Source: Alphaproteobacteria bacterium (GTDB taxonomy: Bacteria > Pseudomonadota > Alphaproteobacteria > UBA2966). Taken from it: a DNA stretch of 64,000 bases. The DNA lies in contig OZ219856.1 of assembly GCA_964291395.2 (NCBI GenBank), positions 672,001 through 736,000 of the forward strand, given 5' to 3'. Positions 1 to 64,000 of the stretch are shown one piece after another. The position numbers and the translations under genes were made by a program. The notes under the pieces are model-generated. The model had not been told where the DNA came from. It saw only the letters and a list, made by a program, of their open reading frames with translations, and did not search any database. How positions within the stretch are numbered: the stretch's first letter is position 1; each line of letters starts with the position of its first letter.

Positions 1-486
1 TAGCCGTGCTCACCCTGGTGCTCACCCTGACAGGCGTGCTCCAGCCCGCGGTTACATAACTCCTGGTTCCAACAGGGATGCCACTGTCCGGGACCGGGCC
101 GCTCTCAGCGGTCTCGTCCGGCTCGCCGGATCCGGAGACAATCATGACCCTGCCGAGAAGAATGGGCGTTGGCCACTGGGCCATCGTCACGGTATCCGCC
201 GTGCTGATAGCAATCATCGCGCTGGCATACTTCGTATCCTGATACGCGACCGGCCCTGGCGGGCCGGTCGCTTACCGGGACAGGTCCGTAGAAGGGAAAG
301 AGGGCGCTTGCGCTTGCGCGTGCGTGTATTGCGTGTATGGTTCGCCCCGCGTTACCAAGTCGTTGTTGCTTAACCGATTGCCCGCGCGAACGGGCGGCCA
401 GGTTTCTTCCCCGACATTGTGAACGTTTTTCAGGGGCGCCGCATGAGGCGGCGCCTCGCTCAACTGTCGTGAGAGGAAAAGCGATC

Positions 487-696
487 ATGGCTACAGGTAC
501 TATCAAATGGTTCGACCCGGCCAAGGGTTACGGGTTCATTCAGCCCGAGGATGGCTCTCGGGACGTGTTCGTCCATATCAGCGCCGTGGAGAGGGCCGGT
601 CTCGGCACATTGAACGAAGGGCAGAAGGTGTCCTTCGAGGTCATGTCGGGCCGGGACGGCAAGTCGTCCGCCGAGAACCTCGCACTCGCCGGCTGA
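487..696 (+). CDS. cspA: Cold-shock protein (CspA family)
   Basis: MATGTIKWFDPAKGYGFIQPEDGSRDVFVHISAV with RNP1/RNP2 motifs; GAGAGGA RBS upstream of ATG 487. Confidence 0.97.
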   Translation: MATGTIKWFDPAKGYGFIQPEDGSRDVFVHISAVERAGLGTLNEGQKVSFEVMSGRDGKSSAENLALAG

Positions 697-751
697 CATC
701 AGGACGGGGCGGCCGCCGGCTGCCCCACCTGAACACCGAGGAGCGCGCGTA

Positions 752-934
752 TTGCCCCGAAGGTCGAACTACAGTTTCGAAAAGCGCCAGCGGGAACTCG
801 CGAAAGCCGAGAAGAAGGCGGCGCGGCTGGAAGCCCGGGCCCGGAAACGGAAACCGCAGGCGGTCGGAGGCAAGTCCGGAGAGAGCGAAGGTCGGGCCGC
901 TGGAGATCCTCCAGAGGTCGAGAAGGCGCGGTGA
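752..934 (+). CDS. Small basic Lys/Arg-rich hypothetical protein
   Basis: TTG start after GAGGAG; NYSFEKRQRELAKAEKK resembles a small conserved proteobacterial hypothetical protein (recalled, unverified). Confidence 0.65.
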   Translation: MPRRSNYSFEKRQRELAKAEKKAARLEARARKRKPQAVGGKSGESEGRAAGDPPEVEKAR

Positions 935-1179
935 GCGGCACAGACATGAACTGCGAGATGGCGACCCGCGGGGTCGCCGTCAGCCGCCGTGGGCGGAAGA
1001 AAATGCCCATGGAGACTTGTGGGACGCCGGAGCGGATGACGCCGGAAGAGCGCGAGGTCTACTGGCGGCATTGGAGAAATTCACCGTTCGGAAGCGACGT
1101 GGCTCATCCGCTCGACCTGCCGCCCTTCCTCAGGAAGCCGGTACGGCCGCCGGATTTGCCGGAAAAGGGGAGCGCGTGA
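931..1179 (+). CDS. Hypothetical protein
   Basis: 82-aa ORF with GTGA overlaps to both neighbours; no recognisable motif. Confidence 0.35.
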   Translation: MSGTDMNCEMATRGVAVSRRGRKKMPMETCGTPERMTPEEREVYWRHWRNSPFGSDVAHPLDLPPFLRKPVRPPDLPEKGSA

Positions 1180-1826
1180 CGGACCGCCAGTGCGAGCCCG
1201 TCCTTGGCCGGATCCTGCTTTACGTCCACGACATCGAGGGTGTCGCCGAATTCTACGCACTCCATTTCGGCCTCCGGATTCTCAAGGAAGAGGGTGATCG
1301 TATCGTTGAGCTGGAAAGCCCTGGCGGGGCTGGGAACAACATCATGCTTCACCCCTTGGGCCGCGGGCGCAAAAGCGGCCAGACCGTCGCCAAGCTGGTC
1401 TTCGACATACCTGATGTCACAGCCTTTTGCGCTCGGGCCGCCAGGCACGGGCTCGAGTTCGGCCCGATGCACAAAGGCGACGGCTACGTCTTCGCCAATG
1501 CGAAGGATCCGGCGGGTAACTCCATCTCCGTATCGAGCCGTGCCTTCCGGCACAGCCGCGAGGCGGCTGCGGACAAGGCTGCAGCCGGTCCACGCCAGGC
1601 CGGCCTCCAGGAAGTGATCATGGCCGCAGGCGTGCCCGCGCTCACTCACGCGCAACTGCGTCTGGGTTATGACGCGGCGCTGGCGGAGACCGGTGTGCGC
1701 CTCGAAATACAGGCGACCCACGACGTCTGGTTGCGCCAGGTCGCCGCCAAGAAGACCCCGCTGCGCAAGCCGCTGAGCCACTGGATCGACTTCTGCAGGC
1801 GCCGAGCACAGGAGGTGGGGTGCTAG
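1176..1826 (+). CDS. VOC/glyoxalase family protein with unexplained C-terminal extension
   Basis: ILLYVHDIEGVAEFY...KLVFDIPDV...AKDPAGNSISV VOC pattern; about 90 extra C-terminal residues. Confidence 0.75.
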   Translation: MTDRQCEPVLGRILLYVHDIEGVAEFYALHFGLRILKEEGDRIVELESPGGAGNNIMLHPLGRGRKSGQTVAKLVFDIPDVTAFCARAARHGLEFGPMHKGDGYVFANAKDPAGNSISVSSRAFRHSREAAADKAAAGPRQAGLQEVIMAAGVPALTHAQLRLGYDAALAETGVRLEIQATHDVWLRQVAAKKTPLRKPLSHWIDFCRRRAQEVGC

Positions 1827-2060
1827 CTACAGCAACCGTATAGAGGATGGGTACACGCTGCCGCTGTAAATCCTACCGACATTATGTGGATCCCCAAGAC
1901 CATGGACCAGGCGATGATCGACGAGGTCGTCGGTCAGTTCGGTGCCGCCGCCCGATGGCAATACCGCCGCAGCACAGGGGAAGGGAGGCAGGCGGACGGA
2001 CGGTTACTTCTCCGCCCGCCCATTTGGGGAACGCCGGATCGACAGGATGAGGAGGTCGCC

Positions 2061-2465
2061 ATGGACGATCGAATTTTTCACATGGTCGGCGATGCGCCCG
2101 CCCCGGTGGCGCCATATAGCCACGCAGTCGAAGTCGATGGCTGGCTGTTCGTTACCGGTCAGCTTCCGATCGACCCAGCCGATAACGATGCGCCGTTGCC
2201 GTCGGGCATCGAAAACCAGACCCGCACCATATTTCATAATCTTGAGATCGTCCTCGGTCACGCCGGCTACGCCTTGACGGACGTGGTGAGTGCACGCGTG
2301 TTCCTCACCGACTTTCGTCGCGATTACGCAGCAATGAACGCGGTTTACGCGAGCTATTTCAATGCTGATCGACAGCCGGCGCGAACCTGCGTCGGCGTGA
2401 GTGGATTGGCGCGCGAGGCGCTGGTCGAGATCGATTTCGTCGCCCGTAAATCGGGCAAGAGCTGA
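2061..2465 (+). CDS. RidA/YjgF family enamine/imine deaminase
   Basis: PVAPYSHAV, GQLPIDP, PARTCVGV, LVEIDFVA; GGAGG RBS. Confidence 0.93.
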   Translation: MDDRIFHMVGDAPAPVAPYSHAVEVDGWLFVTGQLPIDPADNDAPLPSGIENQTRTIFHNLEIVLGHAGYALTDVVSARVFLTDFRRDYAAMNAVYASYFNADRQPARTCVGVSGLAREALVEIDFVARKSGKS

Positions 2466-2880
2466 CTCAAGGTAGAGTCTTGCACGGTACGCACGTCAAG
2501 CACTTCTCCGCCAAGCACGGCACCTACCGGCAGGCGGAACTGGTGCGGTCGCGCATGCGGCCGACCCCATGCCAGGCCGCCTCCAGACAAAACGGTGCTG
2601 ACAGGGGTGTGGATTGGAAGCCGATCAGCACGTCAACCGGTTGTTTTTGCTCGATCTAGAAGGGTCGATAGCGAACGCCGAAATGGAATGGTCCCTTTTG
2701 GCCGAATAGTTTCAGGCGACGGAGCCGATCGGGGTGCGGGCTCGGTACTCCTCGAAGCGGGTGGGCTCGAATCGCCGGGTATCCTGGGCGCACGGTGGGG
2801 AGCTTCGCAGTTCGATCGCGCCGGGTCCATCACCGTCTCGAGGAGGTGGCAGAGCCTGAGGAGACGAGCTCCCGCGCGCC

Positions 2881-3903
2881 TCAGCAGCCCAGGATGCAGC
2901 CAGGATGGGACGAACGCCCCACAATGCGCTCCCACAGCCGCTCTCCCCAGCCGGGCGGATAGTCGAGTTCCGGCTCTTGCCGCACCGGCGCCGGCTCGAC
3001 CGCCTGCCCCTCCCGACGGCCCACCACGAACGAGAACGCGTACCGCTCCTCCAGCCCCATGCGCAGATCGGAGATTGCGATCTCCCCGCTCTCGCGCTCG
3101 CGGCCCGCGAAAAAGCCCCGGGAGAACCACATCAGGCGCTCGACCGGCGCTTCCCCGCGGAGCCGCTCCAGGAGCTCGTGGCCGTCCGGGCGCGACACGA
3201 ACGAGAACCTGCGTTGCGCATCGAGAAGGGAGTAGTAGCCCTCGAGGAAGTGCCCCTCGCCGGTCATCGCGACCACCCGCCACAACACCGCGTTGAAGGG
3301 CGTGGGAACGGTGAGCCAGCGGGTCGTGCCCGCAACGGGCAGGGACTCCTCCGCCACACGGTCAACGTGCACCTTGATGGCGACCGTGCAGGCGAGCCAT
3401 GCGACGGCGACCGCGAGGCCCGCGTTGCTCAGCCGGTGCCTCAGATCGCCCCGGCGCATGGCGAGCGCGCCCGCCATCCCGATGATGAGGGGCACGGTGA
3501 ACACCGGATCGATTATGAAGATCGTCGCCCACCCCACCGGCAGGTCCGAGAACGGCATCAGGACCTGGGTGCCGTACACCGTGAAGCAGTCCAGGATCGG
3601 GTGGGTGACGAGTGCGAGGAACACCAGCACCAGCCAGCCCCGCCAATAGGGGCGGGTTGCAGGGTGGATTCGGGTCGCTGCCCAAGCGATGGCTGGTGTC
3701 GCGAGGGCGAGCAGAAGGAATGAGTGGCTGTAGGCGCGGTGCCAAGTGAACGCGGCCATCGGGTCCGCATACGGCCAGAAGACGTCGAGGTCCGGTGCGA
3801 GACCGCAAAGCCCTCCCCACACTGGCGCCCGCCGACCCACCTTGCGCCCGAGGACCGCTTCGCCCACCGCGGCCCCGAGCGCTACCTGGGTGACGGTATC
3901 CAC
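2881..3903 (-). CDS. YdjM-like membrane-bound metal-dependent hydrolase
   Basis: MDTVTQ..LG, PDLD, HRAYSHS, HPILD, IFIIDP motifs with TM segments. Confidence 0.9.
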   Translation of the reverse strand: MDTVTQVALGAAVGEAVLGRKVGRRAPVWGGLCGLAPDLDVFWPYADPMAAFTWHRAYSHSFLLLALATPAIAWAATRIHPATRPYWRGWLVLVFLALVTHPILDCFTVYGTQVLMPFSDLPVGWATIFIIDPVFTVPLIIGMAGALAMRRGDLRHRLSNAGLAVAVAWLACTVAIKVHVDRVAEESLPVAGTTRWLTVPTPFNAVLWRVVAMTGEGHFLEGYYSLLDAQRRFSFVSRPDGHELLERLRGEAPVERLMWFSRGFFAGRERESGEIAISDLRMGLEERYAFSFVVGRREGQAVEPAPVRQEPELDYPPGWGERLWERIVGRSSHPGCILGC

Positions 3904-4431
3904 TGGCTCCGGTCAGGATGGACCAGGGTCGTGCGCACGGGCGGCGAGGCCGGTCGCGGCCCCGCGACACCGGACGGTCCTACGGTTTGCGGCATCATCG
4001 CCCGAGGTCCGCTCCAACGAAGCCGCCGTATACAGCGACGATTTGCCGTCCTCGGATTTGCCGTCCTCGGACGCTGTTTCGACATCGGTACCCGCAGCGA
4101 TCGATACGCGTATCGACATGACAGAGTCAGCCATCCGCCCCTGGACCATTTGTCGCATCTCTTGTTCTCATCCTGTACCCCAACGAGTATCGCTTTTTCG
4201 ATCGCTATTCTGCCGACTATGTTGTTCATTCTTTGCACGGGTCGTTTGCGATGGTGCAACCCGTCCGCACCGCCGCTCCCTTACCGAAGAACTGCTGCCC
4301 TGGAACTTCACTGATCCCCTCCTGTGCCGGGCGGCGCGAGGTCGTGGACCTCAACGCTACGGCCGCCCGGCTGCAAGGTATCGTGGACGGGGCGGAAATT
4401 GCGATCGACAGTCGGAACCTTGGAAGAGCTA

Positions 4432-5565
4432 ATGATGAGCACACTTAGTCGTCGTTCGGTGCTGAAGGGTGCCGCTGCTGCGATCACGGCTCCCGCCGTC
4501 CTTCGCGCCCACGACGCCCTGTCGTCATCGGGTCAGGTGAACGTCTTCGCCTGGAGCGATTATATCCAGGACAACATGATCGCGAAATTCAGGGCCGACA
4601 CGGGCATCGCGATCAATCTCTCGACCTTCGGTTCGAACGACGAAGCCGAACAAAGGCTCAAAGCCGCGGGCGGCAGGGGCTTCGACGTGATCTTCCCGTC
4701 GGTAACCAATATTCCCAACTACAGGGGCGACGGCGACAACTTCATGCTCGCGCCGATCGACGAATCGCGCGTGAACATGGACAACATCATCGCCTCGATG
4801 ATTCGCGATTCGATTCAGCTTGGCGCCGTGCAGCGTGGCAAGCGGTTGGGTCTGCCCTTCGACTGGGGTACCGAGGCCGTCACCTTCAACTCGTCAATCC
4901 TGCCGCTGAGTGACGATGAGATCTCCTTCGGCTCGCTCTGGGGCGAGGGACTAGAGGGCAAGGCGGCGTTTCGTCAGAAGTCCATCATCATGGGCACGGG
5001 CCTCTACCTCGACGCGATCGGCAAGGTTGCCTCCAACCGCATGCTCGACGTCTACAAGACCGAGGATGATGCCAAGCGTGTCTGGGAGGCGGTCACGGCA
5101 TTCGTGATCGAGAACAAGAAGAACATCGGCGCGTTCTGGAACGATGCCATCGAGGCGACCAACGCCTTCACCGAGGCGGGCTGCGTCATCGGCCAGACCT
5201 GGGACACCACCGGCATCAAGCTCGGCTGGGATGTGGACCCTGTTTGGAAATACTGCATGCCCAAGGAAGGCGGTATCGCCTGGATGGATTCCATGGCGAT
5301 CCCGGTCGGCGTCGAGAACGTGGATCAAGCCTACGCCTTCGTCAACGCCATGTACGAGCCGGAGATGGCGGGGCTCTTTGTCCAGAACACCGGCTACAAC
5401 TCGGCCGCCGTGGGCGCGGCCGCCTTCGCCGGTGAGCGGTATGGACACACCTTCAATCAAATCTATACGCCGGAGACACTCGGCAATCTGTGGTGGTGGC
5501 AGGCCGAAACGCCATGGTTCGTGTCGTTGCGCCAAGTCTATGTTGAAATGATCACCAAAGCCTGA
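4432..5565 (+). CDS. PotD/PotF-like ABC transporter substrate-binding protein, Tat-exported
   Basis: SRRSVLK twin-arginine signal; NVFAWSDYI, FDVIFPS, PFDWGTE, PKEGGIAWMD. Confidence 0.9.
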   Translation: MMSTLSRRSVLKGAAAAITAPAVLRAHDALSSSGQVNVFAWSDYIQDNMIAKFRADTGIAINLSTFGSNDEAEQRLKAAGGRGFDVIFPSVTNIPNYRGDGDNFMLAPIDESRVNMDNIIASMIRDSIQLGAVQRGKRLGLPFDWGTEAVTFNSSILPLSDDEISFGSLWGEGLEGKAAFRQKSIIMGTGLYLDAIGKVASNRMLDVYKTEDDAKRVWEAVTAFVIENKKNIGAFWNDAIEATNAFTEAGCVIGQTWDTTGIKLGWDVDPVWKYCMPKEGGIAWMDSMAIPVGVENVDQAYAFVNAMYEPEMAGLFVQNTGYNSAAVGAAAFAGERYGHTFNQIYTPETLGNLWWWQAETPWFVSLRQVYVEMITKA

Positions 5566-5630
5566 TGATCAAGACGGTCTGACGAAGCGCACCGGATGAC
5601 CGCCGTCTCGCCCGGTCCAGAAATGGCTCG

Positions 5631-5966
5631 GTGGAATATCTCGACCCCAACGTAGTCGCGCCCGTAGCGAGGTTCATCTGGGCTTTGCATCGCGTTGCAC
5701 GGACCACACGAAACCGTGCGAGCCGGATGGGTTGGCTGGAGACCCAGTTGACGGTGGCGGCACGCTACTACGGAGGGAGACGCCGCCAGAGCTTGATTGT
5801 CGTGATCGACGAACTAGACAGGTGTCGTCCGGACTATGCCCTCAGATTCCTCGAGACGATCAAGCATGTGCTCGAGGTCCCGTGCGTGCCTTTCATAATC
5901 GCGGCGAATGCGCGGGAGCTGTCCCAAGCCGTCAATGGAGTGTACGGCGACGGCAAGGTGGAGTGA
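5631..5966 (+). pseudogene. KAP-family P-loop NTPase fragment
   Basis: LIVVIDELDRCRPDYALRFLETIKH is the KAP Walker-B region; no Walker A; only 111 aa. Confidence 0.7.
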
Positions 5967-6203
5967 AATGGGGACCGGGTAACGGCAGAAGTGATTATCA
6001 TTATTTTCTCGGCGGGTCTCGCCATTTTCCTGTTCACGCGCAAGTCGCGGGGGTCGGAGCCTGCGGAGCTTCCGCCCACCGATCGGCAATTGGCTTACAT
6101 CGACCAACTACTCGAGGAAGGGGACTTGCCGGTCCCGCGCCCGGATGGCATGAGTTGGCGCTGAAGAATTCGCTTCAACGTCAACGAAACGAGGTCATCC
6201 GTC

Positions 6204-6905
6204 ATGGTTCCCACCTACAAGCACGCCCTGATCGTCGGGGTCGGCCCCGGTCTCTCCGCCTCCCTGGCCCGCCTGCTGTCGTCGGAGGGCATGACCGTGT
6301 CGCTCGCCGCCCGGAGCGTCGATGACCTCTCGGAACTCTGCTCCGAAACCGGCGCCACGGCCCACGAGTGCGACGCGACGTCGACGGGCGACGTGGACGC
6401 GCTGTTCGGGGCGTTGGAGGGGAACGATCCGGACGTCGTGATCTACAATCCGAGCGGCCGCGTGCGCGGCCCCTTCGTCGAGATCGACCGCGAGGCCACG
6501 AAGAACGCGATTCTCGTCACGGCCTATGGCGGCTTCCTCGTCGCGCAGGCGGCCGCGCAACGCATGGTGCCCAACGGTCACGGCGCCATCCTGTTCACCG
6601 CGGCGTCCGCCAGCGTCAAGGGTTACGTGCAGTCCGCCTCGTTCGCCATGGGCAAGTTCGCCCTGCGGGGCCTGGCCCAGAGCATGGCGCGGGAGCTCCA
6701 CCCCAAGGGCATCCACATCGGGCATTTCATCATCGACGGCGGCATCCGCAATCCGCTCCGGCCCGAGCGGGTGGACGCGCCCGACAATCCGGACAGCATG
6801 CTCGACCCGGACGCCATCGCCCGGAGCTACCTGCATTTCCTCCGGCAAGATCGCAGTTCCTGGGCCTGGGAGATCGAGCTCCGCCCCTGGGTCGAGAATT
6901 TTTAA
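6204..6905 (+). CDS. Short-chain dehydrogenase/reductase
   Basis: ALIVGVGPGLSASLA, FAMGKFALRGLAQSMARELHPKGIH, WEIELRP. Confidence 0.93.
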   Translation: MVPTYKHALIVGVGPGLSASLARLLSSEGMTVSLAARSVDDLSELCSETGATAHECDATSTGDVDALFGALEGNDPDVVIYNPSGRVRGPFVEIDREATKNAILVTAYGGFLVAQAAAQRMVPNGHGAILFTAASASVKGYVQSASFAMGKFALRGLAQSMARELHPKGIHIGHFIIDGGIRNPLRPERVDAPDNPDSMLDPDAIARSYLHFLRQDRSSWAWEIELRPWVENF

Positions 6906-6950
6906 CGGCTGCCGCGGCGAAGCTCCGAGCCGGGGCGCGGGCGAGCGGCC

Positions 6951-7322
6951 CTAACCCGGCTTCCACTCGGGCAGCGCCGTCCCGCCGGCGAGGTGATCCC
7001 CCGTCTCCGTGGTGCGCAGCAGGACGTAGACGTCGCGCGTCCCCATGACCTCTTCAAAGAGGTCGCAGATCAGCCTGGCGCAGAGGTCCTTCTGTTCCCG
7101 TGACCGTCCCGGCCGCGTGTCGATGGTCACCGTCGGCAGGCCCTTGCCCAATTCGCCGTAGGCTTCCGTGATCGCCGGATAGATCCACTTGCGCGTCTCG
7201 GGAAAGCGGTCGTTCTGGCCCGGGTCGATGGAGTCGTTGATGGCGTCGCGGAGCCCGTCCGCGATCCGGTCCTTGACCTCGTTCGAGTACCCTTCCGGGA
7301 TCTGCACTCTGACGATGGGCAT
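6951..7322 (-). CDS. Tautomerase superfamily protein (two beta-alpha-beta units)
   Basis: N-terminal Pro after Met (MPIVRVQI); second unit TIDTRPGRSREQKD. Confidence 0.8.
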   Translation of the reverse strand: MPIVRVQIPEGYSNEVKDRIADGLRDAINDSIDPGQNDRFPETRKWIYPAITEAYGELGKGLPTVTIDTRPGRSREQKDLCARLICDLFEEVMGTRDVYVLLRTTETGDHLAGGTALPEWKPG

Positions 7323-7387
7323 GCTTCGGGCCCCCTTCGCTTCGTGGTCCTCGCCGTCTCAGGCCGGTCAGGCGCGCCGCCGCGGCG

Positions 7388-8686
7388 TCATTCCGCCGCG
7401 ATCGCCGGATTGTCCCCGTACTCGGCGTTCCGCCGGCCGTCCGACCCGTCGCCCACCGACCCCGTCACGTAACGGGGGAGCAGCAGGAAGCCGCCGAGGG
7501 CCTGCATCACCTCGTCGTCGCTCTCCCGGCACACCTCGTCGAGCTTCTTGAGCACGGCGCCGGCGGTCGTTTCGTGCCAGAACCAGTCGATGACCTGGGT
7601 CGAGGTCCCCGTGGCCCGTCCCGGCTGGGCGGCGACCGCCTCGAAATACCACGCGCGCATGTCCTCGAACGCGTGCTTGAGGGCCACCGTCGCGCTCATG
7701 TCTTCCGACGGGGAGTCGGGCCACTCATCGCCCAGGAACGCCGCGATGTACCGGGCGTTGCCCTCGATATCGAGGGGGCTGACGCCGACGGTCGTGCGTC
7801 CGCGCTGCTCGACCGACAGTTCGTACCAGGGACGAAGCTGGCCGATCTCGCGCAGCAACGCCTGTTCCAGGGCGACGCCGTCGCCGTTCGTTTGCGGCGG
7901 CGGGGCCTGCAGCTCGATCGGGCACGCCCAGGCCGCCTGATCGTCGCCGGTATCGGCCGGGGACGGCGGCGCGTCCTCGTCGAAGTCCTCCAGGACCGGG
8001 CCGCTCTCCGATTCCAGTGTCCCGAGCAGCGCCTTCAGCACCTTGGTCTGGAACTCCGGATCGTTCGGCGTGCCGAAGGGGCGTCCCAATTCGAAGGGCA
8101 CCCACAGCGCCCGCGGCGGCCTCATCCTTTCCGTTTGGAAACGCACCAGGCTGATGCTCGACGTGGCGATCCCTTCACGCTCCAGATAGTGGCCCAGCGC
8201 GCCGACGGCGCGCGTGCAGCGGGGTCAGACGGGGCACATCAGCACCGTGTCGACCTCGTCTCCGCGCAGCAGCCTGGCGAGCTCCGGCACGTGGGGTTCC
8301 ATGTCCTGGGGCTGGCTCCCGCCCATGAAGGCGTAATGGAACTTCGCCACCGACCCGATGAAGCCCTCGGCCTCCAGTTCGCGCATGCGGTCGATGGGAA
8401 TGACCACGTTGATGTCCTGTTGGAAGCCCGTGCGGTCGAAGTTCGGCGACAGGTGACTCATCACCAGCTCGCTCGGGTCGACGTCGGTCGGAATCAGGCG
8501 GAACTCACCGGAAAAGAACGGGTAGGGCTTGTCGTTCCGGCGCTCGATGCCGGCCGTCGAGATCAGCGCAATTCGCCTTTCCGACAGCGGCTTGGCGGGG
8601 GTCCACGGCGTGTGGTCGAATTCGGGCAGCCGCAGCCCGGCGAGATATTGCCGTTCGTACTCCGGAAGCTCTTCCCAACGTGCCAT
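7388..8686 (-). CDS. Selenoprotein, PrdB/GrdB (proline/glycine reductase B)-like, Sec at codon 154, with C-terminal extension
   Basis: Track ORFs 8225..8686 and 7388..8146 share one frame separated by a single TGA (8225-8227); read-through gives MCPV-U-PRCTRAVGALGHYLEREGIAT; RIALISTAG, QDINVVIPIDR, PRALWVPFELGRPFG are PrdB-type motifs; 432 aa. Confidence 0.9.
8190..8227 (-). promoter_or_regulatory. Putative bacterial SECIS hairpin
   Basis: After UGA: CCCCGCUGCAC GCGCGCC-GUC-GGCGCGC UGGG; 7-bp perfect stem with G-initiated loop 18 nt from UGA. Confidence 0.7.
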
Positions 8687-8704
8687 TGCCGTCTCCTCCT
8701 GATA

Positions 8705-8839
8705 TCAGCGATTTTTGCCTGGAATATACTGATTTTCACGACGCCATATGTTCGGATAAAGCCACGGATCCTGCCGGCCCGGCCGGACGACCGCGCCCTG
8801 GGCACAGATCAACAGATTCGTGTCGAGGAATGCCGTCAC
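8705..8839 (-). pseudogene. VapC/PIN toxin N-terminal remnant
   Basis: GTGA overlap with antitoxin stop; VTAFLDTNLLICAQG then homology is lost. Confidence 0.7.
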
Positions 8840-9080
8840 CGGGTGTTGGCTTCCTCTCGATCGAAGGCATGGTCTTCAGGCATGGGCCAGGCACGTGCGC
8901 GCATCCGTTCGACCGCCCGTTCCCGGCTGTCGTCCCTGGCGACGGCGATACGCTCCGGCGTGGCGGACACGATTTCCAACTCGTCGCCGGATTTCAGGCC
9001 GAGGTCCTCGACCAATGCCTTGGGCAGCCGGACAGCCAGGCTGTTGCCCCATTTCGACGGCCCCATTTCGAGACTTGCAT
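8836..9080 (-). pseudogene. AbrB/MazE-family antitoxin, frameshifted by 14-bp duplication
   Basis: ATG 9080 after GCAGGAG; MQVSKWG / SKWGNSLAVRLPKALVEDLGLKSGDELEI; TCGAAATGGGGC duplicated at 9046-9071. Confidence 0.8.
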
Positions 9081-9285
9081 GATCTCCTGCCGGATATACC
9101 GATGATCATGTATATCATGGACGACGCGTCGCATGACGCGTCGCATGAAGTTCCACACCGGATCGGCAGGCTCGCCGAACGCTCCCGGCATCGGGACCGC
9201 TCCCCGGCCCTCATGCCCCCGCGAGGAGCGACGCCGGCTTCCCCACGGTCCGGGCGGCGCACATCGATTCGCCTTGACGGCGGGG

Positions 9286-10884
9286 CTATGTCGGGTTCCG
9301 CCGGATCAGGTCCGCCGCGCGCTCGGCGATCATGATGGTCGGAATATTGGTGTTGCTCGAAATCTGATGCGGCATCACCGAGGCGTCGACGACGCGGAGG
9401 CCGTCCAGCCCGCGGACCCGGAGCTCCTCGTCGACGACCGATTCCGGATCGGAGCCCATGCGGCAGGTGCCGATGGGATGCCAGGAGGTCTCGCCGGTCC
9501 GCATGATGTAGTCGAGGATCTCGTCGTCGGTCACGGCGTCCGGCCCCGGGCGGGTCTCCCGCACGATCACCTTCCGCAAGGCGGGTTGCGCCGCGATCTC
9601 CCGCGCCTTCTTGAAGGCGAGCACGGTGGTTTCCCGGTCCCGGGGATGCGCCAGATAGTTGACCTGGATCTTCGGCCGTTCCTCCGGATCGGCGGATTTC
9701 AGGTGGACGGAGCCCCGCGACTCCGGCCACAGATAGTAGGACCCGATGTGGAAGCCGGGAAAGCGGTCGAGGTCCCGGGCATAGCGGCTCGTGCCGCTCG
9801 ACAGGGCGCATTGGATCCGGGCGTCCGGGAATTGCGCCTCCGGGTGGCAGCGCACGAAGGCCTGCACCTTGAAGGTGGGCGTCGAGAAGATCCCGTCCCG
9901 GTGCAGGACGTAGCGGAGCAACTGCCGGGCCGCGTGCCGGGCGCTGCGTACGATGTCGTTGGCCGTGACGGGGTGCGTGGTTTCGAAGTTGAGCCGGTTG
10001 TGCAGGTGGTCCGAGAGGTTCTCCCCGACCGCGGGCAAGTCGCGCACCACCGGGATGCCGTGCGATCCGAGGAGTCCCGCGTCGCCGACGCCCGACAGCT
10101 CGAGCAGGTGCGGCGACGCGACCGCGCCGGCCGACAGCAGAACCTCCCTTCCGGCCCTGACGTCCAGTTCTTCGCCATCCACGCGATAGGCGACGCCGAC
10201 GGCGCGGCGGCCCTCGAACAGGACACGGCTGGCCACGGCATGGGTGACGATATGCAGGTTGGGCCGGCGCTTGGCGTCGTTGAGGTAACCCGCCGCGGTC
10301 CCGCACCGGAACCCCTTGCGGGTGCTCAGCTGATGACGGGTGACCCCTTCGGTGGAGCTCGCGTTGTAGTCCTCGTTCTCCGGCAGGCCGGCCTCCTTGC
10401 AGGCCTCCAGGAACGCTTGTGAGACCGGATCGTCCGTCACCACTTTCGTCGCGTGGATGGGGCCGTCCTGTCCCCGCCACTGCGGATTGCCGAAGGACGC
10501 GGTCTCGAGGCGCTTGAAGTAGGGCAGTACCTCGGGATAGCCCCATCCCGTGCAGCCCATGTCGCGCCACTCGTCGTAGCGCGCCGGTTCTCCGCGCACG
10601 TGGATCATGCCGTTGACCGAGCTGGAGCCGCCGAGCAGGCGCCCGTGGGGCCAGTAGATCGAGCGGCCCGTCATCTCGGGCTCGGTCCGGTCCTTCCAGA
10701 CGTAACGTTCGCTGTCGAGGATCTTGCCGACGCCGAGAGGAATCCTCACCCAGATGTCGTTGTAGTTCCGGCCGCCGGCCTCGAGCAGCAGGACCCGCGT
10801 GCGGCCGTCTTCGGTCAGCCGCGCGGCGAGCGCGCTGCCGGCGGAACCGGCGCCGACGACGATGTGATCGTACCCGGCGGACAT
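9286..10884 (-). CDS. GMC family FAD oxidoreductase (choline dehydrogenase-like)
   Basis: DHIVVGAGSAGS, GRLLGGSSSVNGM, VGENLSDH, HPIGTCRMG, NTNIPTIMIAERAAD. Confidence 0.95.
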   Translation of the reverse strand: MSAGYDHIVVGAGSAGSALAARLTEDGRTRVLLLEAGGRNYNDIWVRIPLGVGKILDSERYVWKDRTEPEMTGRSIYWPHGRLLGGSSSVNGMIHVRGEPARYDEWRDMGCTGWGYPEVLPYFKRLETASFGNPQWRGQDGPIHATKVVTDDPVSQAFLEACKEAGLPENEDYNASSTEGVTRHQLSTRKGFRCGTAAGYLNDAKRRPNLHIVTHAVASRVLFEGRRAVGVAYRVDGEELDVRAGREVLLSAGAVASPHLLELSGVGDAGLLGSHGIPVVRDLPAVGENLSDHLHNRLNFETTHPVTANDIVRSARHAARQLLRYVLHRDGIFSTPTFKVQAFVRCHPEAQFPDARIQCALSSGTSRYARDLDRFPGFHIGSYYLWPESRGSVHLKSADPEERPKIQVNYLAHPRDRETTVLAFKKAREIAAQPALRKVIVRETRPGPDAVTDDEILDYIMRTGETSWHPIGTCRMGSDPESVVDEELRVRGLDGLRVVDASVMPHQISSNTNIPTIMIAERAADLIRRNPT

Positions 10885-10954
10885 GGATCGTTGAAGGAAA
10901 TCGGTGCCGGACCCGGATGCACGAAACGTGTGGGGTCCGACGCCCTCGTTCCCC

Positions 10955-12502
10955 TCAGACGTTGATGGCCGGATCCGGCGTGCCCTGGTTGATGATCACC
11001 GTGCGGCTGCGGGTGAAGTGCTCGAGCATGCTCTCGAGCGACAGCTCCTTGCCGAGGCCGCTCTGGTTGAGCCCTCCGTAGGCGACGTTGGCGATCGGCG
11101 TCCCGTACTGGTTGACCTGAACCAGGCCGGCCTCGATCTCGTCGACGAAGCGCATCGCGTGGTTGAGGTCCCGCGTCCACAACGTCGCGGCGAGGCCGTA
11201 TTCGGTGGCGTTCGCCTTGTCGAGCACGGCGGCGAAGTCCTCCCATTCGAAGACGACCGCGACGGGCCCGAAGATCTCCTCCTGGGCGCACGGTGATTCG
11301 TGCGGCACGTCCTTGATCAGCGTCGGCGCGAAGAAGAGACCCTTGCGCAGCGCCGGGTCGTCCGGCCGCCCGCCGCCGCAGAGGATCTCCGCGCCGGGCG
11401 TGTTGCGCGCCATCTCGACGTACCGGGTGACGCGGTCGAACTGCTCCTGCGAGATGATCGTGCCGATCTCGCTCTCGGGATCCAGCGGATCGCCGATCTT
11501 CAGGTTCTTCATGGCGGCCATGGCGCGTTCGATCACCTGGTCGGCGACCTCCTTGTGCAGGAACAGGCGCGAACCGGCCGTGCAGGACTGCCCTTGGCGC
11601 GAGAACCGCATGCCCTGGATGACGCCGGGGATCGCCAGATCGAGATCGGCATCGGGCATGACGATGTTGGGGCTCTTGCCTCCGAGCTCCAGCGTCACGG
11701 GGCAGATCTTGTCCGCCGCGTAATGCATGATCTGGCGCCCCACCGGGCACGACCCGGTGAACGTGATCTTGCGTACGTCCTTGTGCTCGGCGAGCGGTCG
11801 GCCGCATTCCTCGCCCATGCCCGAGATGGTGTTGACCACGCCGGGCGGGAGCACCCGCTGCGCGAGCTCGGTGCATTTCAGCACGGCGAGGGGCGCCTGC
11901 TCGGCGGTCTTCAGGACGACCGTGTTGCCTGCCACGATGGCGGGAGCGATCTTGCAGGCCCACAGCAGGATCGGCGCGTTCCACGGGATGATCGCGGCGA
12001 CCACCCCGATCGGGTCGCGCGTGGTGTAGTGCAGCGTGCCGTTGAGCCAGGGCACGGTGTTGCCTTTCAGTTCGGTCGCGAATCCCGCGAACATGCGCAG
12101 CACCTCGATGGCCATGCCGAGTTCGGGCCGCGCCTGCGTCGCATACGCGTTGCCGGTCTCCAAGGCTTCGAGTCGGCCGATGTCGTCGGCGTGCTCCTCG
12201 ATGAGGTCGGCGAGCTTGTGCGTGAGCGCGCCGCGTTCCTTGGCGGTCGTGCGCGACCACGACCTGAAGGTCTTCTTGGCCGCGGCGACGGCGCGGTCGA
12301 CGTCGGCCCCGCGGCAGCGGGGCGACGATCCGATGACGTTCAGCCAGGCCGGGTTGACCACCTCGAAGGTCTCGTCGGTCACGGCGGAGTCGAGCTTGCC
12401 GTCGACGACGACCTTGTCGGACAGGCGTGCCGCGTCGTCGTAGGTCGCCTGAACCTCCGGCGCGGGAGTGCCGATTTCCTCGGGAATTTCCTGGACTGAC
12501 AT
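10955..12502 (-). CDS. NAD(P)-dependent aldehyde dehydrogenase
   Basis: IIPWNAP, FTGS, LELGGKSP, GQSCTAGSR, EEIFGPV. Confidence 0.96.
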   Translation of the reverse strand: MSVQEIPEEIGTPAPEVQATYDDAARLSDKVVVDGKLDSAVTDETFEVVNPAWLNVIGSSPRCRGADVDRAVAAAKKTFRSWSRTTAKERGALTHKLADLIEEHADDIGRLEALETGNAYATQARPELGMAIEVLRMFAGFATELKGNTVPWLNGTLHYTTRDPIGVVAAIIPWNAPILLWACKIAPAIVAGNTVVLKTAEQAPLAVLKCTELAQRVLPPGVVNTISGMGEECGRPLAEHKDVRKITFTGSCPVGRQIMHYAADKICPVTLELGGKSPNIVMPDADLDLAIPGVIQGMRFSRQGQSCTAGSRLFLHKEVADQVIERAMAAMKNLKIGDPLDPESEIGTIISQEQFDRVTRYVEMARNTPGAEILCGGGRPDDPALRKGLFFAPTLIKDVPHESPCAQEEIFGPVAVVFEWEDFAAVLDKANATEYGLAATLWTRDLNHAMRFVDEIEAGLVQVNQYGTPIANVAYGGLNQSGLGKELSLESMLEHFTRSRTVIINQGTPDPAINV

Positions 12503-12560
12503 GGCGTGGCCTCCGCTGTTCTATGCTTCGAGTCCGCCCTCGAGGGCGGGTGACGCCGCT

Positions 12561-13502
12561 TCAATGGCCTGTAGGGAATTCGATTGCGCCGGATTGTGGC
12601 ACGGCGGCCGCTCGGCTGGCCATAACCTTGTGCATCGTCTCGCCCAGCTGCGACGGCATGTCGAGCACCGCCGCGCCGGCCTTCTCCAGCGCGTTCCGTT
12701 TCGACCGGTACGTGCCCTTGTCGCCCATGACGATCGCGCCGGCGTGACCCATCTTGCGTCCGGCCGGCGACGCGCCGCCGGCGATGAAGGCGACGACCGG
12801 TTTCGACATGGCCGCGATGAACTCCGCGGCATCCTCCTCGGCCGTGCCGCCGATTTCGCCCACCAGCACGACGGCGTCGGTTCCCGGGTCCTGCTCGAGG
12901 GCCTGGAGCGCCTCGATCGTCGTGGTTCCAAGGATCGGGTCGCCGCCGAGCCCGAGCACCGTGGACTGACCCAGCCCTGCCTGTACGAGGTTGAGACACG
13001 CCAGGGTTCCGAGGCTTCCGCTGCGGCTCACGACACCCACCCGCCCGGGACGGCAGATGTCTTCCTCCCAGGCCGGCATGATGCCGACGAAGGTCTCGCC
13101 GGGCGTCACCAGGCCCGCCGTGTTCGGCCCCATGATCCGCGTGCCGGAATCCTTCGCCGCCGCCATGAAGTACATCACGTCCTGGGTCGGGATGTGTTCC
13201 GTCAGCACGACCAGCAGGCGCACCCCCGCCTCGATGGCGTCGAGCGCCGCGGCCTTGGCGGCCATCGGCGGAATGAACATGACGGCGACGTCGATCCCGG
13301 TGTCCTTCGCGGCCGCGACGGCACTCTCGTAGACGGGGACGCCCAGGAACTCCTCGCCGGCGCGTTTCGGGTTGACCCCGCCGACGACCTCGGCACCGTA
13401 CTCCTGCATGCGTTCCGCCCAGAAGCTGCCCTGGCGCCCGGTGATGCCCTGCACCAGCATCCGGTCGGGCGCGCGGACGATCATGCCGGCGAGGTCGCTC
13501 AT
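12561..13502 (-). CDS. ADP-forming acyl-CoA ligase alpha subunit (SucD-like; probable sulfoacetate-CoA ligase subunit)
   Basis: VQGITGRQG, GPNTAG, SRSGSL, MGHAGA (phospho-His); ATGA-type overlap with beta subunit; follows sauS. Confidence 0.88.
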   Translation of the reverse strand: MSDLAGMIVRAPDRMLVQGITGRQGSFWAERMQEYGAEVVGGVNPKRAGEEFLGVPVYESAVAAAKDTGIDVAVMFIPPMAAKAAALDAIEAGVRLLVVLTEHIPTQDVMYFMAAAKDSGTRIMGPNTAGLVTPGETFVGIMPAWEEDICRPGRVGVVSRSGSLGTLACLNLVQAGLGQSTVLGLGGDPILGTTTIEALQALEQDPGTDAVVLVGEIGGTAEEDAAEFIAAMSKPVVAFIAGGASPAGRKMGHAGAIVMGDKGTYRSKRNALEKAGAAVLDMPSQLGETMHKVMASRAAAVPQSGAIEFPTGH

Positions 13503-14623
13503 TTCGCCGCCGCGATGGCCGCTCGTACGGCCTCGTCCATGGTCGGGAAGGGCTCCATCTTCAGGCGCTCCCGGACGATCGGTACCGCTTCCTTCGAGCC
13601 CGTGCCGTGGATGGAGAAGAACACCGGGACGTCGGGCTCGAGCTCTTCCCAGGCGTTGACGACGCCTTCGGTCATCACGTCCGTGCGGGCGAAGGCGCCG
13701 CAGAAGTTGACGACCAGGCTCCTGACCTTGGGATTGGAGAGGACGAGGTCGAGCGCCGGCGTGGCCTTGGTGTAGGACTGCCCGCCGATCTCCAGGAAGT
13801 TGGCCGGTGCGCCGCCGTAGTGGCGCACGGCGTCCATGGTCGTCATCGTGAGGCCCGCGCCGTTGGCGAGGATGCCGATCTCCCCGTCGAGCTCGATGTA
13901 GGTGAGGCCCAGGTCCCGGCCGCGCGCTTCGAGCTCGGTGAGCGTGTCGGGAACGCCGGCGCCGACGATATCCTCGTGCCGGGCCTTGGAAAGGTCGTCC
14001 AGGGTGAACTTGCAGTCGAGCGCGACGACCCGCCCGTCGCCGGTGACGGCGAGGGGATTGATCTCCACCAGCTCCGCGTCCCGCGACCGCCACACGTCGT
14101 ACAGCCGCGCGAGAACGTCGGCGACGGCTTCCGCGGCCTCGCCGAGGTCCAGGCCGTCGAGAACGTTCCCCGCGGCGGCGGGGTCGAGGCCGTGCCGGAT
14201 GTCGATCGCGTGGCGCCGGACGGCGTCCGCGTCCTGCGCCGCGGCCTCTTCGATGTCCATGCCGCCGAGGGTCGAGAACAGCACCAGGGGGCCCTTGCTC
14301 GCGGTGTCGTTGAGTACGGCGGCATAGAGTTCGCGGGCGATGTCCGCGCGCTCCTCGACCAGGAGCCGTTCGACCGTGTGCCCGCCGATCGCCATGCCGA
14401 GGATCTCGCTTGCCGCGGACCTGGCGCCCGCCGCGTCGTCGGCCGGCCTGATGCCGCCCGCCTTGCCGCGCTTGCCCGCGGGTACCTGCGCCTTGACGAC
14501 GACGGGTCCCAGGGACTCGGCCGCCGCCGCCGCTTCGTCGGGCGTCGTGACGGTCTCTCCGCGCGGGATGGCGATGCCGGCGGCCGCGAGCAGCGGCTTC
14601 GCGGCGTATTCTTCGAAATCCAT
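13499..14623 (-). CDS. ADP-forming acyl-CoA ligase beta subunit (SucC-like; probable sulfoacetate-CoA ligase subunit)
   Basis: EYAAKPLL, VKAQVPAGKRGKAGGI, EINPL, NGAGLTM, PANFLEIGG; substrate loop NFCGAFARTD differs from SucC NIFGGIVRCD. Confidence 0.88.
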   Translation of the reverse strand: MDFEEYAAKPLLAAAGIAIPRGETVTTPDEAAAAAESLGPVVVKAQVPAGKRGKAGGIRPADDAAGARSAASEILGMAIGGHTVERLLVEERADIARELYAAVLNDTASKGPLVLFSTLGGMDIEEAAAQDADAVRRHAIDIRHGLDPAAAGNVLDGLDLGEAAEAVADVLARLYDVWRSRDAELVEINPLAVTGDGRVVALDCKFTLDDLSKARHEDIVGAGVPDTLTELEARGRDLGLTYIELDGEIGILANGAGLTMTTMDAVRHYGGAPANFLEIGGQSYTKATPALDLVLSNPKVRSLVVNFCGAFARTDVMTEGVVNAWEELEPDVPVFFSIHGTGSKEAVPIVRERLKMEPFPTMDEAVRAAIAAAK

Positions 14624-14643
14624 GGCAATTCAGCGGGGTGTCG

Positions 14644-16077
14644 TCACTGGCCGTGGCGCGCGAAGTAGGCCCCGAACAGATTCTCTTCCGTGGGCGTTTC
14701 GTCCGGGATCACGGTCGACAGATGCGTGACGTTGATGAAGTTCCGGTAGTTGAGGTTCTCGGTGATGGAATTGCCGCCCCAGGTCCCGCATCCCATGCTC
14801 AGGGTGAAGTTCAGGCCGTTGTCGAAGGCGCCGCCGTTGCCGATGGCATGGGCCTGGTTGACGAGAACGCGGACGACGTCGAGCTCCGCGGCGAGCTTCC
14901 GCATGTTCCCTTCGCTCGTCGAGTGCAAGCCGCACGAATGTCCGGCCCCCTGATAGGCCAGGATGTCCCGGACCACCTCGATGGCGTGGTCGAAATCCTC
15001 GGCGCGGTAGATGGTGAGCGCGAGCGACAGTTTCTCGCCCGAGAACGGATAGTCCTTGCCGGCGCCGGTCTCTTCCACGAGGAAGAACTTCGCCTTTCCG
15101 GATTTCTCGGGGAGACCCGCCATCTCGGCGAAGATCTCCGGGTCCTTGGCGATCATGTGCCGGTTCAACTTGCCGTTGACCCACAGGCTGTCCTGGATCT
15201 TCCGCTTCTCCTCGGGGCCGGCCAGATAGCCGCCTTCGGCCTCCAGCGCCGCGACGGCGGCGTCATAGGCCGAATCGACGATGATGACGGCGTTCTCCGA
15301 CGAGCACGACGTGGCGTTGTCGAAGGTCTTGGAGAGGCGGATCTTGGCGGCCGCATCGGCAAAGTCGGCGGTCTCGTCGATGATCACGGGCGCGTTGCCG
15401 AGACCGACGCCGATCGCGGGCTTGCCGCTGCTGTAGGCCCGGCGCACGTTGTCCTGGGACCCCGTCACCACCACCAGATCCGAGGCGTCCATCAGCTTCT
15501 GGGTAAGCGACTTGGACACCCGCGGCAGGACCTGTACGAGGTCCTTCGGGTGGCCGGCGCGGGCAAGCTCGTCCCGCATCATCCCGGCGACCCGGGAGGT
15601 CGCGGACAGCCCGGCGGGGGAGGGGGCGAGAACGATCGCGTTCCGTCCCTTGACGGCCAGCATCGACTTGTTGACCGGCGTCGCGGCCGGGTTCGTCGAG
15701 GGGCAGACGGCGGCCACCACGCCGACGGGCTTGGCGTATTTGACCAGCCCGCGGTCCGGAAGCTCCTCGATGATGCCGACGGTCTTGGCGCTCTCCCGCA
15801 GAAGGTCGCGCAGCGTCCCGAAGGTCTTGCGGCGGTTCTTGGTGATCTTGTCTTCGACGTTGCCGAGCCCCGTGTCCCGGACCGCGATTTCCGCCAGTTC
15901 GCGCGCGCGTTCGGGCTCGTAGATCGCCCAGGCGAGGGCGGTGACGGCATCGTCGACGGCTTCCTGGCCGGCATCGGCGAACGCCGCCATGGCGGCGCGC
16001 CCGTTGGCCACCAGTCCGGCGATGATCGCGTCCTCCCGCGCGTCGTCGTCGACGGCGGGCGCGGCTTCGTTCAACAT
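14644..16077 (-). CDS. sauS: Acylating (CoA-dependent) sulfoacetaldehyde dehydrogenase
   Basis: TGLGNVEDKITKNRRKT, PSTNPAATP, SKTFDNATSCSSEN, DYPFSGEKLS, SMGCGTWGGN, C-terminal YFARHG match recalled SauS. Confidence 0.82.
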   Translation of the reverse strand: MLNEAAPAVDDDAREDAIIAGLVANGRAAMAAFADAGQEAVDDAVTALAWAIYEPERARELAEIAVRDTGLGNVEDKITKNRRKTFGTLRDLLRESAKTVGIIEELPDRGLVKYAKPVGVVAAVCPSTNPAATPVNKSMLAVKGRNAIVLAPSPAGLSATSRVAGMMRDELARAGHPKDLVQVLPRVSKSLTQKLMDASDLVVVTGSQDNVRRAYSSGKPAIGVGLGNAPVIIDETADFADAAAKIRLSKTFDNATSCSSENAVIIVDSAYDAAVAALEAEGGYLAGPEEKRKIQDSLWVNGKLNRHMIAKDPEIFAEMAGLPEKSGKAKFFLVEETGAGKDYPFSGEKLSLALTIYRAEDFDHAIEVVRDILAYQGAGHSCGLHSTSEGNMRKLAAELDVVRVLVNQAHAIGNGGAFDNGLNFTLSMGCGTWGGNSITENLNYRNFINVTHLSTVIPDETPTEENLFGAYFARHGQ

Positions 16078-16310
16078 CCCCGGCGGTTCTCCACCAACAC
16101 TGGTCCCTCGGCAGTCCTAGAAATATCGCGTGAAAGCGCTTGCAGCAAGCCGGGAAGAGATCGACCGGGCGGCCCGAAATCGACAACCGGACCCGGGGGC
16201 GGCGACCAATGTGCTCGAGCACGCATATGGATGTAGACTGAATCGCTCTTTCCGGGATCGGAGGGTGTCCCGGCGGCGACGTTTGAAGTCATCGGTTCGG
16301 GAGGACGGTC

Positions 16311-17216
16311 ATGAAGATCATGGTAACCGGGGGCAGCGGACTCATCGGGCAGCGTGTCTGCGAGCGGCTGCGCGAGTCCCACGACGTCTCGGCCCTGGAC
16401 CTGGTGGAGTCTCCGTCAGGCGACCGCACGGTGGTCGCCGACGTCACGTCCTACGATCAGGTCGACGCCGCCTTCCGGGACCAGGAAGCCGTGGTTCACC
16501 TGGCCGGGATTCCGTCGCTGCTCCCCGATCACCTGAGCATCATGAATGCCAACGTGCGGGGCACTTACACGGTGCTCCACGCCGCCGTCGCCCGGGGGGT
16601 CCGGCGCATCGTCTTCGCCAGCAGCAACTGCGCCTACGGGATGTTGTTTTCCAAGGGCTGGAAACCCGATTTCCTGCCCCTCGACGAGACGCATCCGTGC
16701 ACGCCGGACGAGCCCTACGGCTTGAGCAAGCTCCTCGGGGAACAGATGTGCGCCGCGCTCACACGGCGCTACGGCAGCGACACCACGTGCCTGCGGTTCA
16801 CGACGGTCCTCTTTCCGGGTTCCGAGAAGAACCGTGACTTCTTCAGGGCGGTCAACGAGCCGGGCGGCATGGTGGCCCAGAGCTCCCTCAATCAGACCGG
16901 CGAGATGACCGTGACCAACGCCGGGAGGCTCTGGGGCTACGTCGACGTGCGCGACGTCGCCCAGGCGGTTCAGTTGGCGCTCGAAGCGGGCGGCGGCGGT
17001 CACCGGGTCTACAACGTGGGCGCCGCGGACGTCTGCTCCGAAGTGCCCTCGCTCGACCTCGTGCGAGAATACTATCCCGATCTGTCCGATCTGCGCCGGG
17101 CCGAGCGGTTCGCGGACCGGCCGTTCGATCCGCTCTTCAGCATCGATCGGGTGGTCGAGGATCTCGGCTTCTCGCCCCGCTACGCCTGGCGGGAGCTGGC
17201 CGCCGAGGTGGCGTGA
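16311..17216 (+). CDS. NAD-dependent epimerase/dehydratase family protein
   Basis: VTGGSGLIG, HLAG, YGLSK; GGAGG RBS. Confidence 0.92.
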   Translation: MKIMVTGGSGLIGQRVCERLRESHDVSALDLVESPSGDRTVVADVTSYDQVDAAFRDQEAVVHLAGIPSLLPDHLSIMNANVRGTYTVLHAAVARGVRRIVFASSNCAYGMLFSKGWKPDFLPLDETHPCTPDEPYGLSKLLGEQMCAALTRRYGSDTTCLRFTTVLFPGSEKNRDFFRAVNEPGGMVAQSSLNQTGEMTVTNAGRLWGYVDVRDVAQAVQLALEAGGGGHRVYNVGAADVCSEVPSLDLVREYYPDLSDLRRAERFADRPFDPLFSIDRVVEDLGFSPRYAWRELAAEVA

Positions 17217-17474
17217 ACGTCCGACTTCGGCTTGTTCACGTCCTCCCTCTCCGCCACGAATTGGATAAATTAACTTATGATACAGTAACTTACATGTGAT
17301 ACATCTTTTCGGATATCACTCTGTAAATCACTGAACCGTTGGCTACTTGGGACACTTTCTGATCCGTGGCCGACGTCTGGCCGCATTTTCAAGCACCGAT
17401 GCGTCTACGCCTAGCATGACCGGCAATGGCATGGCAGGGTGCATTCGGGTAACGCATCTAGTTACCATGCGTCG

Positions 17475-17800
17475 ATGATCGAGATCAGGGAGTTCGTCGA
17501 TGCCCGAAGCAGCAGCCCGTTCGGTCGCTGGGCCGGCCGGCTCGACCGTCACGCTGCTGCGCGCGTGGCGACTGCGCTGTACCGGATGGAAATGGGCAAC
17601 CTGTCCAATGCGAAGGGTGTCGGTGGCGGCGGTGTGGCGCGAGTACCGAATCGACTTCGGTCCAGGCTACCGACCATGCTACTTCGGACGGGACGGCGAG
17701 GCGTTGACATCTCGTCGGCGGCTGGAACGAAAGCGCGCCACCAGGCGACATCGAGGATGCGGTGGCGTTGTGGCGCGAGTACAGGCAGAGCAAGCGGCAT
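17475..17800 (+). pseudogene. RelE/HigB-like addiction-module toxin, frameshifted
   Basis: MIEIREFVDARSSSPFGRW...MGNLSNAKGVG in one frame, EYRIDFGPGYR..YFGRDG in another; end approximate. Confidence 0.8.
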
Positions 17801-17809
17801 CTCCTTCAC

Positions 17810-18124
17810 CAGGCCATTGACGCATTTCAGGGTGACGATCCGTGAGCGGCTGGAACGCGATCCGGGCTTCCGAAGGCGTTGCTCGAAGAAGGCGTGCAGT
17901 GCCTTCTCGCCGGCGAGGTCGACGTCGGCAAGTCGGTTCTGCGCGACTACGTCAACGCGACCATCGGGTTTCAGGAACTCGGAGGGTTGACTGGGAAGTC
18001 GCCGAAGAGCCTGATGCGCATGCTCGGTCCGAACGGCAATCCGCAGGCGCGCAATCTCTTCGAGATCATCAGCTGCCTTCAGGAACGTGAGGGACTGCAC
18101 CTCAAAGTACAGGCGGTTCGGTGA
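17810..18124 (+). pseudogene. HTH addiction-module antitoxin, frameshifted at 5' end
   Basis: FRVTIRERLERDPGF then LLEEGVQCLLAGEVDVGKSVLRDYVNATIGF...MLGPNGNPQARNLF; start approximate. Confidence 0.75.
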
Positions 18125-18300
18125 CCGGCAGCGCCCCATGCAACGGCAAGGAGACCAACAGCATGGGCACCGCAGGTCCGCGAGTACCTACAAGGCAATA
18201 GACCTTGGGGTGACGACATTGGTTGCTTTGACGGCAACTTCGACACGCCTTCGGCGTATGCATGCTCCAGCGCAAACGTCAGGAACTAAAAACGTATATT

Positions 18301-18313
18301 TATCAGACTGTTA
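18301..18313 (+). promoter_or_regulatory. IHF-like binding site
   Basis: TATCAGACTGTTA, one mismatch to WATCAANNNNTTR, preceded by A/T tract. Confidence 0.4.
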
Positions 18314-18369
18314 AGTGAACTTTAGGGAGTCTGGGGAAACTATCGAAGTCGGTGTTCCGGCGGTCACCC

Positions 18370-19296
18370 TCACCACCAGTTGCGCCGGTCCCGGCGTTGC
18401 GCGACGAGGCCGTCGGCGACGCCGTATCTGGGTGCGAAGCCGAGATCCTCCCGGATGCGGGCCGTGTCGACCGGACCGGCCTCGCGCCCGCGGCCCGTGA
18501 ACGTGACGGGGCCGCACTCCGGCGCGACGTCGCGCATGATCTCGGTGAGCTCGCGCAGGGTGATGTAGTTCTCGTCCGGGCCGGCGACGTTGTAGACGCG
18601 ATGTGACGGGCCCGGGTGCGTCAGGGCCAGAACCGTCGCCGCCGCCGAATCGCGCACGTACGTCAGGTGACGGCGAAGCCCGCCTCCGACCTCGCTCACG
18701 ATCACCGGCGCACCGTCCATGGCGCCGGTGATATCCTGGATGACCTTCGCCATCCCCGGGCTGGTGACGTTGCCCGGCCCGAAGGTCATGTTGTAGCGCA
18801 AGGCGACGAAACCGAAACCGTGCCGGTCGGCGTACCGGTTTCCGAAGTTCTCGCAAAGCAGCTTGCTGGACCCGTAGATCGTCATGTCCGGCCCCACCGG
18901 CATGTCCTCGCGCATGCGGTCGGCGCGGATCCCGAACGCGGCGCCGCTGCTCGCGAAGACGACCCGTTCGACGCCGCAGTCGCGGGCCGCGTCGAGGACG
19001 TTGAGGGTGCCTCCCACGTTGACGTGCATCGCCGCGCCGGGGGTCCGCTCGCAGTCGAACTGCAGGGCCGCGGCCAGATGGACGATCCGCCGGGCGCCCG
19101 TCTCCTTGACGGCGCGGGTCACCTGTTCGGCATCGCCGACGTCGCCTCGGATCCAGCGAACGCGGTCTTCATAGGACCGCAGGATGCCTTTCGGCGCGCT
19201 GCGGCTGAACACGGCGACGTCCATCCCCAGCTCGCACAGGTCGGCCGTGGTGTAGGATCCGATCAACCCGCCGCCGCCGATCACGATGACATCCAA
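18370..19296 (-). CDS. NAD-dependent epimerase/dehydratase family protein
   Basis: VIGGGGLIG, HLAA, YGSSK; TTG start. Confidence 0.9.
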   Translation of the reverse strand: MDVIVIGGGGLIGSYTTADLCELGMDVAVFSRSAPKGILRSYEDRVRWIRGDVGDAEQVTRAVKETGARRIVHLAAALQFDCERTPGAAMHVNVGGTLNVLDAARDCGVERVVFASSGAAFGIRADRMREDMPVGPDMTIYGSSKLLCENFGNRYADRHGFGFVALRYNMTFGPGNVTSPGMAKVIQDITGAMDGAPVIVSEVGGGLRRHLTYVRDSAAATVLALTHPGPSHRVYNVAGPDENYITLRELTEIMRDVAPECGPVTFTGRGREAGPVDTARIREDLGFAPRYGVADGLVAQRRDRRNWW

Positions 19297-19415
19297 GACT
19301 TCACCTCGTTCCCGTCGCCGGATCGGCCGTCCCGGGCCCGGTCCATGGAGGCCGAGCGCGCCCCTCGGGCCGGGATCGGCGGCGCTTCCGCCTCGACACC
19401 GACCATTTGCTCTAA

Positions 19416-19428
19416 TATCAACATGTTA
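19416..19428 (+). promoter_or_regulatory. IHF binding site in divergent intergenic region
   Basis: TATCAACATGTTA, exact match to WATCAANNNNTTR. Confidence 0.5.
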
Positions 19429-19522
19429 GATCAGATTCGGGTGCTTCGATCGAATCACGAAGTGGACTTCCCGAAGCGCGGTCTACCACGGTCGTCCAAC
19501 CAACCGAAGCGAGAGGTCCGGC

Positions 19523-21670
19523 GTGGGCCGGCAAACCGAAGAAACCCTCCCGGCCGATCGGGCCGATCCGCTGGCCATGCTGTTCTCCGCCCGTTCGATC
19601 GCGGTGGTGGGCGCGTCCCGGTCGGAGGACTCCGTCGGCGGGCGCCCGATCAAGTACTTGCGCCGGTACGGCTTCGACGGACGGATCTACCCCGTCACGC
19701 CCCGGTACGACTCCGTCGGCGGGCTCCGGTGCTACGCGTCGGTTCGCGATATCCCGGGCCCGGTCGATCTGGCCCTTCTGGCGGTGTCCGCCGGGCGCGT
19801 TCCGGAAATTCTCGAGGACTGTGCGGCCAAGGGCGTTCCGACCGTCATCCTCTTCAGCGCCGGTTTCGCCGAACTGGGCGACGGCGGGCGTGAGGCGCAG
19901 GCGCGGCTCGTGGAGCGCGCGGAACGGCTCGGTGTGCGCATCTGCGGGCCGAACTCCATGGGCACGATCAATCTGCGATCCGGCCTGACGGCGACCTTCA
20001 GCGCCGTGCTGGAACGCACGCACCGCGCCGGACCGCTCGCTCTCGTTTCCCAGAGCGGGATGTACGGCGCTTATATCCTCGCCCAGGCGACGGCCCTCGA
20101 CCTTGGCCTCGGCCTCTTCGCCACGACCGGCAACGAGGCGGACATCGAGCTGTCCGAAGTGCTGGATCACTTCGTCCGCGATCCCGAGACGCGCGCCGTG
20201 CTGGCTTACGTGGAGCAGATTCGGGACGGCGACGCGTTCGTCCGCGCCGCCGAGACCGCCCTGGAAGAGGACCGGCCCGTCGTGATCGTCAAGGTCGGCA
20301 AGAGCGACGTCGGGGCGCGGACGGCGCGGTCCCATACCGGTGCGATCGTGGGGTCTCACGACGCCTACGAGGCCGTCTTCCGGCAGTATGGACTCATCTC
20401 CGTGGACACCGTCGACGAGATGCTCGACATCGCGCGGCTCGTCGACTACGGGATCTTTCCCACGGGAAACAGGGTCGGGATCGTAAGCCTGTCGGGCGGC
20501 GCGGCGGTCATGCTGGCCGACGCCTGCGCCGCGTCGGGACTGGAAGTGCCGGCGTTGCCGGAGGACGTCCAGGCCGGCCTCAAGCGGCGGGTTCCCTTCG
20601 CCGGGGTGGCCAATCCCATCGACGCCACGGGGCAGCTGTTCAACGAACCCGGTATCTACAAGGAGTTTCTGGGAGCGCTGGTCGCTCAAGAGAACATCGA
20701 TACGCTCGTCCTCTTTTTCGGCCAGATGATCGGTTACGTGGAAGAGCTCGGCTCCACGGTGGCCGGCGAGTCCGTGAAGGCGGCGCGGGACAGCGGAAAG
20801 CCGTTCGTGATGGTCGCGATGCCGGGCGACGGCCGGGCGGCCCGGATGCTGAAGGAAGGGGGCATTCCTCATCTCACCGATCCCGACCGCGCCGTTCGGG
20901 CGGTGGCGGCGCTCGCCGCCTATGTCGAACGGCGGGAGACCCTCCTGCGGCGCAGGCGGACCGCACGGGGGGTCGACATCGCCGCCATTCCCCGCGCCGA
21001 GGTCGACACGGAATTCGGCGCCAAGAGGTTTCTCGCCGGACACGGGATCCGGGTGACCCGGGAGCGCCTCGCGCGAACCCCGGCGGAAGCGGTGAGCCGC
21101 GCCGGGGCGCTCGGTTATCCGGTCGCCCTCAAGGTCGATTCTCCCGACATCGCGCACAAGACGGATGTCGGCGCCGTCAGGCTCGGCCTGCACGATGCGG
21201 CCTCGGTCGAGGGCGCCTTCGGCGAGATCCTGCGCGCCGTGGCGGACCGGGTCCCGGACGCCGAAGTGCGGGGCGTGCTGGTCCAGGAGATGGTGCCGCC
21301 CGGCATCGAGCTCATCCTCGGCATCAAGCGCGACCCGGTGTTCGGACCCATGATTCTCTGCGGCCTGGGCGGCATCCACGCCGAGCTCCTGCGGGACTTC
21401 GCGTTGCGCCGCGCGCCGGTCGACCGGGAGACCGCCGACGAGATGCTGCGCGAACTGCGCGGCTATCCGTTGCTCGAAGGCGCTCGGGGCGGCGAGGCCG
21501 CGGACGTCGACGCGCTGATCGACACGATCGTCGGCCTGTCGCGGATCGCCGTCGGGACGCGGGCGTGGATCGAGGAACTCGACGTCAATCCCGTGATCGT
21601 CCTGCCGCGGGGCGGCGGGTGCGTCGTCGCCGACGCCCTGATCCGCGGCCGGCCCGGAGACGGGGCCTAG
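19523..21670 (+). CDS. ADP-forming acyl-CoA synthetase (acetate-CoA ligase family, fused alpha/beta)
   Basis: SIAVVGAS, GPNSMG, SQSG, SHTGA, HKTDVGAV, ELDVNP. Confidence 0.93.
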   Translation: MGRQTEETLPADRADPLAMLFSARSIAVVGASRSEDSVGGRPIKYLRRYGFDGRIYPVTPRYDSVGGLRCYASVRDIPGPVDLALLAVSAGRVPEILEDCAAKGVPTVILFSAGFAELGDGGREAQARLVERAERLGVRICGPNSMGTINLRSGLTATFSAVLERTHRAGPLALVSQSGMYGAYILAQATALDLGLGLFATTGNEADIELSEVLDHFVRDPETRAVLAYVEQIRDGDAFVRAAETALEEDRPVVIVKVGKSDVGARTARSHTGAIVGSHDAYEAVFRQYGLISVDTVDEMLDIARLVDYGIFPTGNRVGIVSLSGGAAVMLADACAASGLEVPALPEDVQAGLKRRVPFAGVANPIDATGQLFNEPGIYKEFLGALVAQENIDTLVLFFGQMIGYVEELGSTVAGESVKAARDSGKPFVMVAMPGDGRAARMLKEGGIPHLTDPDRAVRAVAALAAYVERRETLLRRRRTARGVDIAAIPRAEVDTEFGAKRFLAGHGIRVTRERLARTPAEAVSRAGALGYPVALKVDSPDIAHKTDVGAVRLGLHDAASVEGAFGEILRAVADRVPDAEVRGVLVQEMVPPGIELILGIKRDPVFGPMILCGLGGIHAELLRDFALRRAPVDRETADEMLRELRGYPLLEGARGGEAADVDALIDTIVGLSRIAVGTRAWIEELDVNPVIVLPRGGGCVVADALIRGRPGDGA

Positions 21671-21682
21671 ACTCGATCGGCT

Positions 21683-22840
21683 CTATTCCCCGACGGCTTT
21701 CGCCAGCCGCTCGTAGGCGTTGATGAAGTCTTCCTTGAAGTCGTGGACGACGTGGCGCACCGACCGGCTGGCGTTCATCAGGCCGACGCCCTGGCCGACC
21801 CAGTAGGTGGCGAGCTCCCGAGCGCCCGCGTGGCCGCCTTCCGACAGTTTCTCGACCTTCTTCAGGGCGGGTTCGGAGATCAGCCGCTGCAGGGGCATGC
21901 CCAGCGGCTCCGGGGCATCCGGCTGCTCCCAGGCATCGGTCCAGGACGAGCGCAGCTGGCGCGAATGCTTGCCGGTGCGGCTCCGGGAGCGGACGGTGTC
22001 GCCGGAGCCGGCCGCCAGCAGTTTCTCCTTGATCACGGGGGAAGTCTCCGCTTCCACGGTGGTCAGCCAGACCGAGCCGGTCCAGGCCCCGGCGGCGCCC
22101 ATGGCCATGCAGGCGGCCATCTGGCGGCCCGTGGCGATTCCGCCCGCCGCCAGGATCGGCGTATCGCCGTATTCCCGGATGGCTTCGTGGATTTCGGGAA
22201 CCAGCACCAGCGTCGAGACGCTGCCGCAGTGGCCGCCGGCTTCCGTCCCGCTGACGACGAGGATGTCGACCCCGGCCTGCACCTGGCGGACGGCATGCGA
22301 TTCGGCGCCGACCAGGGCGGCCACGGCGACGCCGCGTTCCTTCCCCATCTCCAGCATGGGCGGCGGCGGCACGCCGAGGGCGTTGGCGATCAGCTTGATG
22401 GGATGCGAGAAGGCGGCCTCGAGCAACGCCGTGGCGCCTTCCAGGCGGAGGTTGTCGCCCCAGCCCATCAGCTCGCGGCGCGCCGCGTCGTCGACCCCGT
22501 CGGAATTGACGTCATGGGCCTCGAGCACGCCCGCGGCGAACCGCTTGTGTTCCTCGGGGAGCATCGCCAGGAGATCCGCGGGCGACGGCTGCGCGTCCTT
22601 GCCGACGAACGCGTCGGGCACGATCAGGTCGACGCCGTAAGGCATGCCGTCGACGTGTTCGTCGATCCAGTCGAGTTCCCTGTCGAGCTCGCCGGGCGTC
22701 ATCCGCGCCGCCCCCAGGACGCCGAAGCCGCCGGCCTTGCTGACCTCGACGACGACGTCGCGGCAATGGGTGAAGGCGAAGAGCGGGAACTCGATACCCA
22801 GCATCTCGCAAACACGGTTATCCACGGTCTCTCTCCCCAT
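21683..22840 (-). CDS. Nitronate monooxygenase family flavoprotein
   Basis: LGIEFPLFAFTHCRDVV, GTEAGGH, AAGGIATG, GQGVG; start uncertain. Confidence 0.88.
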   Translation of the reverse strand: MGRETVDNRVCEMLGIEFPLFAFTHCRDVVVEVSKAGGFGVLGAARMTPGELDRELDWIDEHVDGMPYGVDLIVPDAFVGKDAQPSPADLLAMLPEEHKRFAAGVLEAHDVNSDGVDDAARRELMGWGDNLRLEGATALLEAAFSHPIKLIANALGVPPPPMLEMGKERGVAVAALVGAESHAVRQVQAGVDILVVSGTEAGGHCGSVSTLVLVPEIHEAIREYGDTPILAAGGIATGRQMAACMAMGAAGAWTGSVWLTTVEAETSPVIKEKLLAAGSGDTVRSRSRTGKHSRQLRSSWTDAWEQPDAPEPLGMPLQRLISEPALKKVEKLSEGGHAGARELATYWVGQGVGLMNASRSVRHVVHDFKEDFINAYERLAKAVGE

Positions 22841-22991
22841 TGCGGGCGCCGGTCCGGCGAGGCGTTCATTCAATCGGCCCCGGCGGCGATCCGTCAAGAA
22901 ACCGCATGGCCGTGCGCCGCGCCGCCGGCCTCGTCGCGGGACCTGCCGTGATGTTGAAGCCCTGGCTTTCCGGTCGTCTCCGCCGCGTGCC

Positions 22992-23087
22992 TCAGTGGAT
23001 CGGGGCGAGGCCCTCGGCGGCCTCCGCTCGGGCGATCAGGTGCGACAGCCGCGCCTTGGCGTCTCCGATATTGACCGTCAGGGGCAT
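22992..23087 (-). pseudogene. Phd/YefM antitoxin N-terminal remnant
   Basis: MPLTVNIGDAKARLSHLIARAEA then early stop; no toxin. Confidence 0.7.
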
Positions 23088-23240
23088 GACGCAGGGCTCC
23101 CATGAAGATGCGACGAAACCTGCCGGCACCGACGCATAGCGGCCGTCATGCGCTTGGTCAACGCTTGGTCCGCCACGAACGGGCCGGACGGGCGTGCTTG
23201 CCCGGGCACGGCGTTCGGCTATCATCGGCCCGCTGACATC

Positions 23241-24392
23241 ATGGCTGCGCTCACGGAAACATGTTGCGTCACCGGCATCGGTGAGACCGCCTATACGCGG
23301 GGCTCCGAGAAAAGCCCCACCGCGCTGCAGATGGAAGCCTCGCTCGCCGCGATCGCCGACGCCGGCCTGTCGCCCGGAGACATCGACGGGGTCATCCCGT
23401 TCTCCACGGGATCGGCGGTGGCCGAGGACTTCATCACCAATTTCGGCATCGAGGACCTGCGCTATTCGGTGACGGCGCCCATGGGCGGCGCCAGCTGCGT
23501 CGCCGCCGTACAGTCGGCCGTCGCCGCGATCTCCGCCGGCATCGCGACCCATGTCCTGCTTCCCATGGGACGCAGGGGCTACTCGGGACCGCGCGCCGCC
23601 GCGCGGGTGGCGGAGTTCCCCCAGTTCCGGATCGTCGGCGAGTTCGAGATGCCCTACGGGGCCGTGGCGCCCGTCCAGCTCTATGCACCCATGGCGCGTC
23701 GCCACATGGCGCTTTACGGCACGACCAGCCGCCAGTTCGCCGAGATCGCGGTGACCACGCGCGCGCATGCGATCCTCAACGGCAACGCGGTGATGACCAG
23801 GCCGATCACCATCGAGGACCACCAGCGGTCGCGCATGATCTCCGACCCGTTCCGTCTGTTCGACTGCAGCGTGGAGAGCGACGGAGGCGCGGCCGTGGTG
23901 ATCAGCGGCGCCGGGCGCGCCCGGGACATGCGCCGGAAGCCGATCTACATCATGGGCGTCGCCGAGGGGCACCCCGATTCGCCGAGCGCCATCACCCAGC
24001 GCCCCGACCTCACCGTTCTCGGCCTCGCCAAGGCGGCGCCCCGGGCCTTCGAGATGGCGGGCGTCGCCCGCGACGACATCGACGTCGCCCAGATTTACGA
24101 CTGTTTCACCTACACGGTGCTTTGCCAGATCGAGGACATGGGGTTCTGCGCCAAGGGCGAGGGCGGGGCCTTCGTCGAAGACGGCGCCCTCGGCCTCGGC
24201 GGCCGGCTGCCGACCAACACCCACGGCGGGCTCCTGTCGCAGTCCCACATGGCCGGGATGAACCATGTCGTCGAATTGACCCGCCAGCTGCGCGGCGACG
24301 GCGGCAGCGCCCAGGTGCCGGACGCCGAGATCGGCCTCGTCACGGGCTACGGCGACATGGGCGACGGTTCCATCGCCATCATGCGCCGGTAG
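23241..24392 (+). CDS. Thiolase-like (SCP2/Ltp2-type) protein
   Basis: GIGET, DCSVESDGGAA, IYDCFT, NTHGGLLS; no canonical thiolase N-terminal Cys motif. Confidence 0.9.
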   Translation: MAALTETCCVTGIGETAYTRGSEKSPTALQMEASLAAIADAGLSPGDIDGVIPFSTGSAVAEDFITNFGIEDLRYSVTAPMGGASCVAAVQSAVAAISAGIATHVLLPMGRRGYSGPRAAARVAEFPQFRIVGEFEMPYGAVAPVQLYAPMARRHMALYGTTSRQFAEIAVTTRAHAILNGNAVMTRPITIEDHQRSRMISDPFRLFDCSVESDGGAAVVISGAGRARDMRRKPIYIMGVAEGHPDSPSAITQRPDLTVLGLAKAAPRAFEMAGVARDDIDVAQIYDCFTYTVLCQIEDMGFCAKGEGGAFVEDGALGLGGRLPTNTHGGLLSQSHMAGMNHVVELTRQLRGDGGSAQVPDAEIGLVTGYGDMGDGSIAIMRR

Positions 24393-24397
24393 GGCCG

Positions 24398-24829
24398 ATG
24401 AGCGCGTCGACCGGGAACCGGCTTCTGCCCCAGCCGACCGAGGACTCCCGGCCCTTCTGGGACGCGCTGAGGTCCCGTCGCCTCGATCTTCAGACCTGCG
24501 CCGATTGCGGGACCGTGCGCCACTATCCGCGCCCGGTCTGCCCCGCCTGCCATTCCATGGCGGTCGTCTGGACGACGGCGAGCGGCCGCGGCAGCGTGCA
24601 CAGCTGGACGGTCTCGCATCAGGCTTTCCACCCGGCCTTCCGGGATTGCCTGCCGATCGTCCTGGCGACGGTCGACCTGGAAGAAGGCGTGCGCATGAAC
24701 TGCCGTCTGGAGGGCGTCGCGCCCGAGGAGATCGAAATCGGTCTCCCGGTCGAGGTCGACTTCGAGGAGGTCGACGACGAGGTGACGCTGCCTTACTTCA
24801 GGCCGCGGCGGGCCGGCGGCTCCGAGTGA
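24398..24829 (+). CDS. DUF35 Zn-ribbon/OB-fold protein
   Basis: PFWDA, CADCG, CPAC, VDLEEGVRM. Confidence 0.92.
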   Translation: MSASTGNRLLPQPTEDSRPFWDALRSRRLDLQTCADCGTVRHYPRPVCPACHSMAVVWTTASGRGSVHSWTVSHQAFHPAFRDCLPIVLATVDLEEGVRMNCRLEGVAPEEIEIGLPVEVDFEEVDDEVTLPYFRPRRAGGSE

Positions 24830-24885
24830 CGGGCCGCCGATCGCCCGCGCCCGCTTCGGACGTCCACCGTAGAAAGCGCCGCTCC

Positions 24886-25338
24886 ATGTCCCTGCTCACA
24901 CCGGAGATCAAGTCCTGGATCGGACACAGCGAGCCGCCGATCACGGTGGAGGTGAGCCGGCGCGAGATCGTCAAGTACGCCGTCGCCACCGAACAGGTGC
25001 GGCAGGTCTATCTCGACGGCGACGAGGCGCCGCCGATGTTCGCCTTCGGCCTGTTCCGGCCGGTGGCGCCGCTGGACGCGCTGGGCCCGGACGGGCTGCC
25101 GCCGATGACCGCCATGCCGGAACTGCCCCTGAAACGGATAATGGCGGGAGGCACCAGGCTGACCATCCACCGTCCGGTCCGCCCCGGCCAGACCTTGGTC
25201 GGCACCCGGTCCATCACGGACATCTTCGAGAAGGAGGGGAGGCAGGGCCCCCTGATATTCGTGGTGACGGAGCTCGCCGTCACGACCGCGGCCGGCGAGC
25301 CGGTGATGGCAGAGACCCAAACCCGGATCGCGAGGTGA
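24886..25338 (+). CDS. MaoC-like hotdog dehydratase subunit
   Basis: EVSRREIVKYAVA, APPMF, MAGG, KEGRQGPLIFV. Confidence 0.85.
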   Translation: MSLLTPEIKSWIGHSEPPITVEVSRREIVKYAVATEQVRQVYLDGDEAPPMFAFGLFRPVAPLDALGPDGLPPMTAMPELPLKRIMAGGTRLTIHRPVRPGQTLVGTRSITDIFEKEGRQGPLIFVVTELAVTTAAGEPVMAETQTRIAR

Positions 25339-25754
25339 CGCCCGTGCCCAGGCTGAGCGAGGTCCGCGTCGGCCAGACGATTCCCGGCCGCAGCCATACA
25401 CCGACCAACGTGTCGCTGTTCCTTTACAACGCCGCGATCTGGAACCCCCATCGCATCCACTACGACGAGAAATACACGACCGAGGTCGAGCGCCATCCCG
25501 GGGTGGTCATCGACGGACCCCTGCAGGGGGATTGGCTGGCCCAGGTGGTCACCAACTGGCTCGGCGACGGCGGCTCGCTTCTCGAGTTCGAGTACTCGAA
25601 CCGCAAGGCCTGCTTTCTCGGCCAGACCCTCGTCTCCGGCGGCGAGATCGAATCCGTCGACCCGGCGAGCGGGCGCGTGGGGCTCAGGCTCTTCGTCAAG
25701 GACGAGGCCGGCGACGTGACGTCCCCCGGCTCGGCGGTGGTCCGCCTCGATTGA
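25335..25754 (+). CDS. MaoC-like hotdog hydratase catalytic subunit
   Basis: LFLYNAAIWNPHRIHYD...VVIDGPLQ; GTGA overlap. Confidence 0.85.
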   Translation: MTPVPRLSEVRVGQTIPGRSHTPTNVSLFLYNAAIWNPHRIHYDEKYTTEVERHPGVVIDGPLQGDWLAQVVTNWLGDGGSLLEFEYSNRKACFLGQTLVSGGEIESVDPASGRVGLRLFVKDEAGDVTSPGSAVVRLD

Positions 25755-25807
25755 CGGGAACCGCCGCGGCTCGGCGCGGCGCGGGGGCTACGGCGTCGGC
25801 GGCGCGG

Positions 25808-26642
25808 TCACGGGCCTCGGCGCTTTTCCCGATACGCGTCCAGCCATTTTCCCGTGGCGGCGAACGAGAGGCGGGCGATCTCTTCGTAGCCGACCGCTTC
25901 GCGCAACGTCGTTCTCGGCGCTTCCACCGATATCGGTATCCCGTCCGGCAGTTCCGCCATCAGCCCGTACAGGTCGAGACCGCCGTCGCCCGGGAACAGC
26001 CGTTCGAACCGGCCCTGGTGAAGGAGGCCGTCCGCCGTGTCGGGCCGGTCTTTTGGGGCGTCGCACAACTGGACGTAGCGGAATCGGCTTTCCGGCAGGG
26101 AAGCCAGCTGGTCCGTCCTCGGCGCCGGTGCGGTCGAAATGGATCGCGTCGATCATCAGGTGGGCGTTGGGCGCGTCTGCCGCGGCCACGATTCGCTCCG
26201 CCTGCTCGAGGGTGGCGACCCCGGGTGTCCAGGGCATGAACTCCAGATGGAAATCCAGCCCGTATGTCCTGCCGAATTCGCACAATCCCGACAGGCGGTC
26301 CACGTTCAGGGACTCGTCGGCGGCATCCGACGTGACGAGAACCTGCGCGGCGCCGAGCTGCCCCATCGCGTCGAACACCGGCGCGAGGTCGGCCGGGTCG
26401 TCGAACCTGTCGAGCTTGACGTTTTCGACGTCGAGCACGGAGAGCCCCGTGTCGCGCAGTCGCGACAGCGTTTCCCTCAGCATCTCCGACCCCACGTTCA
26501 TGGGAAACGGCCGCTCGCCCGGCAGAGCCGGCACCAGCCGAAGGCCCACCGCGTCGTAACCCGCGTCCGCGGCAAGGGTGACGTGATCCGGCGGGGCCAG
26601 ACCGACGACGGTGAGGTAAGCGAGCGATATCCGTTGCTTCAT
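25808..26642 (-). pseudogene. Xylose-isomerase-like TIM-barrel protein with a frameshift near 26115
   Basis: AADAGYDAVGLRL, LEFMPW, IDAIHFDR in one frame; YVQLCDAP, RLFPGDGGLDL, ISVEAP in another. Confidence 0.8.
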
Positions 26643-26739
26643 CTGGCGGCCCGTCAACTTTCGAAAGACAGCGCGTGGATCGATCGGTGCGGCGTCATGA
26701 CGATTGAAGACGTCCTTCCGTGTTGATCCCGCCCGCGCC

Positions 26740-27144
26740 TCAATCCTGCTCCGGCGACTTCGGAACGGACTCGAGGCCGTTCACCCAGGGCATCGCCGAA
26801 TTGCACCAGATCTGGCGCTTGGGCGGCAGCTGCGCGCGCTGATTGGCGGTGCCCGTGCGGAGGCTGATCAGCCTGGGTCCAGGTCCGACCAGCACGCCGT
26901 ACATTTGGGTGCCGCATTCCGGACAGAACACGAGAGCCCGGAGATAGCCGCTCGCGGCGACCTTGGTGTACGTCTTGACCTCCCCCGTCATTTGGAAGTC
27001 GGACTCCGGCACCCGGAGATTGGTGCGATAGGCGCTGCCGGAAATGGCCTGGCAGTCGGTGCAATGGCAGACGGTGACGTTTTCGGGATCGACCGTCGCG
27101 ACATAGCGGATCCGGCCGCAGTGGCATTGACCATCGATTTTCAT
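26740..27144 (-). CDS. GFA (Mss4-like, Zn-binding) family protein
   Basis: GQCHCG, CHCTDCQ, FCPECGT. Confidence 0.93.
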   Translation of the reverse strand: MKIDGQCHCGRIRYVATVDPENVTVCHCTDCQAISGSAYRTNLRVPESDFQMTGEVKTYTKVAASGYLRALVFCPECGTQMYGVLVGPGPRLISLRTGTANQRAQLPPKRQIWCNSAMPWVNGLESVPKSPEQD

Positions 27145-27184
27145 CGCAACTCCCCAACCATGCGCCGCGCGCACGACCCTCACC

Positions 27185-27206
27185 GCCGGGAACCCGGGTT
27201 CCCGGC
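27185..27206. repeat. Perfect 22-bp palindrome in divergent promoter region
   Basis: GCCGGGAACCC|GGGTTCCCGGC. Confidence 0.6.
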
Positions 27207-27362
27207 ACGGGGTTTCCGTAGCCGATACCCGGGATGCGGACACTGGCGACCTGATACTATCACGACGGATGGTTCAGCGGCGCGTTCCCGGACCCGCCTC
27301 CCCGCGGGCGAGGCCGGAGCGTCGAACCGCCGTGCGCAATTCAGCCCCGGTATCCTGCGGAC

Positions 27363-28577
27363 ATGAAACCCCCGATCTGGCGACGTCCCGTGTTCGTGCT
27401 TGTCTGCGGGACCCTGATCGTCTTCACCTCTCTGGGAATTCGAAACTGCTTCGGTATTTTTCTGCGACCCATCAGCGTCGACATGGGCTGGGGCCGCGAG
27501 GCCCTGTCGTTGGCGCTGGCGACGCAGGCCCTGCTGGTCGGGGCCGCCGCACCCTTCGCCGGGATGCTCGCCGACCGCTGGGGCGCCCCCCGGGTCATCA
27601 TGATCGGCGGCGTGCTGTTCTCGTCCGGCGTGTTCCTGATGGCGCAGTCCACCACCCCGGAAGGCATGCTCGCGAGCGGCGGCGTGCTGGCCGGCCTCGG
27701 TCTCGGCGCATGCGGTTTTCCCCTGGTCCTCGCCGTCGTCGGCCAGATCGCGCCCGACGCCAAGCGGAGCCTGTGGCTGGGTATCGCGTCGGCCGGCGGT
27801 ATCGGAGGCCAGCTTTTCCTCATCCCGCTGAGCCAGTTCCTGGTGTCCAGCTACGACTGGGTCGTCGGCTTGACCGCGCTGGCGGTGATCGCCGGCGTCA
27901 TCGTCCCGCTCGCCTACTCGACTTCCCACGCCGTGTCCGAGACGACCGGCAAGGACACGACCATGAGCCTTGCCGCGGCGCTCGGCGAGGCCGCGGGCCA
28001 TCGCGGTTTCCTGCTGCTGACGCTCGGGTTCCTGGTCTGCGGATTCCAGGTCCAATTCCTGAGCGCGCATCTGCCGGCCTACCTCGTCGACATGGGACTC
28101 GGCGCCTATTTCGCCGCGTCGATGCTGGTGGTGATCGCGCTTGCCAACATGATCGGCGGCGTGGGTTTCGGCTACCTGGGGGGACGCTTCTCCAAGAAGA
28201 AACTGCTGAGCGCGATCTACATGGGGCGGGCCGTCGTGATCTATGTCTTCATCTCGCTGCCCGTCACCCATGCTTCCGTCTTGGCCTTCGCCGCCGCGAT
28301 CGGATTCCTCTGGCTGTGCACGATCCCGCTGACGGTCGGCCTCGTCGGACAGATCTTCGGCGTGCGTTACGTGGCCGTGCTGTACGGCATCACGTTTTTC
28401 AGCCATCAGGTGGGCAGCTTTGCCGGCGTCTGGCTGGGCGGCCGGCTGTTCGACTCCACGGGAAGTTACGGCACGGTCTGGTGGCTTCTCATCGGCCTGG
28501 GCGTCGTCGCGTCCCTCCTGCACATGCCGATCGACGACCGGCCCGTGCCGCGCCTGGCCGGCAACGGAACGACGTGA
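27363..28577 (+). CDS. MFS transporter
   Basis: About 12 hydrophobic segments, GMLADRWGAPR motif A, HQVGSFAG. Confidence 0.93.
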   Translation: MKPPIWRRPVFVLVCGTLIVFTSLGIRNCFGIFLRPISVDMGWGREALSLALATQALLVGAAAPFAGMLADRWGAPRVIMIGGVLFSSGVFLMAQSTTPEGMLASGGVLAGLGLGACGFPLVLAVVGQIAPDAKRSLWLGIASAGGIGGQLFLIPLSQFLVSSYDWVVGLTALAVIAGVIVPLAYSTSHAVSETTGKDTTMSLAAALGEAAGHRGFLLLTLGFLVCGFQVQFLSAHLPAYLVDMGLGAYFAASMLVVIALANMIGGVGFGYLGGRFSKKKLLSAIYMGRAVVIYVFISLPVTHASVLAFAAAIGFLWLCTIPLTVGLVGQIFGVRYVAVLYGITFFSHQVGSFAGVWLGGRLFDSTGSYGTVWWLLIGLGVVASLLHMPIDDRPVPRLAGNGTT

Positions 28578-28606
28578 ACGGCCCGACCCGGGACGAGCGG
28601 CACGGC

Positions 28607-29821
28607 TCATCCCATGACGTCGTCGACGCTTTCGATCCTCGGGCGGGCCACCTCCGGCAGCGTGGGCACGGACTTGAGCCCGGAACCGGTGTCGACCAGG
28701 ACCACCCGTTCGCCCCCGCCCACCAGCCCGGATCGAAGCGCCTTCTTCAGGCCGGCGAGCGTGGTCGCCGCCTCGGGGCAGGCGAAGATGCCTTCCAGCG
28801 CCGCGAGCTCGGCCACCGCCTCCAGGGCCTCGTCCGCGGACACGGCGACGCCGCCGCCGCCGGTGTCGCGCATCAGGCGCAGGATCTGCTTGCCCGCCGC
28901 GGGCGTCGGCGACTTCAGGCCGCCCGGCGGGATGTCGATCTCGCCCCAGGGTTCGCAGGCCTCGCGGCCCTGCTCGAACGCCTTCACGATCGGCGCGCAG
29001 CCCTCGTATTGGGTGACGATCATGCGCGGCGGCTTGCCGCCCACCCAGCCGAGCGCGGCGAGCTCCTCGAGGCCCTTCCAGATCGCGACCGCGCCCGTGC
29101 CGCCGCCCACGGGATAGACGATGACGTCCGGCATCTCCCAGCCGAGCTGCTCCGCGATCTCGTATCCCATGGTCTTCTTGCCTTCGGTGCGGAACGGCTC
29201 CTTCATCGTGCCGACGTCGAACCAGCCGTGTCGCGCGGAGAGCTCGGAGACCATGCCGCCGGCCTCGTGCCAGCGGTCCGCCGCCAGCAAGAAGCTGCCG
29301 GCGCCCGAAAGGCCGCACTGCTTGACGCTGCCGGGCTGCACGTCCGTGGGCAGGATCGAGATGCAGCGCATGCCGGCGCGCGCCGCATAGAGGCTGAACG
29401 CGGCGCCGGCGTTCCCCGAGCTGTTGAGGACGACCGTGCCCACGCCGAGCTCCCGGTACCGGCTGAGCGCCACCGCGGCGCCGCGGTCCTTGAACGATCC
29501 CGTGGGGCATACGCCCTCGTTCTTCACCCAGAGCTCGCCGCAGCCGATCGCTTGCGCGAGCCGGTCCGTGCGGTGGAGCGGCGTCCAGCCTTCGCCCAGG
29601 GTCACCGCTCGGTCGACGTCGGCGACCGGGAGGAGGGGGCCGTAGCGCCACAGGGACGCGGGCCCCCGGGCGGCGTCCTCCTTCGAGAGCTCCTCGCGGG
29701 CGCGGTCGAGGTCGTAGCGGGCGTAGAGCAGTCCGCCGTCTCGGCACACGTTGGGTTGCGGGACGTCGGCGGGGAGTCGTTCATGGCACTCCGAGCACTC
29801 GAGATGGTCAAGGTACGTCAT
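28607..29821 (-). CDS. Threonine-synthase-like PLP enzyme (fold type II)
   Basis: LGEGWTPL, PTGSFKDRG, SSGNAG, EGKKTMGYE, PVGGGTG; N-terminal CxxC. Confidence 0.88.
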   Translation of the reverse strand: MTYLDHLECSECHERLPADVPQPNVCRDGGLLYARYDLDRAREELSKEDAARGPASLWRYGPLLPVADVDRAVTLGEGWTPLHRTDRLAQAIGCGELWVKNEGVCPTGSFKDRGAAVALSRYRELGVGTVVLNSSGNAGAAFSLYAARAGMRCISILPTDVQPGSVKQCGLSGAGSFLLAADRWHEAGGMVSELSARHGWFDVGTMKEPFRTEGKKTMGYEIAEQLGWEMPDVIVYPVGGGTGAVAIWKGLEELAALGWVGGKPPRMIVTQYEGCAPIVKAFEQGREACEPWGEIDIPPGGLKSPTPAAGKQILRLMRDTGGGGVAVSADEALEAVAELAALEGIFACPEAATTLAGLKKALRSGLVGGGERVVLVDTGSGLKSVPTLPEVARPRIESVDDVMG

Positions 29822-29936
29822 GGCGCTTCCTTGCGGGTTGATCGGAAGGTCGGTACAGGTGTCCGCGTCGAAGGAGTTTAGCCCGCCCGGCGGGCGTGCA
29901 CGCCGATTACTTGCGGCGCGCGACCGGTGACATGGC

Positions 29937-30935
29937 ATGAACCTGGTCCGAAACGACTTGCCGAAACGTCGCGCCAAGCGAAATCCCGCCCGCGGTTCCG
30001 CCATCCTGGCCGCTGTCCTAATCTCGGCGCTGAACGGGATGACCGCGATGGCCGAGGCGGAGATTGATCGGGAGCGGCTGATCGAGGACTTGCGGCGCCA
30101 CGTGCGCGTCCTCGCCGGCGACATCGGCGAGCGGTCGGTGGTGCGCGGCGACGGGCTCGAGCGCGCGCAGGCCTACGTGGAACGGGCGTTCGAGGCGTCG
30201 GGGCTCTCGGTCAGCCGCCAGTCCTACGCCTACCGGGCGGGCCGGGTGGCGAACCTGATCGCCGACCTGCCGGATGCGGACCTCGGGCCGGCGCCGTTGC
30301 TCGTCGGCGCGCACTACGACACCGCGCCGGGGTCGCCGGGCGCGGACGACAATGCGAGCGCCGTCGCCGTGATGTTGGAGCTCGCCCGCTGGACCGCGGC
30401 GAACCGGCCGGCCGCGCCGGTGCGCTTCGTCGCGTTCACCCTGGAGGAGCCGCCGAACCACGGCTCGGACGTTCAGGGCAGCCGGGTCTTCGTCCGCCGG
30501 CTCGTGGACGGCGGGCAGTCGGTCCGGGGCGCGCTCATCCTGGAGATGGTCGGATACACGACGCCCAGGCAGGAGTACCCGTTCTTCCTGCGCGCCGCGG
30601 GCTACCCGGAGACCGGGGACTTCATCGGCATCGTCGGCAACCGCGCCTCGCGGGAGTTCGGTCATCGCGTCCGCGCGGCGATGCGCCGAAACGCCGGTCT
30701 CCACGTCGAATCCCTGTTCGTGTGGTTCAACGGCTGGATTCTGCCGGATACGCGGTTGAGCGACCACGCTCCCTTCTGGGACGCGGGTCTTCCGGCGCTG
30801 ATGATCACGGACACCGCCTACTTCCGAAATCCCAACTACCACACGCCGGCCGACCGGCCGGAAACGCTGAACTACGCCTTCATGGCGGAACTGGTCCGCA
30901 GCCTGACCCTGGTCCTGGACGAGCTGGCGCCGTAG
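29937..30935 (+). CDS. M28 family peptidase
   Basis: VGAHYDT, PGADDNASAVA, FTLEEPP, SDHAPFW, NYHT; start uncertain. Confidence 0.9.
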   Translation: MNLVRNDLPKRRAKRNPARGSAILAAVLISALNGMTAMAEAEIDRERLIEDLRRHVRVLAGDIGERSVVRGDGLERAQAYVERAFEASGLSVSRQSYAYRAGRVANLIADLPDADLGPAPLLVGAHYDTAPGSPGADDNASAVAVMLELARWTAANRPAAPVRFVAFTLEEPPNHGSDVQGSRVFVRRLVDGGQSVRGALILEMVGYTTPRQEYPFFLRAAGYPETGDFIGIVGNRASREFGHRVRAAMRRNAGLHVESLFVWFNGWILPDTRLSDHAPFWDAGLPALMITDTAYFRNPNYHTPADRPETLNYAFMAELVRSLTLVLDELAP

Positions 30936-31073
30936 ACGCGCGGGAGATCCTCCGGCGCGTCGCCGCAAGGAACCCGTCGGGCGCGATAGCGGGCTCCATA
31001 GGCGGTGGAACCTCGCGGAGCGCATGTCCGGAAGGCCCGAGTTCGCGGCGGGAACGTCTTCCCGTGCCCGCGT

Positions 31074-31850
31074 TCATCCGGGCCGCGTCCGGGAGGCCGC
31101 GTTGCCGGTCCAGAACGGCAGGCGGGCTGCCACCGCCGAGGCGGCGAAGCAGACGACGAGGAACGGCCCGGCGGGGAGGTCGGCGACCGACGACACCGCG
31201 ATGCCCAAGACCACCGCGGCCCCGCCGCTGGCGAACGCCTTCCGGAGGCTGTAGCCCTCGCGGCCGCGGGCGGCCAACGCCGGAAGGATGAGGCTCGCGA
31301 ACACGACGTAGACGCCCACGAGCTGAACCGACGCCGTGATGGCGAGGGCGAACAGCACGAAGAATCCGGTGCCGCCTCTCGCGCGCGGCGCGGCGATCCA
31401 CAGGACGGCGACCAAGCCATACACCGGCAGGAACGAGGCGATGTCGCTCCACGAGACGAACAGAATCTGGCCCGAAAGCACATGCCGCAGTTCCTCGCCG
31501 CCATGCGGGTCGTCGGCGAGCACCAGCAAGGCCAGAGACGCGGCGAGAATGAAGGAGCTTCCGATCACGGCCTCCTGTTCATCCGGCGCCTTTCGTTCGA
31601 TCCAGCGGAAGAACAGCGCGACGGCGACGCCCGTGCCGAAGGACGCCGTTTGTCGGACGAGCCAGGACGGTTCTTCGAACCACAGACCGAGCGCGACGAT
31701 CGCCAGCCCCACGACCTGCGCGGTCGCCAGATCGATGAACACGATGCCCCGCTTCAGAACCTCGATCCCGAGCGGGGCATGAATCGCTGTGACGATGAGC
31801 CCGACAGCAAAAGCAGGCGCTACGATGTAGAGCAGGTCAAGGTCGATTAT
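31074..31850 (-). CDS. Metal (Zn/Mn) ABC transporter permease, probable ATA start
   Basis: Frame open from ATA 31850 after GGAGG; HAPLGIEVLKRGIVFIDLA, VQLVGVYVVFASLILPA. Confidence 0.82.
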   Translation of the reverse strand: MIDLDLLYIVAPAFAVGLIVTAIHAPLGIEVLKRGIVFIDLATAQVVGLAIVALGLWFEEPSWLVRQTASFGTGVAVALFFRWIERKAPDEQEAVIGSSFILAASLALLVLADDPHGGEELRHVLSGQILFVSWSDIASFLPVYGLVAVLWIAAPRARGGTGFFVLFALAITASVQLVGVYVVFASLILPALAARGREGYSLRKAFASGGAAVVLGIAVSSVADLPAGPFLVVCFAASAVAARLPFWTGNAASRTRPG

Positions 31851-32763
31851 TGGCCTCCTCCAACAACGTCAGCGTGACGTCGAACAGGGCGAAGAGATCG
31901 CGCACCTCGTCCCGCCCGCCGACCGTGAAGGGAAGCTCGACGACCGGAACGCCGGTCCGTTGCGACAGCCAGTCCGCCGCGTCGCCCGGATCGTGCGGCG
32001 CGAGCAGAATGGCGGCGGCGCCGGTCGTCCGCACCCTTTCGACGACATCCCGCAGGTGGGATGCCGTCGGCGGAACTCCGGAGATCCGCTCCAGCCTGGC
32101 GACCAGATCCAGACCGGTCCAGCCGAGCAGATAGACCCACGCGGCGTGGTGGACGACGACCTTCATGCCGCGAAGCCCTTCGGCGCGTGCGCGCCAGCGC
32201 TTCGTCGCCGCGCCCCATCGCGCCTCGAAATCCGCGAGCCGGGACCGATATGCTTCCTCGTTGGCCGGATCGACGCGCGCCAGCCGTCCCGCCAGCTCGA
32301 CCGCGAGGTGCGCGACATTGTCCGGATCCAGGTGGACGTGCGGGTTGCCGCTCGGATGGATGTCGCCGAGGCTGCGGTCGACCCTTTCGGGCCGCTCCAT
32401 GACTTCGACGTGATCGGCCGCCATGAGATGTCCGGGCTGGCCGGGCTGCACCCCGCGCCGGGCGCCGCGCTCCATCAGCAGCGGAAGCCAACCGACCTCC
32501 AGCTCCGCGCCGGAGCAGAACACGATGTCGGCGCGGCGCACCTGCGCGATCAGGCTGGGGCGCGCGCGGATGTAATGGGCATCCTGGCGTCCGTGGGTTG
32601 CCGAGTAGACCGTCACGTCATCGCCGCCGATCTCGCCCGCCAGCGCCGCCCATTCCGGTTCGCAGGCGAACACCCTGGCATCGGCCGCCGCGCTGGCCGG
32701 CGCAATGACCGCCAAGGCGGCAAGCAGCGCCGCCGCCAAATGTCTCGACATCGCCGCCGCCAT
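31837..32763 (-). CDS. Metal (Zn) ABC transporter substrate-binding protein
   Basis: Signal peptide; QDAHY, GAELEVGWLP, GDIHPSGNPHVHLDP, HAAWVY. Confidence 0.92.
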   Translation of the reverse strand: MAAAMSRHLAAALLAALAVIAPASAAADARVFACEPEWAALAGEIGGDDVTVYSATHGRQDAHYIRARPSLIAQVRRADIVFCSGAELEVGWLPLLMERGARRGVQPGQPGHLMAADHVEVMERPERVDRSLGDIHPSGNPHVHLDPDNVAHLAVELAGRLARVDPANEEAYRSRLADFEARWGAATKRWRARAEGLRGMKVVVHHAAWVYLLGWTGLDLVARLERISGVPPTASHLRDVVERVRTTGAAAILLAPHDPGDAADWLSQRTGVPVVELPFTVGGRDEVRDLFALFDVTLTLLEEANNRP

Positions 32764-34341
32764 CTAGAAGCTGTGCGCGGCGTGGGCGCCGAGGCTCATC
32801 ACGTATTGCAGGATGAACTGGTCATCCTTCTCGTGGCCGTCGAGCGCTTCGTGGTTGTACTGCAGCCGGATACGCCCGAATTCGCTGTTGGTCCAGTCGA
32901 CCATCATCCCGAAGGCATAGGGGTCGTGGTCGATCCCGGCGTCGTCCGGCGGCGAAAGCCGGGCGTACCGCGCGCCGATCCGCCAGCGCGGCACCGGCTT
33001 GTAGACCCCCTGGATGTACCAGCCATGCGCGATGGAGTCGGTCCTGAGTTCCTCGAGATGCTCCTCTCCGTCCTCCTCTTCCGCCAGCGCGTAGGTTCCG
33101 TCTTCCTGGCGCCAGAAATACTCGGCTTGGAGGATCACCTCGCTCTCCCGCGCGTTGCCGGTCGGCGCCATGGCGAAGCGGACGTCGATCCCGTAGAGCC
33201 GCGTGTCGCCGGAGAACGCGCCGGCCGAGAAGAACTCGCCAAAATCCTCCCCGTGCTCGTGCTCGTGTTCCTCTTCATGGGCATGCTCGTCTTCGTGCTC
33301 GTGCTCGTGTTCCTCTTCGTGGGCGTGCTCGTCTTCGTGCTCGTGCTCGTGTTCCTCTTCGTGGGCGTGCTCGTCTTCGTGCTCGTGCTCCTCTTCATGG
33401 GCATGCTCGTCTTCGTGCCCGTGCTCGTCCTCGTGCCCGTGCTCGTCCTCGTGCGCGTGCCCGTGCCCGCCTCCGCTCCGGTTCAGCGACCTGCCGTCCA
33501 GCAGATACCCGCCGATGCGCCAAGCGGCGTTGCGGCCGATGTCGCCGCCGACGCGTGCGTAGACGGAGCGCGCCCGCAGCCCGTTGTCGGAGCCGCCGAA
33601 CAACGGCCTGTCGTCGCCCCGGAAAAGGCCGCCGCCGACTTCGCCGTAGAGCGCCGACGGCAGGACGAAGGACAGCTCCACGCCGTCGTCGTTGAACGCG
33701 TTGTCCAGAAACGCCCGGTAAGGAAGCGGCCGGTCCGCGAAATCGTCGCCGTGAGCGTGCTGCTCGTTGAGATAGCCGAAGGTCCAGAGCGCCCGGCCCG
33801 CCTTTGCCCGCATACCCTCGGGGAGCCCGGCGCCCGGCAGGGTCTGGACATAGGCTTCCTCGAGCTCGACTTCCGTCGCCTCGCCCGGGTGCGCACCGAG
33901 ACCGAGGGTGAGGCTGCCGCGAAACTTGTCGTCGACATTGCCGGACGCGGTCACTTCGCTGTGGCCCAGCGAAAGGCCCTCAGGGGCGCGCTCCGACTCG
34001 TGACCGAGCACGAAGCCGGGAATCGACGACCCTTCGGCCGAGAAGCTCCCATACCGGCCGTCCAGGACGATGCCGATCGCCGGGTTGAACGCGTTGTCCT
34101 GTGCCGGCTGGCCGGGCGCCGCGGGCTTCGAAGCCGCGCCCTTCGTCCCCTCCTCTAGCGACGAAAGCTGCGATTCCAGCGCCTTCAGCCGCGCTTCGTA
34201 CTCGTGCTTGAGGGCCTGGATTTCGGCGGCCAAATCCGCCGCCGAGGGTACCGTCCCGGACTGCGAGACGGCCTGCGTCCCAACGAGAAGGGCTGGCAGC
34301 GCGACGGCGACCAACCGGGCAATTCTGATGACGGCGCGCAT
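32764..34341 (-). CDS. Outer-membrane beta-barrel zinc-uptake protein with His-rich loop
   Basis: Signal plus coiled coil, FNPAIGIVLDG, EQHAHGDDFADRP, SEFGRIRLQY, C-terminal SLGAHAAHSF. Confidence 0.8.
   Translation of the reverse strand: MRAVIRIARLVAVALPALLVGTQAVSQSGTVPSAADLAAEIQALKHEYEARLKALESQLSSLEEGTKGAASKPAAPGQPAQDNAFNPAIGIVLDGRYGSFSAEGSSIPGFVLGHESERAPEGLSLGHSEVTASGNVDDKFRGSLTLGLGAHPGEATEVELEEAYVQTLPGAGLPEGMRAKAGRALWTFGYLNEQHAHGDDFADRPLPYRAFLDNAFNDDGVELSFVLPSALYGEVGGGLFRGDDRPLFGGSDNGLRARSVYARVGGDIGRNAAWRIGGYLLDGRSLNRSGGGHGHAHEDEHGHEDEHGHEDEHAHEEEHEHEDEHAHEEEHEHEHEDEHAHEEEHEHEHEDEHAHEEEHEHEHGEDFGEFFSAGAFSGDTRLYGIDVRFAMAPTGNARESEVILQAEYFWRQEDGTYALAEEEDGEEHLEELRTDSIAHGWYIQGVYKPVPRWRIGARYARLSPPDDAGIDHDPYAFGMMVDWTNSEFGRIRLQYNHEALDGHEKDDQFILQYVMSLGAHAAHSF
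33253..33465 (-). repeat. Coding tandem repeat encoding about 71-aa His/Glu tract
   Basis: HEDEHAHEEEHEHE units (42 bp) and HEDEHG units. Confidence 0.95.
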
Positions 34342-34372
34342 CGCACACTCCTCCACGACATCTGACTTTTAC

Positions 34373-34395
34373 GATATGTAATATCATACCATGAT
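34373..34395. promoter_or_regulatory. Putative Zur box
   Basis: GATATGTAATATCATACCATGAT, 15 of 22 matches to GAAATGTTATAnTATAACATTTC, just upstream of the metal uptake operon. Confidence 0.65.
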
Positions 34396-34558
34396 GGAGA
34401 GGATTGAGGTCAAGAGCGGGCCATTCACATGCTGGACTAATGTGTGAACCGTGCGAACAAGCTCGGCGGGCGGCCGCCAAACGTCCGTGAAGGAACGGTC
34501 ATTGTCGGGTGTTCCGGGACGGGTTCGGCGCGCACCCGCGCCGGCGCCGTCCCCGGGG

Positions 34559-34987
34559 CTACGGTACTTGGGCCACCACGTCGATCTCCAGGAGCATGTC
34601 CCGGTGCGCCAGGGACGGGATCTGGATCAGCGTGCGGGGCGGCATGCGCTCGCGCCCGAACAGCTCCCAGGTGATCTCGTTCAAGACGTCCTGGTCGCGC
34701 ATGACGTCGATCAGGTAATGCGTCATCTTGACGATATTGGTGAGGTCGGCATCCGCCGCCGCGAGGATCCGCTCGATGTTCTCGAAGGTCCGCTCGCACT
34801 GCGCGCGGAACCCGCCCTCGTACCATTTTGCTTCCTCCACGGGGTCGTGGGGATGCCTGTGATAGATGGGCACCGGACCCATGCCGGAGAGCCACAGAGT
34901 CCGGCCGCCCTCGACCGAGAATGCCGGCACGAACGGCATGTTGTGCTCGGGCAGCGGGGTGCCCGGATGGACGGGTGTGATCTTCAT
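34559..34987 (-). CDS. RidA/YjgF family protein
   Basis: LWLSGM, NIERILAAA, PPRTLIQI, LLEIDVVA. Confidence 0.9.
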   Translation of the reverse strand: MKITPVHPGTPLPEHNMPFVPAFSVEGGRTLWLSGMGPVPIYHRHPHDPVEEAKWYEGGFRAQCERTFENIERILAAADADLTNIVKMTHYLIDVMRDQDVLNEITWELFGRERMPPRTLIQIPSLAHRDMLLEIDVVAQVP

Positions 34988-35051
34988 GATTTCCGCCTCC
35001 AATGAGTGGAAGGGGTTGGGGGACGGTCGGTCGTCCCGGCGGCACTCCCAC

Positions 35052-35084
35052 GATACCCCGACATGGCGCGAAGTGTGCGAATTC
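35052..35084 (+). repeat. Left copy of 33-bp direct repeat flanking phd-vapC
   Basis: GATACCCCGACATGGCGCGAAGTGTGCGAATTC; partner 35844-35876 with 3 mismatches. Confidence 0.85.
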
Positions 35085-35180
35085 GACTCGGTGGCCGGCT
35101 GCGGAACGGAAACGCGTGTACACAGACATTGATAGTGACCAGTCATATGATATGACCATTAAAGAGGAAGGAATGGGGAG

Positions 35181-35405
35181 ATGAAGACGATCGGTGCAGC
35201 GAAGTTCAAGGAACGGTGCCTGGCGTTGCTCGATCACCTTGATCACGACGGGCTGGTCATCACCAAGCGCGGCAAGCCCGTCGCGCGCCTGCTTCCATTC
35301 GAGCAGCACCACGCCGAACTGATCGGCAGTCTGCGTCACAAGGTCGAAGTTCGGGGCGACATTCTCGCCACCGGAATCGAATGGAACGCCGATGCTCAAT
35401 CTTGA
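35181..35405 (+). CDS. Phd/YefM family antitoxin
   Basis: MKTIGAAKFKERCLALLD, VITKRGKPVARLLP. Confidence 0.92.
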   Translation: MKTIGAAKFKERCLALLDHLDHDGLVITKRGKPVARLLPFEQHHAELIGSLRHKVEVRGDILATGIEWNADAQS

Positions 35406-35787
35406 CACCCACGTACTCGTCTTCGCGGTCAGCGGCGCGCTTCGCCCGGCGGAACGCGCGCTGTTGGCGCGCGACAGGTGGTCGGTTTCGGCCATCGTGC
35501 TGTAGGAGCTCGCCAAGTTCATCCGGCTTGGCCGGGTGGGCATGGACCTCGATGATCGCGACGTCGCCGGCATGCTCGACCGCGTGCATGTCTGGCCCAT
35601 TGACCTCGACGTCGCGCGAGCCTCCACCCGCCTCGACTTCAAGGGCGACCCGGCGGACGAGATCATCGCGGCTACCAGCGTCGTGCACGTCGTCCCTCTG
35701 GTCACCCGCGACCGCGTCATCAGGCAGTCGAAGATCGTCCCCCTAGCCACGGCGGATGGAGAAGACGAGGCACGGCGGGAATTCTGA
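35392..35787 (+). pseudogene. VapC/PIN toxin with nonsense codon
   Basis: MLNLDTHVL...SAIVL*ELAK (TAG 35503-35505 where Trp is usual), DPADEIIAAT, LVTRD. Confidence 0.88.
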
Positions 35788-35843
35788 CGCCGCAGGACAT
35801 GGCGGGCGTGGCCGCGCGCCGGGCGCTCGAGTCGCGCGGCAGG

Positions 35844-35876
35844 GATACCCCGACATGGTGTGAAGTGCGCGAATTC
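35844..35876 (+). repeat. Right copy of 33-bp direct repeat
   Basis: GATACCCCGACATGGTGTGAAGTGCGCGAATTC. Confidence 0.85.
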
Positions 35877-35924
35877 AGCCCGCCGGATGGCCGCTGACCC
35901 GCTCCGGGGGACGGTTCCGGGGGT

Positions 35925-36854
35925 TCAGCCGCCGGCCGCCTTCGCGGCCACGATGGCGGCGATGAAGGCGGCGGCCAGACGCGCTTCGGGCGGGTCGGCC
36001 CGCGACGTCAGCACGATCGGCACCCTGGTGCCCATGACCACGCCGGCCGCCGTGGCGCTCATGAAGTAGACCATCTGCTTGAACAGGATGTTGCCGGCCT
36101 CGACGTTGGGCACGACGAGGATATCGGCGTTGCCCGCGACCGGGCTCTCGATGCTCTTCAACCGGGCGGCCTCGGGCGAGACCGCGTTGTCGAAGCCGAA
36201 GGGGCCGTCGACTGCCGCGCCCGTCACCTCGCCGCCGGCCGCGCGCGCGGCGACCTCGGCGGCCTGGACGCTCGACGGCATGCCGGGGTTGACGACCTCG
36301 GCGCCCGAGAGGAGGGCCACGCGGGGCTCCCGGGGGTCGAGGGCCCGGGCCAGCTCGACGGCGTTGTTGACGATGTCGAGCATCTCGTCCGCGTCGGGCC
36401 GGACGTTGACCACCGCATCGGTGACGTGGAGGACGCCGCTGCGGCCCGGAGCCGTCATGTGGAAGACGTGGCTCACGCGCCGGCCGGTGCGCAGGCCCGC
36501 ATCCCGGCGCAGGACCGCGCGCATCAGGGCGTCGGTGTGCACGTGGCCCTTCATGATCGCCGCCGCCTCGCCGCTCCCGGCGAGTGCCGCCGCGGCCTCC
36601 GCCTTCTTCGCCTCGTCCGCCTCCTCGACGATGCGGACCCCGCCGAGGTCCCAGCCCGCGTCCCCCGCGAGGGACCGGATGGCGTCCGCCTCGCCGATCA
36701 GGACGGGTTCGATGGCGCCCGCCTCGGCGGCCCGCCGCGCGCTCGTCAGGGCCACGGGGTGGTCGGCGCCCGCCACGGCCATCGGGACGCGGGGCAGCCC
36801 GCCCGCGAGTTCCATCAGGTATGCGGGGACCTCGAAGGGCTCGGTGCTCAGCAT
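35925..36854 (-). CDS. pta: Phosphate acetyl/butyryltransferase
   Basis: IMKGHVHTD, DGPFGFDNAVS, PNVEAGNILFK, TSRAD; directly downstream of xsc. Confidence 0.88.
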   Translation of the reverse strand: MLSTEPFEVPAYLMELAGGLPRVPMAVAGADHPVALTSARRAAEAGAIEPVLIGEADAIRSLAGDAGWDLGGVRIVEEADEAKKAEAAAALAGSGEAAAIMKGHVHTDALMRAVLRRDAGLRTGRRVSHVFHMTAPGRSGVLHVTDAVVNVRPDADEMLDIVNNAVELARALDPREPRVALLSGAEVVNPGMPSSVQAAEVAARAAGGEVTGAAVDGPFGFDNAVSPEAARLKSIESPVAGNADILVVPNVEAGNILFKQMVYFMSATAAGVVMGTRVPIVLTSRADPPEARLAAAFIAAIVAAKAAGG

Positions 36855-36949
36855 GGTCCGAGTCTCAGGGAAACGGGTAGCGCACCGCTCCGCGTCGGCG
36901 GAGGCCGCCGCGCGTCACTGCGGGCAGGTAACCGACCCTGCCGGGCTAC

Positions 36950-38731
36950 CTACGCGCCGACCTGGGGCCGCATGTCGGCCGGGTCGATGCCGGCGACCGC
37001 GACCGGCGCCTTCATCGCGTCGCGGCGGAACGGCTCGCCCAGCTCCTGGTTCAGCACGACCTCGACGAAGGTGGTCTCGTTCCTCTCCATCTGCCCTTCG
37101 ATGGCGTCGGACAGCGCCTCCGTCAGGCCGCCCGTCGTCGTCACCTGAACGCCCTTCAGGCCGCAGGCTTCGGCGATCCCGGCGAACCGCACGTCGAGGT
37201 CGAGCTCGGTGCCGACGAAATTGTCGTCGAACCACAGCGTGGTGTTCCGCTTCTCGGCGCCCCACTGGTAGTTCCGGAAGACGACCATCGTGATCGGCGG
37301 CCACTCGCCCCGCCCGCAGGACGACATCTCGTTCATGGAGATGCCGAAGGCGCCGTCGCCGGCGAAGCCGACCACCGGCACGTCGGGCTTGGCGATCTTC
37401 GCCCCGAGGATCGCCGGGAAGCCGTAGCCGCAGGGGCCGAACAGGCCCGGCGCCAGGTATTTGCGGCCCTTCTCGAAGGTCGGATAGGCGTTGCCGATGG
37501 CGCAGTTGTTGCCGATGTCGGACGAGATGATCGCCTCCCCCGGCAGGGCCGCCTGGATGGCCCGCCATGCCATGCGCGGGCTCATGCGGTCGGGCTGGGC
37601 CGTGCGGGCGCGCTCGTTCCAGGTCGTTCCGGGGTCGTCCTCCTCGTGGTCCATCGAGGAGAGAAGCTGGAGCCAGGCCGACTTCGTCTGCGCGACGAGG
37701 GCCTCGCGTTCCTTGCGCCCCTTGTCGCCGGCCGTGCCGGAGAGCCCGGCGAGGAGCTGCTTCGCGACGGCCTTGGCGTCGCCCTGGATGGCCACGGTTA
37801 CCGGCTTGGTCAGGCCGATCCGGTCGGAATTGATGTCGACCTGGATGAGCTTCGCGTCCCCGGGCCAGTAGTCGATCCCGTAGCCGGGCAGGGTGGAGAA
37901 CGGGTTGAGGCGCGTGCCGAGCGCCAGGACGACGTCGGCCTTCGAAATGAGCTCCATCGCGGCCTTCGAGCCGTTGTAGCCGAGAGGGCCGACCGACAGG
38001 GGGTGGCTGCCCGGGAAGGCGTCGTTGTGCTGGTAGTTGCAGCACACGGGGGCCGACAGCTTCTCCGCGAGCTTTGCCGACGCTTGAATGCCGCCGGACA
38101 GCACGACGCCGGCGCCGTTCAGCATCACGGGGAACTCCGCCTTGGAAAGGAGGTCGGCCGCTTCCTCGATGGCGGCCGTGCCGCCGCGCGGGCGCTCGAG
38201 GCGCACGATCTGCGGCAGGTCGATGTCGATGACCTGCGTCCAGTAGTCGCGCGGCACGTTGATCTGGGCCGGCGCCGACAGCCGGAAGGCGTTCTCGATG
38301 ACGCGGTTCAGCACCTCGGCCATGCGCGAGGGATCGCGGACCTCCTCCTGATAGCAGACCATGTCCTCGAACAGCTTCATCTGCTCGATCTCCTGGAAGC
38401 CGCCCTGGCCGATGGTCTTGTTGGCGGCCTGCGGCGTCACCAGCAGCAGCGGCGTGTGGTTCCAGTACGCGGTCTTCACCGGCGTCACGAAATTGGTGAT
38501 GCCCGGACCGTTCTGCGCGACCATCATGCACATCTTGCCCGAGGCGCGGGTATAGCCGTCGGCCATCATTCCGGCGTTGCATTCGTGCGCGCAGTCCCAG
38601 AACGTGATCCCCGCCGTGGGAAAGAGGTCGGAGATGGGCATCATCGCCGAACCGATGATCCCGAAGGCATGCTCGATACCGTGCATCTGGAGAACCTTCA
38701 CGAAGGCTTCTTCCGTGGTCATTTTCGTCAT
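36950..38731 (-). CDS. xsc: Sulfoacetaldehyde acetyltransferase (ThDP)
   Basis: KMTTEEAFVKVLQMHG, GIIGSAMM, GDGAFGIS, NYQWGAEKRN, ELGEPFRRDAM. Confidence 0.96.
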   Translation of the reverse strand: MTKMTTEEAFVKVLQMHGIEHAFGIIGSAMMPISDLFPTAGITFWDCAHECNAGMMADGYTRASGKMCMMVAQNGPGITNFVTPVKTAYWNHTPLLLVTPQAANKTIGQGGFQEIEQMKLFEDMVCYQEEVRDPSRMAEVLNRVIENAFRLSAPAQINVPRDYWTQVIDIDLPQIVRLERPRGGTAAIEEAADLLSKAEFPVMLNGAGVVLSGGIQASAKLAEKLSAPVCCNYQHNDAFPGSHPLSVGPLGYNGSKAAMELISKADVVLALGTRLNPFSTLPGYGIDYWPGDAKLIQVDINSDRIGLTKPVTVAIQGDAKAVAKQLLAGLSGTAGDKGRKEREALVAQTKSAWLQLLSSMDHEEDDPGTTWNERARTAQPDRMSPRMAWRAIQAALPGEAIISSDIGNNCAIGNAYPTFEKGRKYLAPGLFGPCGYGFPAILGAKIAKPDVPVVGFAGDGAFGISMNEMSSCGRGEWPPITMVVFRNYQWGAEKRNTTLWFDDNFVGTELDLDVRFAGIAEACGLKGVQVTTTGGLTEALSDAIEGQMERNETTFVEVVLNQELGEPFRRDAMKAPVAVAGIDPADMRPQVGA

Positions 38732-38844
38732 GTCTGGAAATCCTCCTTGGCCGCGGCCGCCAGCAGCTTCGACGGTCGTCTTGCCTCGCCGCTTGCGGCG
38801 GATTATTAAGCCATTGCCCCGGCACGGGCAAGTTGGCAGGGTCG

Positions 38845-39513
38845 TCACCGGCCGCCCGGAATCACCCCTTCCATGGGCTTCCAGTCCGGCTGGTTCTCGG
38901 GCATCGAGTCGGCGAAGGCGGGCAGTTCGTTGCAGCGCGCGACGATGTCCAGGATTGTCGGATACGGCGACAGGTCGCAGTCGAACCGTCGGGCGTTGTA
39001 GGTCTGCGGAACCAGGCAGAGGTCGGCCAGCGTGGGCGCGTCGCCGCGGCAGAACACGCCCGGCGACTCCCGCGCCGCGAGCATGCCCTCGAGGCCGCTC
39101 AGGCCGGCGGCGATCCAGTTCCCGTACCAGCCGTCGATGTCCTCCGCCGACGCGCCGATCCGGTCGGCCAGATAGCGCCGCACCCGCCGGCCCATCAGGG
39201 GGTGCATGTCGCTCGCGATGGATTGGGCGAAGCTTCTGACCCAGGCCCGTCCGGCCGAATCGGCCGGGAGCAGGGGCGGCTCGGGATAGACCTCTTCCAG
39301 GTACTCGAGGATGGGCAGGGATTGCGCGACCACGATCCCGCCGTCCTCGAGGATCGGCAGCATCCGCTGGGGATTGAGCGCCTCGAACCAGTCCGCTCGG
39401 TGCTCGTCCTCGACCAGGTTGACGATCACCTGCTCCGCCTCGATTCCCTTTAGTTTCAGCGCGATCCGTACCCGATAGGCCGCGTTCGACATGTAAAAAT
39501 CATAAAACTTCAC
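38845..39513 (-). CDS. maiA: Zeta-class GST (maleylacetoacetate/maleylpyruvate isomerase-like)
   Basis: SNAAYRVRIALKLKG, LNPQRMLP, QSLPILEYLEE, PENQPD. Confidence 0.85.
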   Translation of the reverse strand: MKFYDFYMSNAAYRVRIALKLKGIEAEQVIVNLVEDEHRADWFEALNPQRMLPILEDGGIVVAQSLPILEYLEEVYPEPPLLPADSAGRAWVRSFAQSIASDMHPLMGRRVRRYLADRIGASAEDIDGWYGNWIAAGLSGLEGMLAARESPGVFCRGDAPTLADLCLVPQTYNARRFDCDLSPYPTILDIVARCNELPAFADSMPENQPDWKPMEGVIPGGR

Positions 39514-39619
39514 GGTTCCGCTCCCGGTCGGTATGCTTGGCGCCCATTCACGCGAATCGAGCCCGTCATCATAGTTGCCGGGCGGCGCGGAATCCCCCTG
39601 GAAATCGAAGGGTGCGTTC

Positions 39620-40684
39620 ATGGAATTCGGAATTTTCAACCTGCTCAGCCGCCGGCTGGAGTCGCAGACGATCAACCAGATCGTCGAGGAGGCCGCGGAG
39701 ACGGTCAAGCTGGCGGATCAGGCTGGCTTCACCACGGCCTGGTTCCCGGAGCACCACTACTCGAACTACTCGATCGCGCCGTCACCGCTGATGATGTGCG
39801 CCTTTTGCGCCCCCACCACCCGCCGGATCAAGCTCGGCACGGCCATCGTCATCGGCACGCTCTATCAGCCGGCGCGGCTGCTGTCGGAGGTGGCCTTCGT
39901 CGACGGCATGACCGACGGCCGGCTCGTGCTCGGTTTCGGCAGCGGCTATCAGCCTCACGAGTTCAAGCGTTTCGGCATCGATCTGCAGCACTCGCCGGAC
40001 ATCACGGAAGAGGTGCTGGACATCGTGGAGGGCGGACTCACCAACGACTCCTTCGAGTACCACGGCAAGCATTTCGATTTTCCGCATACCTACATGGCCC
40101 TGCGGCCCGTACAGCCCATGCCGGAAGTCTGGATCGCCGGCAACAACGCCCAGATGCAGCGCCGGGCGGCCCGAAGCGGCTATCCGCTGATCGTCTCGGC
40201 GCTGGTGAAGGACATCGATTTCGTGGCGGGCCTGCGCGAAACGGCGGAGCGGAACTGGAACGACGCGGGCGTCGACCCGGCGAACATGCGGCTCGCCACC
40301 CTTCGCTTCGCCTATGTCACCGACGACCACGGGGACGCCCTGGAATTCGGCGACAGCGCACGGTTCCAGTACCGGCTGGCCCGCAACCTGCGCTTCCGCA
40401 AGGAAGAGCTCGAGGAGGGTCTGTTGCCTGAGGTTCCCTTTGAGGACGAACCGACACTGGAGGAGCTCGTCGCGAACAATCCCATCGGCGATCCGGAAAC
40501 GGTCGCGGAGCGTATCGTCGAGGAAGTGCGCAGGGTCGGCTCGTTCCACATGAGCTTGTACATGCACGTCGGCTCGATGCCGCTCGAGAAGTCGATGCGG
40601 TCGATCGAGCGCTTCGCCGCCGAGGTCATGCCCCTCGTGGAGAAGGAGCTGGACGAACCGGTGACCGCCGCCGCCGCCGAGTAG
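39620..40684 (+). CDS. Luciferase-like (LLM) flavin-dependent oxidoreductase
   Basis: [39 protein letters not shown]. Confidence 0.93.
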
Positions 40685-40728
40685 CGCGAATCAACGGTTT
40701 TCCTTCTCCCGAAGAGGGGAGACGGCAC

Positions 40729-41196
40729 GTGACCGAAACGCTCGATCCCAGCAAGCGGCAGAACATCACCCTGGTGACCGGCGTCATCGGTTCCGATACG
40801 CACATCGTCGGCAACCGCATCCTGTCGATGGCACTGGAAGAGGCGGGGTATTCCATCGTCATCCTCGGCGCCCTGACGCCGGCGGACGAATTCATCAAGG
40901 CCGCCATCGAGACGGCAGCCGACGGCATCATGGTTTCGTCGCTCTATGGCCAGGGCGAGCTCGACTGCCGCGGCTTCAGGGAACTTTGCGTCGAAGCGGG
41001 GCTCGACGACATCCTGCTCTACGTGGGGGGCAACCTCGTCGTGGGCAAGACTCCGTGGGAAGTGGTCGAGAAACGCTTTCTGGACATGGGGTTCGACCGC
41101 GCTTTTCCGCCGGGTACGCGCACCCCGGAGGTCGTCGAGGCCCTGGACAGGGATTTCGCCGCGCGCGCCCGGGGCAAGCGGACCGCCGACTCGTGA
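40729..41196 (+). CDS. mamA: Glutamate-mutase-like cobalamin-binding S subunit (GlmS/MamA type)
   Basis: [12 protein letters not shown] (DxHxxG), [16 protein letters not shown]. Confidence 0.9.
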
Positions 41197-42632
41197 GCGG
41201 AGACGCCGCGGCCGCGCTGCTCATCGACTTCGGCAGCACCTACACCAAACTTCGCGCGATCGACCTGGAGCGAGCCGAGATCATCGGTTCGGGCCAGGGA
41301 CCGTCGACGGTCACGACCGACATCACGGTCGGCATGGAGGCGGCGCTCGCGGACCTGGAAGGCCGCATCGGCGGCCTTCCCGATTTCACGTACCGGCTGG
41401 CGACGTCCAGCGCCGCGGGCGGCCTGCGCATGGTCACCGTGGGGCTGGTCAAGGAGCTGACGGCGGAAGCGGCGCGGGTTGCCGCGCTGGGCGCCGGCGC
41501 CAGGCTGATCGGCACGTACGCCTATCGGTTGACCGCCGGCGACATCGCCGGGATCGAGGGTCACAGTCCCGATATCATCCTGCTCGCCGGCGGCACCGAC
41601 GGCGGCAATGACGAAGTGATTCGGCACAATGCCCGGGTCCTCGCGGAGTGCGGCATCACCTGTCCCGTGGTCGTCGCAGGAAACCGGGAGGCGACGGACG
41701 ACATCTCCGCACGGCTGGACTCGGCGGGAAAGACGGCGGTTCCCACCGAGAACGTCATGCCGGAATTCAACGTGCTCAATATCGAGCCGGCGCGCGCCGC
41801 GATCCGCCGGATCTTCATAGATCGGATCGTCCACGCCAAGGGGATCGATCGGGCGGCGGAGATGTTCGACGAGATCCTCATGCCGACGCCGGAGGCGGTC
41901 ATGGAAGGCGCGCGTCTGCTCGCCGACGGCACCGGCGGGCAGAACGGTCTGGGGCCGCTGCTCGTGGTGGACATCGGGGGCGCGACGACGGACGTGCATT
42001 CGGTGGCGGCCGGGGAGCCGACCCTCGAGGGCGCGATTCAGCGAGGGCTGCCCGAGCCTTACGTCAAGCGCACCGTCGAGGGCGATCTCGGGATGCGCCA
42101 CAACGCTCTCTCCATCGTCGAGGCGGCGGGTCTGGACACCCTGGCCTCGGAAGCCAGGCTGACCGGGGATCGCTTCCGGGAAAATCTGGCAATGATTTCC
42201 GGCGACGTGGAACGGCTGCCGGAGACGGACGAGGAACGGGCGGTCGACCGGGCACTCGCGCGTGCCGCGACCCTCATCGCCGTGCGTCGCCACTCGGGCA
42301 GGACCGAGACCGTCTATACGGCCATGGGGCCGGCGGTCGCTCAACACGGAAAGGATTTGTCCGGCGTGGGGGCCGTCATCGGTACCGGCGGCGCGCTCGT
42401 ACACGGAAACGACCCCGCGGGAATCCTGGCCAAAGCGTGCGCCGATCCGAACGACCCGGAGTCGCTCCGTCCGCGTGCGCCCCGCCTGTATCTGGATCGG
42501 GAATATCTGTTATACGCCTGCGGCTTGCTCGGAACCGTGGAGCCGAAAGCCGCCTTGACCTTGGGCCTCGCCCATATGCATCCTGTCGCCGAGGAGGAAC
42601 ACGGGAATGGCCGAAGTTCTGCCGCCGGATAG
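41193..42632 (+). CDS. glmL: GlmL/MutL-type mutase accessory ATPase (actin fold)
   Basis: [50 protein letters not shown]. Confidence 0.92.
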
Positions 42633-44115
42633 CGTTGCGTCGCCACTGTCCGAAATCCGGATTCCGGATGACGAATTCGCCAGGATGCGCAAGGAGAACC
42701 TGGCGCGCTGGCCGACGGGCGCGGGCGTCGATTTCGATGCCGCGGTCGACTACCACAAGAACCTGCCCATGCATAAACGGCTCGCCTGGGTGATGCGGCG
42801 GGCGGACGCGGAGGGCCGCACGCTTACCCAGCCGCGCGGCGGCTTCGGCACGCTGGAGATGCAGAGGGAACTGATGACCACCCTCGACCGGGAGGGCTTG
42901 GCCGACATCGTTCCGACCACGACGGACAGCTACACGCGAAACGAGCGCTGGGAACAGGCCCAGCACGGCATCGAGGAGTCGAAGCGCCTGGGGCGCTCGA
43001 TGCTGAACGGGTTCCCCATGGTGAACTACGGGGTCGAGGACACCCGGAAGCTGATCGAGGCGATCGACAAGCCCGCCGTCATGTTGACCGGCACCGCGAT
43101 GCCCAAACTGACCGGCGAAGTCGGCTACGCGGCCGGGTATTCGGGATATCTGGGATCAGCCATCGCCTACACGCTCTCCTACACCAAGGAGATCCCGATC
43201 GAGATCGGCATCCGCAACTACCAGTACCTCGACCGGCTGGCGTCGATGTACCTGGAGCACGGGGTCGAACTGCACCGCCGCCAACCGGGATTTCTCACCG
43301 GGACCAACATCCCGCCCTGTATCGCCATCGTCACGGCCGTGTTGGACGTGCTGCTGGCCGCGGCTCAGGGCGTTCGCAATTACGGCCTCGAGCTCGGTCA
43401 GACGTTGCACCTGATCCAGGACGCCGCCGCCATCCGGGTCTGCCGCGAGATGTGCCAGGAGTATCTGACCAGGAAGGGATACGAGGACGCGTTCACGCCG
43501 GTGACGTCGTTGCACTGGATGGGGGCCTGGCCGCACGACGACGCCCAGTCGGCGGCGATCGTCGCATATGGCGGCACGCTCGCGGCGGTGGGCGGCGCCA
43601 TCAGCGTCACCACGAAGAGTCTCCACGAGGCCTTCGGCATCCCGACACCGGAAGCAAACGCCGAAGGCCTGCGCGTCACCCGTATGGCCATCTACATGGC
43701 CCGCAGCATCAAGCTCGACGGTCTGCCCGAATACGAACGGGAGAAGGAAGTCATCCGCAAGGAGGTCCGCGCCGTCGTCGACAAGGTGTTGGAGATGGGT
43801 GACGGAGACGCGGCCGTCGGTACCGTACGAGCCTGCGAAGCCGGCGTGCTCGATATCCCGTGGTCCCCGAGCCGTTCGGTCAAGGGCCGCATCCTTCCGG
43901 CCCGCGATGCCGATGGATACCTGCGCATCTTGAACCCGGGTGACATGCCGTTTCCGAAGGAAGTCCTCGACTATCACGAGGAGCGCTTGCGCAAGCGCGC
44001 CGAGAAGGACGGCATGCCCTACGACCATGAGCTCGCAGTCTCGAGCGTCTACGAGATCTCCGAGCCGCTCCAGGCGCTGGCGCCGTTCCCCTATGTCCAG
44101 GAAGCGGCGGAATAG
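42607..44115 (+). CDS. Glutamate-mutase-like E subunit with altered substrate pocket
   Basis: WPTG, QPRGG, DSYTR, NGFPMVNYG, QYLDRL, HWMG, KSLHEAFGIPT, RDADG align with GlmE; see findings. Confidence 0.9.
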   Translation: MAEVLPPDSVASPLSEIRIPDDEFARMRKENLARWPTGAGVDFDAAVDYHKNLPMHKRLAWVMRRADAEGRTLTQPRGGFGTLEMQRELMTTLDREGLADIVPTTTDSYTRNERWEQAQHGIEESKRLGRSMLNGFPMVNYGVEDTRKLIEAIDKPAVMLTGTAMPKLTGEVGYAAGYSGYLGSAIAYTLSYTKEIPIEIGIRNYQYLDRLASMYLEHGVELHRRQPGFLTGTNIPPCIAIVTAVLDVLLAAAQGVRNYGLELGQTLHLIQDAAAIRVCREMCQEYLTRKGYEDAFTPVTSLHWMGAWPHDDAQSAAIVAYGGTLAAVGGAISVTTKSLHEAFGIPTPEANAEGLRVTRMAIYMARSIKLDGLPEYEREKEVIRKEVRAVVDKVLEMGDGDAAVGTVRACEAGVLDIPWSPSRSVKGRILPARDADGYLRILNPGDMPFPKEVLDYHEERLRKRAEKDGMPYDHELAVSSVYEISEPLQALAPFPYVQEAAE

Positions 44116-44142
44116 TCCGGGGCCTTTTCACGGGAGAATGGG

Positions 44143-44538
44143 ATGAAACGCATGCACGTCGGCCTCGTCGTCGAGGACGTGGCCGCCTCGGTGACGTTCT
44201 ACACGCGTCTCTTCGGCCAGCCGCCGAGCCTGGAAAAACCCGACTACGCCAAGTGGATGCTCGACGACCCGCGGGTCAACTTCTCGATCAACTCGCGCGG
44301 CAGTACGCCGGGCGACGTGCATCTCGGCATCCAGGCCGAGGACGAAGCCGAACTGGGCGAACTGCGCGAGCGCTGGACGGCGACCGGCTCGGAGACCCTG
44401 GACAGGAAGGCGCTCACGTGCGGCTATCAGACCCAGAACAAGACCTGGGTACGCGACCCCGAAGGCATGCGCTGGGAAGCCTTTCACACCTATGCGGTCA
44501 CCGACACGTTCGGCAAGAGCGAGTCGGAAGAGCGGTAA
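44143..44538 (+). CDS. ArsI/CadI-like VOC protein
   Basis: MKRMHV, DYAKWMLDDPRVNFSI, HLGIQ, WVRDPEGMRWEAF; TCGY rather than the usual CCY. Confidence 0.88.
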   Translation: MKRMHVGLVVEDVAASVTFYTRLFGQPPSLEKPDYAKWMLDDPRVNFSINSRGSTPGDVHLGIQAEDEAELGELRERWTATGSETLDRKALTCGYQTQNKTWVRDPEGMRWEAFHTYAVTDTFGKSESEER

Positions 44539-44567
44539 CGGTTCCGCGCTGCAACTCGGCGCCCATG

Positions 44568-44777
44568 CGGAAGGGGAGTTGACCGGCCATGGCCGACAAG
44601 AAAACCGCGCTGGTTCTGGGTGGAACCGGCATGGTCGGACGGAACCTCGTCATGCTGCTCGACACCCTGGACGACTGGGAGGCGATCGCCGTTTCGCGCC
44701 GGGAACCCTATTTCGAAACCAAGGCGCGTCACATCTCCTGCGACATGACGGAGCCCGACGACTGCAGGGCCAAGCTG
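44568..44777 (+). repeat. 210-bp direct repeat, copy 1 (RBS plus 5' end of SDR gene)
   Basis: Identical by eye to 46217-46426; offset 1649 bp. Confidence 0.95.
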
Positions 44778-44795
44778 GGTGGGCAGCGCGCTTGA
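44589..44795 (+). pseudogene. Truncated duplicate of the 46238 SDR gene
   Basis: First 63 codons identical to 46238 gene, then diverges and stops. Confidence 0.9.
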
Positions 44796-45136
44796 GGTAT
44801 TCACCTACGCCGTGTTCGGCCCACATTTGGTCCTTTACGCGGTGTTCGGCGTTGCTTGCTGCTCAGCCCGATCGTGTTCTGGAGAAACGCCCCTCCTATC
44901 GACCGTATTTGGTCCGGTCCCGGCTTCTGCCTGATCGTGTCACACATGGCCTTGAAGGCTTTACAACGACCTTAAATCAGGCAATTCCGATTATTATTGC
45001 CATAATCTCAACCGCTTGATCGGGCTTCAAATTTCATAAAGTATCGTCAAGTTGTTTCATGCAATTCCATCACGGATTGTGGTGGTGTCGCGCTCCCTTC
45101 GTGGGCGAAACCCGGGAAGGGGGGAAGGGGTGCGAG

Positions 45137-45451
45137 ATGGCCAAGCATATCCGGTGCTACGCCGAGGGCAGAGGTGATGAATGGACCGCGATCTGTCTGA
45201 ACTTCGATATCGCGGTGCAAGGACATTCGTTCGAGGACGTGAAGGAATGCCTTGAGGGCGCAATCGATCTGTTCCTCGAAGGCGTAGCGGAGCTTCCCGC
45301 TAAAGACCGGAACCGTCTCCTGCGTAGATCGGCACCTGTGTCCATGCTGAAGTATTTGCGAGCCGTGGTCTGGTCGTGGATCTTCGGCGACTCGGAGGAT
45401 GGGGAGCAACACCAGCATCACTACACGATGCCGTTTGCCGGCACAGCCTGA
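45137..45451 (+). CDS. HicB-like antitoxin
   Basis: WTAICLNFDIAVQGHSFEDVKECLEGAIDLFLE. Confidence 0.8.
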   Translation: MAKHIRCYAEGRGDEWTAICLNFDIAVQGHSFEDVKECLEGAIDLFLEGVAELPAKDRNRLLRRSAPVSMLKYLRAVVWSWIFGDSEDGEQHQHHYTMPFAGTA

Positions 45452-45457
45452 CCGGCT

Positions 45458-45668
45458 TTAGTCGAAATAAGACTTCGGGAGACCCCTGGCGGATGATCGA
45501 GGGAGTGGCGGGGTGTATATCGTCGCTTTCGCGCGAACAAGCGATAGTCACGAGCCGGACCTTACCGTTGACCACACCACGATAGTTTCTATGGCTTCCC
45601 TTCTGGCGTTTCAACTCGAAACCGTTCCGAAGCAGGACGCGAACGATGTCTCGGAATTTCTTCGTCAT
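45458..45668 (-). pseudogene. HicA-family toxin, frameshifted near C-terminus
   Basis: MTKKFRDIVRVLLRNGFELKRQKGSHRNY; native end GLPKSYFD* is in another frame. Confidence 0.8.
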
Positions 45669-45770
45669 CTGAATGTGGTCGGCGTGCTCACGGAGTCACC
45701 TTGCTCGCACCGAACATGACGCGCACCGCGATTCTGCGCGTCTCTGGCTTTCATCAATCAAATGTAGACA

Positions 45771-45783
45771 AATCAATATGTTG
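45771..45783 (+). promoter_or_regulatory. IHF binding site
   Basis: AATCAATATGTTG exact match to WATCAANNNNTTR in AT-rich islet. Confidence 0.5.
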
Positions 45784-46216
45784 TCATAATCATCCACAGG
45801 TCGGTTCGATTTGTAACTGGATCTTCCCACAAGATTTTGTGTCGACACGACACTTATTTTCCATATTTTGAGGGTGCGCCACTGCTTTGTGCGACTGTGA
45901 GAACGTAGGACGAACACGCCGCCGTACATACGCTGCGTCGATCGACTCGTCCGTCACGTCGTCGAGAACGGCCGTCATCGGTCTCGCCCCGGTCGATGGA
46001 TGCCAGCGGTCCATTTACGCGGGTGTACCAGCGGGTCGAAACGCGAGCTCGGCTTCGGGCGCATCCCGACGGTCGGGGTCACGGCGCGACAAGAGCGCGC
46101 GCGGATGCGATTCGGGACCCTCCCGCCCTGTCGGGCGGAGGAACGCAAGTCGGGAGGATGTCGATAGAAAGCGGAATCGGCGTGCCTGTGATATAAGCCG
46201 GCCGTGTCGTACCGTT

Positions 46217-46426
46217 CGGAAGGGGAGTTGACCGGCCATGGCCGACAAGAAAACCGCGCTGGTTCTGGGTGGAACCGGCATGGTCGGACGGAACCTCGTC
46301 ATGCTGCTCGACACCCTGGACGACTGGGAGGCGATCGCCGTTTCGCGCCGGGAACCCTATTTCGAAACCAAGGCGCGTCACATCTCCTGCGACATGACGG
46401 AGCCCGACGACTGCAGGGCCAAGCTG
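46217..46426 (+). repeat. 210-bp direct repeat, copy 2
   Basis: Identical by eye to 44568-44777. Confidence 0.95.
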
Positions 46427-47290
46427 TCGGGCATCGGCGACGTTACCCATGTCTTCTTCTGCGGGCACGCCACCGGTATCCGGTGGGCGGAGAAAGCGCC
46501 CGAGGATACCGACCTCTTCCGCAATTCGATGGATGCCGCGCTGCCCAACCTCCCCAATTTGCGGCACGTCTGCCTGATGCAGGGATCGAAGTACTACGGG
46601 CGGCATCTCGGGCCGTTCAAGACGCCGGCGCGGGAAGAAGACCCGCGTCACATGCCGCCCAATTTCTACTACACGCAGCAGGACCGCCTGATGGAGCTCT
46701 CGGAGGGGCAGTCATGGGGCTGGTCGTGCGCGCGACCTCACATCGTCACCGGATACGCGCGCACGGACCTCAATCTGACGAAGCCGATCGCGGTCTACGC
46801 GACGGTCTCCAGGGAGCTCGGCCTGCCGCTTCGCTATCCCGGCAACGAAGCCGCTTACCGGGCCCTTCACTGCGCCTCGGACGTCGAGCTTCTGGCCCGC
46901 GCGATGGTGTGGATGTCGACCACGCCGGAATGCGCCGGAGAAGCCTTCAACGTGGTCAACGGCGACTATTTCCGCTGGGAGAACGTGTGGCCGAAGATCG
47001 CCGACTATTTCGGGATGGAGTGCGGCCCCGTCCAGGAGATCGATCTCGAACAGATGATGTCGGACAAGGAACCGCTGTGGAACGAGATCGTCAAGAAGCA
47101 CGGCTTGGTGGAGACGCCATGGGCGGAAGCGGCCCATTGGGGGTATGCCGACTACGCCTTCGCGCCCTCCTGGGACGTGATGCTCGATTCCCTGAAACTC
47201 CGGAAGTTCGGGTTCCACGACTACGTGGACAGCGAGGAGATGTTCATCCGCATCTTCGACAACTTCCGGCGCGACAGGTTCATTCCGTAA
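46238..47290 (+). CDS. PRISE-like (progesterone 5-beta-reductase/iridoid synthase type) SDR
   Basis: GGTGMVG, SRR, GSKYYG, PPNFYY, GEAFN. Confidence 0.85.
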   Translation: MADKKTALVLGGTGMVGRNLVMLLDTLDDWEAIAVSRREPYFETKARHISCDMTEPDDCRAKLSGIGDVTHVFFCGHATGIRWAEKAPEDTDLFRNSMDAALPNLPNLRHVCLMQGSKYYGRHLGPFKTPAREEDPRHMPPNFYYTQQDRLMELSEGQSWGWSCARPHIVTGYARTDLNLTKPIAVYATVSRELGLPLRYPGNEAAYRALHCASDVELLARAMVWMSTTPECAGEAFNVVNGDYFRWENVWPKIADYFGMECGPVQEIDLEQMMSDKEPLWNEIVKKHGLVETPWAEAAHWGYADYAFAPSWDVMLDSLKLRKFGFHDYVDSEEMFIRIFDNFRRDRFIP

Positions 47291-47307
47291 ACGGCGCGGG
47301 GCCGGCC

Positions 47308-47847
47308 GTGGCGCGAGAGTCCGACAACGGGGGCGAGGGGCAGGCGCTCAGCTATACCGACGTTCTCGATATTCTCGAGATCGTCGACGGCGTCGGCGAG
47401 GGCTGCGAGCTGACCGTCGACGTGGGCGACTTTCATCTGCATTTCGTGAAGGATGCCGCAGGCGGGGCGTCGGCAAGTCCGGAACCGGCGCCCGGGCCCG
47501 AACCTGCGGTTCCCGGACCGCGGGCCGCCGAAACGGAGGAACCGGCACCCACGGAGGCGTCCGAAACGGAGGCCTTTTCGGCCGACGAGCCGGCGGACCC
47601 CAATCTGTTCGAAGTCGAGTCGCCGATGGTCGGGACATTCTATCGTCGTCCGGCTCCGGACCGGCCGCCGTTCGTCGAAATCGGCCAGGACGTGGGACCC
47701 GACGACGCGGTCTGCCTCGTCGAGGTGATGAAACTGTTCAATACCATCGTGGCCGGCCAGGCCGGACGCATCGCCGAAATCTGCGTCGAGGATGCCACGC
47801 CCGTCGCGGTGGGACAGGTCCTCGTCCGCATCGATCCCGCGGACTGA
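47308..47847 (+). CDS. Biotin carboxyl carrier protein
   Basis: Pro/Ala/Glu linker, SPMVGTFYRRP, EVMKLF biotinyl-Lys. Confidence 0.92.
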   Translation: MARESDNGGEGQALSYTDVLDILEIVDGVGEGCELTVDVGDFHLHFVKDAAGGASASPEPAPGPEPAVPGPRAAETEEPAPTEASETEAFSADEPADPNLFEVESPMVGTFYRRPAPDRPPFVEIGQDVGPDDAVCLVEVMKLFNTIVAGQAGRIAEICVEDATPVAVGQVLVRIDPAD

Positions 47848-47869
47848 CCCGGCCGTACCGTATCCTCCC

Positions 47870-49339
47870 GTGAGCCGCGAGATCCCCATCGTCGAAGAAG
47901 CCCTGCGGGATGCCCACCAGTGCCTGTGGTCGACCCGCATGACCAACGAGATGATGCTGCCCATCGTCGAGCGCATGGACGCGGTGGGCTACGACGCGAT
48001 GGACCTGATCGGCGGTGCGGTCTGGGATGTTTCGATCCGCTTTCTGCTGGAGGACCCGTGGGAGCGGATCCGGCACGTTCGCAGGCTCGTGACCAGAACA
48101 CCCCTGAATGCCTGGGTCCGCGGTCAGAGTCTGTGGACCTTCGAGGTCTTTCCGGACGAGGTGGTCGAGCTCGCCATGGAGCGACTGGCGGCGAACGGCA
48201 TTCGGCGGGCCACGATCTACGACCACATCAACGACATGGAGGGTCTCCACGTCGTCGTCGGCAAAGCGGTCGAAGTCGGGCTCGAGGTGTCGGGCGCCCT
48301 GGTCTTCACCTTGAGCCCGGTCCATACGGACGGGCATTTCGCCGAGCGCGCGGCCCAATTCGTCCGGATGGGTGCGACCGAGGTCGTCGTCAAGGACCCG
48401 AGCGGTCTTCTGTCGGTCGAGCGCATCCGAACCCTGGCACCGGCCCTCAAGAAGGCCATCGGTGACGCTGCGCTCAACCTGCACACCCACTGCATGACCG
48501 GCCGCGCCCCCGATGTCCTGCTCGAGTCCGTCGACTACGGGATGGACAAGCTGCACTGCGCGATCTCGCCGCTGGCGCACGGCGCGTCTCATTCGCCCAC
48601 GGAATGGATCGCCGAGAAGCTGGTCGGGAAGGGGTACTCGACACGGCTGGACGCGGAACTTCTCGGCGAGATCGCGGACTATTTCCATTTCGTCGCGCGC
48701 CGCTGGGACAAGCCGGTCGGCGAGCCCGTGCCGTTCGACCCGCGCGTGCTGGAGCACCAGATGCCCGGCGGCATGATCTCCAACCTCGCGAGTCAGCTCG
48801 CGACGGTCGGACTGGAACGCCGCCTGGACGAAGTCCTCGACGAGATGGGCCGGGTGCGCAAGGAACTCGGTTACCTGCCGATCGTCAGCCCTTCGGCCCA
48901 GTTCATCGCCACCCAGTCGGTCCTCAACCTGGTGCAGGGGGAGCGCTACAAGACCATTCCCGACGAGCTGCGGAAGTACATTCTCGGCTACTACGGCCGT
49001 CCGCCGGCGCCGGTCGACCAGAACCTCGTCGACCGCGTGGCCAGGAAGAGCTCCGACGTCGTCACCGGGCCCAGCGGCTCTCACGTTCCCCCGGTGCTCG
49101 ACAAGATCCGCAAGGAGCGGGGTCCCTTCGAGTCGGACGATGACCTGCTGCTCGCCGCGATGTATCCGGACGAGATCATCCGCCCTCTGTTCGAAGCGCG
49201 CGACAAGGCCGACTATTCCGCGTTCTACCGCGCCGACACGCCGGCCGACTACCTCCTGAAGGAGGTCAGGGCCCGTCCAGGGCTGCGGAGCTTCGAGCTC
49301 TCCACGGGGGCCGGTTTCGACGTCGTCTATAGTCACTGA
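47870..49339 (+). CDS. Pyruvate carboxyltransferase-type subunit (PycB/OadA-like, no biotinyl domain)
   Basis: LRDAHQCLWSTRM, EDPWERI, VKDPSG, LHTHC, HQMPGGMISN. Confidence 0.9.
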   Translation: MSREIPIVEEALRDAHQCLWSTRMTNEMMLPIVERMDAVGYDAMDLIGGAVWDVSIRFLLEDPWERIRHVRRLVTRTPLNAWVRGQSLWTFEVFPDEVVELAMERLAANGIRRATIYDHINDMEGLHVVVGKAVEVGLEVSGALVFTLSPVHTDGHFAERAAQFVRMGATEVVVKDPSGLLSVERIRTLAPALKKAIGDAALNLHTHCMTGRAPDVLLESVDYGMDKLHCAISPLAHGASHSPTEWIAEKLVGKGYSTRLDAELLGEIADYFHFVARRWDKPVGEPVPFDPRVLEHQMPGGMISNLASQLATVGLERRLDEVLDEMGRVRKELGYLPIVSPSAQFIATQSVLNLVQGERYKTIPDELRKYILGYYGRPPAPVDQNLVDRVARKSSDVVTGPSGSHVPPVLDKIRKERGPFESDDDLLLAAMYPDEIIRPLFEARDKADYSAFYRADTPADYLLKEVRARPGLRSFELSTGAGFDVVYSH

Positions 49340-49374
49340 CGATCCGGCGCCACTGACAGGAAAGGAGCTTCGTC

Positions 49375-50175
49375 ATGAACCGTGTCGACGGAAAAGTCGC
49401 CATCGTCACGGGGGCCGGCAAGGGCATCGGCCGTGCGACGGCGGAACTGTTGGCCGAATGCGGTGCCAAGGTCCTGGCGACCGACGTCCTCGATGCCGAA
49501 GTCGAGGAAACGGTCGAGCGGATCAGGGCGCGGGGCGGGGAGGCCCGGGGCCTTCGTCACGACGTCACGAACGAGGACGATTGGACCGCAGCCGTCGATG
49601 CGGCCGTGAACGGTCTCGGCGGCTTCGAGGTGCTGGTCAACAACGCCGGCGCGTTTCTCCAAAAATCCATCGAGGAGACTACCTTCGAGGAGTACGACCA
49701 CATCATGCGGGTCAACGTCTGGGGGTTGATGCTCGGCACCAGGTTCGCCATGAGCTCGATGAAGGAGCGCATTTCGGCGGACGGTCCGGCGGGCGCGATC
49801 GTCAACCTGGTATCGACGGCCTCGATCAAGGGCTCACCCTTCGGCTCCGCCTACGCGACGTCGAAGGGGGCCGTCCGGGTGTTCACGAGGTGCGCGGCCC
49901 GGGAGATCGCGGCGCTCGGCTACAACATCCGCGTCAACGGCATCTACCCCGGGATCATCGATACGGAGATGGGCGCCGCCGCCATGAAGCGGGCCGCCGA
50001 CGCCGCCGGCGAAGGCGCGAACCGGGCGCGCGAGATCGGGGCGAAACTTCACCTCATCGAGCGCTTGGGCACGGTGGAAGACATCGCCAAGGGCATCGTC
50101 TTCCTCGCGTCCGAGGACGCCTCCTTCATCACCGGGACCGAATTCGTCGTCGATGGGGGCTTCTTGCTCAAGTGA
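49375..50175 (+). CDS. Short-chain dehydrogenase/reductase
   Basis: TGAGKGIG, NNAG, YATSK, DGGF. Confidence 0.95.
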   Translation: MNRVDGKVAIVTGAGKGIGRATAELLAECGAKVLATDVLDAEVEETVERIRARGGEARGLRHDVTNEDDWTAAVDAAVNGLGGFEVLVNNAGAFLQKSIEETTFEEYDHIMRVNVWGLMLGTRFAMSSMKERISADGPAGAIVNLVSTASIKGSPFGSAYATSKGAVRVFTRCAAREIAALGYNIRVNGIYPGIIDTEMGAAAMKRAADAAGEGANRAREIGAKLHLIERLGTVEDIAKGIVFLASEDASFITGTEFVVDGGFLLK

Positions 50176-50339
50176 ATGACGGGGGCCGGGTCCGAACCCC
50201 ATTCCTCGCCAAACTTGTCGGAGGCCATGAGTTGTCAGGGGACAGGTCAGCCGAGAGATGATCAACCCTGCGCGACGGTCGCAGGTGTGGCATGGAAAAA
50301 GGCAAGCCTCAAAGCAGGAAACTGAAAACTGTAACGACC

Positions 50340-50637
50340 GATTATCGGCAAGCGTTGCCGCGGGATCTCTCTTCGGTCTACTGCAGGAACGTCAACATGG
50401 ATTAGCGATTTTGCTTTTATCAATCGTGGCGAATAATGCGACTTTGTGGTCATGTATGCATCTGCCGCACCGCGCGCGCGCGACGTCATCGATCTGGTCA
50501 GCCTCTCGAAGCGGCATCATTCACCCGTCCGAGCGCGATCGGCTCCTTGCTGTCTCGGCGGCTGTGCGCCAGGCGCTCGAGCCGCCTTGCGGCCGGACAT
50601 CGCTAGCCCCGCGCGCATGTTCTACGTCATCGTGCCG
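50340..50637 (+). repeat. Degenerate copy of AbiEi promoter and 5' end
   Basis: Aligns with about 50775-51080 (GAATAATGCGACTTTGT, CATGTATGCATCTGCCGCACCGCGCGCGCGC, TTCTACGTCATCGTGCCG) with many indels. Confidence 0.8.
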
Positions 50638-50883
50638 ACACGAACTTGCTTCGGGGCCATGAGTTCATAGGCGGCACAGGTCAGTCGGGTCGAGAGATGG
50701 ACAACCCTGCGGAGGGTCCGCAGGCGTGCATGGAAGGGGGAAAGGCAGCGGAGAAAGCACCGGAACCGAAGATTGTCGACCGATATCTCGAGTTGCCATG
50801 CGGGAGCTTCGGTCTACGGCAGGACCGCGCAGATTACGATTTTGCTTTTATAACGTGACGAATAATGCGACTTTGTCAGTGTC

Positions 50884-51706
50884 ATGTATGCATCTGCCGC
50901 ACCGCGCGCGCGCAACGTCATCGCCGATCTGGTCGCCGGAGCGGCCGGCATCACTTCACCTCGTCCGAGCTTCGCTCGGCCCTTGGGGTCTCCGAGGCGG
51001 CTGTGCGCCAGGCGCTGAGCCGCCTTGCGGCCAAGGGGGAGATCGCTAGCCCCGCGCGGGGGTTCTACGTCATCGTGCCGCCCGAGTACAGGCGGCTCGG
51101 CTGCCTGCCGGCGGATCAGTTCATACCGTTGCTGATGGAGCACTGGGGCGCTCGCTACTACGTGGGCCTCCTCTCGGCAGCGCAATTTCACGGCGCGGCC
51201 CATCATCGCCCGCAGGAATTCCAGGTGGTGGTGGAGAAGAACCGGCCGGCGATAATTTGCGGGGCCGTCCACGTCGCCTTCGTCGCGCGCCGGAACCTCG
51301 ATGCGGTGCCGGTCGAGACGTTCAACAATCCGCGCGGAACCGTTCTTGTCTCGACCGTGGAAGCGACGGCGGTCGACCTCGTCGGATACTTGCGTCGCTC
51401 CGGAGGCGTGGACCGGGTGGCGGGCATACTTTCCGAGCTCAGCGAGGACATGGACCCGGAGCGTCTCGTCGAGGCTTCGAATTCAGCGTCGATCCTCTGG
51501 GCGCAGCGTCTGGGCTACCGGGATCTGGAGCATGTTGGGGCCGGAGACAGAGCGGTGCTGCTCAAGGAGCATGTGCGGCGGCGCGCGCTACAAACTACAC
51601 GAAGCTGGCGGCTGCCCGGCGCGGGACACCGCGGATGCGCCGTTCGGTCGACAGGACTGCTCAGGCGGGGTTCGTGAACGCAAGCATCGACTGCGCGGAT
51701 GCGTGA
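50884..51706 (+). pseudogene. Type IV TA antitoxin AbiEi family, frameshifted
   Basis: HFTSSE, PARGFYVIVPPEY, YYVGLLSAAQFHGAAHHRPQ, STVEATAVDLV; ATG and C-terminus out of frame. Confidence 0.82.
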
Positions 51707-51780
51707 TCCGAGCAGGGATTACATCACCCAGTGGCGGGCGCAGGCACCCTGGAACGAGGACTTCGCATGGTCGAGCACGG
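51703..51780 (+). pseudogene. AbiEii nucleotidyltransferase toxin N-terminal remnant
   Basis: GTGA overlap; RDYITQWRAQAPWNEDF then homology lost. Confidence 0.65.
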
Positions 51781-52039
51781 AACACATCGTCGTCAGAGTC
51801 CAACGCGGCTCCAGCGGCCCTTCAACGCCGCCGGTTTCTCGCCGGGCCAGGGGCGGATATCTCCATCCGTGAGCACCTTTAAACGCTGGACCACTGAGCA
51901 CGTCCCATCCTACCGGAGCGTAAGGGGCGCGCGGCCTTGACTCGCGCCGGGTGCCTCAACACACTGCGCCGGCCCTCCCGGAGCGGCTCTTTCACCCCCG
52001 GTCCAAGCCCCGAGACCCCGGCAACGCGGAGATCGAACC

Positions 52040-52444
52040 ATGGCCGACGGCAACGCCATTCAGCCGCCATTGAAGGCGTACGAGGACGCTCTCGGCAGGG
52101 GCGAGATCATCTATCAGGCGTGTGGCGACTGCGGGCACGTGGCGTTCTATCCGCGCCTCATCTGCCCGGAATGCGGATCCGCGAACGTCGAGTATCGGCC
52201 GAGCGCGGGAAAGGGGGAAGTGTACACGCGTACCGTCGTCCATTCGCGCGGCCGGGATCCCTACAACGTCGTGCTCATCGACATGGACGAGGGATTTCGC
52301 ATCATGAGCACGGTGGAGGACGCGCCCAACGACGACGTGCAGATCGGCATGCGCGTCGAACTGAAGACCGTCTACCCGGTCGAGGACGCCAACGCCAAGG
52401 CGGGCCGGCTGCCCAAGCACGTCTTCAAGCCCGAGGGCAGTTGA
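52040..52444 (+). CDS. DUF35 Zn-ribbon/OB-fold protein
   Basis: CGDCG, CPECG, IDMDEGFRIM. Confidence 0.92.
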   Translation: MADGNAIQPPLKAYEDALGRGEIIYQACGDCGHVAFYPRLICPECGSANVEYRPSAGKGEVYTRTVVHSRGRDPYNVVLIDMDEGFRIMSTVEDAPNDDVQIGMRVELKTVYPVEDANAKAGRLPKHVFKPEGS

Positions 52445-53598
52445 TGAGCGCCGGTCTCCGGGGCAAGGCCTGCGTCGTCGCCGTCGCCGAGTCCGACCTG
52501 GGCGAGGTGGGGCCGCACCTGTCGGCCGCCGACCTCATGGCACAGGCGCTCGACCGTGCGCTCGCCGAATGCGGCCTGACGAAGGCGGATGTCGACGGCC
52601 TCTTCTCGTCGTCCGCCTATTACCAGATGGCTTCGGTGGAACCGGCCGAATATCTGGGCGTTCGTCCCCGCTATACCGACAGCACGACGCTCGGCGGGTC
52701 GTCCTTCGTCTCGCACCTGCTCCACGCGGCGGTTGCCCTGAATCAAGGCGCCTGCGACGTCGCGGCCATCCTGTACGGCAGCACCCAGCGCTCGGATTCG
52801 GGCCGACTCGTCTCGACCGCGAACTGGCTGCCTTACGAACGGCCATACGAGCCGCGCATGCCGGTCAGCATGTACGCCATGGTGGCCCAGCGGCACATGC
52901 ACGAGTTCGGCACCACGCGCGAACAGCTCGCCGAGGTGGCGATCCAGGCCCGCCGATGGGCGCAGCTCAACCCGAAGGCGTTTGCCCGCGATCCGCTGAC
53001 CATGGAGGAGGTGTGCGGCGCCCGCGTGATCTCGGAGCCTTTCACGTCGCGTGACTGCTGTCTCGTCACCGACGGCGGCGGCGCCGTGATCATGACCCGG
53101 CCCGACCGCGCCAGGGATCTCGAGCGGAAACCGGTCTATCTGCTGGGGGCGGGCGAAGCGCACTGGCATCGGCACATCTCGCAGATGCCCGAGCTCACGA
53201 CCACGGCGGCCACCGAGTCCGGCGAGCGGGCCTTCGAGATGGCCGGCCTGCGGCCCTCCGACGTCGACGTCTTCGAGCTCTACGACGCCTTCACCATCAG
53301 CCCGATCATCTTCCTCGAGGATCTGGGCCTGTGCGCCAAGGGCGAGGGCGGTCCCTTCACGTCGGACGGAAACATCGGTCCGGGCGGCAAGTGCCCGGTC
53401 AACACGAACGGCGGCGGACTGTCCTACTGCCATCCGGGCATGTACGGCATCTTCACGATCATCGAAGCCGTGCGGCAGGTGCGCGGCGAATGCGGCGAGC
53501 GCCAGGTCGACGGCGCGCGCGTCGCCCTGGCGCACGGCAGCGGCGGGGTGTTCTCGACCCAGGTCACGAGCATCTTCGGCGGGCCGGAAACGGTCTGA
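52444..53598 (+). CDS. Thiolase-like (SCP2-type) protein 1
   Basis: AESDLG, DCCLVTDGGGA, LYDAFT, NTNGGGLSYCHPGMYG. Confidence 0.92.
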   Translation: MSAGLRGKACVVAVAESDLGEVGPHLSAADLMAQALDRALAECGLTKADVDGLFSSSAYYQMASVEPAEYLGVRPRYTDSTTLGGSSFVSHLLHAAVALNQGACDVAAILYGSTQRSDSGRLVSTANWLPYERPYEPRMPVSMYAMVAQRHMHEFGTTREQLAEVAIQARRWAQLNPKAFARDPLTMEEVCGARVISEPFTSRDCCLVTDGGGAVIMTRPDRARDLERKPVYLLGAGEAHWHRHISQMPELTTTAATESGERAFEMAGLRPSDVDVFELYDAFTISPIIFLEDLGLCAKGEGGPFTSDGNIGPGGKCPVNTNGGGLSYCHPGMYGIFTIIEAVRQVRGECGERQVDGARVALAHGSGGVFSTQVTSIFGGPETV

Positions 53599-53610
53599 CG
53601 CGATGTCCGG

Positions 53611-54765
53611 ATGAACGAGGATCTGCGGGGCAGGGCCTGTATCGTCGGCGTCGCCGAGTCGGACCTCGGCGCGGTCGGCGAGGGCGTCACGCCGCTCGAC
53701 CTGCAGGCCCAGGCCATGGTCCGGGCCCTCGATGAAGCCGGTCTGAGGAAATCGGACGTCGACGGTCTCTTCTCGGCCTCCGTCTATTACCAGATGGCCT
53801 CGGTCGAGGTGGCCGAATACCTCGGCATCCAGCCGCGCTACACGGACTCGACGACCGTCGGCGGCTGCTCCTTCATCGTGCATCTGCATCACGCCGCCAC
53901 GGCGCTGTCGGCGGGCGCCTGCGACGTGGCTCTGATCCTCTACGGCTCGACCCAGCGGTCCGGGGCGGGCGGTTTCACGACCAACGCCAATCCGTCCCCT
54001 TACGAGGTCGCTTACGGCCCGCGCATGCCGATCAGCATGTACGCCATGTCCGCGGCGCGGCACATGCACCGGTACGGCACCACGCGGGAGCAGCTTGCCG
54101 AGGTGGCCGTGCAAACGCGCGCCTGGGCGCGGATGAACCCCAAGGCCTTCATGCGCGATCCCCTGACCGTGGATGAGGTTCTCGACGCGCGCATGATCTC
54201 CGAGCCCTTCACCCTGCTCGATTGCTGCGTCGTCACCGACGGAGGCGGGGCCGTCATCGTCACCCGGCCCGACCGGGCCAAGGACCTGCGGCAGGAGCCG
54301 GTCTACCTGCTCGGCGCCGGCGAGGCGCACTGGCACCGGCACATCCACCAGATGCCGGACCTGACGGTCACCGCGGGAATCGATTCGGGGAGACGTGCCT
54401 TCGAGATGGCGGGGCTGACGCCCAAGGACGTGGACGTCTGCCAACTCTACGACGCCTTCACCATCTTTCCCGTCATGCATCTCGAGGATCTCGGGTTCTG
54501 CGAGAAAGGGGAGGGCGGACCGTTCGTTTCGGGAGGACGCATCGGCCCCGGTGGGGACTGCCCCGTCAACACCAACGGGGGCGGCATGAGCTACTGCCAT
54601 CCCGGCATGTACGGCATCTTCACGATCATCGAGGCGACGCGACAGCTTCGGGATCAAGGGGAGGACCGCCAGGTCGACGGTGCGGAGGTCGCCGTCGCGC
54701 ACGGCGTCGGCGGGGTGTGGTCGGCCGCCGCGACCTCGATCCTGGGGACCGCGGCGACTCTATGA
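53611..54765 (+). CDS. Thiolase-like (SCP2-type) protein 2, tandem paralog
   Basis: AESDLG, DCCVVTDGGGA, LYDAFT, NTNGGGMSYCHPGMYG. Confidence 0.92.
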   Translation: MNEDLRGRACIVGVAESDLGAVGEGVTPLDLQAQAMVRALDEAGLRKSDVDGLFSASVYYQMASVEVAEYLGIQPRYTDSTTVGGCSFIVHLHHAATALSAGACDVALILYGSTQRSGAGGFTTNANPSPYEVAYGPRMPISMYAMSAARHMHRYGTTREQLAEVAVQTRAWARMNPKAFMRDPLTVDEVLDARMISEPFTLLDCCVVTDGGGAVIVTRPDRAKDLRQEPVYLLGAGEAHWHRHIHQMPDLTVTAGIDSGRRAFEMAGLTPKDVDVCQLYDAFTIFPVMHLEDLGFCEKGEGGPFVSGGRIGPGGDCPVNTNGGGMSYCHPGMYGIFTIIEATRQLRDQGEDRQVDGAEVAVAHGVGGVWSAAATSILGTAATL

Positions 54766-54790
54766 CGGCGGCTTCCGGTTGACTCGGGCC

Positions 54791-55507
54791 ATGGACGGAC
54801 GCCGGCCGCGAGCCTTGATGTGTTGGAGCAGCGGCAAGGATAGCGCTTGGGCTCTGCACGTCCTGCGCGGCCAGGGCGACGTCGAGGTGGCGGGGCTTCT
54901 GACGACCGTCAACCGGACGGCGGGCCGCGTGGCGATGCACGGGGTGCGCGAACGGCTCCTGGAACTCCAGGCCGAGGCCTTGGGACTGCCGCTGATCCGG
55001 GTCCCTGTCCCCGAAAAATGCTCCAACGAACACTACGAAGGCGCGATGGCCGCGGCGCTGGGGCAGGCCAAGAGCGACGGGGTGTCGGCGGTGGTCTTCG
55101 GAGACCTGTTTCTGGAAGACATCCGCCGCTATCGGGAGCAACAGCTCGCGGCCCTCGGTCTCAAGCCTCTGTTCCCGATCTGGGGCCGGGACACCGCCCG
55201 TCTCGCGCGCAAGATGATCCGTGCTGGACTCCGCGCCCGGCTGACCTGCCTCGACCCCAAGGCGTTGGACCCCTCTTTCGCCGGCCGGACCTACGATCAC
55301 GCCCTGATCGACGCGCTGCCCGACGGCGTCGACCCGTGCGGCGAGAACGGCGAGTTTCATACCTTCGCCTATCGCGGGCCGATGTTCGCGAACGAGATCG
55401 GCGTGCGTGCCGGCACGGTCGTCGAACGTGACGGCTTCGTATTCGCCGATCTCCTGCCTGCCGATGAAGCCGCGACCGCGAACGCGGGAACGGCGGCGGC
55501 GCTGTAG
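54791..55507 (+). CDS. PP-loop ATPase, Dph6/DUF71-like adenine nucleotide alpha hydrolase
   Basis: WSSGKDS, FGDLFLEDI, DPCGENGEFHT. Confidence 0.9.
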   Translation: MDGRRPRALMCWSSGKDSAWALHVLRGQGDVEVAGLLTTVNRTAGRVAMHGVRERLLELQAEALGLPLIRVPVPEKCSNEHYEGAMAAALGQAKSDGVSAVVFGDLFLEDIRRYREQQLAALGLKPLFPIWGRDTARLARKMIRAGLRARLTCLDPKALDPSFAGRTYDHALIDALPDGVDPCGENGEFHTFAYRGPMFANEIGVRAGTVVERDGFVFADLLPADEAATANAGTAAAL

Positions 55508-55569
55508 TCGGCCGTTCCCGACCTTCAGGAGCCGTCCGATGAGCGGCCCCCGTCCGGGTTGTGGAGGGG

Positions 55570-57021
55570 CTACTCCGCGGCGACCGCCCCGGCGAAGGAC
55601 CGTTCGTAGTCCCGCATCGCGTTGCGGATGAACGTGTCGCGTTCCCCGCCTTCGTAGCGGTCGCCTTCGGCGACGATCTCGACCATCTTCCGGCACACCT
55701 CGCGGACGAGCTCGTCGTCGTCGCGGCCTTCCTGCACGGGAATCGCGAGCACCGTGTTGTTGGTGTAGCTGTAGTCGCGTTCGCCCGCGTTGGCCTTGGC
55801 GTGCATGGCGTCGGGTTGCGCGTGGGGATTCTCGCCGTTGAGGGCGCGGCGCATGTTGCGGCGGTTCATGTAGACGCCGATGTCGCCCCGCATCGGGTTC
55901 TCGAGCGCGTGCACGGCGATGGGCCGCTGGCTGACGATGGCTTCCCAGTCGCCGGGCATGCGCTGCGACACGTCGTAAGGGCGTCCCCCCGTCTGACCTT
56001 CGAGAAAGTCGATGTCGTCGTACCCGCACCGCTCCTTGCGCCCGGCGTCGAACGGATCGATCGATGCGCCGAACATGCGCCAGCCGATGATGATGTGGTT
56101 CTCGTTGTCGATCGGCACGTACCAGCGTGCCATGTGCACGCGATGGAAGAGTCGGCTGTCGCGGCCGTCTTCGAACAGGTTGGCATGGATGGTGAGATTC
56201 GGGACCACCACGTCGTTCATGCGCACCCAGATCTTGTCCGTCCCGACGCGGCGGCCGGCGATGAAGACCATCGCCGTGTCGTCGCGCACGGACGCGTATT
56301 CCATCACCGGCGTCTGGGTAAACACCGGATTGAGCGCCGTGGCGGGATAGGCGTCGTCGTCGTCGTCGCCGACCACCCGCATGCTCGCGTTGTGGAGCTG
56401 CGAGGTATGGATCTGGTCGGGGATGTTGTCGAACGCCTGCAGATAGTTGCACGGATAGACGTTGGTGAACGGAATGAGCTCGAGATCGTCGTAGGCGTCG
56501 AAGAAGTCCCATTCGGGGAATTTCGGTATCTCGTCGTAGGGGCCCATGTAGGCGAAGACGAGACCGTGACGTTCAAAGGCCGGATACGCGCCCTGGCTGA
56601 CCTTTTCGGCCAAACGCGCACCGCCGTCCGGCTCGCCCGGCACCTCTATCAACCTGCCGTCCACGTCGAACTGGAAGCCGTGGTAGCAGCAGCGGATGCC
56701 GGTCTCCTGTACGATGCCGTACTCGAGAGAGGCACCCCGGTGCGCGCAGTGGCGGTGCAGGACGCCGACCTGTCCCGACTTGTCGCGGAACGCCACGAGT
56801 TCCTCGCCCATGATCTTGATCGCCTTGGGCACGTCGGTGAGCTCTTCGGACATGCAGACCGGCTGCCAGAACCGACGCAGGAATTCCCCCATCGGCTCGT
56901 CCGGATCGGTGTGCGTCAGCTCGGGGTCTTCTGCTGGAACCTGGCGTTTCTCGTAGCCGCTGTAAGCCCTGTTGTCGTCGTGACTGAATTTGAGATGCGT
57001 GTCCTGGTCGTTCATGCTCAT
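55570..57021 (-). CDS. Rieske non-heme iron oxygenase alpha subunit (phthalate 4,5-dioxygenase-like)
   Basis: HCAHRG and CCYHG Rieske ligands; DNIPDQIHTSQLH mononuclear Fe motif. Confidence 0.92.
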   Translation of the reverse strand: MSMNDQDTHLKFSHDDNRAYSGYEKRQVPAEDPELTHTDPDEPMGEFLRRFWQPVCMSEELTDVPKAIKIMGEELVAFRDKSGQVGVLHRHCAHRGASLEYGIVQETGIRCCYHGFQFDVDGRLIEVPGEPDGGARLAEKVSQGAYPAFERHGLVFAYMGPYDEIPKFPEWDFFDAYDDLELIPFTNVYPCNYLQAFDNIPDQIHTSQLHNASMRVVGDDDDDAYPATALNPVFTQTPVMEYASVRDDTAMVFIAGRRVGTDKIWVRMNDVVVPNLTIHANLFEDGRDSRLFHRVHMARWYVPIDNENHIIIGWRMFGASIDPFDAGRKERCGYDDIDFLEGQTGGRPYDVSQRMPGDWEAIVSQRPIAVHALENPMRGDIGVYMNRRNMRRALNGENPHAQPDAMHAKANAGERDYSYTNNTVLAIPVQEGRDDDELVREVCRKMVEIVAEGDRYEGGERDTFIRNAMRDYERSFAGAVAAE

Positions 57022-57184
57022 CCGGCTCGCCTCCGATGCCTCGTGCCTGCGCCCACCATCACTACGTCAATAATACTGACCTTGTTGAAAATATAGCACA
57101 ATTCGGATCGGGAACCAAACAAATCAGTGCAAATCCGGTACAGCGGACCGGTGCCGACCCGACCGGATACCGTGCCCGCCGGGA

Positions 57185-57670
57185 TCACCCCGCGGGGTCG
57201 ATCCACATCAGCGGCTGGCCGGCCTTTACCTGCGCCTCGTTCTCGGCGCAGATCCCGGTGACGGTCCCCGCGACGCCTGCGGGAACGGAGTTGAAGAGCT
57301 TCATCACGTCGACCAGGCACACGGTGTCGCGGGCGTTCACTTCACTGCCCACCTCGACGAAAGGCGGCGCGTCCGGCGAGGGAGCGCGATAGAACGTACC
57401 CGTCATCGGACAGTCGACGCTGACCAGCCCCTCTCGGGGAGGAACCGCGGCCGGTGCCTCCGGAAGTGCCGGCGTCTGTCCGTCGACGGCCGCGGACTCG
57501 GCGGTCCCGGCGGCGACCGTCTTGAGCGGCGGGGATGGTGCCGGCTCGCCGCCCGCCGTCGCGTCCACCTCGAGGAGCACGTCGTCCTGTTCATAGCGAA
57601 AGCGTTGGTAACCGAGTTCGTCCAGCGTGCGCAGAATTTCGATCACGTCCTTGGCCGACAACGCCATCAC
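57185..57670 (-). CDS. Biotin carboxyl carrier protein
   Basis: CPMTGTFYRAPSP, DVMKLF. Confidence 0.92.
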   Translation of the reverse strand: MMALSAKDVIEILRTLDELGYQRFRYEQDDVLLEVDATAGGEPAPSPPLKTVAAGTAESAAVDGQTPALPEAPAAVPPREGLVSVDCPMTGTFYRAPSPDAPPFVEVGSEVNARDTVCLVDVMKLFNSVPAGVAGTVTGICAENEAQVKAGQPLMWIDPAG

Positions 57671-57843
57671 GGGGTCTCCACCGCCGGCTCCGGGAGGGCT
57701 TCCACCGCCGGCCCGTCGGATTCCTTTTCGACACGGATCTCCATATCGCCCTGCGCCAACCTCAGCCTGCCGCGCTGCGGCCCGTCGATGAGCGCGAGGA
57801 TCGTCGCGACGTCACGATAGGTGAGGGGCGCGTCGTCGGACAC
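57667..57843 (-). CDS. Small protein resembling a stand-alone BCCP N-terminal domain
   Basis: LTYRDVATILALIDG...LRLAQGDMEIRVEK parallels LSYTDVLDILEIVDG and LSAKDVIEILRTLDE; overlaps next start. Confidence 0.6.
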   Translation of the reverse strand: MSDDAPLTYRDVATILALIDGPQRGRLRLAQGDMEIRVEKESDGPAVEALPEPAVETP

Positions 57844-57848
57844 GGGAT

Positions 57849-59960
57849 CTACGGTTCCACGGTGAACTTGTAGTCTACGGCCAGGCAGCCTTCGCCGTCG
57901 CCGAGAACCAAGACGGGGTTGAGGTCGAGCTCGGCGATCTCGGGACGGTCGACCGCGAGCCAGGAGACCCGGGCGATCGTTTTCGCCAGCGCCTCGACGT
58001 CGAGGGGGCCGCCGCCCCGGAATCCTCGGAACATGGGGCCGAGGACCGACTCCTCGAGGACGCGTCGGGCCGCCACCTCGCTGACGGGCGCCGGCAGCAT
58101 GTGCACGTCGGCGATGAGTTCCACCAGCGTACCGCCGGGGCCGAAGACGATCATCGGACCGAAAACCGGATCCCGCTTCACGCCGACCAGGACTTCGAGC
58201 CCACCGCCGACCATTTCCTGCACGAGAAGGCCTTCGATGCGGGCGTCCGGGTGGTGCCGCCGGGCATTGGTATTGACCGTATCGCAAGCCACGGCGAGCG
58301 CGTCCTCGCCGCGCACGTCCGTGATGACGCCGCCGATCTCCGTGCGGTGGACGATATCGGGCGAGGCGATCTTCACGGCAACGGGCGAGTCGAGCTCGGC
58401 ACGGAACGCCTCCGCTTCCTGGATGGTCGCCGCGATGATTTCGCGAGGCAAGCGAACGCCATATGCCGCGAGCGCGGCCTTTTGGGCCTCCACCTGATCG
58501 AGCGGCGCGTCACCCGCTGCGCCGGGTCCGACGTCGCGGGCGGGCTTGGGGTCGGCGAGCAGGACGCGGCGTCGTTCGTCATAGACGAGTCGGGCGGCGA
58601 CGTTTCTCGCGGCCCGCGCAGGATCGCTGAACACGGGGAACGGCGCCTTCCGGATCGCCTCCATGGCGTTCTCGTGGGGCGCCACCCAGGACACCGCGAA
58701 CGGCTTGCCGACGTCGGCGCGAAGCCTGGTCAGCTCTTCGACGAGCTCCAGTCCGTTGCGCCAAATGAGTTTCACCGACAACACGGCGGCGTCGTAGTGG
58801 TCGCCTTCGAGGAGAAGCCGGAGGCATTGCGCCAGGATATCTGGCCGAAACACCATCGGCCCGGTCGCGTCCAGCGGGTTGTTGAACCCGGCGTAGTCCG
58901 GAAGGATCTCCGCGACTTTGGCCCGCAGCTCTTCCGGCAACGGTGCGACGTCCAAGCCGGCATCCGTCGCGGCGTCCGCCGCGAGCACACCGGCGCCGCC
59001 GGAATGGGAGACCAGCGCGATGCGCTTCCCCCGGGATGCCGGCGTCTTGTTGAAGACCTTCATGTAGTCGATGAACTGGTCTCCGTCGGCGGCGCGGACG
59101 ACCCCGGTGGCGTCGAACACGGCCTGGGCGACTCCGTCCGAGCCGACCAGGGCCCCGGTATGCGACCGGGCCGCGACCGCGCCGGCATCCGACTTGCCGA
59201 CCTTGAGGACGATCAAGGGCTTGCCCGCCTGCAGCGCCGCCCGAGAGACGTCGATGAAGCCCGCGCCCTTCCGGATGCTCTCGATATAGCCGCCGATGAT
59301 GCCGACCCGATCGTCGTTGATCAGGTATCCGGCGTAGTCGGAGAACTCGAGATCCGCCTCGTTGCCCGAGCTTACGAAGTGCCCCGTGCCAATCCCCTGG
59401 CGCTCGGCCTCGGTGAGGATGGCGGCGCCGACCGCGCCGCTCTGACTCGCCAGCGCGACATTGCCGGGCTCGACGTCCTTGCGGTCCAGGAGCTGGGTGA
59501 TCGAGGGGACGACTCCATTCCACAGGTTGATCGAGCCGACGGAGTTGGGTCCGACGGCGCGGCCCCCCTTGTCGCGGATCAGGTCCATCAGCTCGGATTC
59601 GATGCGCTTGCCTTCCTCGCCCAGTTCTCCGAAGCCCGACGTGATGATGAGGAAGCATTTGACGTGACCGGACTCGAGCGCCTCCACTGTCCGGCGAACG
59701 ACGGTTGCCGGGACCGAGAGCACGGCGAGATCGATCGGATCGGGAATGTCGGCGAGAGATGGAAAACACTTCAGGCCGTTCACCGCCTCGTACTTCGGAT
59801 TCACCGGGTAGATCGTGCCGCCGTATCCGTGGAGGTCGAGGAATCTCAAAATGAGTCCGCCGCCCATGCGGGTTGCGTCTTCGGACGCGCCGACGACGGC
59901 GATCGATTCCGGCTCGAACAGCGCGGCCAGGGCTTGGGTGTCCGGCTCGGCGGTGCTCAT
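57849..59960 (-). CDS. ADP-forming acyl-CoA synthetase (acetate-CoA ligase family)
   Basis: SIAVVGAS, GPNSVG, SQSG, SHTGAL, HRTEIGGV, ELDLNP. Confidence 0.93.
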   Translation of the reverse strand: MSTAEPDTQALAALFEPESIAVVGASEDATRMGGGLILRFLDLHGYGGTIYPVNPKYEAVNGLKCFPSLADIPDPIDLAVLSVPATVVRRTVEALESGHVKCFLIITSGFGELGEEGKRIESELMDLIRDKGGRAVGPNSVGSINLWNGVVPSITQLLDRKDVEPGNVALASQSGAVGAAILTEAERQGIGTGHFVSSGNEADLEFSDYAGYLINDDRVGIIGGYIESIRKGAGFIDVSRAALQAGKPLIVLKVGKSDAGAVAARSHTGALVGSDGVAQAVFDATGVVRAADGDQFIDYMKVFNKTPASRGKRIALVSHSGGAGVLAADAATDAGLDVAPLPEELRAKVAEILPDYAGFNNPLDATGPMVFRPDILAQCLRLLLEGDHYDAAVLSVKLIWRNGLELVEELTRLRADVGKPFAVSWVAPHENAMEAIRKAPFPVFSDPARAARNVAARLVYDERRRVLLADPKPARDVGPGAAGDAPLDQVEAQKAALAAYGVRLPREIIAATIQEAEAFRAELDSPVAVKIASPDIVHRTEIGGVITDVRGEDALAVACDTVNTNARRHHPDARIEGLLVQEMVGGGLEVLVGVKRDPVFGPMIVFGPGGTLVELIADVHMLPAPVSEVAARRVLEESVLGPMFRGFRGGGPLDVEALAKTIARVSWLAVDRPEIAELDLNPVLVLGDGEGCLAVDYKFTVEP

Positions 59961-61462
59961 TCGGCGGCGACCGCCTGGGACGCGGGTCCCTCGATTTCAA
60001 AATTGAAATCGCCCTTCTTGACGCTGACGTACTTGAGCGTCGGACGCTTCTCGACTTCGTTCATGAGTTGCTTCAGCGGCGTCAATGCCGGGAGGGGGTA
60101 ATCGGTCCTGCGTCCCGGCGCATCGCGCACGGCATAGAGTTCCTCGAGAACGGGCGGTTGATAGAAGGCGGCGAGCAGAAGGTCGTCGTCGGATTTGAAG
60201 GGGCCCCGTTCCTTCTTCAGCCGGGGGATCCAAGGTTCCACGAGCTCGCCGGCGCGCTCGACATTGGGCTCCTTCATGCCGAGGTGGTCGGCGGACTTCT
60301 CGATGATCCGCGGCAGGATGGGCCCGACGGGCCTGCCGTAGAACCCCATCGCGTAGCGGGCGATTTCGTCGGGAATGGTCTTGTAGCGTTCCCCTTGCGC
60401 CACGTTGATCACCGATTGGGTGACGATGTATTGCGCGAACGGGCTCACGACGACCGGATAGCCGAGATCCTCGCGGACTTGCACCGCTTCCACGAGCACC
60501 TCCTCGAACCTGTCGCTCATGCCGATATCGGCGAGCTGGGAGTGCAGGTTGGAGATCATGCCGCCCGGGATCTGGTGCTCATAGAGCTTGGGGTCGTAGC
60601 GTTTGTGGATGCCCAGCGGTTTGTCGTAACGCTCGGCCAGCGCGATGAAGTAGTCCGCCATTTCCGCGAGATCGTCGAGTTCGAGCTTGATCCCGTATCC
60701 CAGGTCGCCGAGATGCCGGACGAAGTACTCGGTCGGAGGCAGCGAGTCGGACCCCGCCATGGGACTGATCGCCGTATGCAGCACGTCGACACCGAGCGGG
60801 ACCGCCTCGAGGTAGCAGAGTTCCGCCAGCCCTCCGCGGCAGTGGGAGTGGAGCTCGAGCGGCATGTCCGGGCCGATGGCATTCCGGATCGCCGGAACCA
60901 GCGTGCGGATCCGGTCCGGCGTGAGCAGGCCGCTCGCGTCCTTGATGATGAAGGCGTCCACTCCGTGACCGATGATCTCCGTCGCGATATCCGCGTAGAA
61001 CCCGTCCGTGTGAACCGGACTGAGCGCGTAGGCAAATCCGGCGCAGCAATAGAGCCCGGCCTCCTTCGTCGTCTTGATGGCGAGTTCGATGTTCCGGACG
61101 TCGCCCAACGTGTCGTAGAAGGTGTGACGATGCATCCCGTTGGCGGCAATGCGCCGGATGGTCAGGTCGACGATGTCGTCAGGGAAGAAATCGAAGGTAA
61201 ACAGGCTCTGGCCGCGCGTCCAAATGTTGAGCGGCGTCCGCGTGCAGCGCTCCGCCATGAGGCGCATGCGTTCCCAGGGGTCTTCCCGCAGATACCGGAC
61301 GCAAACGTCGAAAACCGCCCCGCCTTCGAGGTCGATCCAGTCGAAGCCCATCTCGTCCATGCGCGGGGCGAAGGGCATGATCATGTCGTTGGTGATGCGC
61401 GTCGCCCACAGCGATTGCGGGGCATCGCGCACCGAGACGTCGACGAACTTCACCTCTTTCAT
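59957..61462 (-). CDS. Pyruvate carboxyltransferase-type subunit (PycB/OadA-like, no biotinyl domain)
   Basis: VRDAPQSLWATR, EDPWERM, IKDASG, LHSHC, HQIPGGMISN. Confidence 0.9.
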   Translation of the reverse strand: MKEVKFVDVSVRDAPQSLWATRITNDMIMPFAPRMDEMGFDWIDLEGGAVFDVCVRYLREDPWERMRLMAERCTRTPLNIWTRGQSLFTFDFFPDDIVDLTIRRIAANGMHRHTFYDTLGDVRNIELAIKTTKEAGLYCCAGFAYALSPVHTDGFYADIATEIIGHGVDAFIIKDASGLLTPDRIRTLVPAIRNAIGPDMPLELHSHCRGGLAELCYLEAVPLGVDVLHTAISPMAGSDSLPPTEYFVRHLGDLGYGIKLELDDLAEMADYFIALAERYDKPLGIHKRYDPKLYEHQIPGGMISNLHSQLADIGMSDRFEEVLVEAVQVREDLGYPVVVSPFAQYIVTQSVINVAQGERYKTIPDEIARYAMGFYGRPVGPILPRIIEKSADHLGMKEPNVERAGELVEPWIPRLKKERGPFKSDDDLLLAAFYQPPVLEELYAVRDAPGRRTDYPLPALTPLKQLMNEVEKRPTLKYVSVKKGDFNFEIEGPASQAVAAE

Positions 61463-61525
61463 TGGCGAGCCTCCGGATGGCAAGGAACGGCGGCGGATGG
61501 AATTTAGCGGCTCGCCGCCGCTTCG

Positions 61526-62362
61526 TCACGGTCGGGAGGACACGTTCCGGCCGGGGGAGCCGGCCGTGATGGCGTCGTCGGAGAGCTCGGCGAGATCTTC
61601 CCGATAGGGATAGTTCACATAGGGCGTCATATGTTCCCGCTTGATTTTCGACTCGACGGGAAGGTTGTCCGACCGGTTGTAGATGAACATCAGATACAGT
61701 CGGTCCCGGTCCGAGTGGTTCTCCCCCGACCCGTGCATGATTTCGGGCGCGAAGAGGATCACGTCGCCGGGCTTCCCTTCGATGAACTCGGGCGACGTCT
61801 CCGCGAGCATCTTTTTCACGTACGCATCGGGCGCGTTGAAGGACTGGTAGCCCACGGACTCGGTATCGAAGAACAGCTCGCCCACGCCGTGCCGGTGGGA
61901 TCCCGGCAGAACCCGCATGGCGCCGTTCTCCGGCGTCGATTCCGTCAAGAGGACACAGATCGTGATCATGTCGTTGACGGAGCCGCGCCGGATGCCGTCG
62001 TTGATCCAGTTCGCGAAGTCGGTGTGCCAGGGATATCCCTCGCCCACGCGTCCCATCTTGGCGTTGACACGCGTCTGAAACAGGTAGACGTGTCCGCCTA
62101 GCAGCTGCTTCACGGGGCCGACAATGCGCGGGAGTCTCACGGCCGCGGCCACGGCTTCGGAATCGAGGTCGATCCCGAAGCTGACGCGCGTGGAGTCGCT
62201 GTTCAGCTCGGAGATGTTGCCGTCGGGATGGTTCCGGTCCGGCGACAGGATCGCATAACAGTCCGCGCGCAGGATCTCCATCTCCTCGGGCGTGAAGACG
62301 GCTGGAACCTTCAGATACCCCTCGGCGTAATAGGTATCGATCTGTGCCTGCGTAAGCCTCAT
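61526..62362 (-). CDS. Phytanoyl-CoA dioxygenase/EctD-like Fe(II)/2OG dioxygenase
   Basis: WHTDF, ENGAMRVLPGSH, MHGSGENHSDRDR. Confidence 0.9.
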   Translation of the reverse strand: MRLTQAQIDTYYAEGYLKVPAVFTPEEMEILRADCYAILSPDRNHPDGNISELNSDSTRVSFGIDLDSEAVAAAVRLPRIVGPVKQLLGGHVYLFQTRVNAKMGRVGEGYPWHTDFANWINDGIRRGSVNDMITICVLLTESTPENGAMRVLPGSHRHGVGELFFDTESVGYQSFNAPDAYVKKMLAETSPEFIEGKPGDVILFAPEIMHGSGENHSDRDRLYLMFIYNRSDNLPVESKIKREHMTPYVNYPYREDLAELSDDAITAGSPGRNVSSRP

Positions 62363-62526
62363 GCCAGTGCGGGTCGGGGTTGGGGCAAAGCGATCCTCAT
62401 ACTGTAGCACACCGCCGGCTTCCGTCTCTTCCCGCTGGTCGCGGGTCTCCGGCGACGGTGTATCGGTTCGTGGTTTGTCCCTATGATGGACGGACGACGA
62501 AAAGAGCGCGGAGTGGGAAGGACGCC

Positions 62527-63309
62527 ATGTTGCAGGGGAGGGCCGCGCTCGTCACGGGTTCGACGAGCGGCATCGGACTCGCGATCGCCGAAACGCTGGC
62601 CGCCGAGGGCGCCCGGATCATGATGAACGGGTTCGGCGACGCCGACGAAATCGAGGACATTCGCGCCGCGCTGGTCAGGCGCCACGGCGTGGAGGTGCGG
62701 TATTCCGGCGCGGACCTCACCGAGGCCGATCAGATCGACGGCCTCGTCGACGACACCGTCTCGGCATTCGGGTCGCTCGACATCCTGGTCAATTGCGCGG
62801 GCATCCAGATCATCGCGCCCATCGACGAATTCCCGCTCGACGGCTGGGACGCCATAATCGCGATCCACCTCTCCGCGACATTCCACACCACGCGTCTCGC
62901 TCTGCCCCACATGAAGGAGCGGCGCTGGGGCAGGATCGTCAACATGGGGTCGGCCCACGGACTGGTGGCATCCCCATGCAAGGCGCCTTACGTGGCGGCG
63001 AAGCACGGCGTCGTCGGGTTCACCAAGGCGACGGCCCTCGAGGCCGGCCCTTGGGAGATCACCTGCAATGCGATCTGTCCGGGTTTCGTCAAGACACCCA
63101 TGTACGACTTGCAGGCCGAAAATTTGGCGGCCCGGGAAGGGCGCGACGTCGAGGAATTCGTCCGGGAGCAAGTGGATACCCGGCATGCGTTGCCGCACAT
63201 CATCTCGGTCGAGGAGATCGCCGCCGCCACGGTCTTCCTCTGTTCGGACGGGGGGCGGTCGATCAGCGGGACGACTATATCCGTCGACGCCGGTTGGACG
63301 GCGGTCTAG
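62527..63309 (+). CDS. bdhA: 3-hydroxybutyrate dehydrogenase-like SDR
   Basis: TGSTSGIG, AGIQ, SAHGLVAS, YVAAKHG, CPGFVKTP. Confidence 0.8.
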   Translation: MLQGRAALVTGSTSGIGLAIAETLAAEGARIMMNGFGDADEIEDIRAALVRRHGVEVRYSGADLTEADQIDGLVDDTVSAFGSLDILVNCAGIQIIAPIDEFPLDGWDAIIAIHLSATFHTTRLALPHMKERRWGRIVNMGSAHGLVASPCKAPYVAAKHGVVGFTKATALEAGPWEITCNAICPGFVKTPMYDLQAENLAAREGRDVEEFVREQVDTRHALPHIISVEEIAAATVFLCSDGGRSISGTTISVDAGWTAV

Positions 63310-63318
63310 TTCCACGTT

Positions 63319-63414
63319 CTACCAATAGACGTTGACATGCCAGACGGCGACGAGCAGGGCGAGTGCCAGCACGATAAACGGCAGGTAAGGCAGCACGTGG
63401 TGGAATAGTCTCAT
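63319..63414 (-). CDS. Small single-TM protein
   Basis: MRLFHHVLPYLPFIVLALALLVAVWHVNVYW immediately after TauE stop. Confidence 0.5.
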   Translation of the reverse strand: MRLFHHVLPYLPFIVLALALLVAVWHVNVYW

Positions 63415-63422
63415 CGCACGAC

Positions 63423-64000
63423 TCACAGCCTGAAGGGCAATTCCACGAACATGTCGAGGACGTAAAGCGCGCCGGCGATGGCGGTGATCGCCCCCAGCAT
63501 GACCTTCAACGAGTATTCGGGCACGAAACGCTGAGTCTTGGCCGCGGCCCAGGAGCCGAAGATACCCCCGGCGGCGGCGAACAGGCCCCAGGCCCACTCC
63601 GGCGCGATGGCGGTTCCGGTTACCGCCGGCATGATTCCGCTGTAGGTGACGAGGGCCACGAGCGAGAGCACGATGACATAGGGGATCGTCGCCGCGACGA
63701 CCACGTACATAGGTAGCCGGTAGAGGGCTGTCAGGATCGGCACCAGCAGGAATCCGCCACCCACGCCCAGCGCCGAGGAGATGATCCCGACACCGAAACC
63801 GATCACGAACAGCGCCGATGGACGCACCGTCCAGGTCTCACCCCAGAAGCTGATCGTGATATGGTCACTGGCCTTGCTGACCGTCTCGATGGGCGTCCCC
63901 GGGGGCACGCCGGCGGGCGGGCGCCCCGCGGCGCGTTGGGCGATGGCCTCGGCCCGGAAGCGGGCATCGATCCCTTCACCGGAGTGACGGGAGAGGAACC
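63423..64000 (-). CDS. TauE/SafE family sulfite exporter (5' end outside window)
   Basis: GIISSALGVGGGFLLVP motif with several TM segments. Confidence 0.85.
   Translation of the reverse strand, partial: FLSRHSGEGIDARFRAEAIAQRAAGRPPAGVPPGTPIETVSKASDHITISFWGETWTVRPSALFVIGFGVGIISSALGVGGGFLLVPILTALYRLPMYVVVAATIPYVIVLSLVALVTYSGIMPAVTGTAIAPEWAWGLFAAAGGIFGSWAAAKTQRFVPEYSLKVMLGAITAIAGALYVLDMFVELPFRL

Follow-up and report, generated by a model that had tools for sequence, protein, structure and literature searches.

The minus-strand region from position 8686 to position 7388 of the window, as we call the whole 64-kb stretch of DNA that was analyzed, is very probably one gene for a selenoprotein of 432 residues that belongs to the GrdB/PrdB superfamily and in which the in-frame UGA at codon 154 is read as selenocysteine (Sec) by means of a SECIS element. 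That UGA154 is decoded as Sec is strongly supported. That the region is one gene and not two is also strongly supported, by the single internal stop, the GC3 on both sides of it, a Shine-Dalgarno sequence, and the existence of full-length Cys-containing relatives. The features of the gene and of its product are listed in Table 1.

Table 1. Positions in the window of the proposed selenoprotein gene and of its features.
Feature	Positions	Strand	Remarks
Complete gene, very probably of a selenoprotein	7388..8686	-	432 codons plus terminal TGA (7388..7390); one in-frame TGA proposed to encode Sec
Shine-Dalgarno-like sequence AGGAGGAG	8693..8700	-	6 nt 5′ of the ATG at 8686; read from the sequence
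UGA codon 154, the U of UxxC	8225..8227	-	Partner Cys157 codon at 8216..8218
Candidate bacterial SECIS hairpin	8197..8213	-	7-bp stem GCGCGCC/GGCGCGC; loop GUC at 8204..8206
PrdB-like alpha/beta domain (residues 28-230)	7997..8605	-	TIGR04483; 35% identity to PrdB; AlphaFold2 pLDDT mostly >90
C-terminal helical domain (residues ~255-410)	7457..7924	-	Starts at Cys255 (WACP); no known family

One Open Frame with a Single Internal TGA

The original prediction, made from the nucleotide sequence, described a single TGA (8225-8227) in an otherwise open minus-strand frame of 432 codons. Translation of 8686..7388 with TGA read as U agreed with this description; it produced 432 residues and the sole internal TGA was codon 154 (8227..8225). 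The context of this codon is VLMCPV-U-PRCTRA, and the sequence onward reads ...VLMCPV-U-PRCTRAVGALGHY.... An extra Cys upstream of the U had been pointed out as well. This residue, C151, is present in the window but is not conserved, as only five of the best 80 of 587 loci share it, those of L001-L004 and L029.

In the same frame, GC3 was 0.85 before the TGA and 0.90 after it, and the corresponding values of GC2 were 0.41 and 0.50. The G+C content of the window is 66.5%, and the codon-position G+C of both halves of the frame matches that of the window genes. Homologs that contain Cys and are full-length (~380-419 aa) cover both sides of the TGA. The window was also scanned for TGA codons with at least 60 coding-like codons on each side, and two sites were found, codon 154 and 61526..61528. 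The latter was rejected as a second read-through TGA; it is an ordinary stop that separates two adjacent genes. TGA terminates 24 of the 42 Pfam-supported genes in the window, the end of the gene described here included, and is the commonest stop. Therefore, the genetic code is standard.

The expectation that standard annotation would split or miss the gene was borne out by the databases. Among the best 120 database proteins, 93 are stand-alone ORFs of 238-274 aa limited to the sequence that follows the TGA, and those that have a name are labelled hypothetical protein. The other 27 are full-length (380-724 aa) and carry PF07355. An exhaustive search of representative proteins produced 3994 clusters at E <= 1e-3 and 609 at E <= 1e-30; within the best 150 representatives, 131 were shorter than 300 aa and 18 were at least 350 aa long. 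The number of short proteins in both sets is what would be seen if there were two genes, the first ended by the UGA and the second, for a protein of ~252 aa translated independently, begun downstream of it. However, the fragment ORFs take as their start whichever GTG, ATG, or TTG comes first after the TGA, and in one example this start lies within the VGALGH peptide. The split would also cut through the middle of a PrdB-like domain that runs unbroken in both true PrdB and the Cys homologs, and in the AlphaFold2 (AF2) model residues 30-235 form a single domain that spans the site. Two genes are thus an extremely improbable explanation, and a single gene is the reading adopted below.

Conservation of the Codon in Relatives

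A contig scan, with one genome per species, identified 587 relatives, and the best 80 loci were kept. These loci share 46-88% identity and come from Alphaproteobacteria, Desulfobacterota, Dehalococcoidia, Gammaproteobacteria, and other groups. TGA was found at the aligned codon in all 80 of these best loci (of 587), in the context P(V/I)-U-PxC(T/S). When the 18 long proteins among the best 150 representatives were aligned, 16 carried Cys in the column of the Sec residue, as P(V/T)-C-PxC, and the remaining two were mis-joined ORFs. In addition, codon 154 aligns with Sec151 (AG-U-GTC) of RefSeq-annotated PrdB. The original prediction had called for an alignment of homologs at codon 154 and was to be given up if they had neither Cys nor TGA there. 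TGA is present in the 80 loci and Cys in 16 of the 18 long representatives, and therefore the prediction is not refuted on this point. Some genomes have more than one copy of the gene: a second Sec-containing copy was observed in tandem in three of the best 80 loci (L009, L014, and L015) and a farther-off copy in another (L037).

The existence of full-length Cys-type homologs, from which the window gene could be derived by a single change of TGC to TGA, is compatible with a Cys-type gene in decay, interrupted by a nonsense mutation or by a mistake of assembly. Such a pseudogene would not be expected to have its TGA at the same codon as all 80 best loci (of 587), which belong to several phyla, nor to keep an open frame, a conserved sequence, and a GC3 of 0.90 after the TGA. 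The probability that we assign to it is vanishingly small, and a functional gene in which the TGA is decoded is by far the preferred reading.

The Hairpin Downstream of the UGA

A hairpin begins 11 nt 3′ of the UGA. Its apical loop contains GU and starts at a distance of 18 nt from the UGA. The sequence at 8213..8197 is the one that had been proposed, GCGCGCC-GUC-GGCGCGC, and the loop is at the proposed distance. The bare 17-nt hairpin has a folding energy of -12.9 kcal/mol (z -2.54), and 4 of 200 shuffles folded equally well. Comparison of wider contexts with shuffles showed no excess stability (z of -0.56 at 27 nt, +0.03 at 48 nt, and +0.74 at 66 nt). Since these wider folds are no better than those of G+C-rich shuffles, the window by itself is no proof of a SECIS. 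Judged from the window alone, the hairpin goes only weakly beyond chance, and the weight of the case rests on comparative data.

The bacterial SECIS model used by bSECISearch, in the summary given in PMC13188914, has a loop of 3-9 nt, a stem of 4-16 bp, a spacing of 16-37 nt, a G within the first two loop positions, and a minimum free energy of -7.5 or lower. With a loop of 3 nt, a stem of 7 bp, a spacing of 18 nt, and the folding energy given above, the window hairpin resembles the bacterial SECIS consensus in all four of the criteria summarized there, and the first loop positions are occupied by G and then U. It differs from the consensus in that no Rfam model was matched anywhere in the window at gathering thresholds and in that many relatives have a G-G mismatch in the lower stem.

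To compare the hairpin across relatives, 85 sequences (84 distinct) were aligned gap-free from the TGA onward, and a structure of 10 pairs, composed of the 7-bp stem and a weaker 3-bp outer stem, was tested. Loop residues G22 and U23 were invariant in the 85 sequences. In the 84 distinct sequences, 82.4% of the cells of the tested structure pair, as compared with 29-60% when the 3′ partner was slid by 1-3 columns. Pair 16-30 is CG in 74 sequences, UA in six, and AU in one, and double changes were also found at pairs 17-29 and 19-27. The number of double-change cells, 12, was matched by none of 500 shuffles, and the covariation score (0.111 vs. 0.096) was attained by 2 of 500. The number of pairs with double changes, three, was not above that of the shuffles (261 of 500), and pair 17-29 is the site of the G-G mismatch, which was present in 40 of the 84 sequences.

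Part of the conservation of the hairpin is driven by the protein, because the hairpin overlaps the conserved peptide CTRAVG. A control that is independent of the protein was provided by the synonymous sites. In 21 relatives with a GC3 of the gene under 0.6 (mean 0.52), G or C occupies the five synonymous positions of the stem at a frequency of 0.89, a result that helps the case for a SECIS. The proposal of a SECIS just 3′ of the UGA with a G in the loop was in this manner substantiated by agreement with the bSECIS model, covariation, and synonymous constraint. The conserved hairpin very probably serves as a bacterial SECIS, by which SelB is brought in together with Sec-tRNA(Sec), and in cells lacking selenium or the Sec machinery translation would be expected to end after residue 153.

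Sec Machinery

No selA, selB, selD, or tRNA-Sec gene was found in the 64-kb window, in which 56 ORFs were scanned and no tRNA gene whatever was detected. Similarly, selA, selB, selC, and selD were absent from the ~21-kb loci (~12-kb in L003) of the closest relatives, L001-L004. The chromosomes OZ241357.1 and OZ251449.1, which belong to the closest relatives, are syntenic with the window (87-88% identity). In view of these negative results, Sec decoding in this organism is something that we infer.

Linkage of the gene to Sec machinery is striking in more distant relatives. A tRNA-Sec gene (anticodon TCA, detected by ARAGORN) was present in the fetched flanks of 10 of the best 80 loci (of 587), and these genes represent 10 of all 20 tRNA genes detected across the 80 loci. 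At one of them, L038, the tRNA-Sec gene lies ~120 nt upstream of the selenoprotein gene. Clustering of the neighbor ORFs by BLAST identified SelB in nine loci, SelA in eight, and SelD in seven, for 11 loci overall, and for each of the three a representative exceeded the cutoff of its NCBIfam equivalog model (selB, 440 vs. 242; selA, 584 vs. 268; SelD, 523.5 vs. 299). A selenoprotein gene of another kind, of the UGSC family, was seen to adjoin the gene in L035 and L049.

The lack of Sec machinery in the 64-kb window and the functionality of Cys at the same site in relatives could be taken to mean that a suppressor or variant tRNA inserts Cys, Trp, or Gly at UGA154. But no other codon serves as an ordinary stop in the window as often as TGA (24 of 42 genes), a SECIS-type hairpin is conserved 3′ of the codon, and tRNA-Sec and selA, selB, or selD adjoin the gene in 10-11 of the best 80 relatives. 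Insertion of an ordinary amino acid is, in consequence, highly improbable, and Sec continues to be the preferred residue at position 154.

Protein Domains and Structural Model

The protein matched the Pfam family PF07355 (GRDB) along residues 12-150 with 40.2 bits (gathering score, 22). Among the NCBIfam models, PrdB (TIGR04483) matched best, along residues 28-225 (E 8e-35), with 120.3 bits against a cutoff of 300. The models for GrdB, GrdF, and GrdH produced 41-57 bits against cutoffs of 602-800; the one for GrdB, TIGR01917, did not reach its cutoff (40.7 vs. 602.2 bits). The matches to PF07355 and TIGR04483, together with the alignment to Sec151 of annotated PrdB, uphold the earlier description of the product as a PrdB-like protein with Sec in a UxxC motif.

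The last ~200 residues had no match in Pfam or NCBIfam. Cys255 (WACP), located at the start of this second part of the protein, is nearly invariant, and the motifs RGRTTVG, EDxxAxYxEA, and QPG are conserved in the C-terminal part. An AF2 model was built on 43 sequences and is confident (pLDDT 86.2, pTM 0.87), the helical domain included. It consists of an alpha/beta domain at residues ~30-235, a poorly modelled linker at ~246-252, and then helices between residues 270 and 408. Sec154 opens the helix formed by residues 155-170, just after the strand at 147-151. A search of the PDB by sequence identified no relative from the single protein, and the profile gave chance matches only (E ~0.7). A Foldseek search of the PDB by fold with the whole model had no match at E <= 0.001 (TM <= 0.25). 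As a guide to function, the fold provides no lead.

Gene Neighborhood

PrdA, a pyruvoyl proprotein, is the operon partner of PrdB. The immediate neighbors of the gene, taken as the closest ORF to either side at a distance of up to 600 bp, were collected from 78 of the best 80 loci (of 587), and none of the 148 ORFs obtained belongs to the PrdA, GrdE, or GrdA families; neither does any of the scanned window genes. A wider comparison, in which 3145 ORFs from 81 loci were clustered by BLAST, identified no conserved partner in more than nine loci, once the halves of the gene itself and shadow ORFs were set aside. The Pfam families of the 148 neighbors are diverse and include HAD, RidA, MFS, amidase, MEDS regulators, DUF1638, and DUF3047, among others.

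In the window, the gene has choline-dehydrogenase-like and betaine-aldehyde-dehydrogenase-like neighbors. A link to the choline-to-betaine pathway was considered and rejected as evidence. The upstream GMC oxidoreductase scored 566.6 against the BetA cutoff of 605, the upstream aldehyde dehydrogenase scored 443.5 against the BetB cutoff of 668.6, and the GMC neighbor recurs in only 6 of the 81 loci, mostly close relatives. Fusions to TauD were seen in Cys-type relatives. Taken together, the TauD fusions and the choline-dehydrogenase-like and betaine-aldehyde-dehydrogenase-like neighbors hint weakly at an amine or osmolyte as the substrate.

Relation to Known Families

The family was found in the literature. 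A study of the Sargasso Sea selenoproteome, published in 2005, listed 'Proline reductase (PrdB)' as the selenoprotein family that ranked third in abundance and comprised 42 genes (PMC1088965). The supplementary entries named 'Proline reductase PrdB' in that study read ...FLVPVuPFCTRAVSVLAHFFE...PPRALW...RTTVGAS...WFWEKT, and their signatures PVuPFCTRAV, PPRALW, RTTVG, and WFW match conserved columns in the alignment of the relatives. In 2008, the GOS paper tabulated 235 Sec and 110 Cys forms with a UxxC motif under pfam07355 (PMC2398784, Table 2). Proline reductase accounted for 6.4% of the marine selenoprotein genes in a later survey (PMC9402790), and five 'proline reductase' selenoproteins were described in the Olavius Delta-1 symbiont in 2007 (PMC1976440). 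One of the loci collected here, L033, is from this symbiont.

The likeness between the window protein and the marine 'Proline reductase PrdB' (PMC1088965, PMC2398784) extends to PF07355, UxxC, PVuPxCTRAV, PPRALW, GRPxG, RTTVG, and WFW, and nothing essential differs. By these sequence signatures, the window protein, with its C-terminal domain included, belongs to the family published in 2005, and the window gene is a further member of it. The original prediction had spoken of a hidden selenoprotein. This holds as far as gene callers are concerned, since they cut the gene up, but the protein was not hidden from the literature, where the family was already reported (PMC1088965). Marine surveys name the family by its best match, and their passages on it make no mention of a missing PrdA or of an extra domain (PMC1088965, PMC2398784, PMC1976440). 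In the relevant passages of reviews from 2022 and 2026 (PMC13188914), the name proline reductase is used for the clostridial enzyme only. Literature searches that included full text by family name, as well as titles and the starts of abstracts, found no functional study of the marine PrdB-like family.

The clostridial PrdB encoded on a Peptoclostridium acidaminophilum plasmid (WP_148296006.1) was used for a direct comparison. Residues 28-230 of the window protein are 35% identical to residues 23-227 of PrdB, window Sec154 aligns with PrdB Sec151, and both proteins have U-x-x-C. The differences are considerable: the score of 120 bits is far from the equivalog cutoff of 300 (TIGR04483); the window protein has 432 aa and a helical C-terminal domain, whereas PrdB has 237 aa and lacks the domain; the motif is PV-U-PxCTR in the window protein and AG-U-GTCHR in PrdB; and a PrdA-type neighbor was found neither among the window genes nor among the 148 neighbors in 78 loci. 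A prdB-prdC operon is mentioned in PMC13188914. With respect to GrdB, GrdF, and GrdH (TIGR01917, NF040794, and NF040795), the likeness consists in the Sec-bearing domain, with matches at positions ~200-420 of profiles of ~435. The homologous domain is N-terminal in the window protein and C-terminal in GrdB, the motif is U-P-R-C-T-R-A as opposed to the UxxCxxC quoted for GrdB (PMC13188914), and no GrdA or GrdE neighbors are present (148 neighbors, 78 loci).

These comparisons bear on whether the window gene encodes a genuine PrdB subunit of D-proline reductase, with PrdA encoded elsewhere in the genome. The best family match is PrdB, the identity of 35% runs along the whole length of PrdB with the Sec residues aligned, and the literature label is 'proline reductase' (PMC1088965, PMC2398784). 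Nonetheless, when four features of proline reductase were tested, only the Sec in U-x-x-C was found; the score stayed below the equivalog cutoff (120.3 vs. 300 bits), no PrdA partner was encoded nearby, and the protein does not consist of a single domain of ~240 residues. The extra domain of ~200 aa is absent from the 237-aa PrdB, no PrdA, GrdE, or GrdA is encoded in the window or by the 148 immediate neighbors, and among the hosts, in place of Stickland fermenters, are many Alphaproteobacteria and Dehalococcoidia. A genuine PrdB subunit is, on this evidence, very unlikely. The sub-threshold score, the extra domain, and the lack of a PrdA, GrdE, or GrdA neighbor indicate that the protein is probably not a true D-proline reductase.

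Discussion

The family and the geometry of the motif led us to a tentative proposal, which we regard as plausible without counting on it as a whole: the window protein may be a stand-alone thiol- or selenol-dependent reductase, and not a subunit of the Stickland D-proline reductase. Sec154, placed at the N-terminus of a helix that follows a beta-strand, would be the nucleophile. Cys157 would resolve the adduct with formation of a selenenylsulfide, and a dithiol donor would then reduce the enzyme again. The family-specific helical C-terminal domain with the conserved Cys255 may supply substrate binding or a redox relay, a role that would correspond to that of PrdA in clostridia.

A broader proposal is more speculative, and we consider it possible but rather unlikely in its entirety. 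It holds that the marine and soil 'PrdB' would be no proline reductase but a distinct, self-contained two-domain selenoenzyme, that its C-terminal domain (Cys255) would replace the pyruvoyl subunit, and that many aerobic Alphaproteobacteria and Dehalococcoidia would retain the Sec machinery chiefly on account of this enzyme. The last element was included because the linkage to sel genes and tRNA-Sec in 10-11 of the best 80 loci suggests it.

The window gene belongs to a family known since 2005, and the interest left is in a probably misnamed family, in database copies that are mostly split, and in the frequent linkage to Sec machinery. In public protein sets, the window gene and the majority of its relatives exist as two meaningless pieces, and no NCBIfam model reaches its cutoff. 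As a result of this split storage, too few selenoproteins are counted for many uncultured Alphaproteobacteria, Desulfobacterota, and Dehalococcoidia. The family, which is among the more abundant ones of marine selenoproteins, bears a borrowed name that is probably wrong.

Gene neighborhood of the PrdB-like selenoprotein gene

The ORFs closest to the PrdB-like gene in the window, together with the other features discussed here, are listed in the table. The product of the ORF that follows the selenoprotein gene belongs to the tautomerase superfamily and starts with Met-Pro. It may form one operon with the selenoprotein gene; its conservation is limited to L001 and L002, the two closest relatives. 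Of the two enzymes encoded upstream, the GMC oxidoreductase is choline-dehydrogenase-like, with a score just under the cutoff (566.6 bits against 605), and the other resembles betaine aldehyde dehydrogenase, with a score well under its own cutoff (443.5 against 668.6). Among the full-length relatives with Cys at the Sec position, two database proteins of 708 and 724 amino acids (P0030 and P0032) are fused to a C-terminal TauD/TfdA dioxygenase domain; taurine dioxygenase was the top NCBIfam match of P0030, at a score under the cutoff of that model.

Elsewhere in the window, the 111-amino acid ORF aligns with just a part (positions 151-206) of the KAP-family P-loop NTPase profile, which has 293 positions, and appears to be the remnant of a gene. 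The ORFs around the glutamate mutase E-chain gene (40946-42793 and 44492-45019) had no Pfam match.

Location of the features in the window and in related loci (L-numbers)
Feature	Location	Strand	Remarks
KAP-family P-loop NTPase match, 111 aa	window 5631-5966	+	
Tautomerase-superfamily ORF, 123 aa	window 6951-7322	-	65 nt downstream of selenoprotein gene, same strand
MazE/AbrB-type (SpoVT-AbrB) ORF, 76 aa	window 8836-9066	-	between GMC oxidoreductase and selenoprotein genes
GMC oxidoreductase and aldehyde dehydrogenase-type enzyme	window 9286-12502	-	upstream of selenoprotein gene, same strand
Glutamate (methylaspartate) mutase E-chain gene	window 42607-44115	+	PF06368, E 4e-141
AbiEi-type antitoxin gene	window 50865-51677	+	AbiEi_1 and AbiEi_4 domains
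Paralog pair	L009 10460 and 11689		tandem
Paralog pair	L014 10460 and 11691		tandem
Paralog pair	L015 10460 and 11689		tandem
Paralog pair	L037 2173 and 10460		
UGSC-family ORF (PF24696)	L035 9462-9740		directly upstream of PrdB-like gene
UGSC-family ORF (PF24696)	L049 7558-7833		directly upstream of PrdB-like gene
tRNA, 98 nt	L031 816-913	-	ARAGORN; odd two-base anticodon call 'ca'

Paralogs and selenium genes in related loci

Within the best 80 of 587 relatives, four genomes (L009, L014, L015 and L037) carry two Sec-containing paralogs of the PrdB-like gene, each copy with its own TGA and its own hairpin. The tandem copies are spaced about 1.2 kb apart in all three loci where they occur.

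The locus L031, in which the 98-nt tRNA was called, also includes a SelD-like ORF, and this tRNA may be a mis-scored tRNA-Sec. UGSC is a further selenoprotein family, and its ORFs in L035 and L049 are cut short at 92-93 amino acids. In both loci tRNA-Sec and selA, selB and selD adjoin the UGSC ORF; together with the PrdB-like gene, they make up a small selenium island.

Follow-up and report, generated by a model that had tools for sequence, protein, structure and literature searches.

Gene content of the locus

Nine intact genes lie on the + strand of the window (the whole stretch of 64,000 nucleotides that was analysed), with neighbours 17-50 bp apart or overlapping once an inserted islet is discounted. 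The first encodes a luciferase-like flavin-dependent oxidoreductase or monooxygenase (LLM; 39620-40684, +; PF00296, E 3e-58) with no assigned subfamily, its top NCBIfam model scoring 113 bits where the cut-off is 462. Three genes of the glutamate mutase type follow: a GlmS-like B12-binding subunit (40729-41196, +; PF02310; NF002612, 189.9 bits, cut-off 110), in which SDTHIVG fits the DxHxxG motif; a GlmL/MutL-type accessory (reactivating) protein (41193-42632, +; PF13941, E 6e-163; NF040745, 587.5 bits, cut-off 475), whose GTG start overlaps the glmS stop (GTGA); and a GlmE-like catalytic subunit with an apparently rebuilt pocket (42607-44115, +; PF06368; TIGR01503, 463.5 bits, cut-off 390.1). 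The next gene encodes a small, ArsI/CadI-like protein of the VOC superfamily (44143-44538, +; PF00903; PDB 5c4p group, E 7e-18), which scores 108.1 bits with the ArsI/CadI model NF041414, under its cut-off of 116.

Downstream of the islet are a PRISE-family (progesterone 5-beta-reductase / iridoid-synthase-like) enone reductase (46238-47290, +; PF22917; PDB 2v6f), an AccB-type biotin carboxyl carrier protein (BCCP) with an EVMKL motif (47308-47847, +; NF005457, 94.6 bits, cut-off 87), a carboxyltransferase (CT) of the PycB/OadA/5S type (47870-49339, +; PF02436 and PF00682; NF006761, 442.9 bits, cut-off 402) and a classical SDR oxidoreductase (49375-50175, +; PF13561, PF00106). The BCCP gene is real, although it is missing from the list of open reading frames of 80 residues. 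Further along, an AbiEi-type antitoxin or regulator (50865-51677, +; PF09407, E 9e-41) separates the SDR gene from a thiolase-like gene pair (SCP-x / PRK06158-type; 51898-54762, +). This pair accompanies PRISE-CT-SDR in the genus, with synteny in L004, L005 and L118.

The islet itself (44778-46211, 1434 bp) is bracketed by a direct repeat of 215 bp, whose copies at 44563-44777 and 46212-46426 are 99% identical at a spacing of 1649 bp. The repeat duplicates the PRISE start and the first ~63 codons, so that the left copy holds a truncated PRISE 5' ORF (44589-44795) and the right copy the start of the intact gene. G+C is 0.53-0.56 in the islet versus 0.60-0.70 around it. It contains an ORF with a HicA toxin domain (45300-45668, -), and a HicB-looking ORF without a Pfam match (45059-45451, +). 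The 1649-bp element, an insertion that carries hicA, thus occupies a junction where two sister species have insertions as well.

Divergent from LLM, a zeta-class glutathione S-transferase gene of the maiA type (maleylacetoacetate/maleylpyruvate isomerase type; 38845-39513, -; TIGR01262, 244.6 bits, cut-off 171; start placed by inference at V66 of a long ORF) heads an operon of its own. Its stop overlaps by 4 bp the GTG start of xsc, encoding the TPP enzyme sulfoacetaldehyde acetyltransferase (36950-38848, -; NF005713, 1023.6 bits, cut-off 620; TIGR03457, 926.2 bits, cut-off 676.4), and the last gene encodes a pta-like phosphate acyltransferase (35925-36854, -; PF01515, E 4e-42; NF006045, 347 bits, cut-off 282). 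glmSLE and maiA-xsc-pta are back-to-back in the window. The original prediction, which described nine intact co-oriented genes with short gaps, a 1649-bp islet and a divergent zeta-GST, holds on all three points, the islet length being exact; the operon headed by the zeta-GST gene was absent from it.

Active site of the mutase and the search for methylaspartase

An ungapped phmmer alignment to the Clostridium cochlearium enzyme (PDB 1cb7_B) indicates that GlmE keeps R66, R100, Y177, Y181, K326 and E330, and that R149, H150 and E171 are replaced by L160, T161 and L182 of the window protein. According to PMC10947579, K326 and E330 handle the adenosyl ribose, R100 and Y177 bind the acrylate half of glutamate, and R149, H150 and E171 hold its alpha-carboxylate and amine. 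Leucine occupies both positions 149 and 171 in 77/77 related loci with cover there (3 of the 80 loci lack it). Likewise, alignment A1 has RH..E in five canonical-type representatives versus LT/LS..L in the clade. A comparison of 66 clade sequences with 32 canonical representatives gives twelve positions at which the two sets are fixed for different residues; beyond R149, H150 and E171, the clade shows E214 to R and eight further clade-specific changes. In a set of representatives clustered at 50% identity, GlmE has its closest full-length match at 65% identity and the second-closest at only 41%; the 32 representatives with the canonical pattern group apart, at ≤41% identity. Judged by its residues, GlmE is non-canonical, glutamate-mutase-like but without the residues that grip glutamate, and the mutase probably rearranges another acid than glutamate. 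The pocket argument is based on alignment to one solved enzyme.

The lack of methylaspartase that had been noted for the window is also seen at the level of the genome: MAAL_C (PF07476) has 0 matches in the 98%-complete genome, and none above cut-off in 5 other carrier genomes, and the wider clade of GlmE variants also appears to be without methylaspartase. In the control, the MAAL_C cut-off was passed in 2/14 genomes. MAAL_N had no match in the window's genome and likewise none in any control genome, and carries no weight. A mutase in which R149 and E171 are both Leu, and which would not be a glutamate mutase, offers a better account of the missing methylaspartase.

Conservation within and outside the genus

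The complete gene set is confined to one sponge-associated alphaproteobacterial genus, in which glmS-glmL-glmE is the sole constant part. All genes are under purifying selection (dN/dS 0.04-0.35), and they are adjacent in 5/6 genus species, contiguous without an insert in two of these (L004 and L005). The window, L001 and L002 carry opposite-strand or mobile inserts at the VOC|PRISE junction. In 4/6 genomes (L002, L004, L005, L118) BCCP has lost its biotinyl domain and survives as an N-terminal remnant of 40-58 residues. No LLM orthologue was found in G318 or G319, and no VOC gene in G319. In the latter genome, PRISE, a BCCP remnant, CT, SDR and the thiolase pair lie at C1:426-433 kb and glmE at 2.76 Mb, more than 1.2 Mb apart either way round the 3.55-Mb chromosome. 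One species (L003) has glmSLE without xsc-pta. Additionally, the window's genome holds paralogues of the downstream genes (4 PRISE, 8 CT and 6 BCCP-like matches).

Among 75 related loci outside the genus, none has PRISE or VOC, and homologues of CT and BCCP occur only in L049, where they are distant (35-49% identity) and non-adjacent. At 29 other PRISE loci from alphaproteobacteria, neither BCCP nor CT lies within 1.5 kb. An MLE-type enolase-superfamily gene lies immediately upstream in 30/52 clade loci, but none of the six genus genomes has one beside glmS, and the mutase may accordingly serve another use in the genus than in the wider clade. An ALDH-like neighbour in relatives is SauS (NF047625, 787.5 bits, cut-off 600). 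SauS occurs in 16/75 loci outside the genus, Xsc in 4/75 and TauE in 5/75, with at least one of them in 21/75 and in 16/37 of the loci of 15 kb or more; the fetched DNA of the other 54/75 holds no sulfonate gene.

A proposed juxtaposition of two units

We favour, with about even confidence, a lineage-specific juxtaposition of independent units: an adenosylcobalamin (AdoCbl) mutase that was acquired horizontally and may act on a sulfonated acid, next to a 2-oxoacid module that is independent of it. The first unit, glmS-glmL-glmE with LLM and VOC as optional members, would be an AdoCbl carbon-skeleton mutase. The sponge-associated genus presumably acquired it horizontally, because GlmE is found in 6/6 genus genomes and in 0/17 other genomes of the order. 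It appears to retain the B12-binding subunit, the reactivase and the adenosyl-ribose and acrylate-half residues, and the site for the migrating glycyl group of glutamate would have been rebuilt (R149L, H150T, E171L). Such a site points to a 1,2-shift like that of glutamate mutase, performed on a substrate acid with a propionate-type terminal carboxylate and without an alpha-amino group; for this kind of substrate the absence of methylaspartase would be expected, not puzzling. Within this reading, and with roughly equal chances of being right or wrong there, the most likely role of the mutase is organosulfonate breakdown ending in sulfoacetaldehyde, because the variant recurs near SauS, Xsc or TauE in unrelated bacteria and lies back-to-back with maiA-xsc-pta here. 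Carbon would then pass through sulfoacetaldehyde to acetyl phosphate and sulfite. The sulfonate link is an association only. The second unit, PRISE-(BCCP)-CT-SDR with the thiolase-like pair, would be a separate module, among several paralogous ones in the genome, that probably reduces a 2-oxo-enoate and then carboxylates or decarboxylates the resulting 2-oxoacid.

Alternatively, the mutase might act on a sulfur-free C5 dicarboxylate without an amino group (2-methyleneglutarate, glutarate, 2-hydroxyglutarate or 2-oxoglutarate) to yield a 3-methyl-branched C4 diacid, the nearness of xsc-pta or SauS being incidental. We consider this possible, if rather unlikely. R100, Y177 and the claw arginine R66 are kept, leucine in place of E171 and R149 fits a substrate whose C2 substituent is non-polar or missing, and glutamate mutase itself slowly converts 2-hydroxyglutarate to 3-methylmalate. 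The relatives' operon also speaks for a C5 diacid through its TctCBA carboxylate transporters (TctC in 24/37 large loci), the frequent MLE-type upstream neighbour, an MDR-type quinone-reductase-like gene (12/37 large loci) and, in some loci, class I fumarase-like and SDH/FRD-like genes, which fit dicarboxylate chemistry. However, the genes for SauS, Xsc and TauE usually occur as single copies with specialised functions, yet they flank the variant in 21/75 loci from several phyla, and in 5/6 genus genomes sulfoacetaldehyde genes stand directly beside glmSLE; chance is an unlikely reason for this placement.

The original prediction had joined all nine genes in one catabolic route, and we agree with it that their chemistry matches no recognised pathway. 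In such a route the mutase product would pass to the enone reductase, the biotin-dependent CT and the SDR, for example from 2-oxoglutarate through 3-methyloxaloacetate to 2-oxobutyrate and CO2. Short or overlapping gene gaps, contiguity in L004 and L005 and adjacency in most of the genus are operon-like, and count to that extent against two independent units; moreover, CT has retained the motifs for the metal and the carbamyl-lysine found in pyruvate/oxaloacetate carboxyltransferases, and oxaloacetate with a 3-methyl substituent would, on chemical grounds, be a natural substrate. Nonetheless, we find a single route improbable: the neighbours are not conserved with the GlmE clade, neither PRISE/VOC nor adjacent CT/BCCP accompanying it in 75 loci outside the genus and no CT/BCCP joining PRISE at 29 loci elsewhere; PRISE-CT-SDR lies far from glmSLE on the chromosome of G319; the biotinyl domain, LLM and VOC are variously lost; and opposite-strand genes or the hicA islet break the junction in three genomes. 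Finally, a genuine glutamate mutase whose 3-methylaspartate is used without methylaspartase, for example through transamination or in biosynthesis, as with the glutamate mutases of actinomycete macrolactam clusters, which also do without methylaspartase, seems very improbable: its subunits S, L and E all pass the NCBIfam equivalog cut-offs for methylaspartate mutase, which also speaks against our preferred reading, and databases uniformly name its relatives 'methylaspartate mutase subunit E', but the holders of the glycyl carboxylate and amine are Leu in 77/77 clade members, the cluster has no NRPS/PKS or aminotransferase gene, and the canonical-pattern representatives stand apart.

Comparison with known systems

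Glutamate (methylaspartate) mutase, GlmS/GlmE with GlmL/MutL (EC 5.4.99.1; C. cochlearium, PDB 1CCW/1CB7/1I9C), is usually clustered with methylaspartate ammonia-lyase. The window shares its three-gene S-L-E architecture, with Pfam and NCBIfam models above cut-offs, and among canonical-type representatives its GlmE comes closest to P0006, at 40% identity. It differs in the L, T/S and L that its clade has for R149, H150 and E171, in ten further positions that are fixed for other residues, and in the lack of methylaspartase in this and 5 other carrier genomes, with an MLE-type partner elsewhere in the clade. The 2-methyleneglutarate mutase of nicotinate fermentation (Eubacterium barkeri) is an AdoCbl carbon-skeleton mutase for a C5 diacid that has no amino group, the kind of substrate that the rebuilt pocket suggests; the likeness is to its general description, and neither the window nor the loci showed any of the other nicotinate fermentation genes.

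The CT matches pyruvate carboxylase beta, transcarboxylase 5S and oxaloacetate decarboxylase alpha (PDB 5KS8_C, 1RQB, 2NX9; E 2e-87 to 7e-86), with the same HMGL-like and PYC_OADA domains and with RDAHQ, KD and HxH motifs that align (5ks8_C, 1rqb_A). As in two-subunit carboxylases, a separate AccB-type BCCP lies upstream. Unlike 5KS8_C and 1RQB, the window CT has Pro for the Met after the motif lysine and GGAVW for GGATY/F. Unlike carboxylase systems, the cluster holds no biotin carboxylase or OadB (5 BC domains and 1 OAD_beta occur elsewhere in the genome), its CT is one of eight paralogues and its BCCP is truncated in four species. The PRISE protein matches the plant progesterone 5-beta-reductase / iridoid synthase (PDB 2V6F, 5COA) over its full length (E 1.8e-63); unlike the plant enzymes, it is one of four paralogues in its genome, and its closest homologue outside that genome is 50% identical.

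The end-pathway of sulfoacetate and taurine comprises SauS, Xsc, Pta and TauE, and we know of no B12 mutase in its described forms; a literature search found no paper in which SauS or Xsc is tied to a mutase of the glutamate or methylaspartate type. Although SauS and SauT are absent from the window, the locus resembles this pathway in having xsc and pta back-to-back with the mutase genes, and the variant resembles it more widely in the SauS, Xsc or TauE genes near it in 21/75 loci.

Gene content of the region

The genome that holds the window (4.16 Mb, 98.1% complete) belongs to a sponge-associated alphaproteobacterium, and the window stretch was found in many sequencing runs labelled sponge metagenome. 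Every gene named in the original prediction is present and was confirmed with Pfam and NCBIfam models. On the forward strand, these are an LLM gene (39620-40684), a GlmS-like B12-binding subunit (40729-41196), GlmL (41193-42632, its start overlapping the glmS stop in a GTGA), a GlmE-like subunit (42607-44115), a small ArsI/CadI-like VOC protein (44143-44538), a PRISE reductase (46238-47290), an AccB-type BCCP with an EVMKL motif (47308-47847), a PycB/OadA/5S-type carboxyltransferase (CT; 47870-49339) and an SDR (49375-50175). For LLM and VOC, the ESM Atlas returned generic family names and nothing more specific. The observation of nine genes is confirmed; the single nine-gene pathway read from them is not supported.

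The GST transcribed divergently from this run is equally real: it is a MaiA-type isomerase that leads an operon of its own, maiA-xsc-pta. Xsc scores 926.2 bits with TIGR03457 (cut-off 676.4), a wide margin over both its NCBIfam cut-offs, and a PTA_PTB-family gene lies immediately downstream of xsc, completing the Xsc-Pta pair of the sulfoacetaldehyde end-pathway. Contigs of the RNA library X19 that are at least 99% identical to the window lie over maiA, LLM, glmS, glmL, glmE and the PRISE-BCCP junction, and none lies over the islet at the VOC|PRISE junction. They give a weak hint of expression only: lack of cover is no evidence, a library of this kind may contain DNA, and no contig runs from LLM through SDR. 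Between 38.5 and 51 kb we counted three promoter-like sites (2.0 ± 1.4 in shuffled sequences) and one terminator-like site (7.4 in shuffled sequences); all except one of these sites fall within the islet. The scan is uninformative on operon boundaries.

A rebuilt substrate pocket in GlmE

The E and S subunits have the architecture of glutamate mutase (PF06368, E = 4e-141; PF02310), with 463.5 bits for TIGR01503 (cut-off 390.1) and 189.9 bits for NF002612 (cut-off 110), and the GlmS N-terminus contains SDTHIVG, an instance of the B12-binding DxHxxG motif. All three subunits are called methylaspartate mutase by NCBIfam equivalog models, and the names given to relatives in their source databases agree. 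The window GlmE aligns without gaps (401 bits) to the canonical GlmE of C. cochlearium, PDB 1cb7_B, whose chain numbering we use here (window number = chain number + 11). In the structural account of PMC10947579, an arginine claw, R66/R149/R100, grips the substrate: R66, R149 and E171 bind the glycyl moiety that migrates, with E171 touching the amine, and R100 and Y177 bind the acrylate half. The window GlmE retains R66, R100, Y177, Y181, K326 and E330, and replaces R149 with Leu (L160 in the window protein), H150 with Thr and E171 with Leu (L182), so that only R66 and R100 are left of the claw.

These replacements are a property of a whole clade. L149 and L171 occur together in all 77 loci with cover (the remaining 3 of 80 lack cover there), and position 150 is T in 48, S in 28 and partial in one. 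Cultured bacteria that carry the variant include Hyphomicrobium sp. CS1BSMeth3 and Pelomicrobium sp. G1. Aligned by MAFFT with five representatives of the canonical type, the clade shows LT/LS..L where these have RH..E, and the adenosyl-handling residues K326 and E330 are invariant. E171 is E in 32/32 representatives with the canonical pattern, and twelve positions are fixed differently between 66 clade and 32 canonical sequences, among them F216P and E214R, the latter a new positive charge in the clade. Among 1.84 billion cluster representatives searched, the best full-length match is 65% identical to the window GlmE and the next full-length one only 41%. As judged from sequence, it is very unlikely that the window enzyme is a glutamate mutase.

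The family itself is varied. The canonical pattern RRRHEYYKE is carried by 32 of 118 full-length Met_asp_mut_E representatives and dozens of other patterns are found, with K326/E330 nearly invariant across them (cluster representatives P0003-P0152), the alignment of the most distant ones being less certain. This suggests that Met_asp_mut_E holds many uncharacterised B12 mutase specificities.

Methylaspartase, the gene in its expected place, and sulfonate genes

The absence of methylaspartase, noticed in the window, extends to the genome: PF07476, the methylaspartase C-terminal domain, has no match in this 98.1% complete assembly. Two of the 14 control genomes scored above the cut-off of this model; of five other genomes that carry the variant, none did. 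MAAL_N (PF05034) also had no match, in our genome or in the control genomes, and is given no weight. Catabolic glutamate mutase canonically clusters with methylaspartate ammonia-lyase, according to PMC4682846. The absence is no longer puzzling here if, as is very probable, the enzyme is something other than a glutamate mutase.

Outside the genus, where 75 loci with GlmE relatives were available, a gene of the MLE subgroup of the enolase superfamily lies directly upstream of glmS on the same strand in 30 of the 52 loci with enough flank, at most 112 bp away in 28 of those 30, and is found anywhere in the locus in 46/75 (for example L029:1293-2450). Its best NCBIfam and PDB matches, all below cut-off, are o-succinylbenzoate synthase, dipeptide epimerases and muconate cycloisomerases. 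This gene occupies the place expected for methylaspartase, itself an enolase-superfamily enzyme. We considered the two MLE-type genes of the window's genome as the missing partner and rejected them: they are 39-40% identical, against 45-93% within the partner family, lie in a TauD/SDR/amidase context and were not counted as partners.

Genes for TctCBA transporters and an MDR quinone-reductase-like protein also recur often near glmSLE in these loci. The recurrent neighbour resembling aldehyde dehydrogenases scores 787.5 bits (cut-off 600) as SauS, the sulfoacetaldehyde dehydrogenase of the acylating type. Outside the genus, SauS is found in 16/75 loci, Xsc in 4/75 and TauE in 5/75; at least one of the three is present in 21/75, rising to 16/37 among loci of at least 15 kb, and in 54/75 the DNA covered holds no sulfonate gene. 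Within the genus, xsc-pta lies immediately beside glmSLE in five of six genomes. This adjacency is a second, independent kind of association, in a lineage without the MLE-type partner, and it is an association rather than proof.

Probable independent modules rather than one route

The nine genes had been read as one catabolic route. We retrieved 80 loci with GlmE relatives and mapped all ten window proteins onto each, and the neighbours proved not to be conserved with the GlmE clade, a result that the original prediction had itself named as counting against it. The non-mutase genes of the window are present only in five loci whose GlmE is at least 90% identical, which an order-wide search identified as the other five species of the genus; PRISE and VOC occur in none of the 75 loci outside it. 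GlmE is in 6/6 genomes of the genus and in 0/17 other genomes of the order, from which we infer that glmSLE was acquired by this genus. Comparing stop-to-stop ORFs all-against-all fused unrelated frames into a 1309-member component, hence a codon-position G+C filter was applied before clustering.

The run also comes apart within the genus. Locus L002 has no LLM, and in L003 the LLM is a 68-residue remnant and nothing remains from VOC through SDR. Whole-genome searches found neither VOC nor an LLM orthologue in G319, the genome of L003, and in G318 an LLM orthologue was likewise not found. The closest sequences to LLM there are 45-46% identical and correspond to a paralogue that the window's genome has too. 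In G319, a single 3.55-Mb contig, glmE is at 2.76 Mb and Unit B, that is PRISE, CT and SDR (89%, 87% and 83% identical) with a BCCP remnant and a pair of thiolase-like genes (85% and 90%), is at 426-433 kb, preceded by genes for a tautomerase-family protein, a GMC oxidoreductase and an aldehyde dehydrogenase. In the genus, purifying selection acts on every gene (dN/dS 0.04-0.35) and is strongest on GlmE (0.04-0.13). The genes are thus functional and being shuffled, not parts of a decaying island. Co-orientation and tight spacing in one genome overstated functional unity, and it was the comparison of six sister species that resolved the independent parts.

The VOC|PRISE junction also differs between species of the genus. 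The islet reported there is real, bounded by 215-bp direct repeats (99% identical, start-to-start spacing 1649 bp) that copy the PRISE ribosome-binding region and first ~63 codons. The 1434 bp between them have a lower G+C and carry, opposite to the run, a 122-aa ORF with a HicA_toxin domain (E = 3.4e-8, reverse strand); a HicB-looking ORF lies on the forward strand, not the strand of hicA, and has no Pfam match. Contigs of the DNA runs X1 and X2 show four insertions of 2-3 bases relative to the window inside the islet, and given these the full length of the HicA ORF may be an artefact of the assembly or of the strain. Contig depth in X1 is 7.8 over the islet (44748-46244), 18.5-22.2 in the flanking contigs and 32.4 in the repeat contig, a hint, and only that, that the islet may be carried by part of the population; among the run contigs, none bridging VOC straight to PRISE was found. 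At the same junction L001 has four opposite-strand genes (amidohydrolase_2, a small ORF, a cupin and an MFS transporter) and L002 an opposite-strand HAD hydrolase, the junction being unbroken within the genus only in L004 and L005. Toxin-antitoxin and abortive-infection genes edge the modules, namely Phd/YefM, HicA and AbiEi in the window (35163-35784, 45059-45668 and 50865-51677) and BrnT in a sister species (L118:4480-4845), which fits a recombination-prone region.

The PRISE-carboxyltransferase unit

The CT of Unit B (NF006761, 442.9 bits, cut-off 402) aligns its motifs RDAHQ, VKD and LHTH with 5ks8_C and 1rqb_A, where they correspond to the metal ligands and carbamylated lysine of the 5S transcarboxylase/PycB TIM barrel. 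It differs from 5S transcarboxylase/PycB in having KDP for KDM and GGAVW for GGATY/F, and its substrate should be a 2-oxoacid. The BCCP reaches 94.6 bits with NF005457 (cut-off 87) and 109.8 bits with TIGR00531, under its 115.2 cut-off. From the orthologous place in four loci of the genus the biotinyl domain is missing and the N-terminal 40-58 residues still match, leaving stubs between PRISE and CT (L002:14171-14290, L004:13272-13436, L005:13340-13477 and L118:10058-10231). Because CT stays constrained in species whose BCCP has lost this domain (dN/dS 0.17-0.22, purifying), it may use a carrier encoded elsewhere or no biotin. Neither a biotin carboxylase nor a second CT or OadB pump was found at 38.8-55 kb of the window; elsewhere the genome has five Biotin_carb_C matches and one to OAD_beta.

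PRISE (PF22917, 98.3 bits, cut-off 27) aligns full length, residues 6-350, with residues 3-364 of 2v6f_A. Of the 301 alphaproteobacterial genomes sampled, 46 have homologues, ours included; the best match outside it in this class-wide search is 50% identical, hence orthologous context was not found, and none of 29 other loci has a BCCP or CT within 1.5 kb of PRISE. Our genome holds four PRISE, eight CT and six BCCP-like matches in varied oxygenase-rich contexts, one CT adjoining a biotin carboxylase, and Unit B is therefore one of a family of paralogous modules. PRISE enzymes are enone reductases and a tautomerase-family gene lies just upstream in G319, so Unit B would lead from a 2-oxo-3-enoate to a 2-oxoacid. 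A route in which the mutase turns 2-oxoglutarate into 3-methyloxaloacetate for CT and BCCP to decarboxylate would be chemically elegant; conservation lends it no support, and we retain it only as a rival explanation.

The eight PycB/OadA-type CT paralogues are 36-100% identical, and the five sister species have 6-8 each. Examples on contig C1 are 426661-428058, 567270-570049, 732011-733459 (window 59960-61525), 827281-828693, 1454567-1455997 and 2261025-2262467. Most have a separate BCCP nearby, without biotin carboxylase, and are surrounded by Rieske, PhyH and TauD oxygenases, RidA, FAA-hydrolase, PEP-mutase/ICL and RraA-like genes. The second CT paralogue in the window is 47% identical to that of Unit B; its group (59960-62551 and 57191-57667, reverse strand) also includes a PhyH-type dioxygenase, an acyl-CoA synthetase of the ADP-forming kind (57852-59996) and a BCCP-like match. 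The eight paralogues amount to an expansion of the CT family.

A candidate B12 mutase substrate class

What might the variant act on? We tentatively propose, as an idea somewhat more apt to be wrong than right, that the L149/L171 variant (with R214) would be a new AdoCbl carbon-skeleton mutase substrate class, acting on a short-chain acid that is sulfonated, or at least has no amino group, and feeding organosulfonate carbon into SauS/Xsc/Pta. Gene transfer would have carried it through Proteobacteria, Nitrospira, Acidobacteria and the sponge-symbiont genus, hidden under the annotation 'methylaspartate mutase'. Our literature search, with most subscription journals outside its scope, found no paper on this GlmE variant, also where it was directed at mutases that act on non-amino substrates or are associated with sulfonate genes.

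Organosulfonate breakdown is a large flux of sulfur and carbon in soils, oceans and sponges, and if the sulfonate link is true the variant would represent an undescribed step of it. A conserved, widespread clade with a rebuilt pocket would also correct a systematic misannotation, as the equivalog HMMs name its members methylaspartate mutase. To our knowledge few substrate classes of B12-dependent carbon-skeleton mutases are known, and the clade would add one. Three findings are new here: the variant mutase was transferred to a sponge-associated genus in which the gene that usually partners it is missing, it lies there against xsc-pta, and the modules that flank it could be told apart.

Follow-up and report, generated by a model that had tools for sequence, protein, structure and literature searches.

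For about 60 years, to our knowledge, the GlmE family has been known for one reaction only, and GlmS and GlmE make up its textbook pair. The accessible text of PMC9545868 states that glutamate mutase holds the glycyl moiety of its substrate through R66, R149, and E171 and the acrylate through R100 and Y177, and that an arginine claw of R66, R100, and R149 holds both glutamate carboxylates. This matched the roles that an initial annotation of the locus described here had given to R149 and E171. In the accessible part of PMC2667541, 2-methyleneglutarate mutase was listed as a class apart from glutamate mutase. The accessible text of PMC11489063 describes bacterial degradation of 3-sulfopropionate as previously unreported, except in a thesis, where the route passes through sulfoacrylate and sulfolactate.

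We examined a window of 64,000 nucleotides on contig OZ219856.1 of an Alphaproteobacteria bacterium, in which the initial annotation had described a glutamate-mutase-like B12 enzyme with a rewired active site. Positions 40729-44115 appear to encode the S, L, and E components of a radical mutase that depends on adenosylcobalamin and belongs to the glutamate-mutase family. These genes and their neighbors on the same strand were assigned as follows:

39620..40684, plus strand: luciferase-like (FMN/F420-type) monooxygenase (PF00296, 198 bits)
40729..41196, plus strand: GlmS-like B12-binding (sigma) subunit (NF002612, TIGR01501, DTHIVG motif)
41193..42632, plus strand: GlmL-like accessory (reactivase/chaperone-type) protein (NF040745, PF13941)
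42607..44115, plus strand: GlmE-like catalytic (epsilon) subunit, 502 aa (PF06368, TIGR01503, gapless alignment to 1CCW chain B, Foldseek)
44143..44538, plus strand: small VOC/glyoxalase-fold protein (PF00903)

The GlmS-like product scored 189.9 bits against NF002612 (cut-off 110) and 178.2 bits against TIGR01501 (cut-off 135.8), and carried the base-off/His-on motif DTHIVG (DxHxxG) at residue 23. The locus has the layout of base-off/His-on mutases, with a B12-binding subunit containing DxHxxG and a separate barrel subunit. The GlmL-like ORF (40986-42632) reached 587.5 bits against accessory_GlmL NF040745 (cut-off 475) and 543 bits against PF13941. Its probable start is the GTG at 41193, overlapping the GlmS stop, and at its 3' end it shares 26 nt with the start of GlmE; the three genes overlap as if translationally coupled. 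The luciferase-like gene precedes GlmS by 44 nt in the same orientation, the nearest PDB chains of its product are luciferase-like monooxygenases, and homologs were found in 4 of 81 loci, all of the window type. The VOC gene, with homologs in 5 of the 81 loci, begins 27 nt past GlmE, at the place taken by an enolase-superfamily gene in most other loci. Its product scored 108.1 bits against NF041414 ArsI/CadI, under the cut-off of 116, and its nearest PDB chains (5d4f, 5c4p, and others) were matched at 68 bits. Rfam at gathering thresholds over the whole window returned nothing, including no cobalamin riboswitch.

A PduO-type adenosyltransferase (208.6 bits) was identified in the organism's own genome and would supply adenosylcobalamin; no CobA-type enzyme was found there. 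Metatranscriptome-library contigs matched GlmL and GlmE with 0-2 mismatches, with the caveat that DNA may occur in such libraries. The dN/dS of the GlmE-like gene against loci L001-L005 was 0.04-0.13, indicating purifying selection in the clade. Together with the DTHIVG motif, the gene overlaps, the adenosyltransferase, and the RNA-library contigs, this makes the GlmE-like enzyme likely functional. It was also noted that, within a 15-kb stretch, no RNA-library contig covered approximately 45019-46020, and such contigs cannot show absence.

The GlmE-like ORF scored 471 bits against the PF06368 profile and 463.5 bits against TIGR01503, passing the curated equivalog cut-off of 390.1. A phmmer search of the PDB returned 1cb7_B (equivalent to 1ccw and 1i9c), the epsilon chain of Clostridium cochlearium glutamate mutase (401.8 bits; E = 4.2e-119), pairing residues 19-485 with 8-474 of the chain at 40% identity and with zero gaps. 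The gapless alignment at an offset of +11 that the initial annotation had given was thereby reproduced, and every retained and substituted residue it had listed was present on direct reading of the sequence. Retained are R77 and R111 (R66 and R100 in C. cochlearium), Y188 and Y192 (Y177 and Y181), and the KxxHE adenosyl-contact set K337/H340/E341 (K326/H329/E330), of which the K326 and E330 columns are at least 90% conserved over the family alignment. R149 is replaced by L160 and H150 by T161, leaving the arginine claw R66/R100/R149 incomplete. N170-E171-G172-G173 becomes Y181-L182-G183-S184, and E214, F216, and H291 become R225, P227, and L302. Of the two residue sets in the accessible text of PMC9545868, only the glycyl-binding one is, by sequence comparison, broken.

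An AlphaFold2 model of the protein (pLDDT 95.5) has the GlmE TIM-barrel fold, with Foldseek matching it to 6h9e_B and 1cb7_B (TM 0.93/0.97; rmsd 1.0 Å over 474 columns). The superposition on these chains backs the residue equivalences independently of the sequence alignment, and neither alignment nor superposition restored equivalents of Arg149 or Glu171. The predicted barrel strands 157-160, 180-182, 223-226, and 299-302 have L160, L182, R225, and L302, respectively, at their C-terminal ends, and the active sites of TIM barrels are found at such ends. Judged solely by strand position, R225 and new Ser, Thr, and Asn residues would line the pocket.

Of 271 GlmE-family proteins, the 239 with 440 aa or more made up the family set. 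It was found that 122 of the 239 carry the pattern R-R-L-[T/S]-L-Y-Y-R-P-L-K-[H/S]-E, which was also present in 120/120 close homologs among the matches listed. The R149 position is Leu in 122/122 clade sequences, and the position of E171, which in glutamate mutase is hydrogen-bonded to the amino group of the substrate, is an invariant Leu in the clade versus an invariant Glu in 33 canonical sequences. Thirteen positions are fixed differently between the clade and these 33 sequences (R149L, H150T/S, E171L, G173S, E214R, F216P, H291L, and six more). All 75 locus ORFs have L160, L182, R225, P227, and L302 wherever the site is covered, and 68 have the full pattern. Chance drift of a single gene does not account for the pattern, given its fixation throughout the clade. 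The initial annotation had suggested looking for a clade sharing L160, L182, and R225; one was recovered as a tight, monophyletic group invariant at these sites, with 100 SH-like support and a stem of 0.41.

Clade hosts comprise Alpha-, Beta-, and Gammaproteobacteria, Nitrospira, Acidobacteria, Vulcanimicrobiaceae, and one Bacillota MAG, and the sources include sponge symbionts, groundwater, and soil, also Nitrospira and Burkholderiales. Clade GlmE is always accompanied by GlmS (DxHxxG) and GlmL partners. A 50%-identity library held a single full-length representative closer than 41% identity to the GlmE-like protein, and a tblastn search of 72,556 plasmids matched 34 records, every one under 60% identity; none is a clade member, and no annotated cultured example was obtained this way. 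Database names for clade homologs are automatic and read methylaspartate mutase (subunit E). Cluster members of ten tree representatives likewise carried automatic 'methylaspartate mutase' names, with no link to 2-methyleneglutarate mutase. The open-access literature, without supplements, yielded no GlmE-family or cobalamin mutase tied to sulfonates, and no published description of this clade's enzyme was found in open-access articles.

Genes associated with sulfonate degradation were identified on the opposite strand of the window:

12621..14623, minus strand: ADP-forming succinyl-CoA-ligase-like beta (13499-14623) and alpha (about 12621-13484) subunits, adjoining SauS
14644..16077, minus strand: SauS, acylating sulfoacetaldehyde dehydrogenase (NF047625, 754.6 bits, cut-off 600)
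35925..36854, minus strand: phosphate acyltransferase (Pta-like), downstream of xsc (PF01515; NF006045, 346.7 bits, cut-off 282)
36950..38848, minus strand: Xsc, sulfoacetaldehyde acetyltransferase, catalyzing TPP-dependent desulfonation (TIGR03457, NF005713)
38845..39708, minus strand: GST-family maleylacetoacetate-isomerase-like protein (TIGR01262, 244.6 bits, cut-off 171; GST_N domains)

Xsc scored 926.2 bits against TIGR03457 (cut-off 676.4) and 1023.6 bits against NF005713 (cut-off 620). The xsc-pta genes are divergent from the mutase operon, the GST-family gene is the first on their strand, and SauS lies approximately 26 kb upstream of the operon. The ligase-like genes scored 350.3 bits against NF001913, below the cut-off of 370, and were 60-62% identical by tblastn to SucC/SucD-like genes flanking GlmE in other loci; by position, the pair would be SauCD/HpfYZ-like. 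A nitronate monooxygenase was also observed at 21683-22897.

We assessed clade neighborhoods in 41 loci that span 19 kb or more. The usual neighbors were a TTT (tripartite tricarboxylate) transporter, an MDR reductase, and an MLE-type enolase-superfamily enzyme (enolase-superfamily gene in 29 loci, TctC in 21, MDR in 20), and these most conserved neighbors are not sulfonate-specific. Xsc, SauS, or TauE occurred within 10 kb in 21 of the 41 loci; the 20 loci with none of them in that range count against a sulfonate reading. TauE genes sit inside clusters, one embedded in an SDH-like operon. The enolase-superfamily neighbor is distantly like MLE-subgroup enzymes, and its best solved match is an L-Ala-D/L-Glu epimerase (77 bits). 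In the window's own genome, no conserved Tct, MDR, or enolase genes stand beside the mutase, and the nearest enolase homologs (42-44% identity) lie 1.3 Mb off. The extra ORFs of compact clusters (PALP, MFS, SNF, BKACE, LysR, saccharopine-dehydrogenase-like) revealed no consistent further partner.

Across genomes, SauS was found above its cut-off in 44/50 clade genomes compared to 7/301 phylum-sample genomes, and Xsc in 37/50 (plus 6 partial copies) compared to 18/301, where the 50 were hand-picked from 80, related genomes are not independent, and the contrast could be exaggerated by common ecology or co-transfer. Neither gene was found in 4 of the 50 (G006, G031, G035, and G044), which may be incomplete genomes. 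Because SauS was present in 6 phylum-sample genomes without the mutase, the mutase can be no more than an accessory to the SauS route. Among the substrates that the initial annotation had offered in place of L-glutamate (a non-amino dicarboxylate, an oxo/hydroxy acid, or a sulfonate analog), the sulfonate is the one supported by gene neighborhood and genome co-occurrence.

With moderate confidence, we read the enzyme as a new AdoCbl mutase of organosulfonate catabolism that does not act on glutamate. We infer that it is active on a sulfonated carboxylate and that it either supplies or draws on the sulfite-releasing SauCD/SauS/Xsc/Pta route. It would then be a new isomerase, as first proposed. 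Its cofactor and adenosyl machinery and the 'acrylate' carboxylate half of the pocket (R100, Y177) are kept, and the migrating-glycyl half (R149, E171, H150, also E214, F216, and H291) appears to be rebuilt as Leu/Thr/Leu plus the new Arg225. Because only the glycyl half is rebuilt, the same kind of 1,2-shift on X-CH2-CH2-COO-, with another migrating X, is most likely.

Rather doubtful in its exact form is the tentative assignment as the first cobalamin-dependent sulfonate-group mutase, interconverting 3-sulfopropanoate and 2-sulfopropanoate by fragmentation-recombination. Hydrogen abstraction beside the carboxylate would be followed by a split into two fragments: acrylate, bound to the enzyme at R111/Y188 just as glutamate mutase binds it, and a sulfite radical anion, for which R77 and the new R225 would serve as ligands in a cavity that L160, L182, and L302 make narrower. 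The sulfite radical would then re-add to the other carbon. A sulfonate beside the carboxylate carbon would make the C3 sulfonate a sulfoacetate homolog, from which the SauCD-like ligase, SauS, Xsc, and Pta could strip sulfite. The racemase might be the enolase-superfamily enzyme or, in the window, the VOC protein, comparable to methylmalonyl-CoA epimerase. A VOC role as epimerase or lyase is only guessed, and the epimerase idea, an analogy only, was set aside given nearest chains of ArsI type with no epimerase among them.

Other substrates were considered and rejected. The conversion of 4-sulfobutanoate to 2-methyl-3-sulfopropanoate would require an unstabilized migrating CH2SO3 radical. The conversion of 2-sulfoglutarate to 3-methyl-2-sulfosuccinate would resemble the glutamate mutase/MAL pair, yet leaves SauS and Xsc unexplained, and we know of no natural source of 2-sulfoglutarate. 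For 3-nitropropanoate, the nitronate monooxygenase at 21683-22897 showed no wider association.

Possible, if doubtful, is a mutase for a non-sulfonated C5 (or similar) dicarboxylate, with the sulfonate genes as neighbors by shared regulation or chance. The candidate reactions are 2-hydroxyglutarate to 3-methylmalate, 2-methyleneglutarate to methylitaconate, and glutarate to methylsuccinate; the enolase-superfamily enzyme would serve as dehydratase or isomerase, and SDH/FRD-like and class-I hydratase enzymes could finish a mesaconate/citramalate route. Among the 41 long loci, 10-13 have SDH/FRD-like subunits and 8 encode the alpha subunit of a class-I Fe-S hydratase, neighbors that would suit methylsuccinate/mesaconate chemistry just as well. 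The transporter belongs to the tricarboxylate (TTT) type, the succinyl-CoA-ligase-like genes fall just under succinate-CoA ligase cut-offs, and the lost amino-group ligand E171 suits an amino-free substrate. Clostridial glutamate mutase, moreover, slowly turns over 2-hydroxyglutarate. However, a C5 diacid leaves unexplained the SauS (44/50 versus 7/301) and Xsc (37/50 versus 18/301) contrasts, the TauE genes inside clusters, including the SDH-like operon, and the xsc-pta genes abutting the operon in the window. The loss of R149 also removes a second-carboxylate ligand that such a substrate still needs, unless R225 substitutes.

We regard as improbable an AdoCbl-dependent eliminase, in which hydrogen abstraction next to the carboxylate would be followed by sulfite loss (3-sulfolactate to pyruvate and sulfite, or 3-sulfopropanoate to acrylate and sulfite), by analogy with ethanolamine ammonia-lyase and diol dehydratase and on a glutamate-mutase scaffold. 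It would share the sulfonate context, with TauE sulfite/sulfonate permeases nearby, and the MDR protein, which resembles acrylyl-CoA and quinone reductases, could clear an acrylate product. However, SauS and Xsc, the tightest associates, would be superfluous downstream. Such eliminations are already done by ionic enzymes such as SuyAB, and we know of no eliminase precedent in the GlmE family.

That the protein is a true glutamate (methylaspartate) mutase binding glutamate differently, as the database names say, is highly improbable. The TIGR01503 equivalog cut-off is exceeded, every named homolog is called methylaspartate mutase subunit E, and the predicted fold is identical to that of glutamate mutase. 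Against this, the R149 and E171 equivalents are missing from the whole clade, a long and fully supported branch parts it from the canonical enzymes, and the neighbors are unlike those of glutamate fermentation or the methylaspartate cycle. Methylaspartate ammonia-lyase (PF07476) gave 0 matches in the organism's own genome, which is 98.1% complete, and a full-length match in 1 of the 50 clade genomes (4 others partial, 28-31 bits); its absence there and from the other 49 agrees with the earlier view that L-glutamate is not the substrate. That the protein is a catalytically inactive relic, or serves in regulation or binding, is barely credible, since the loss of two canonical substrate-binding residues stands against a dN/dS of 0.04-0.13, replacement residues invariant over several phyla, and the retention of GlmL, the DxHxxG motif in GlmS, and the residues that contact the adenosyl group.

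A large, environmentally widespread clade with a rebuilt pocket is called 'methylaspartate mutase' in every database. If the link of this mutase to organosulfonate catabolism holds, cobalamin radical chemistry would join the sulfur cycle, which could explain the aerobic use of 3-sulfopropionate, formed in sulfoquinovose/DHPS fermentation, and of other C3 sulfonates. A true 3-/2-sulfopropanoate mutase would supply the missing aerobic 3-sulfopropionate route. Because 84 of the 133 GlmE-like representatives show a pocket that matches neither the canonical one nor this clade's, GlmE-like proteins may be a reservoir of B12 isomerases yet to be found.

Compared to known systems, the window shares with C. 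cochlearium GlmE/GlmS/GlmL (EC 5.4.99.1; 1CCW, 1I9C, 6H9E) the separate DxHxxG S subunit and the GlmL partner. It differs in having no methylaspartate ammonia-lyase partner, and the clade's neighbors are instead the TTT transporter, MDR, MLE-type enolase, and sulfonate genes. Methylmalonyl-CoA mutase with its epimerase would follow a similar logic, interconverting 2- and 3-substituted propanoates with a small alpha-proton-exchanging helper. Methylmalonyl-CoA epimerase has the VOC fold, and in the window a VOC gene directly follows GlmE; however, the VOC protein comes closest to the ArsI/CadI type, and the mutase belongs to another family that acts on CoA thioesters with a migrating acyl group (its chains are distant fold matches of our model, TM about 0.5). 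By description, 2-methyleneglutarate mutase (EC 5.4.99.4) is an AdoCbl carbon-skeleton mutase acting on a free, amino-less C5 dicarboxylate. The window and many loci share SauS above its curated cut-off, succinyl-CoA-ligase-like pairs, and Xsc with Pta with the SauCD/SauS/Xsc and HpfX/HpfYZ systems for sulfoacetate and 3-sulfopropionate (PMC10413351, PMC11489063), in the accessible text of which no cobalamin enzyme is mentioned. The isethionate sulfite-lyase IseG/IslA, given as the C-S cleaving step in the accessible text of PMC10413351, resembles the proposed enzyme in using radical C-S chemistry in sulfonate catabolism, but it belongs to an unrelated, oxygen-sensitive glycyl-radical family and is an eliminase rather than a B12 mutase.

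The catalytic subunit was found in an operon with both partner genes, GlmS and then GlmL, directly upstream of GlmE.

Genes of the mutase operon in the window
39620-40684: luciferase-like monooxygenase, 44 nt ahead of GlmS
40729-41196: GlmS-type B12-binding subunit (NF002612, 189.9 bits; DTHIVG at residue 23)
from 41193 (probable start): GlmL-type accessory protein (NF040745, 587.5 bits)
42607-44115, + strand: GlmE-family E subunit, 502 aa (Pfam Met_asp_mut_E, 471 bits; TIGR01503, 463.5 bits, cut-off 390.1)
44143-44538: VOC-fold protein of 131 aa, 27 nt past GlmE

The GlmS stop is overlapped by the probable GlmL start (GTG 41193), and GlmE, preceded by a GAGGAGG site, starts 26 nt ahead of the GlmL stop. 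This monooxygenase-S-L-E-VOC arrangement was common to the window and its five nearest loci (90-93% identity). A PduO-type adenosyltransferase is encoded in the window's genome.

A phmmer search against PDB paired residues 19-485 of GlmE, gap-free, with positions 8-474 in the epsilon chain of C. cochlearium (1cb7_B/1ccw/1i9c; 401.8 bits). The initial annotation had proposed an intact radical machinery around a rewired substrate pocket, and a reading of the sequence bore out both sets of residues. R66, R100, Y177, Y181, K326, H329 and E330 are kept as R77, R111, Y188, Y192, K337, H340 and E341, and the substitutions R149 to L160, H150 to T161, E214 to R225, F216 to P227 and H291 to L302 are present, as is the change of N170-E171-G172-G173 to Y181-L182-G183-S184. 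The AlphaFold2 model of GlmE (input alignment of 130 sequences; mean pLDDT 95.5) matched 6h9e_B and 1cb7_B with TM 0.93/0.97 and an rmsd of 1.0 A over 474 columns, and its predicted barrel strands 157-160, 180-182, 223-226 and 299-302 end in changed residues. Passages of PMC9545868 describe the glycyl half of the substrate of glutamate mutase as held by R66, R149 and E171, and the acrylate half by R100 and Y177. From these ligand roles and the residues read, the variant retains the acrylate subsite and adenosyl cavity and has lost two of the three migrating-group ligands.

The rewired GlmE is a clade and no one-off. A word-indexed search listed 120 homologues at 72-99% identity, and all named ones among them were labelled methylaspartate mutase E. 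An exhaustive search of 50%-identity representatives gave 950 family members, among which P0122 (65%) was the only full-length representative near GlmE, the runner-up standing at 41%. The family alignment comprised 239 of 271 proteins, those of at least 440 aa; R-R-L-[T/S]-L-Y-Y-R-P-L-K-[H/S]-E was carried at thirteen sites by 122 of them, the canonical R-R-R-H-E-Y-Y-E-F pattern by 33 and another pattern by 84. Thirteen positions were fixed differently between canonical enzymes and the clade (R149L, L158T, E171L, G173S, P180S, W194Y, E214R, F216P, L223N, E236D, F297W, F408W and D469S). In a FastTree analysis of 133 rows, where 16 of its 122 sequences stood for the clade alongside 33 canonical and 84 other ones, the clade had an SH-like support of 100 and a stem of 0.41, one sister sequence joined it with a support of 94, and the canonical enzymes all fell to one side of a branch. 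Across 80 loci from species-representative genomes, distributed over several phyla, L160/L182/R225/P227/L302 were present in 75/75 called GlmE ORFs wherever the sites were covered. The full pattern was found in 68 of these ORFs, the remaining seven being truncated or deviating only at adenosyl-side columns. The GlmE ORF of one locus (L071, 9734-11338) is cut short and departs from the pattern at the K/E adenosyl columns, likely through a MAG assembly frameshift.

It was also noted that the Met_asp_mut_E family is far more varied than its name implies. The 84 of 133 tree sequences with neither canonical nor clade residues form many well-supported groups, each with its own pocket pattern, and include proteins of about 630-660 aa in which S and E are fused, in either order. 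Wherever one of these sequences has a name, it is the automatic one, methylaspartate mutase.

ORF calling and clustering covered the 80 loci and, from the window, positions 30001-57000. The recurring gene order was TctC-TctB-TctA (tripartite tricarboxylate transporter, TTT), a quinone-reductase-type MDR, an MLE-subgroup enolase-superfamily protein and GlmS-GlmL-GlmE. Two isolates, Hyphomicrobium sp. CS1BSMeth3 (L075) and Pelomicrobium sp. G1 (L015), carry orthologues of S, L and E; in L075 the TctC binding protein is encoded at 2807-3760 and the enolase-superfamily protein at 6992-8071. Neighbours were counted with tblastn among the loci that span 19 kb or more (41 loci).

Neighbours of the variant mutase (tblastn, the 41 long loci)
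enolase-superfamily gene: 29/41
TctC: 21/41
MDR: 20/41
SauS-like acylating aldehyde dehydrogenase: 12/41
SDH/FRD-like subunits: 10-13 of 41
Xsc: 8/41
class-I hydratase alpha subunit: 8/41
succinyl-CoA-ligase-like subunits: 6/41 each
TauE-family permeases, two clusters: 4/41 and 3/41
any of Xsc, SauS or TauE: 21/41

By our own arithmetic, a single-copy gene of a 4-Mb genome would fall within any one 20-kb stretch with a probability of about 0.5%. A representative SauS-like neighbour scored 776 bits on NF047625 (cut-off 600), and the two permease clusters were identified as TauE/SafE. At five loci (L022, L060, L024, L025 and L034), a TauE-family permease gene sits within an SDH/FRD-like operon (Fe-S subunit, cytochrome b, flavoprotein) that adjoins the mutase, and a class-I Fe-S hydratase alpha subunit also lies beside the mutase. 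Such loci could encode a route from 3-sulfopropanoate through sulfoacrylate to sulfolactate, a thesis route cited in passages of PMC11489063.

The association was also examined at the genome level, where presence of SauS or Xsc meant a score over the curated cut-off. Fifty of the 80 clade genomes, hand-picked before any result, were set against an even phylum sample of 301 genomes that includes the window's own. SauS was found in 44/50 clade genomes vs 7/301 in the sample, and Xsc in 37/50 (plus 6 split or partial copies) vs 18/301, figures that are contrasts and not tests because related genomes are non-independent and the MAGs may be incomplete. The variant mutase was present in 50/50 by selection, and only in the window's genome among the 301. 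SauS was found without the mutase and the mutase rarely without SauS; thus the mutase appears to supplement desulfonation by the SauS/Xsc route. One clade genome (G048) has an Xsc match with 2 in-frame TGA codons, likely a MAG assembly frameshift.

At the window locus the sulfonate link is direct. A maiA-like GST, Xsc (TIGR03457, 926 bits, cut-off 676) and a Pta-like gene lie on the strand divergent from the mutase operon, and SauS (754.6 bits, cut-off 600), accompanied by a SucCD-like pair, an aldehyde dehydrogenase and a GMC oxidoreductase, lies 26 kb upstream. The Tct, MDR and enolase genes have no counterpart at this locus, and the best enolase homologues of the genome are 1.3 Mb from the window. 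They include a tandem enolase-superfamily pair (L081 and L082; C1:2052759-2054972), 42-44% identical to the mutase-linked enolase elsewhere.

Further genes of the window
9286-16077, - strand: GMC (choline-dehydrogenase-like) oxidoreductase, aldehyde dehydrogenase, SucD-like, SucC-like and SauS in a run
19523-21670, + strand: ADP-forming acyl-CoA ligase
21683-22897, - strand: nitronate-monooxygenase-family gene, adjoining the ligase
about 47380-49339, + strand: biotin carboxyl carrier protein and PycB/OadA-type carboxyltransferase
50865-51677, + strand: AbiEi-type antitoxin/regulator (PF09407, 139.9 bits), amid catabolic genes
57185-61483, - strand: second carrier and carboxyltransferase set
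57849-59960: ADP-forming acyl-CoA synthetase beside the second set

The 9286-16077 run looks like a C2-sulfonate (isethionate/sulfoacetaldehyde/sulfoacetate) module, and that its GMC enzyme acts on isethionate is only a guess. The nitronate-monooxygenase gene is worth noting because 3-nitropropanoate would be a further substrate on which a beta-group shift is chemically plausible; the gene showed no wider association.

Fifteen public runs, most of them labelled as sponge metagenomes and stemming from many studies, contain at least half of the words sampled from window 40700-44600, which suggests that the organism is regularly associated with sponges. In one sponge metatranscriptome library, contigs matched Pta, Xsc, GST, the monooxygenase, GlmL and GlmE with 0-3 mismatches, which is compatible with expression of these genes and no proof of it.

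We consider it somewhat more probable than not that the mutase serves sulfonate catabolism. As in glutamate mutase, a hydrogen next to a carboxylate held by R111 and Y188 would be abstracted, and the migrating group would be something other than glycyl. In the putative pocket, Arg, Glu and His have given way to three leucines, and one Arg and several small polar side chains (S184, T/S161, N234, Y205) have been gained, changes that would favour a migrating group that is smaller, anionic and free of an amino function. The specific reaction of 3-sulfopropanoate to 2-sulfopropanoate via acrylate and the sulfite radical anion is a tentative and in itself unlikely proposal, which would copy the fragmentation-recombination chemistry. 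The C3 sulfonate would thereby become a homologue of sulfoacetate and could then be desulfonated by a SauCD-like ligase acting with SauS, Xsc and Pta. A racemase or lyase role may fall to the enolase-superfamily protein or, in the window, to the VOC protein. Passages of PMC10413351 put the activity of SauCD on 3-sulfopropanoate at 20%, and those of PMC11489063 present 3-sulfopropionate as arising in the fermentation of sulfoquinovose/DHPS, with no bacterial breakdown of it previously reported. No description of the clade, nor of a sulfonate-acting cobalamin mutase, was found in the open-access literature searched.

The strongest alternative, a mutase acting on a C5 diacid without a sulfonate group, has an appreciable minority chance of being correct; it agrees with the TTT transporter and with the SDH-like and hydratase genes nearby, but not with the association with SauS, Xsc and TauE. 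A radical sulfite-eliminase is improbable. A true glutamate mutase is very improbable: the C-terminal domain of methylaspartate ammonia-lyase (MAL; PF07476) had no match in the window's genome (4.16 Mb, 3 contigs, 98.1% complete), and one of the 50 clade genomes had a full-length MAL match (338 bits), with only partial matches of 28-31 bits in four others. A dead protein is hardly credible, and GlmE dN/dS against the five nearest loci was 0.04-0.13.

Compared with glutamate mutase, the variant belongs to the same GlmE sequence family and is predicted to work likewise, but three defining features, R149, E171 and the MAL partner, are missing from it. The variant mutase is not part of a glutamate pathway, and it should not be filed under EC 5.4.99.1.
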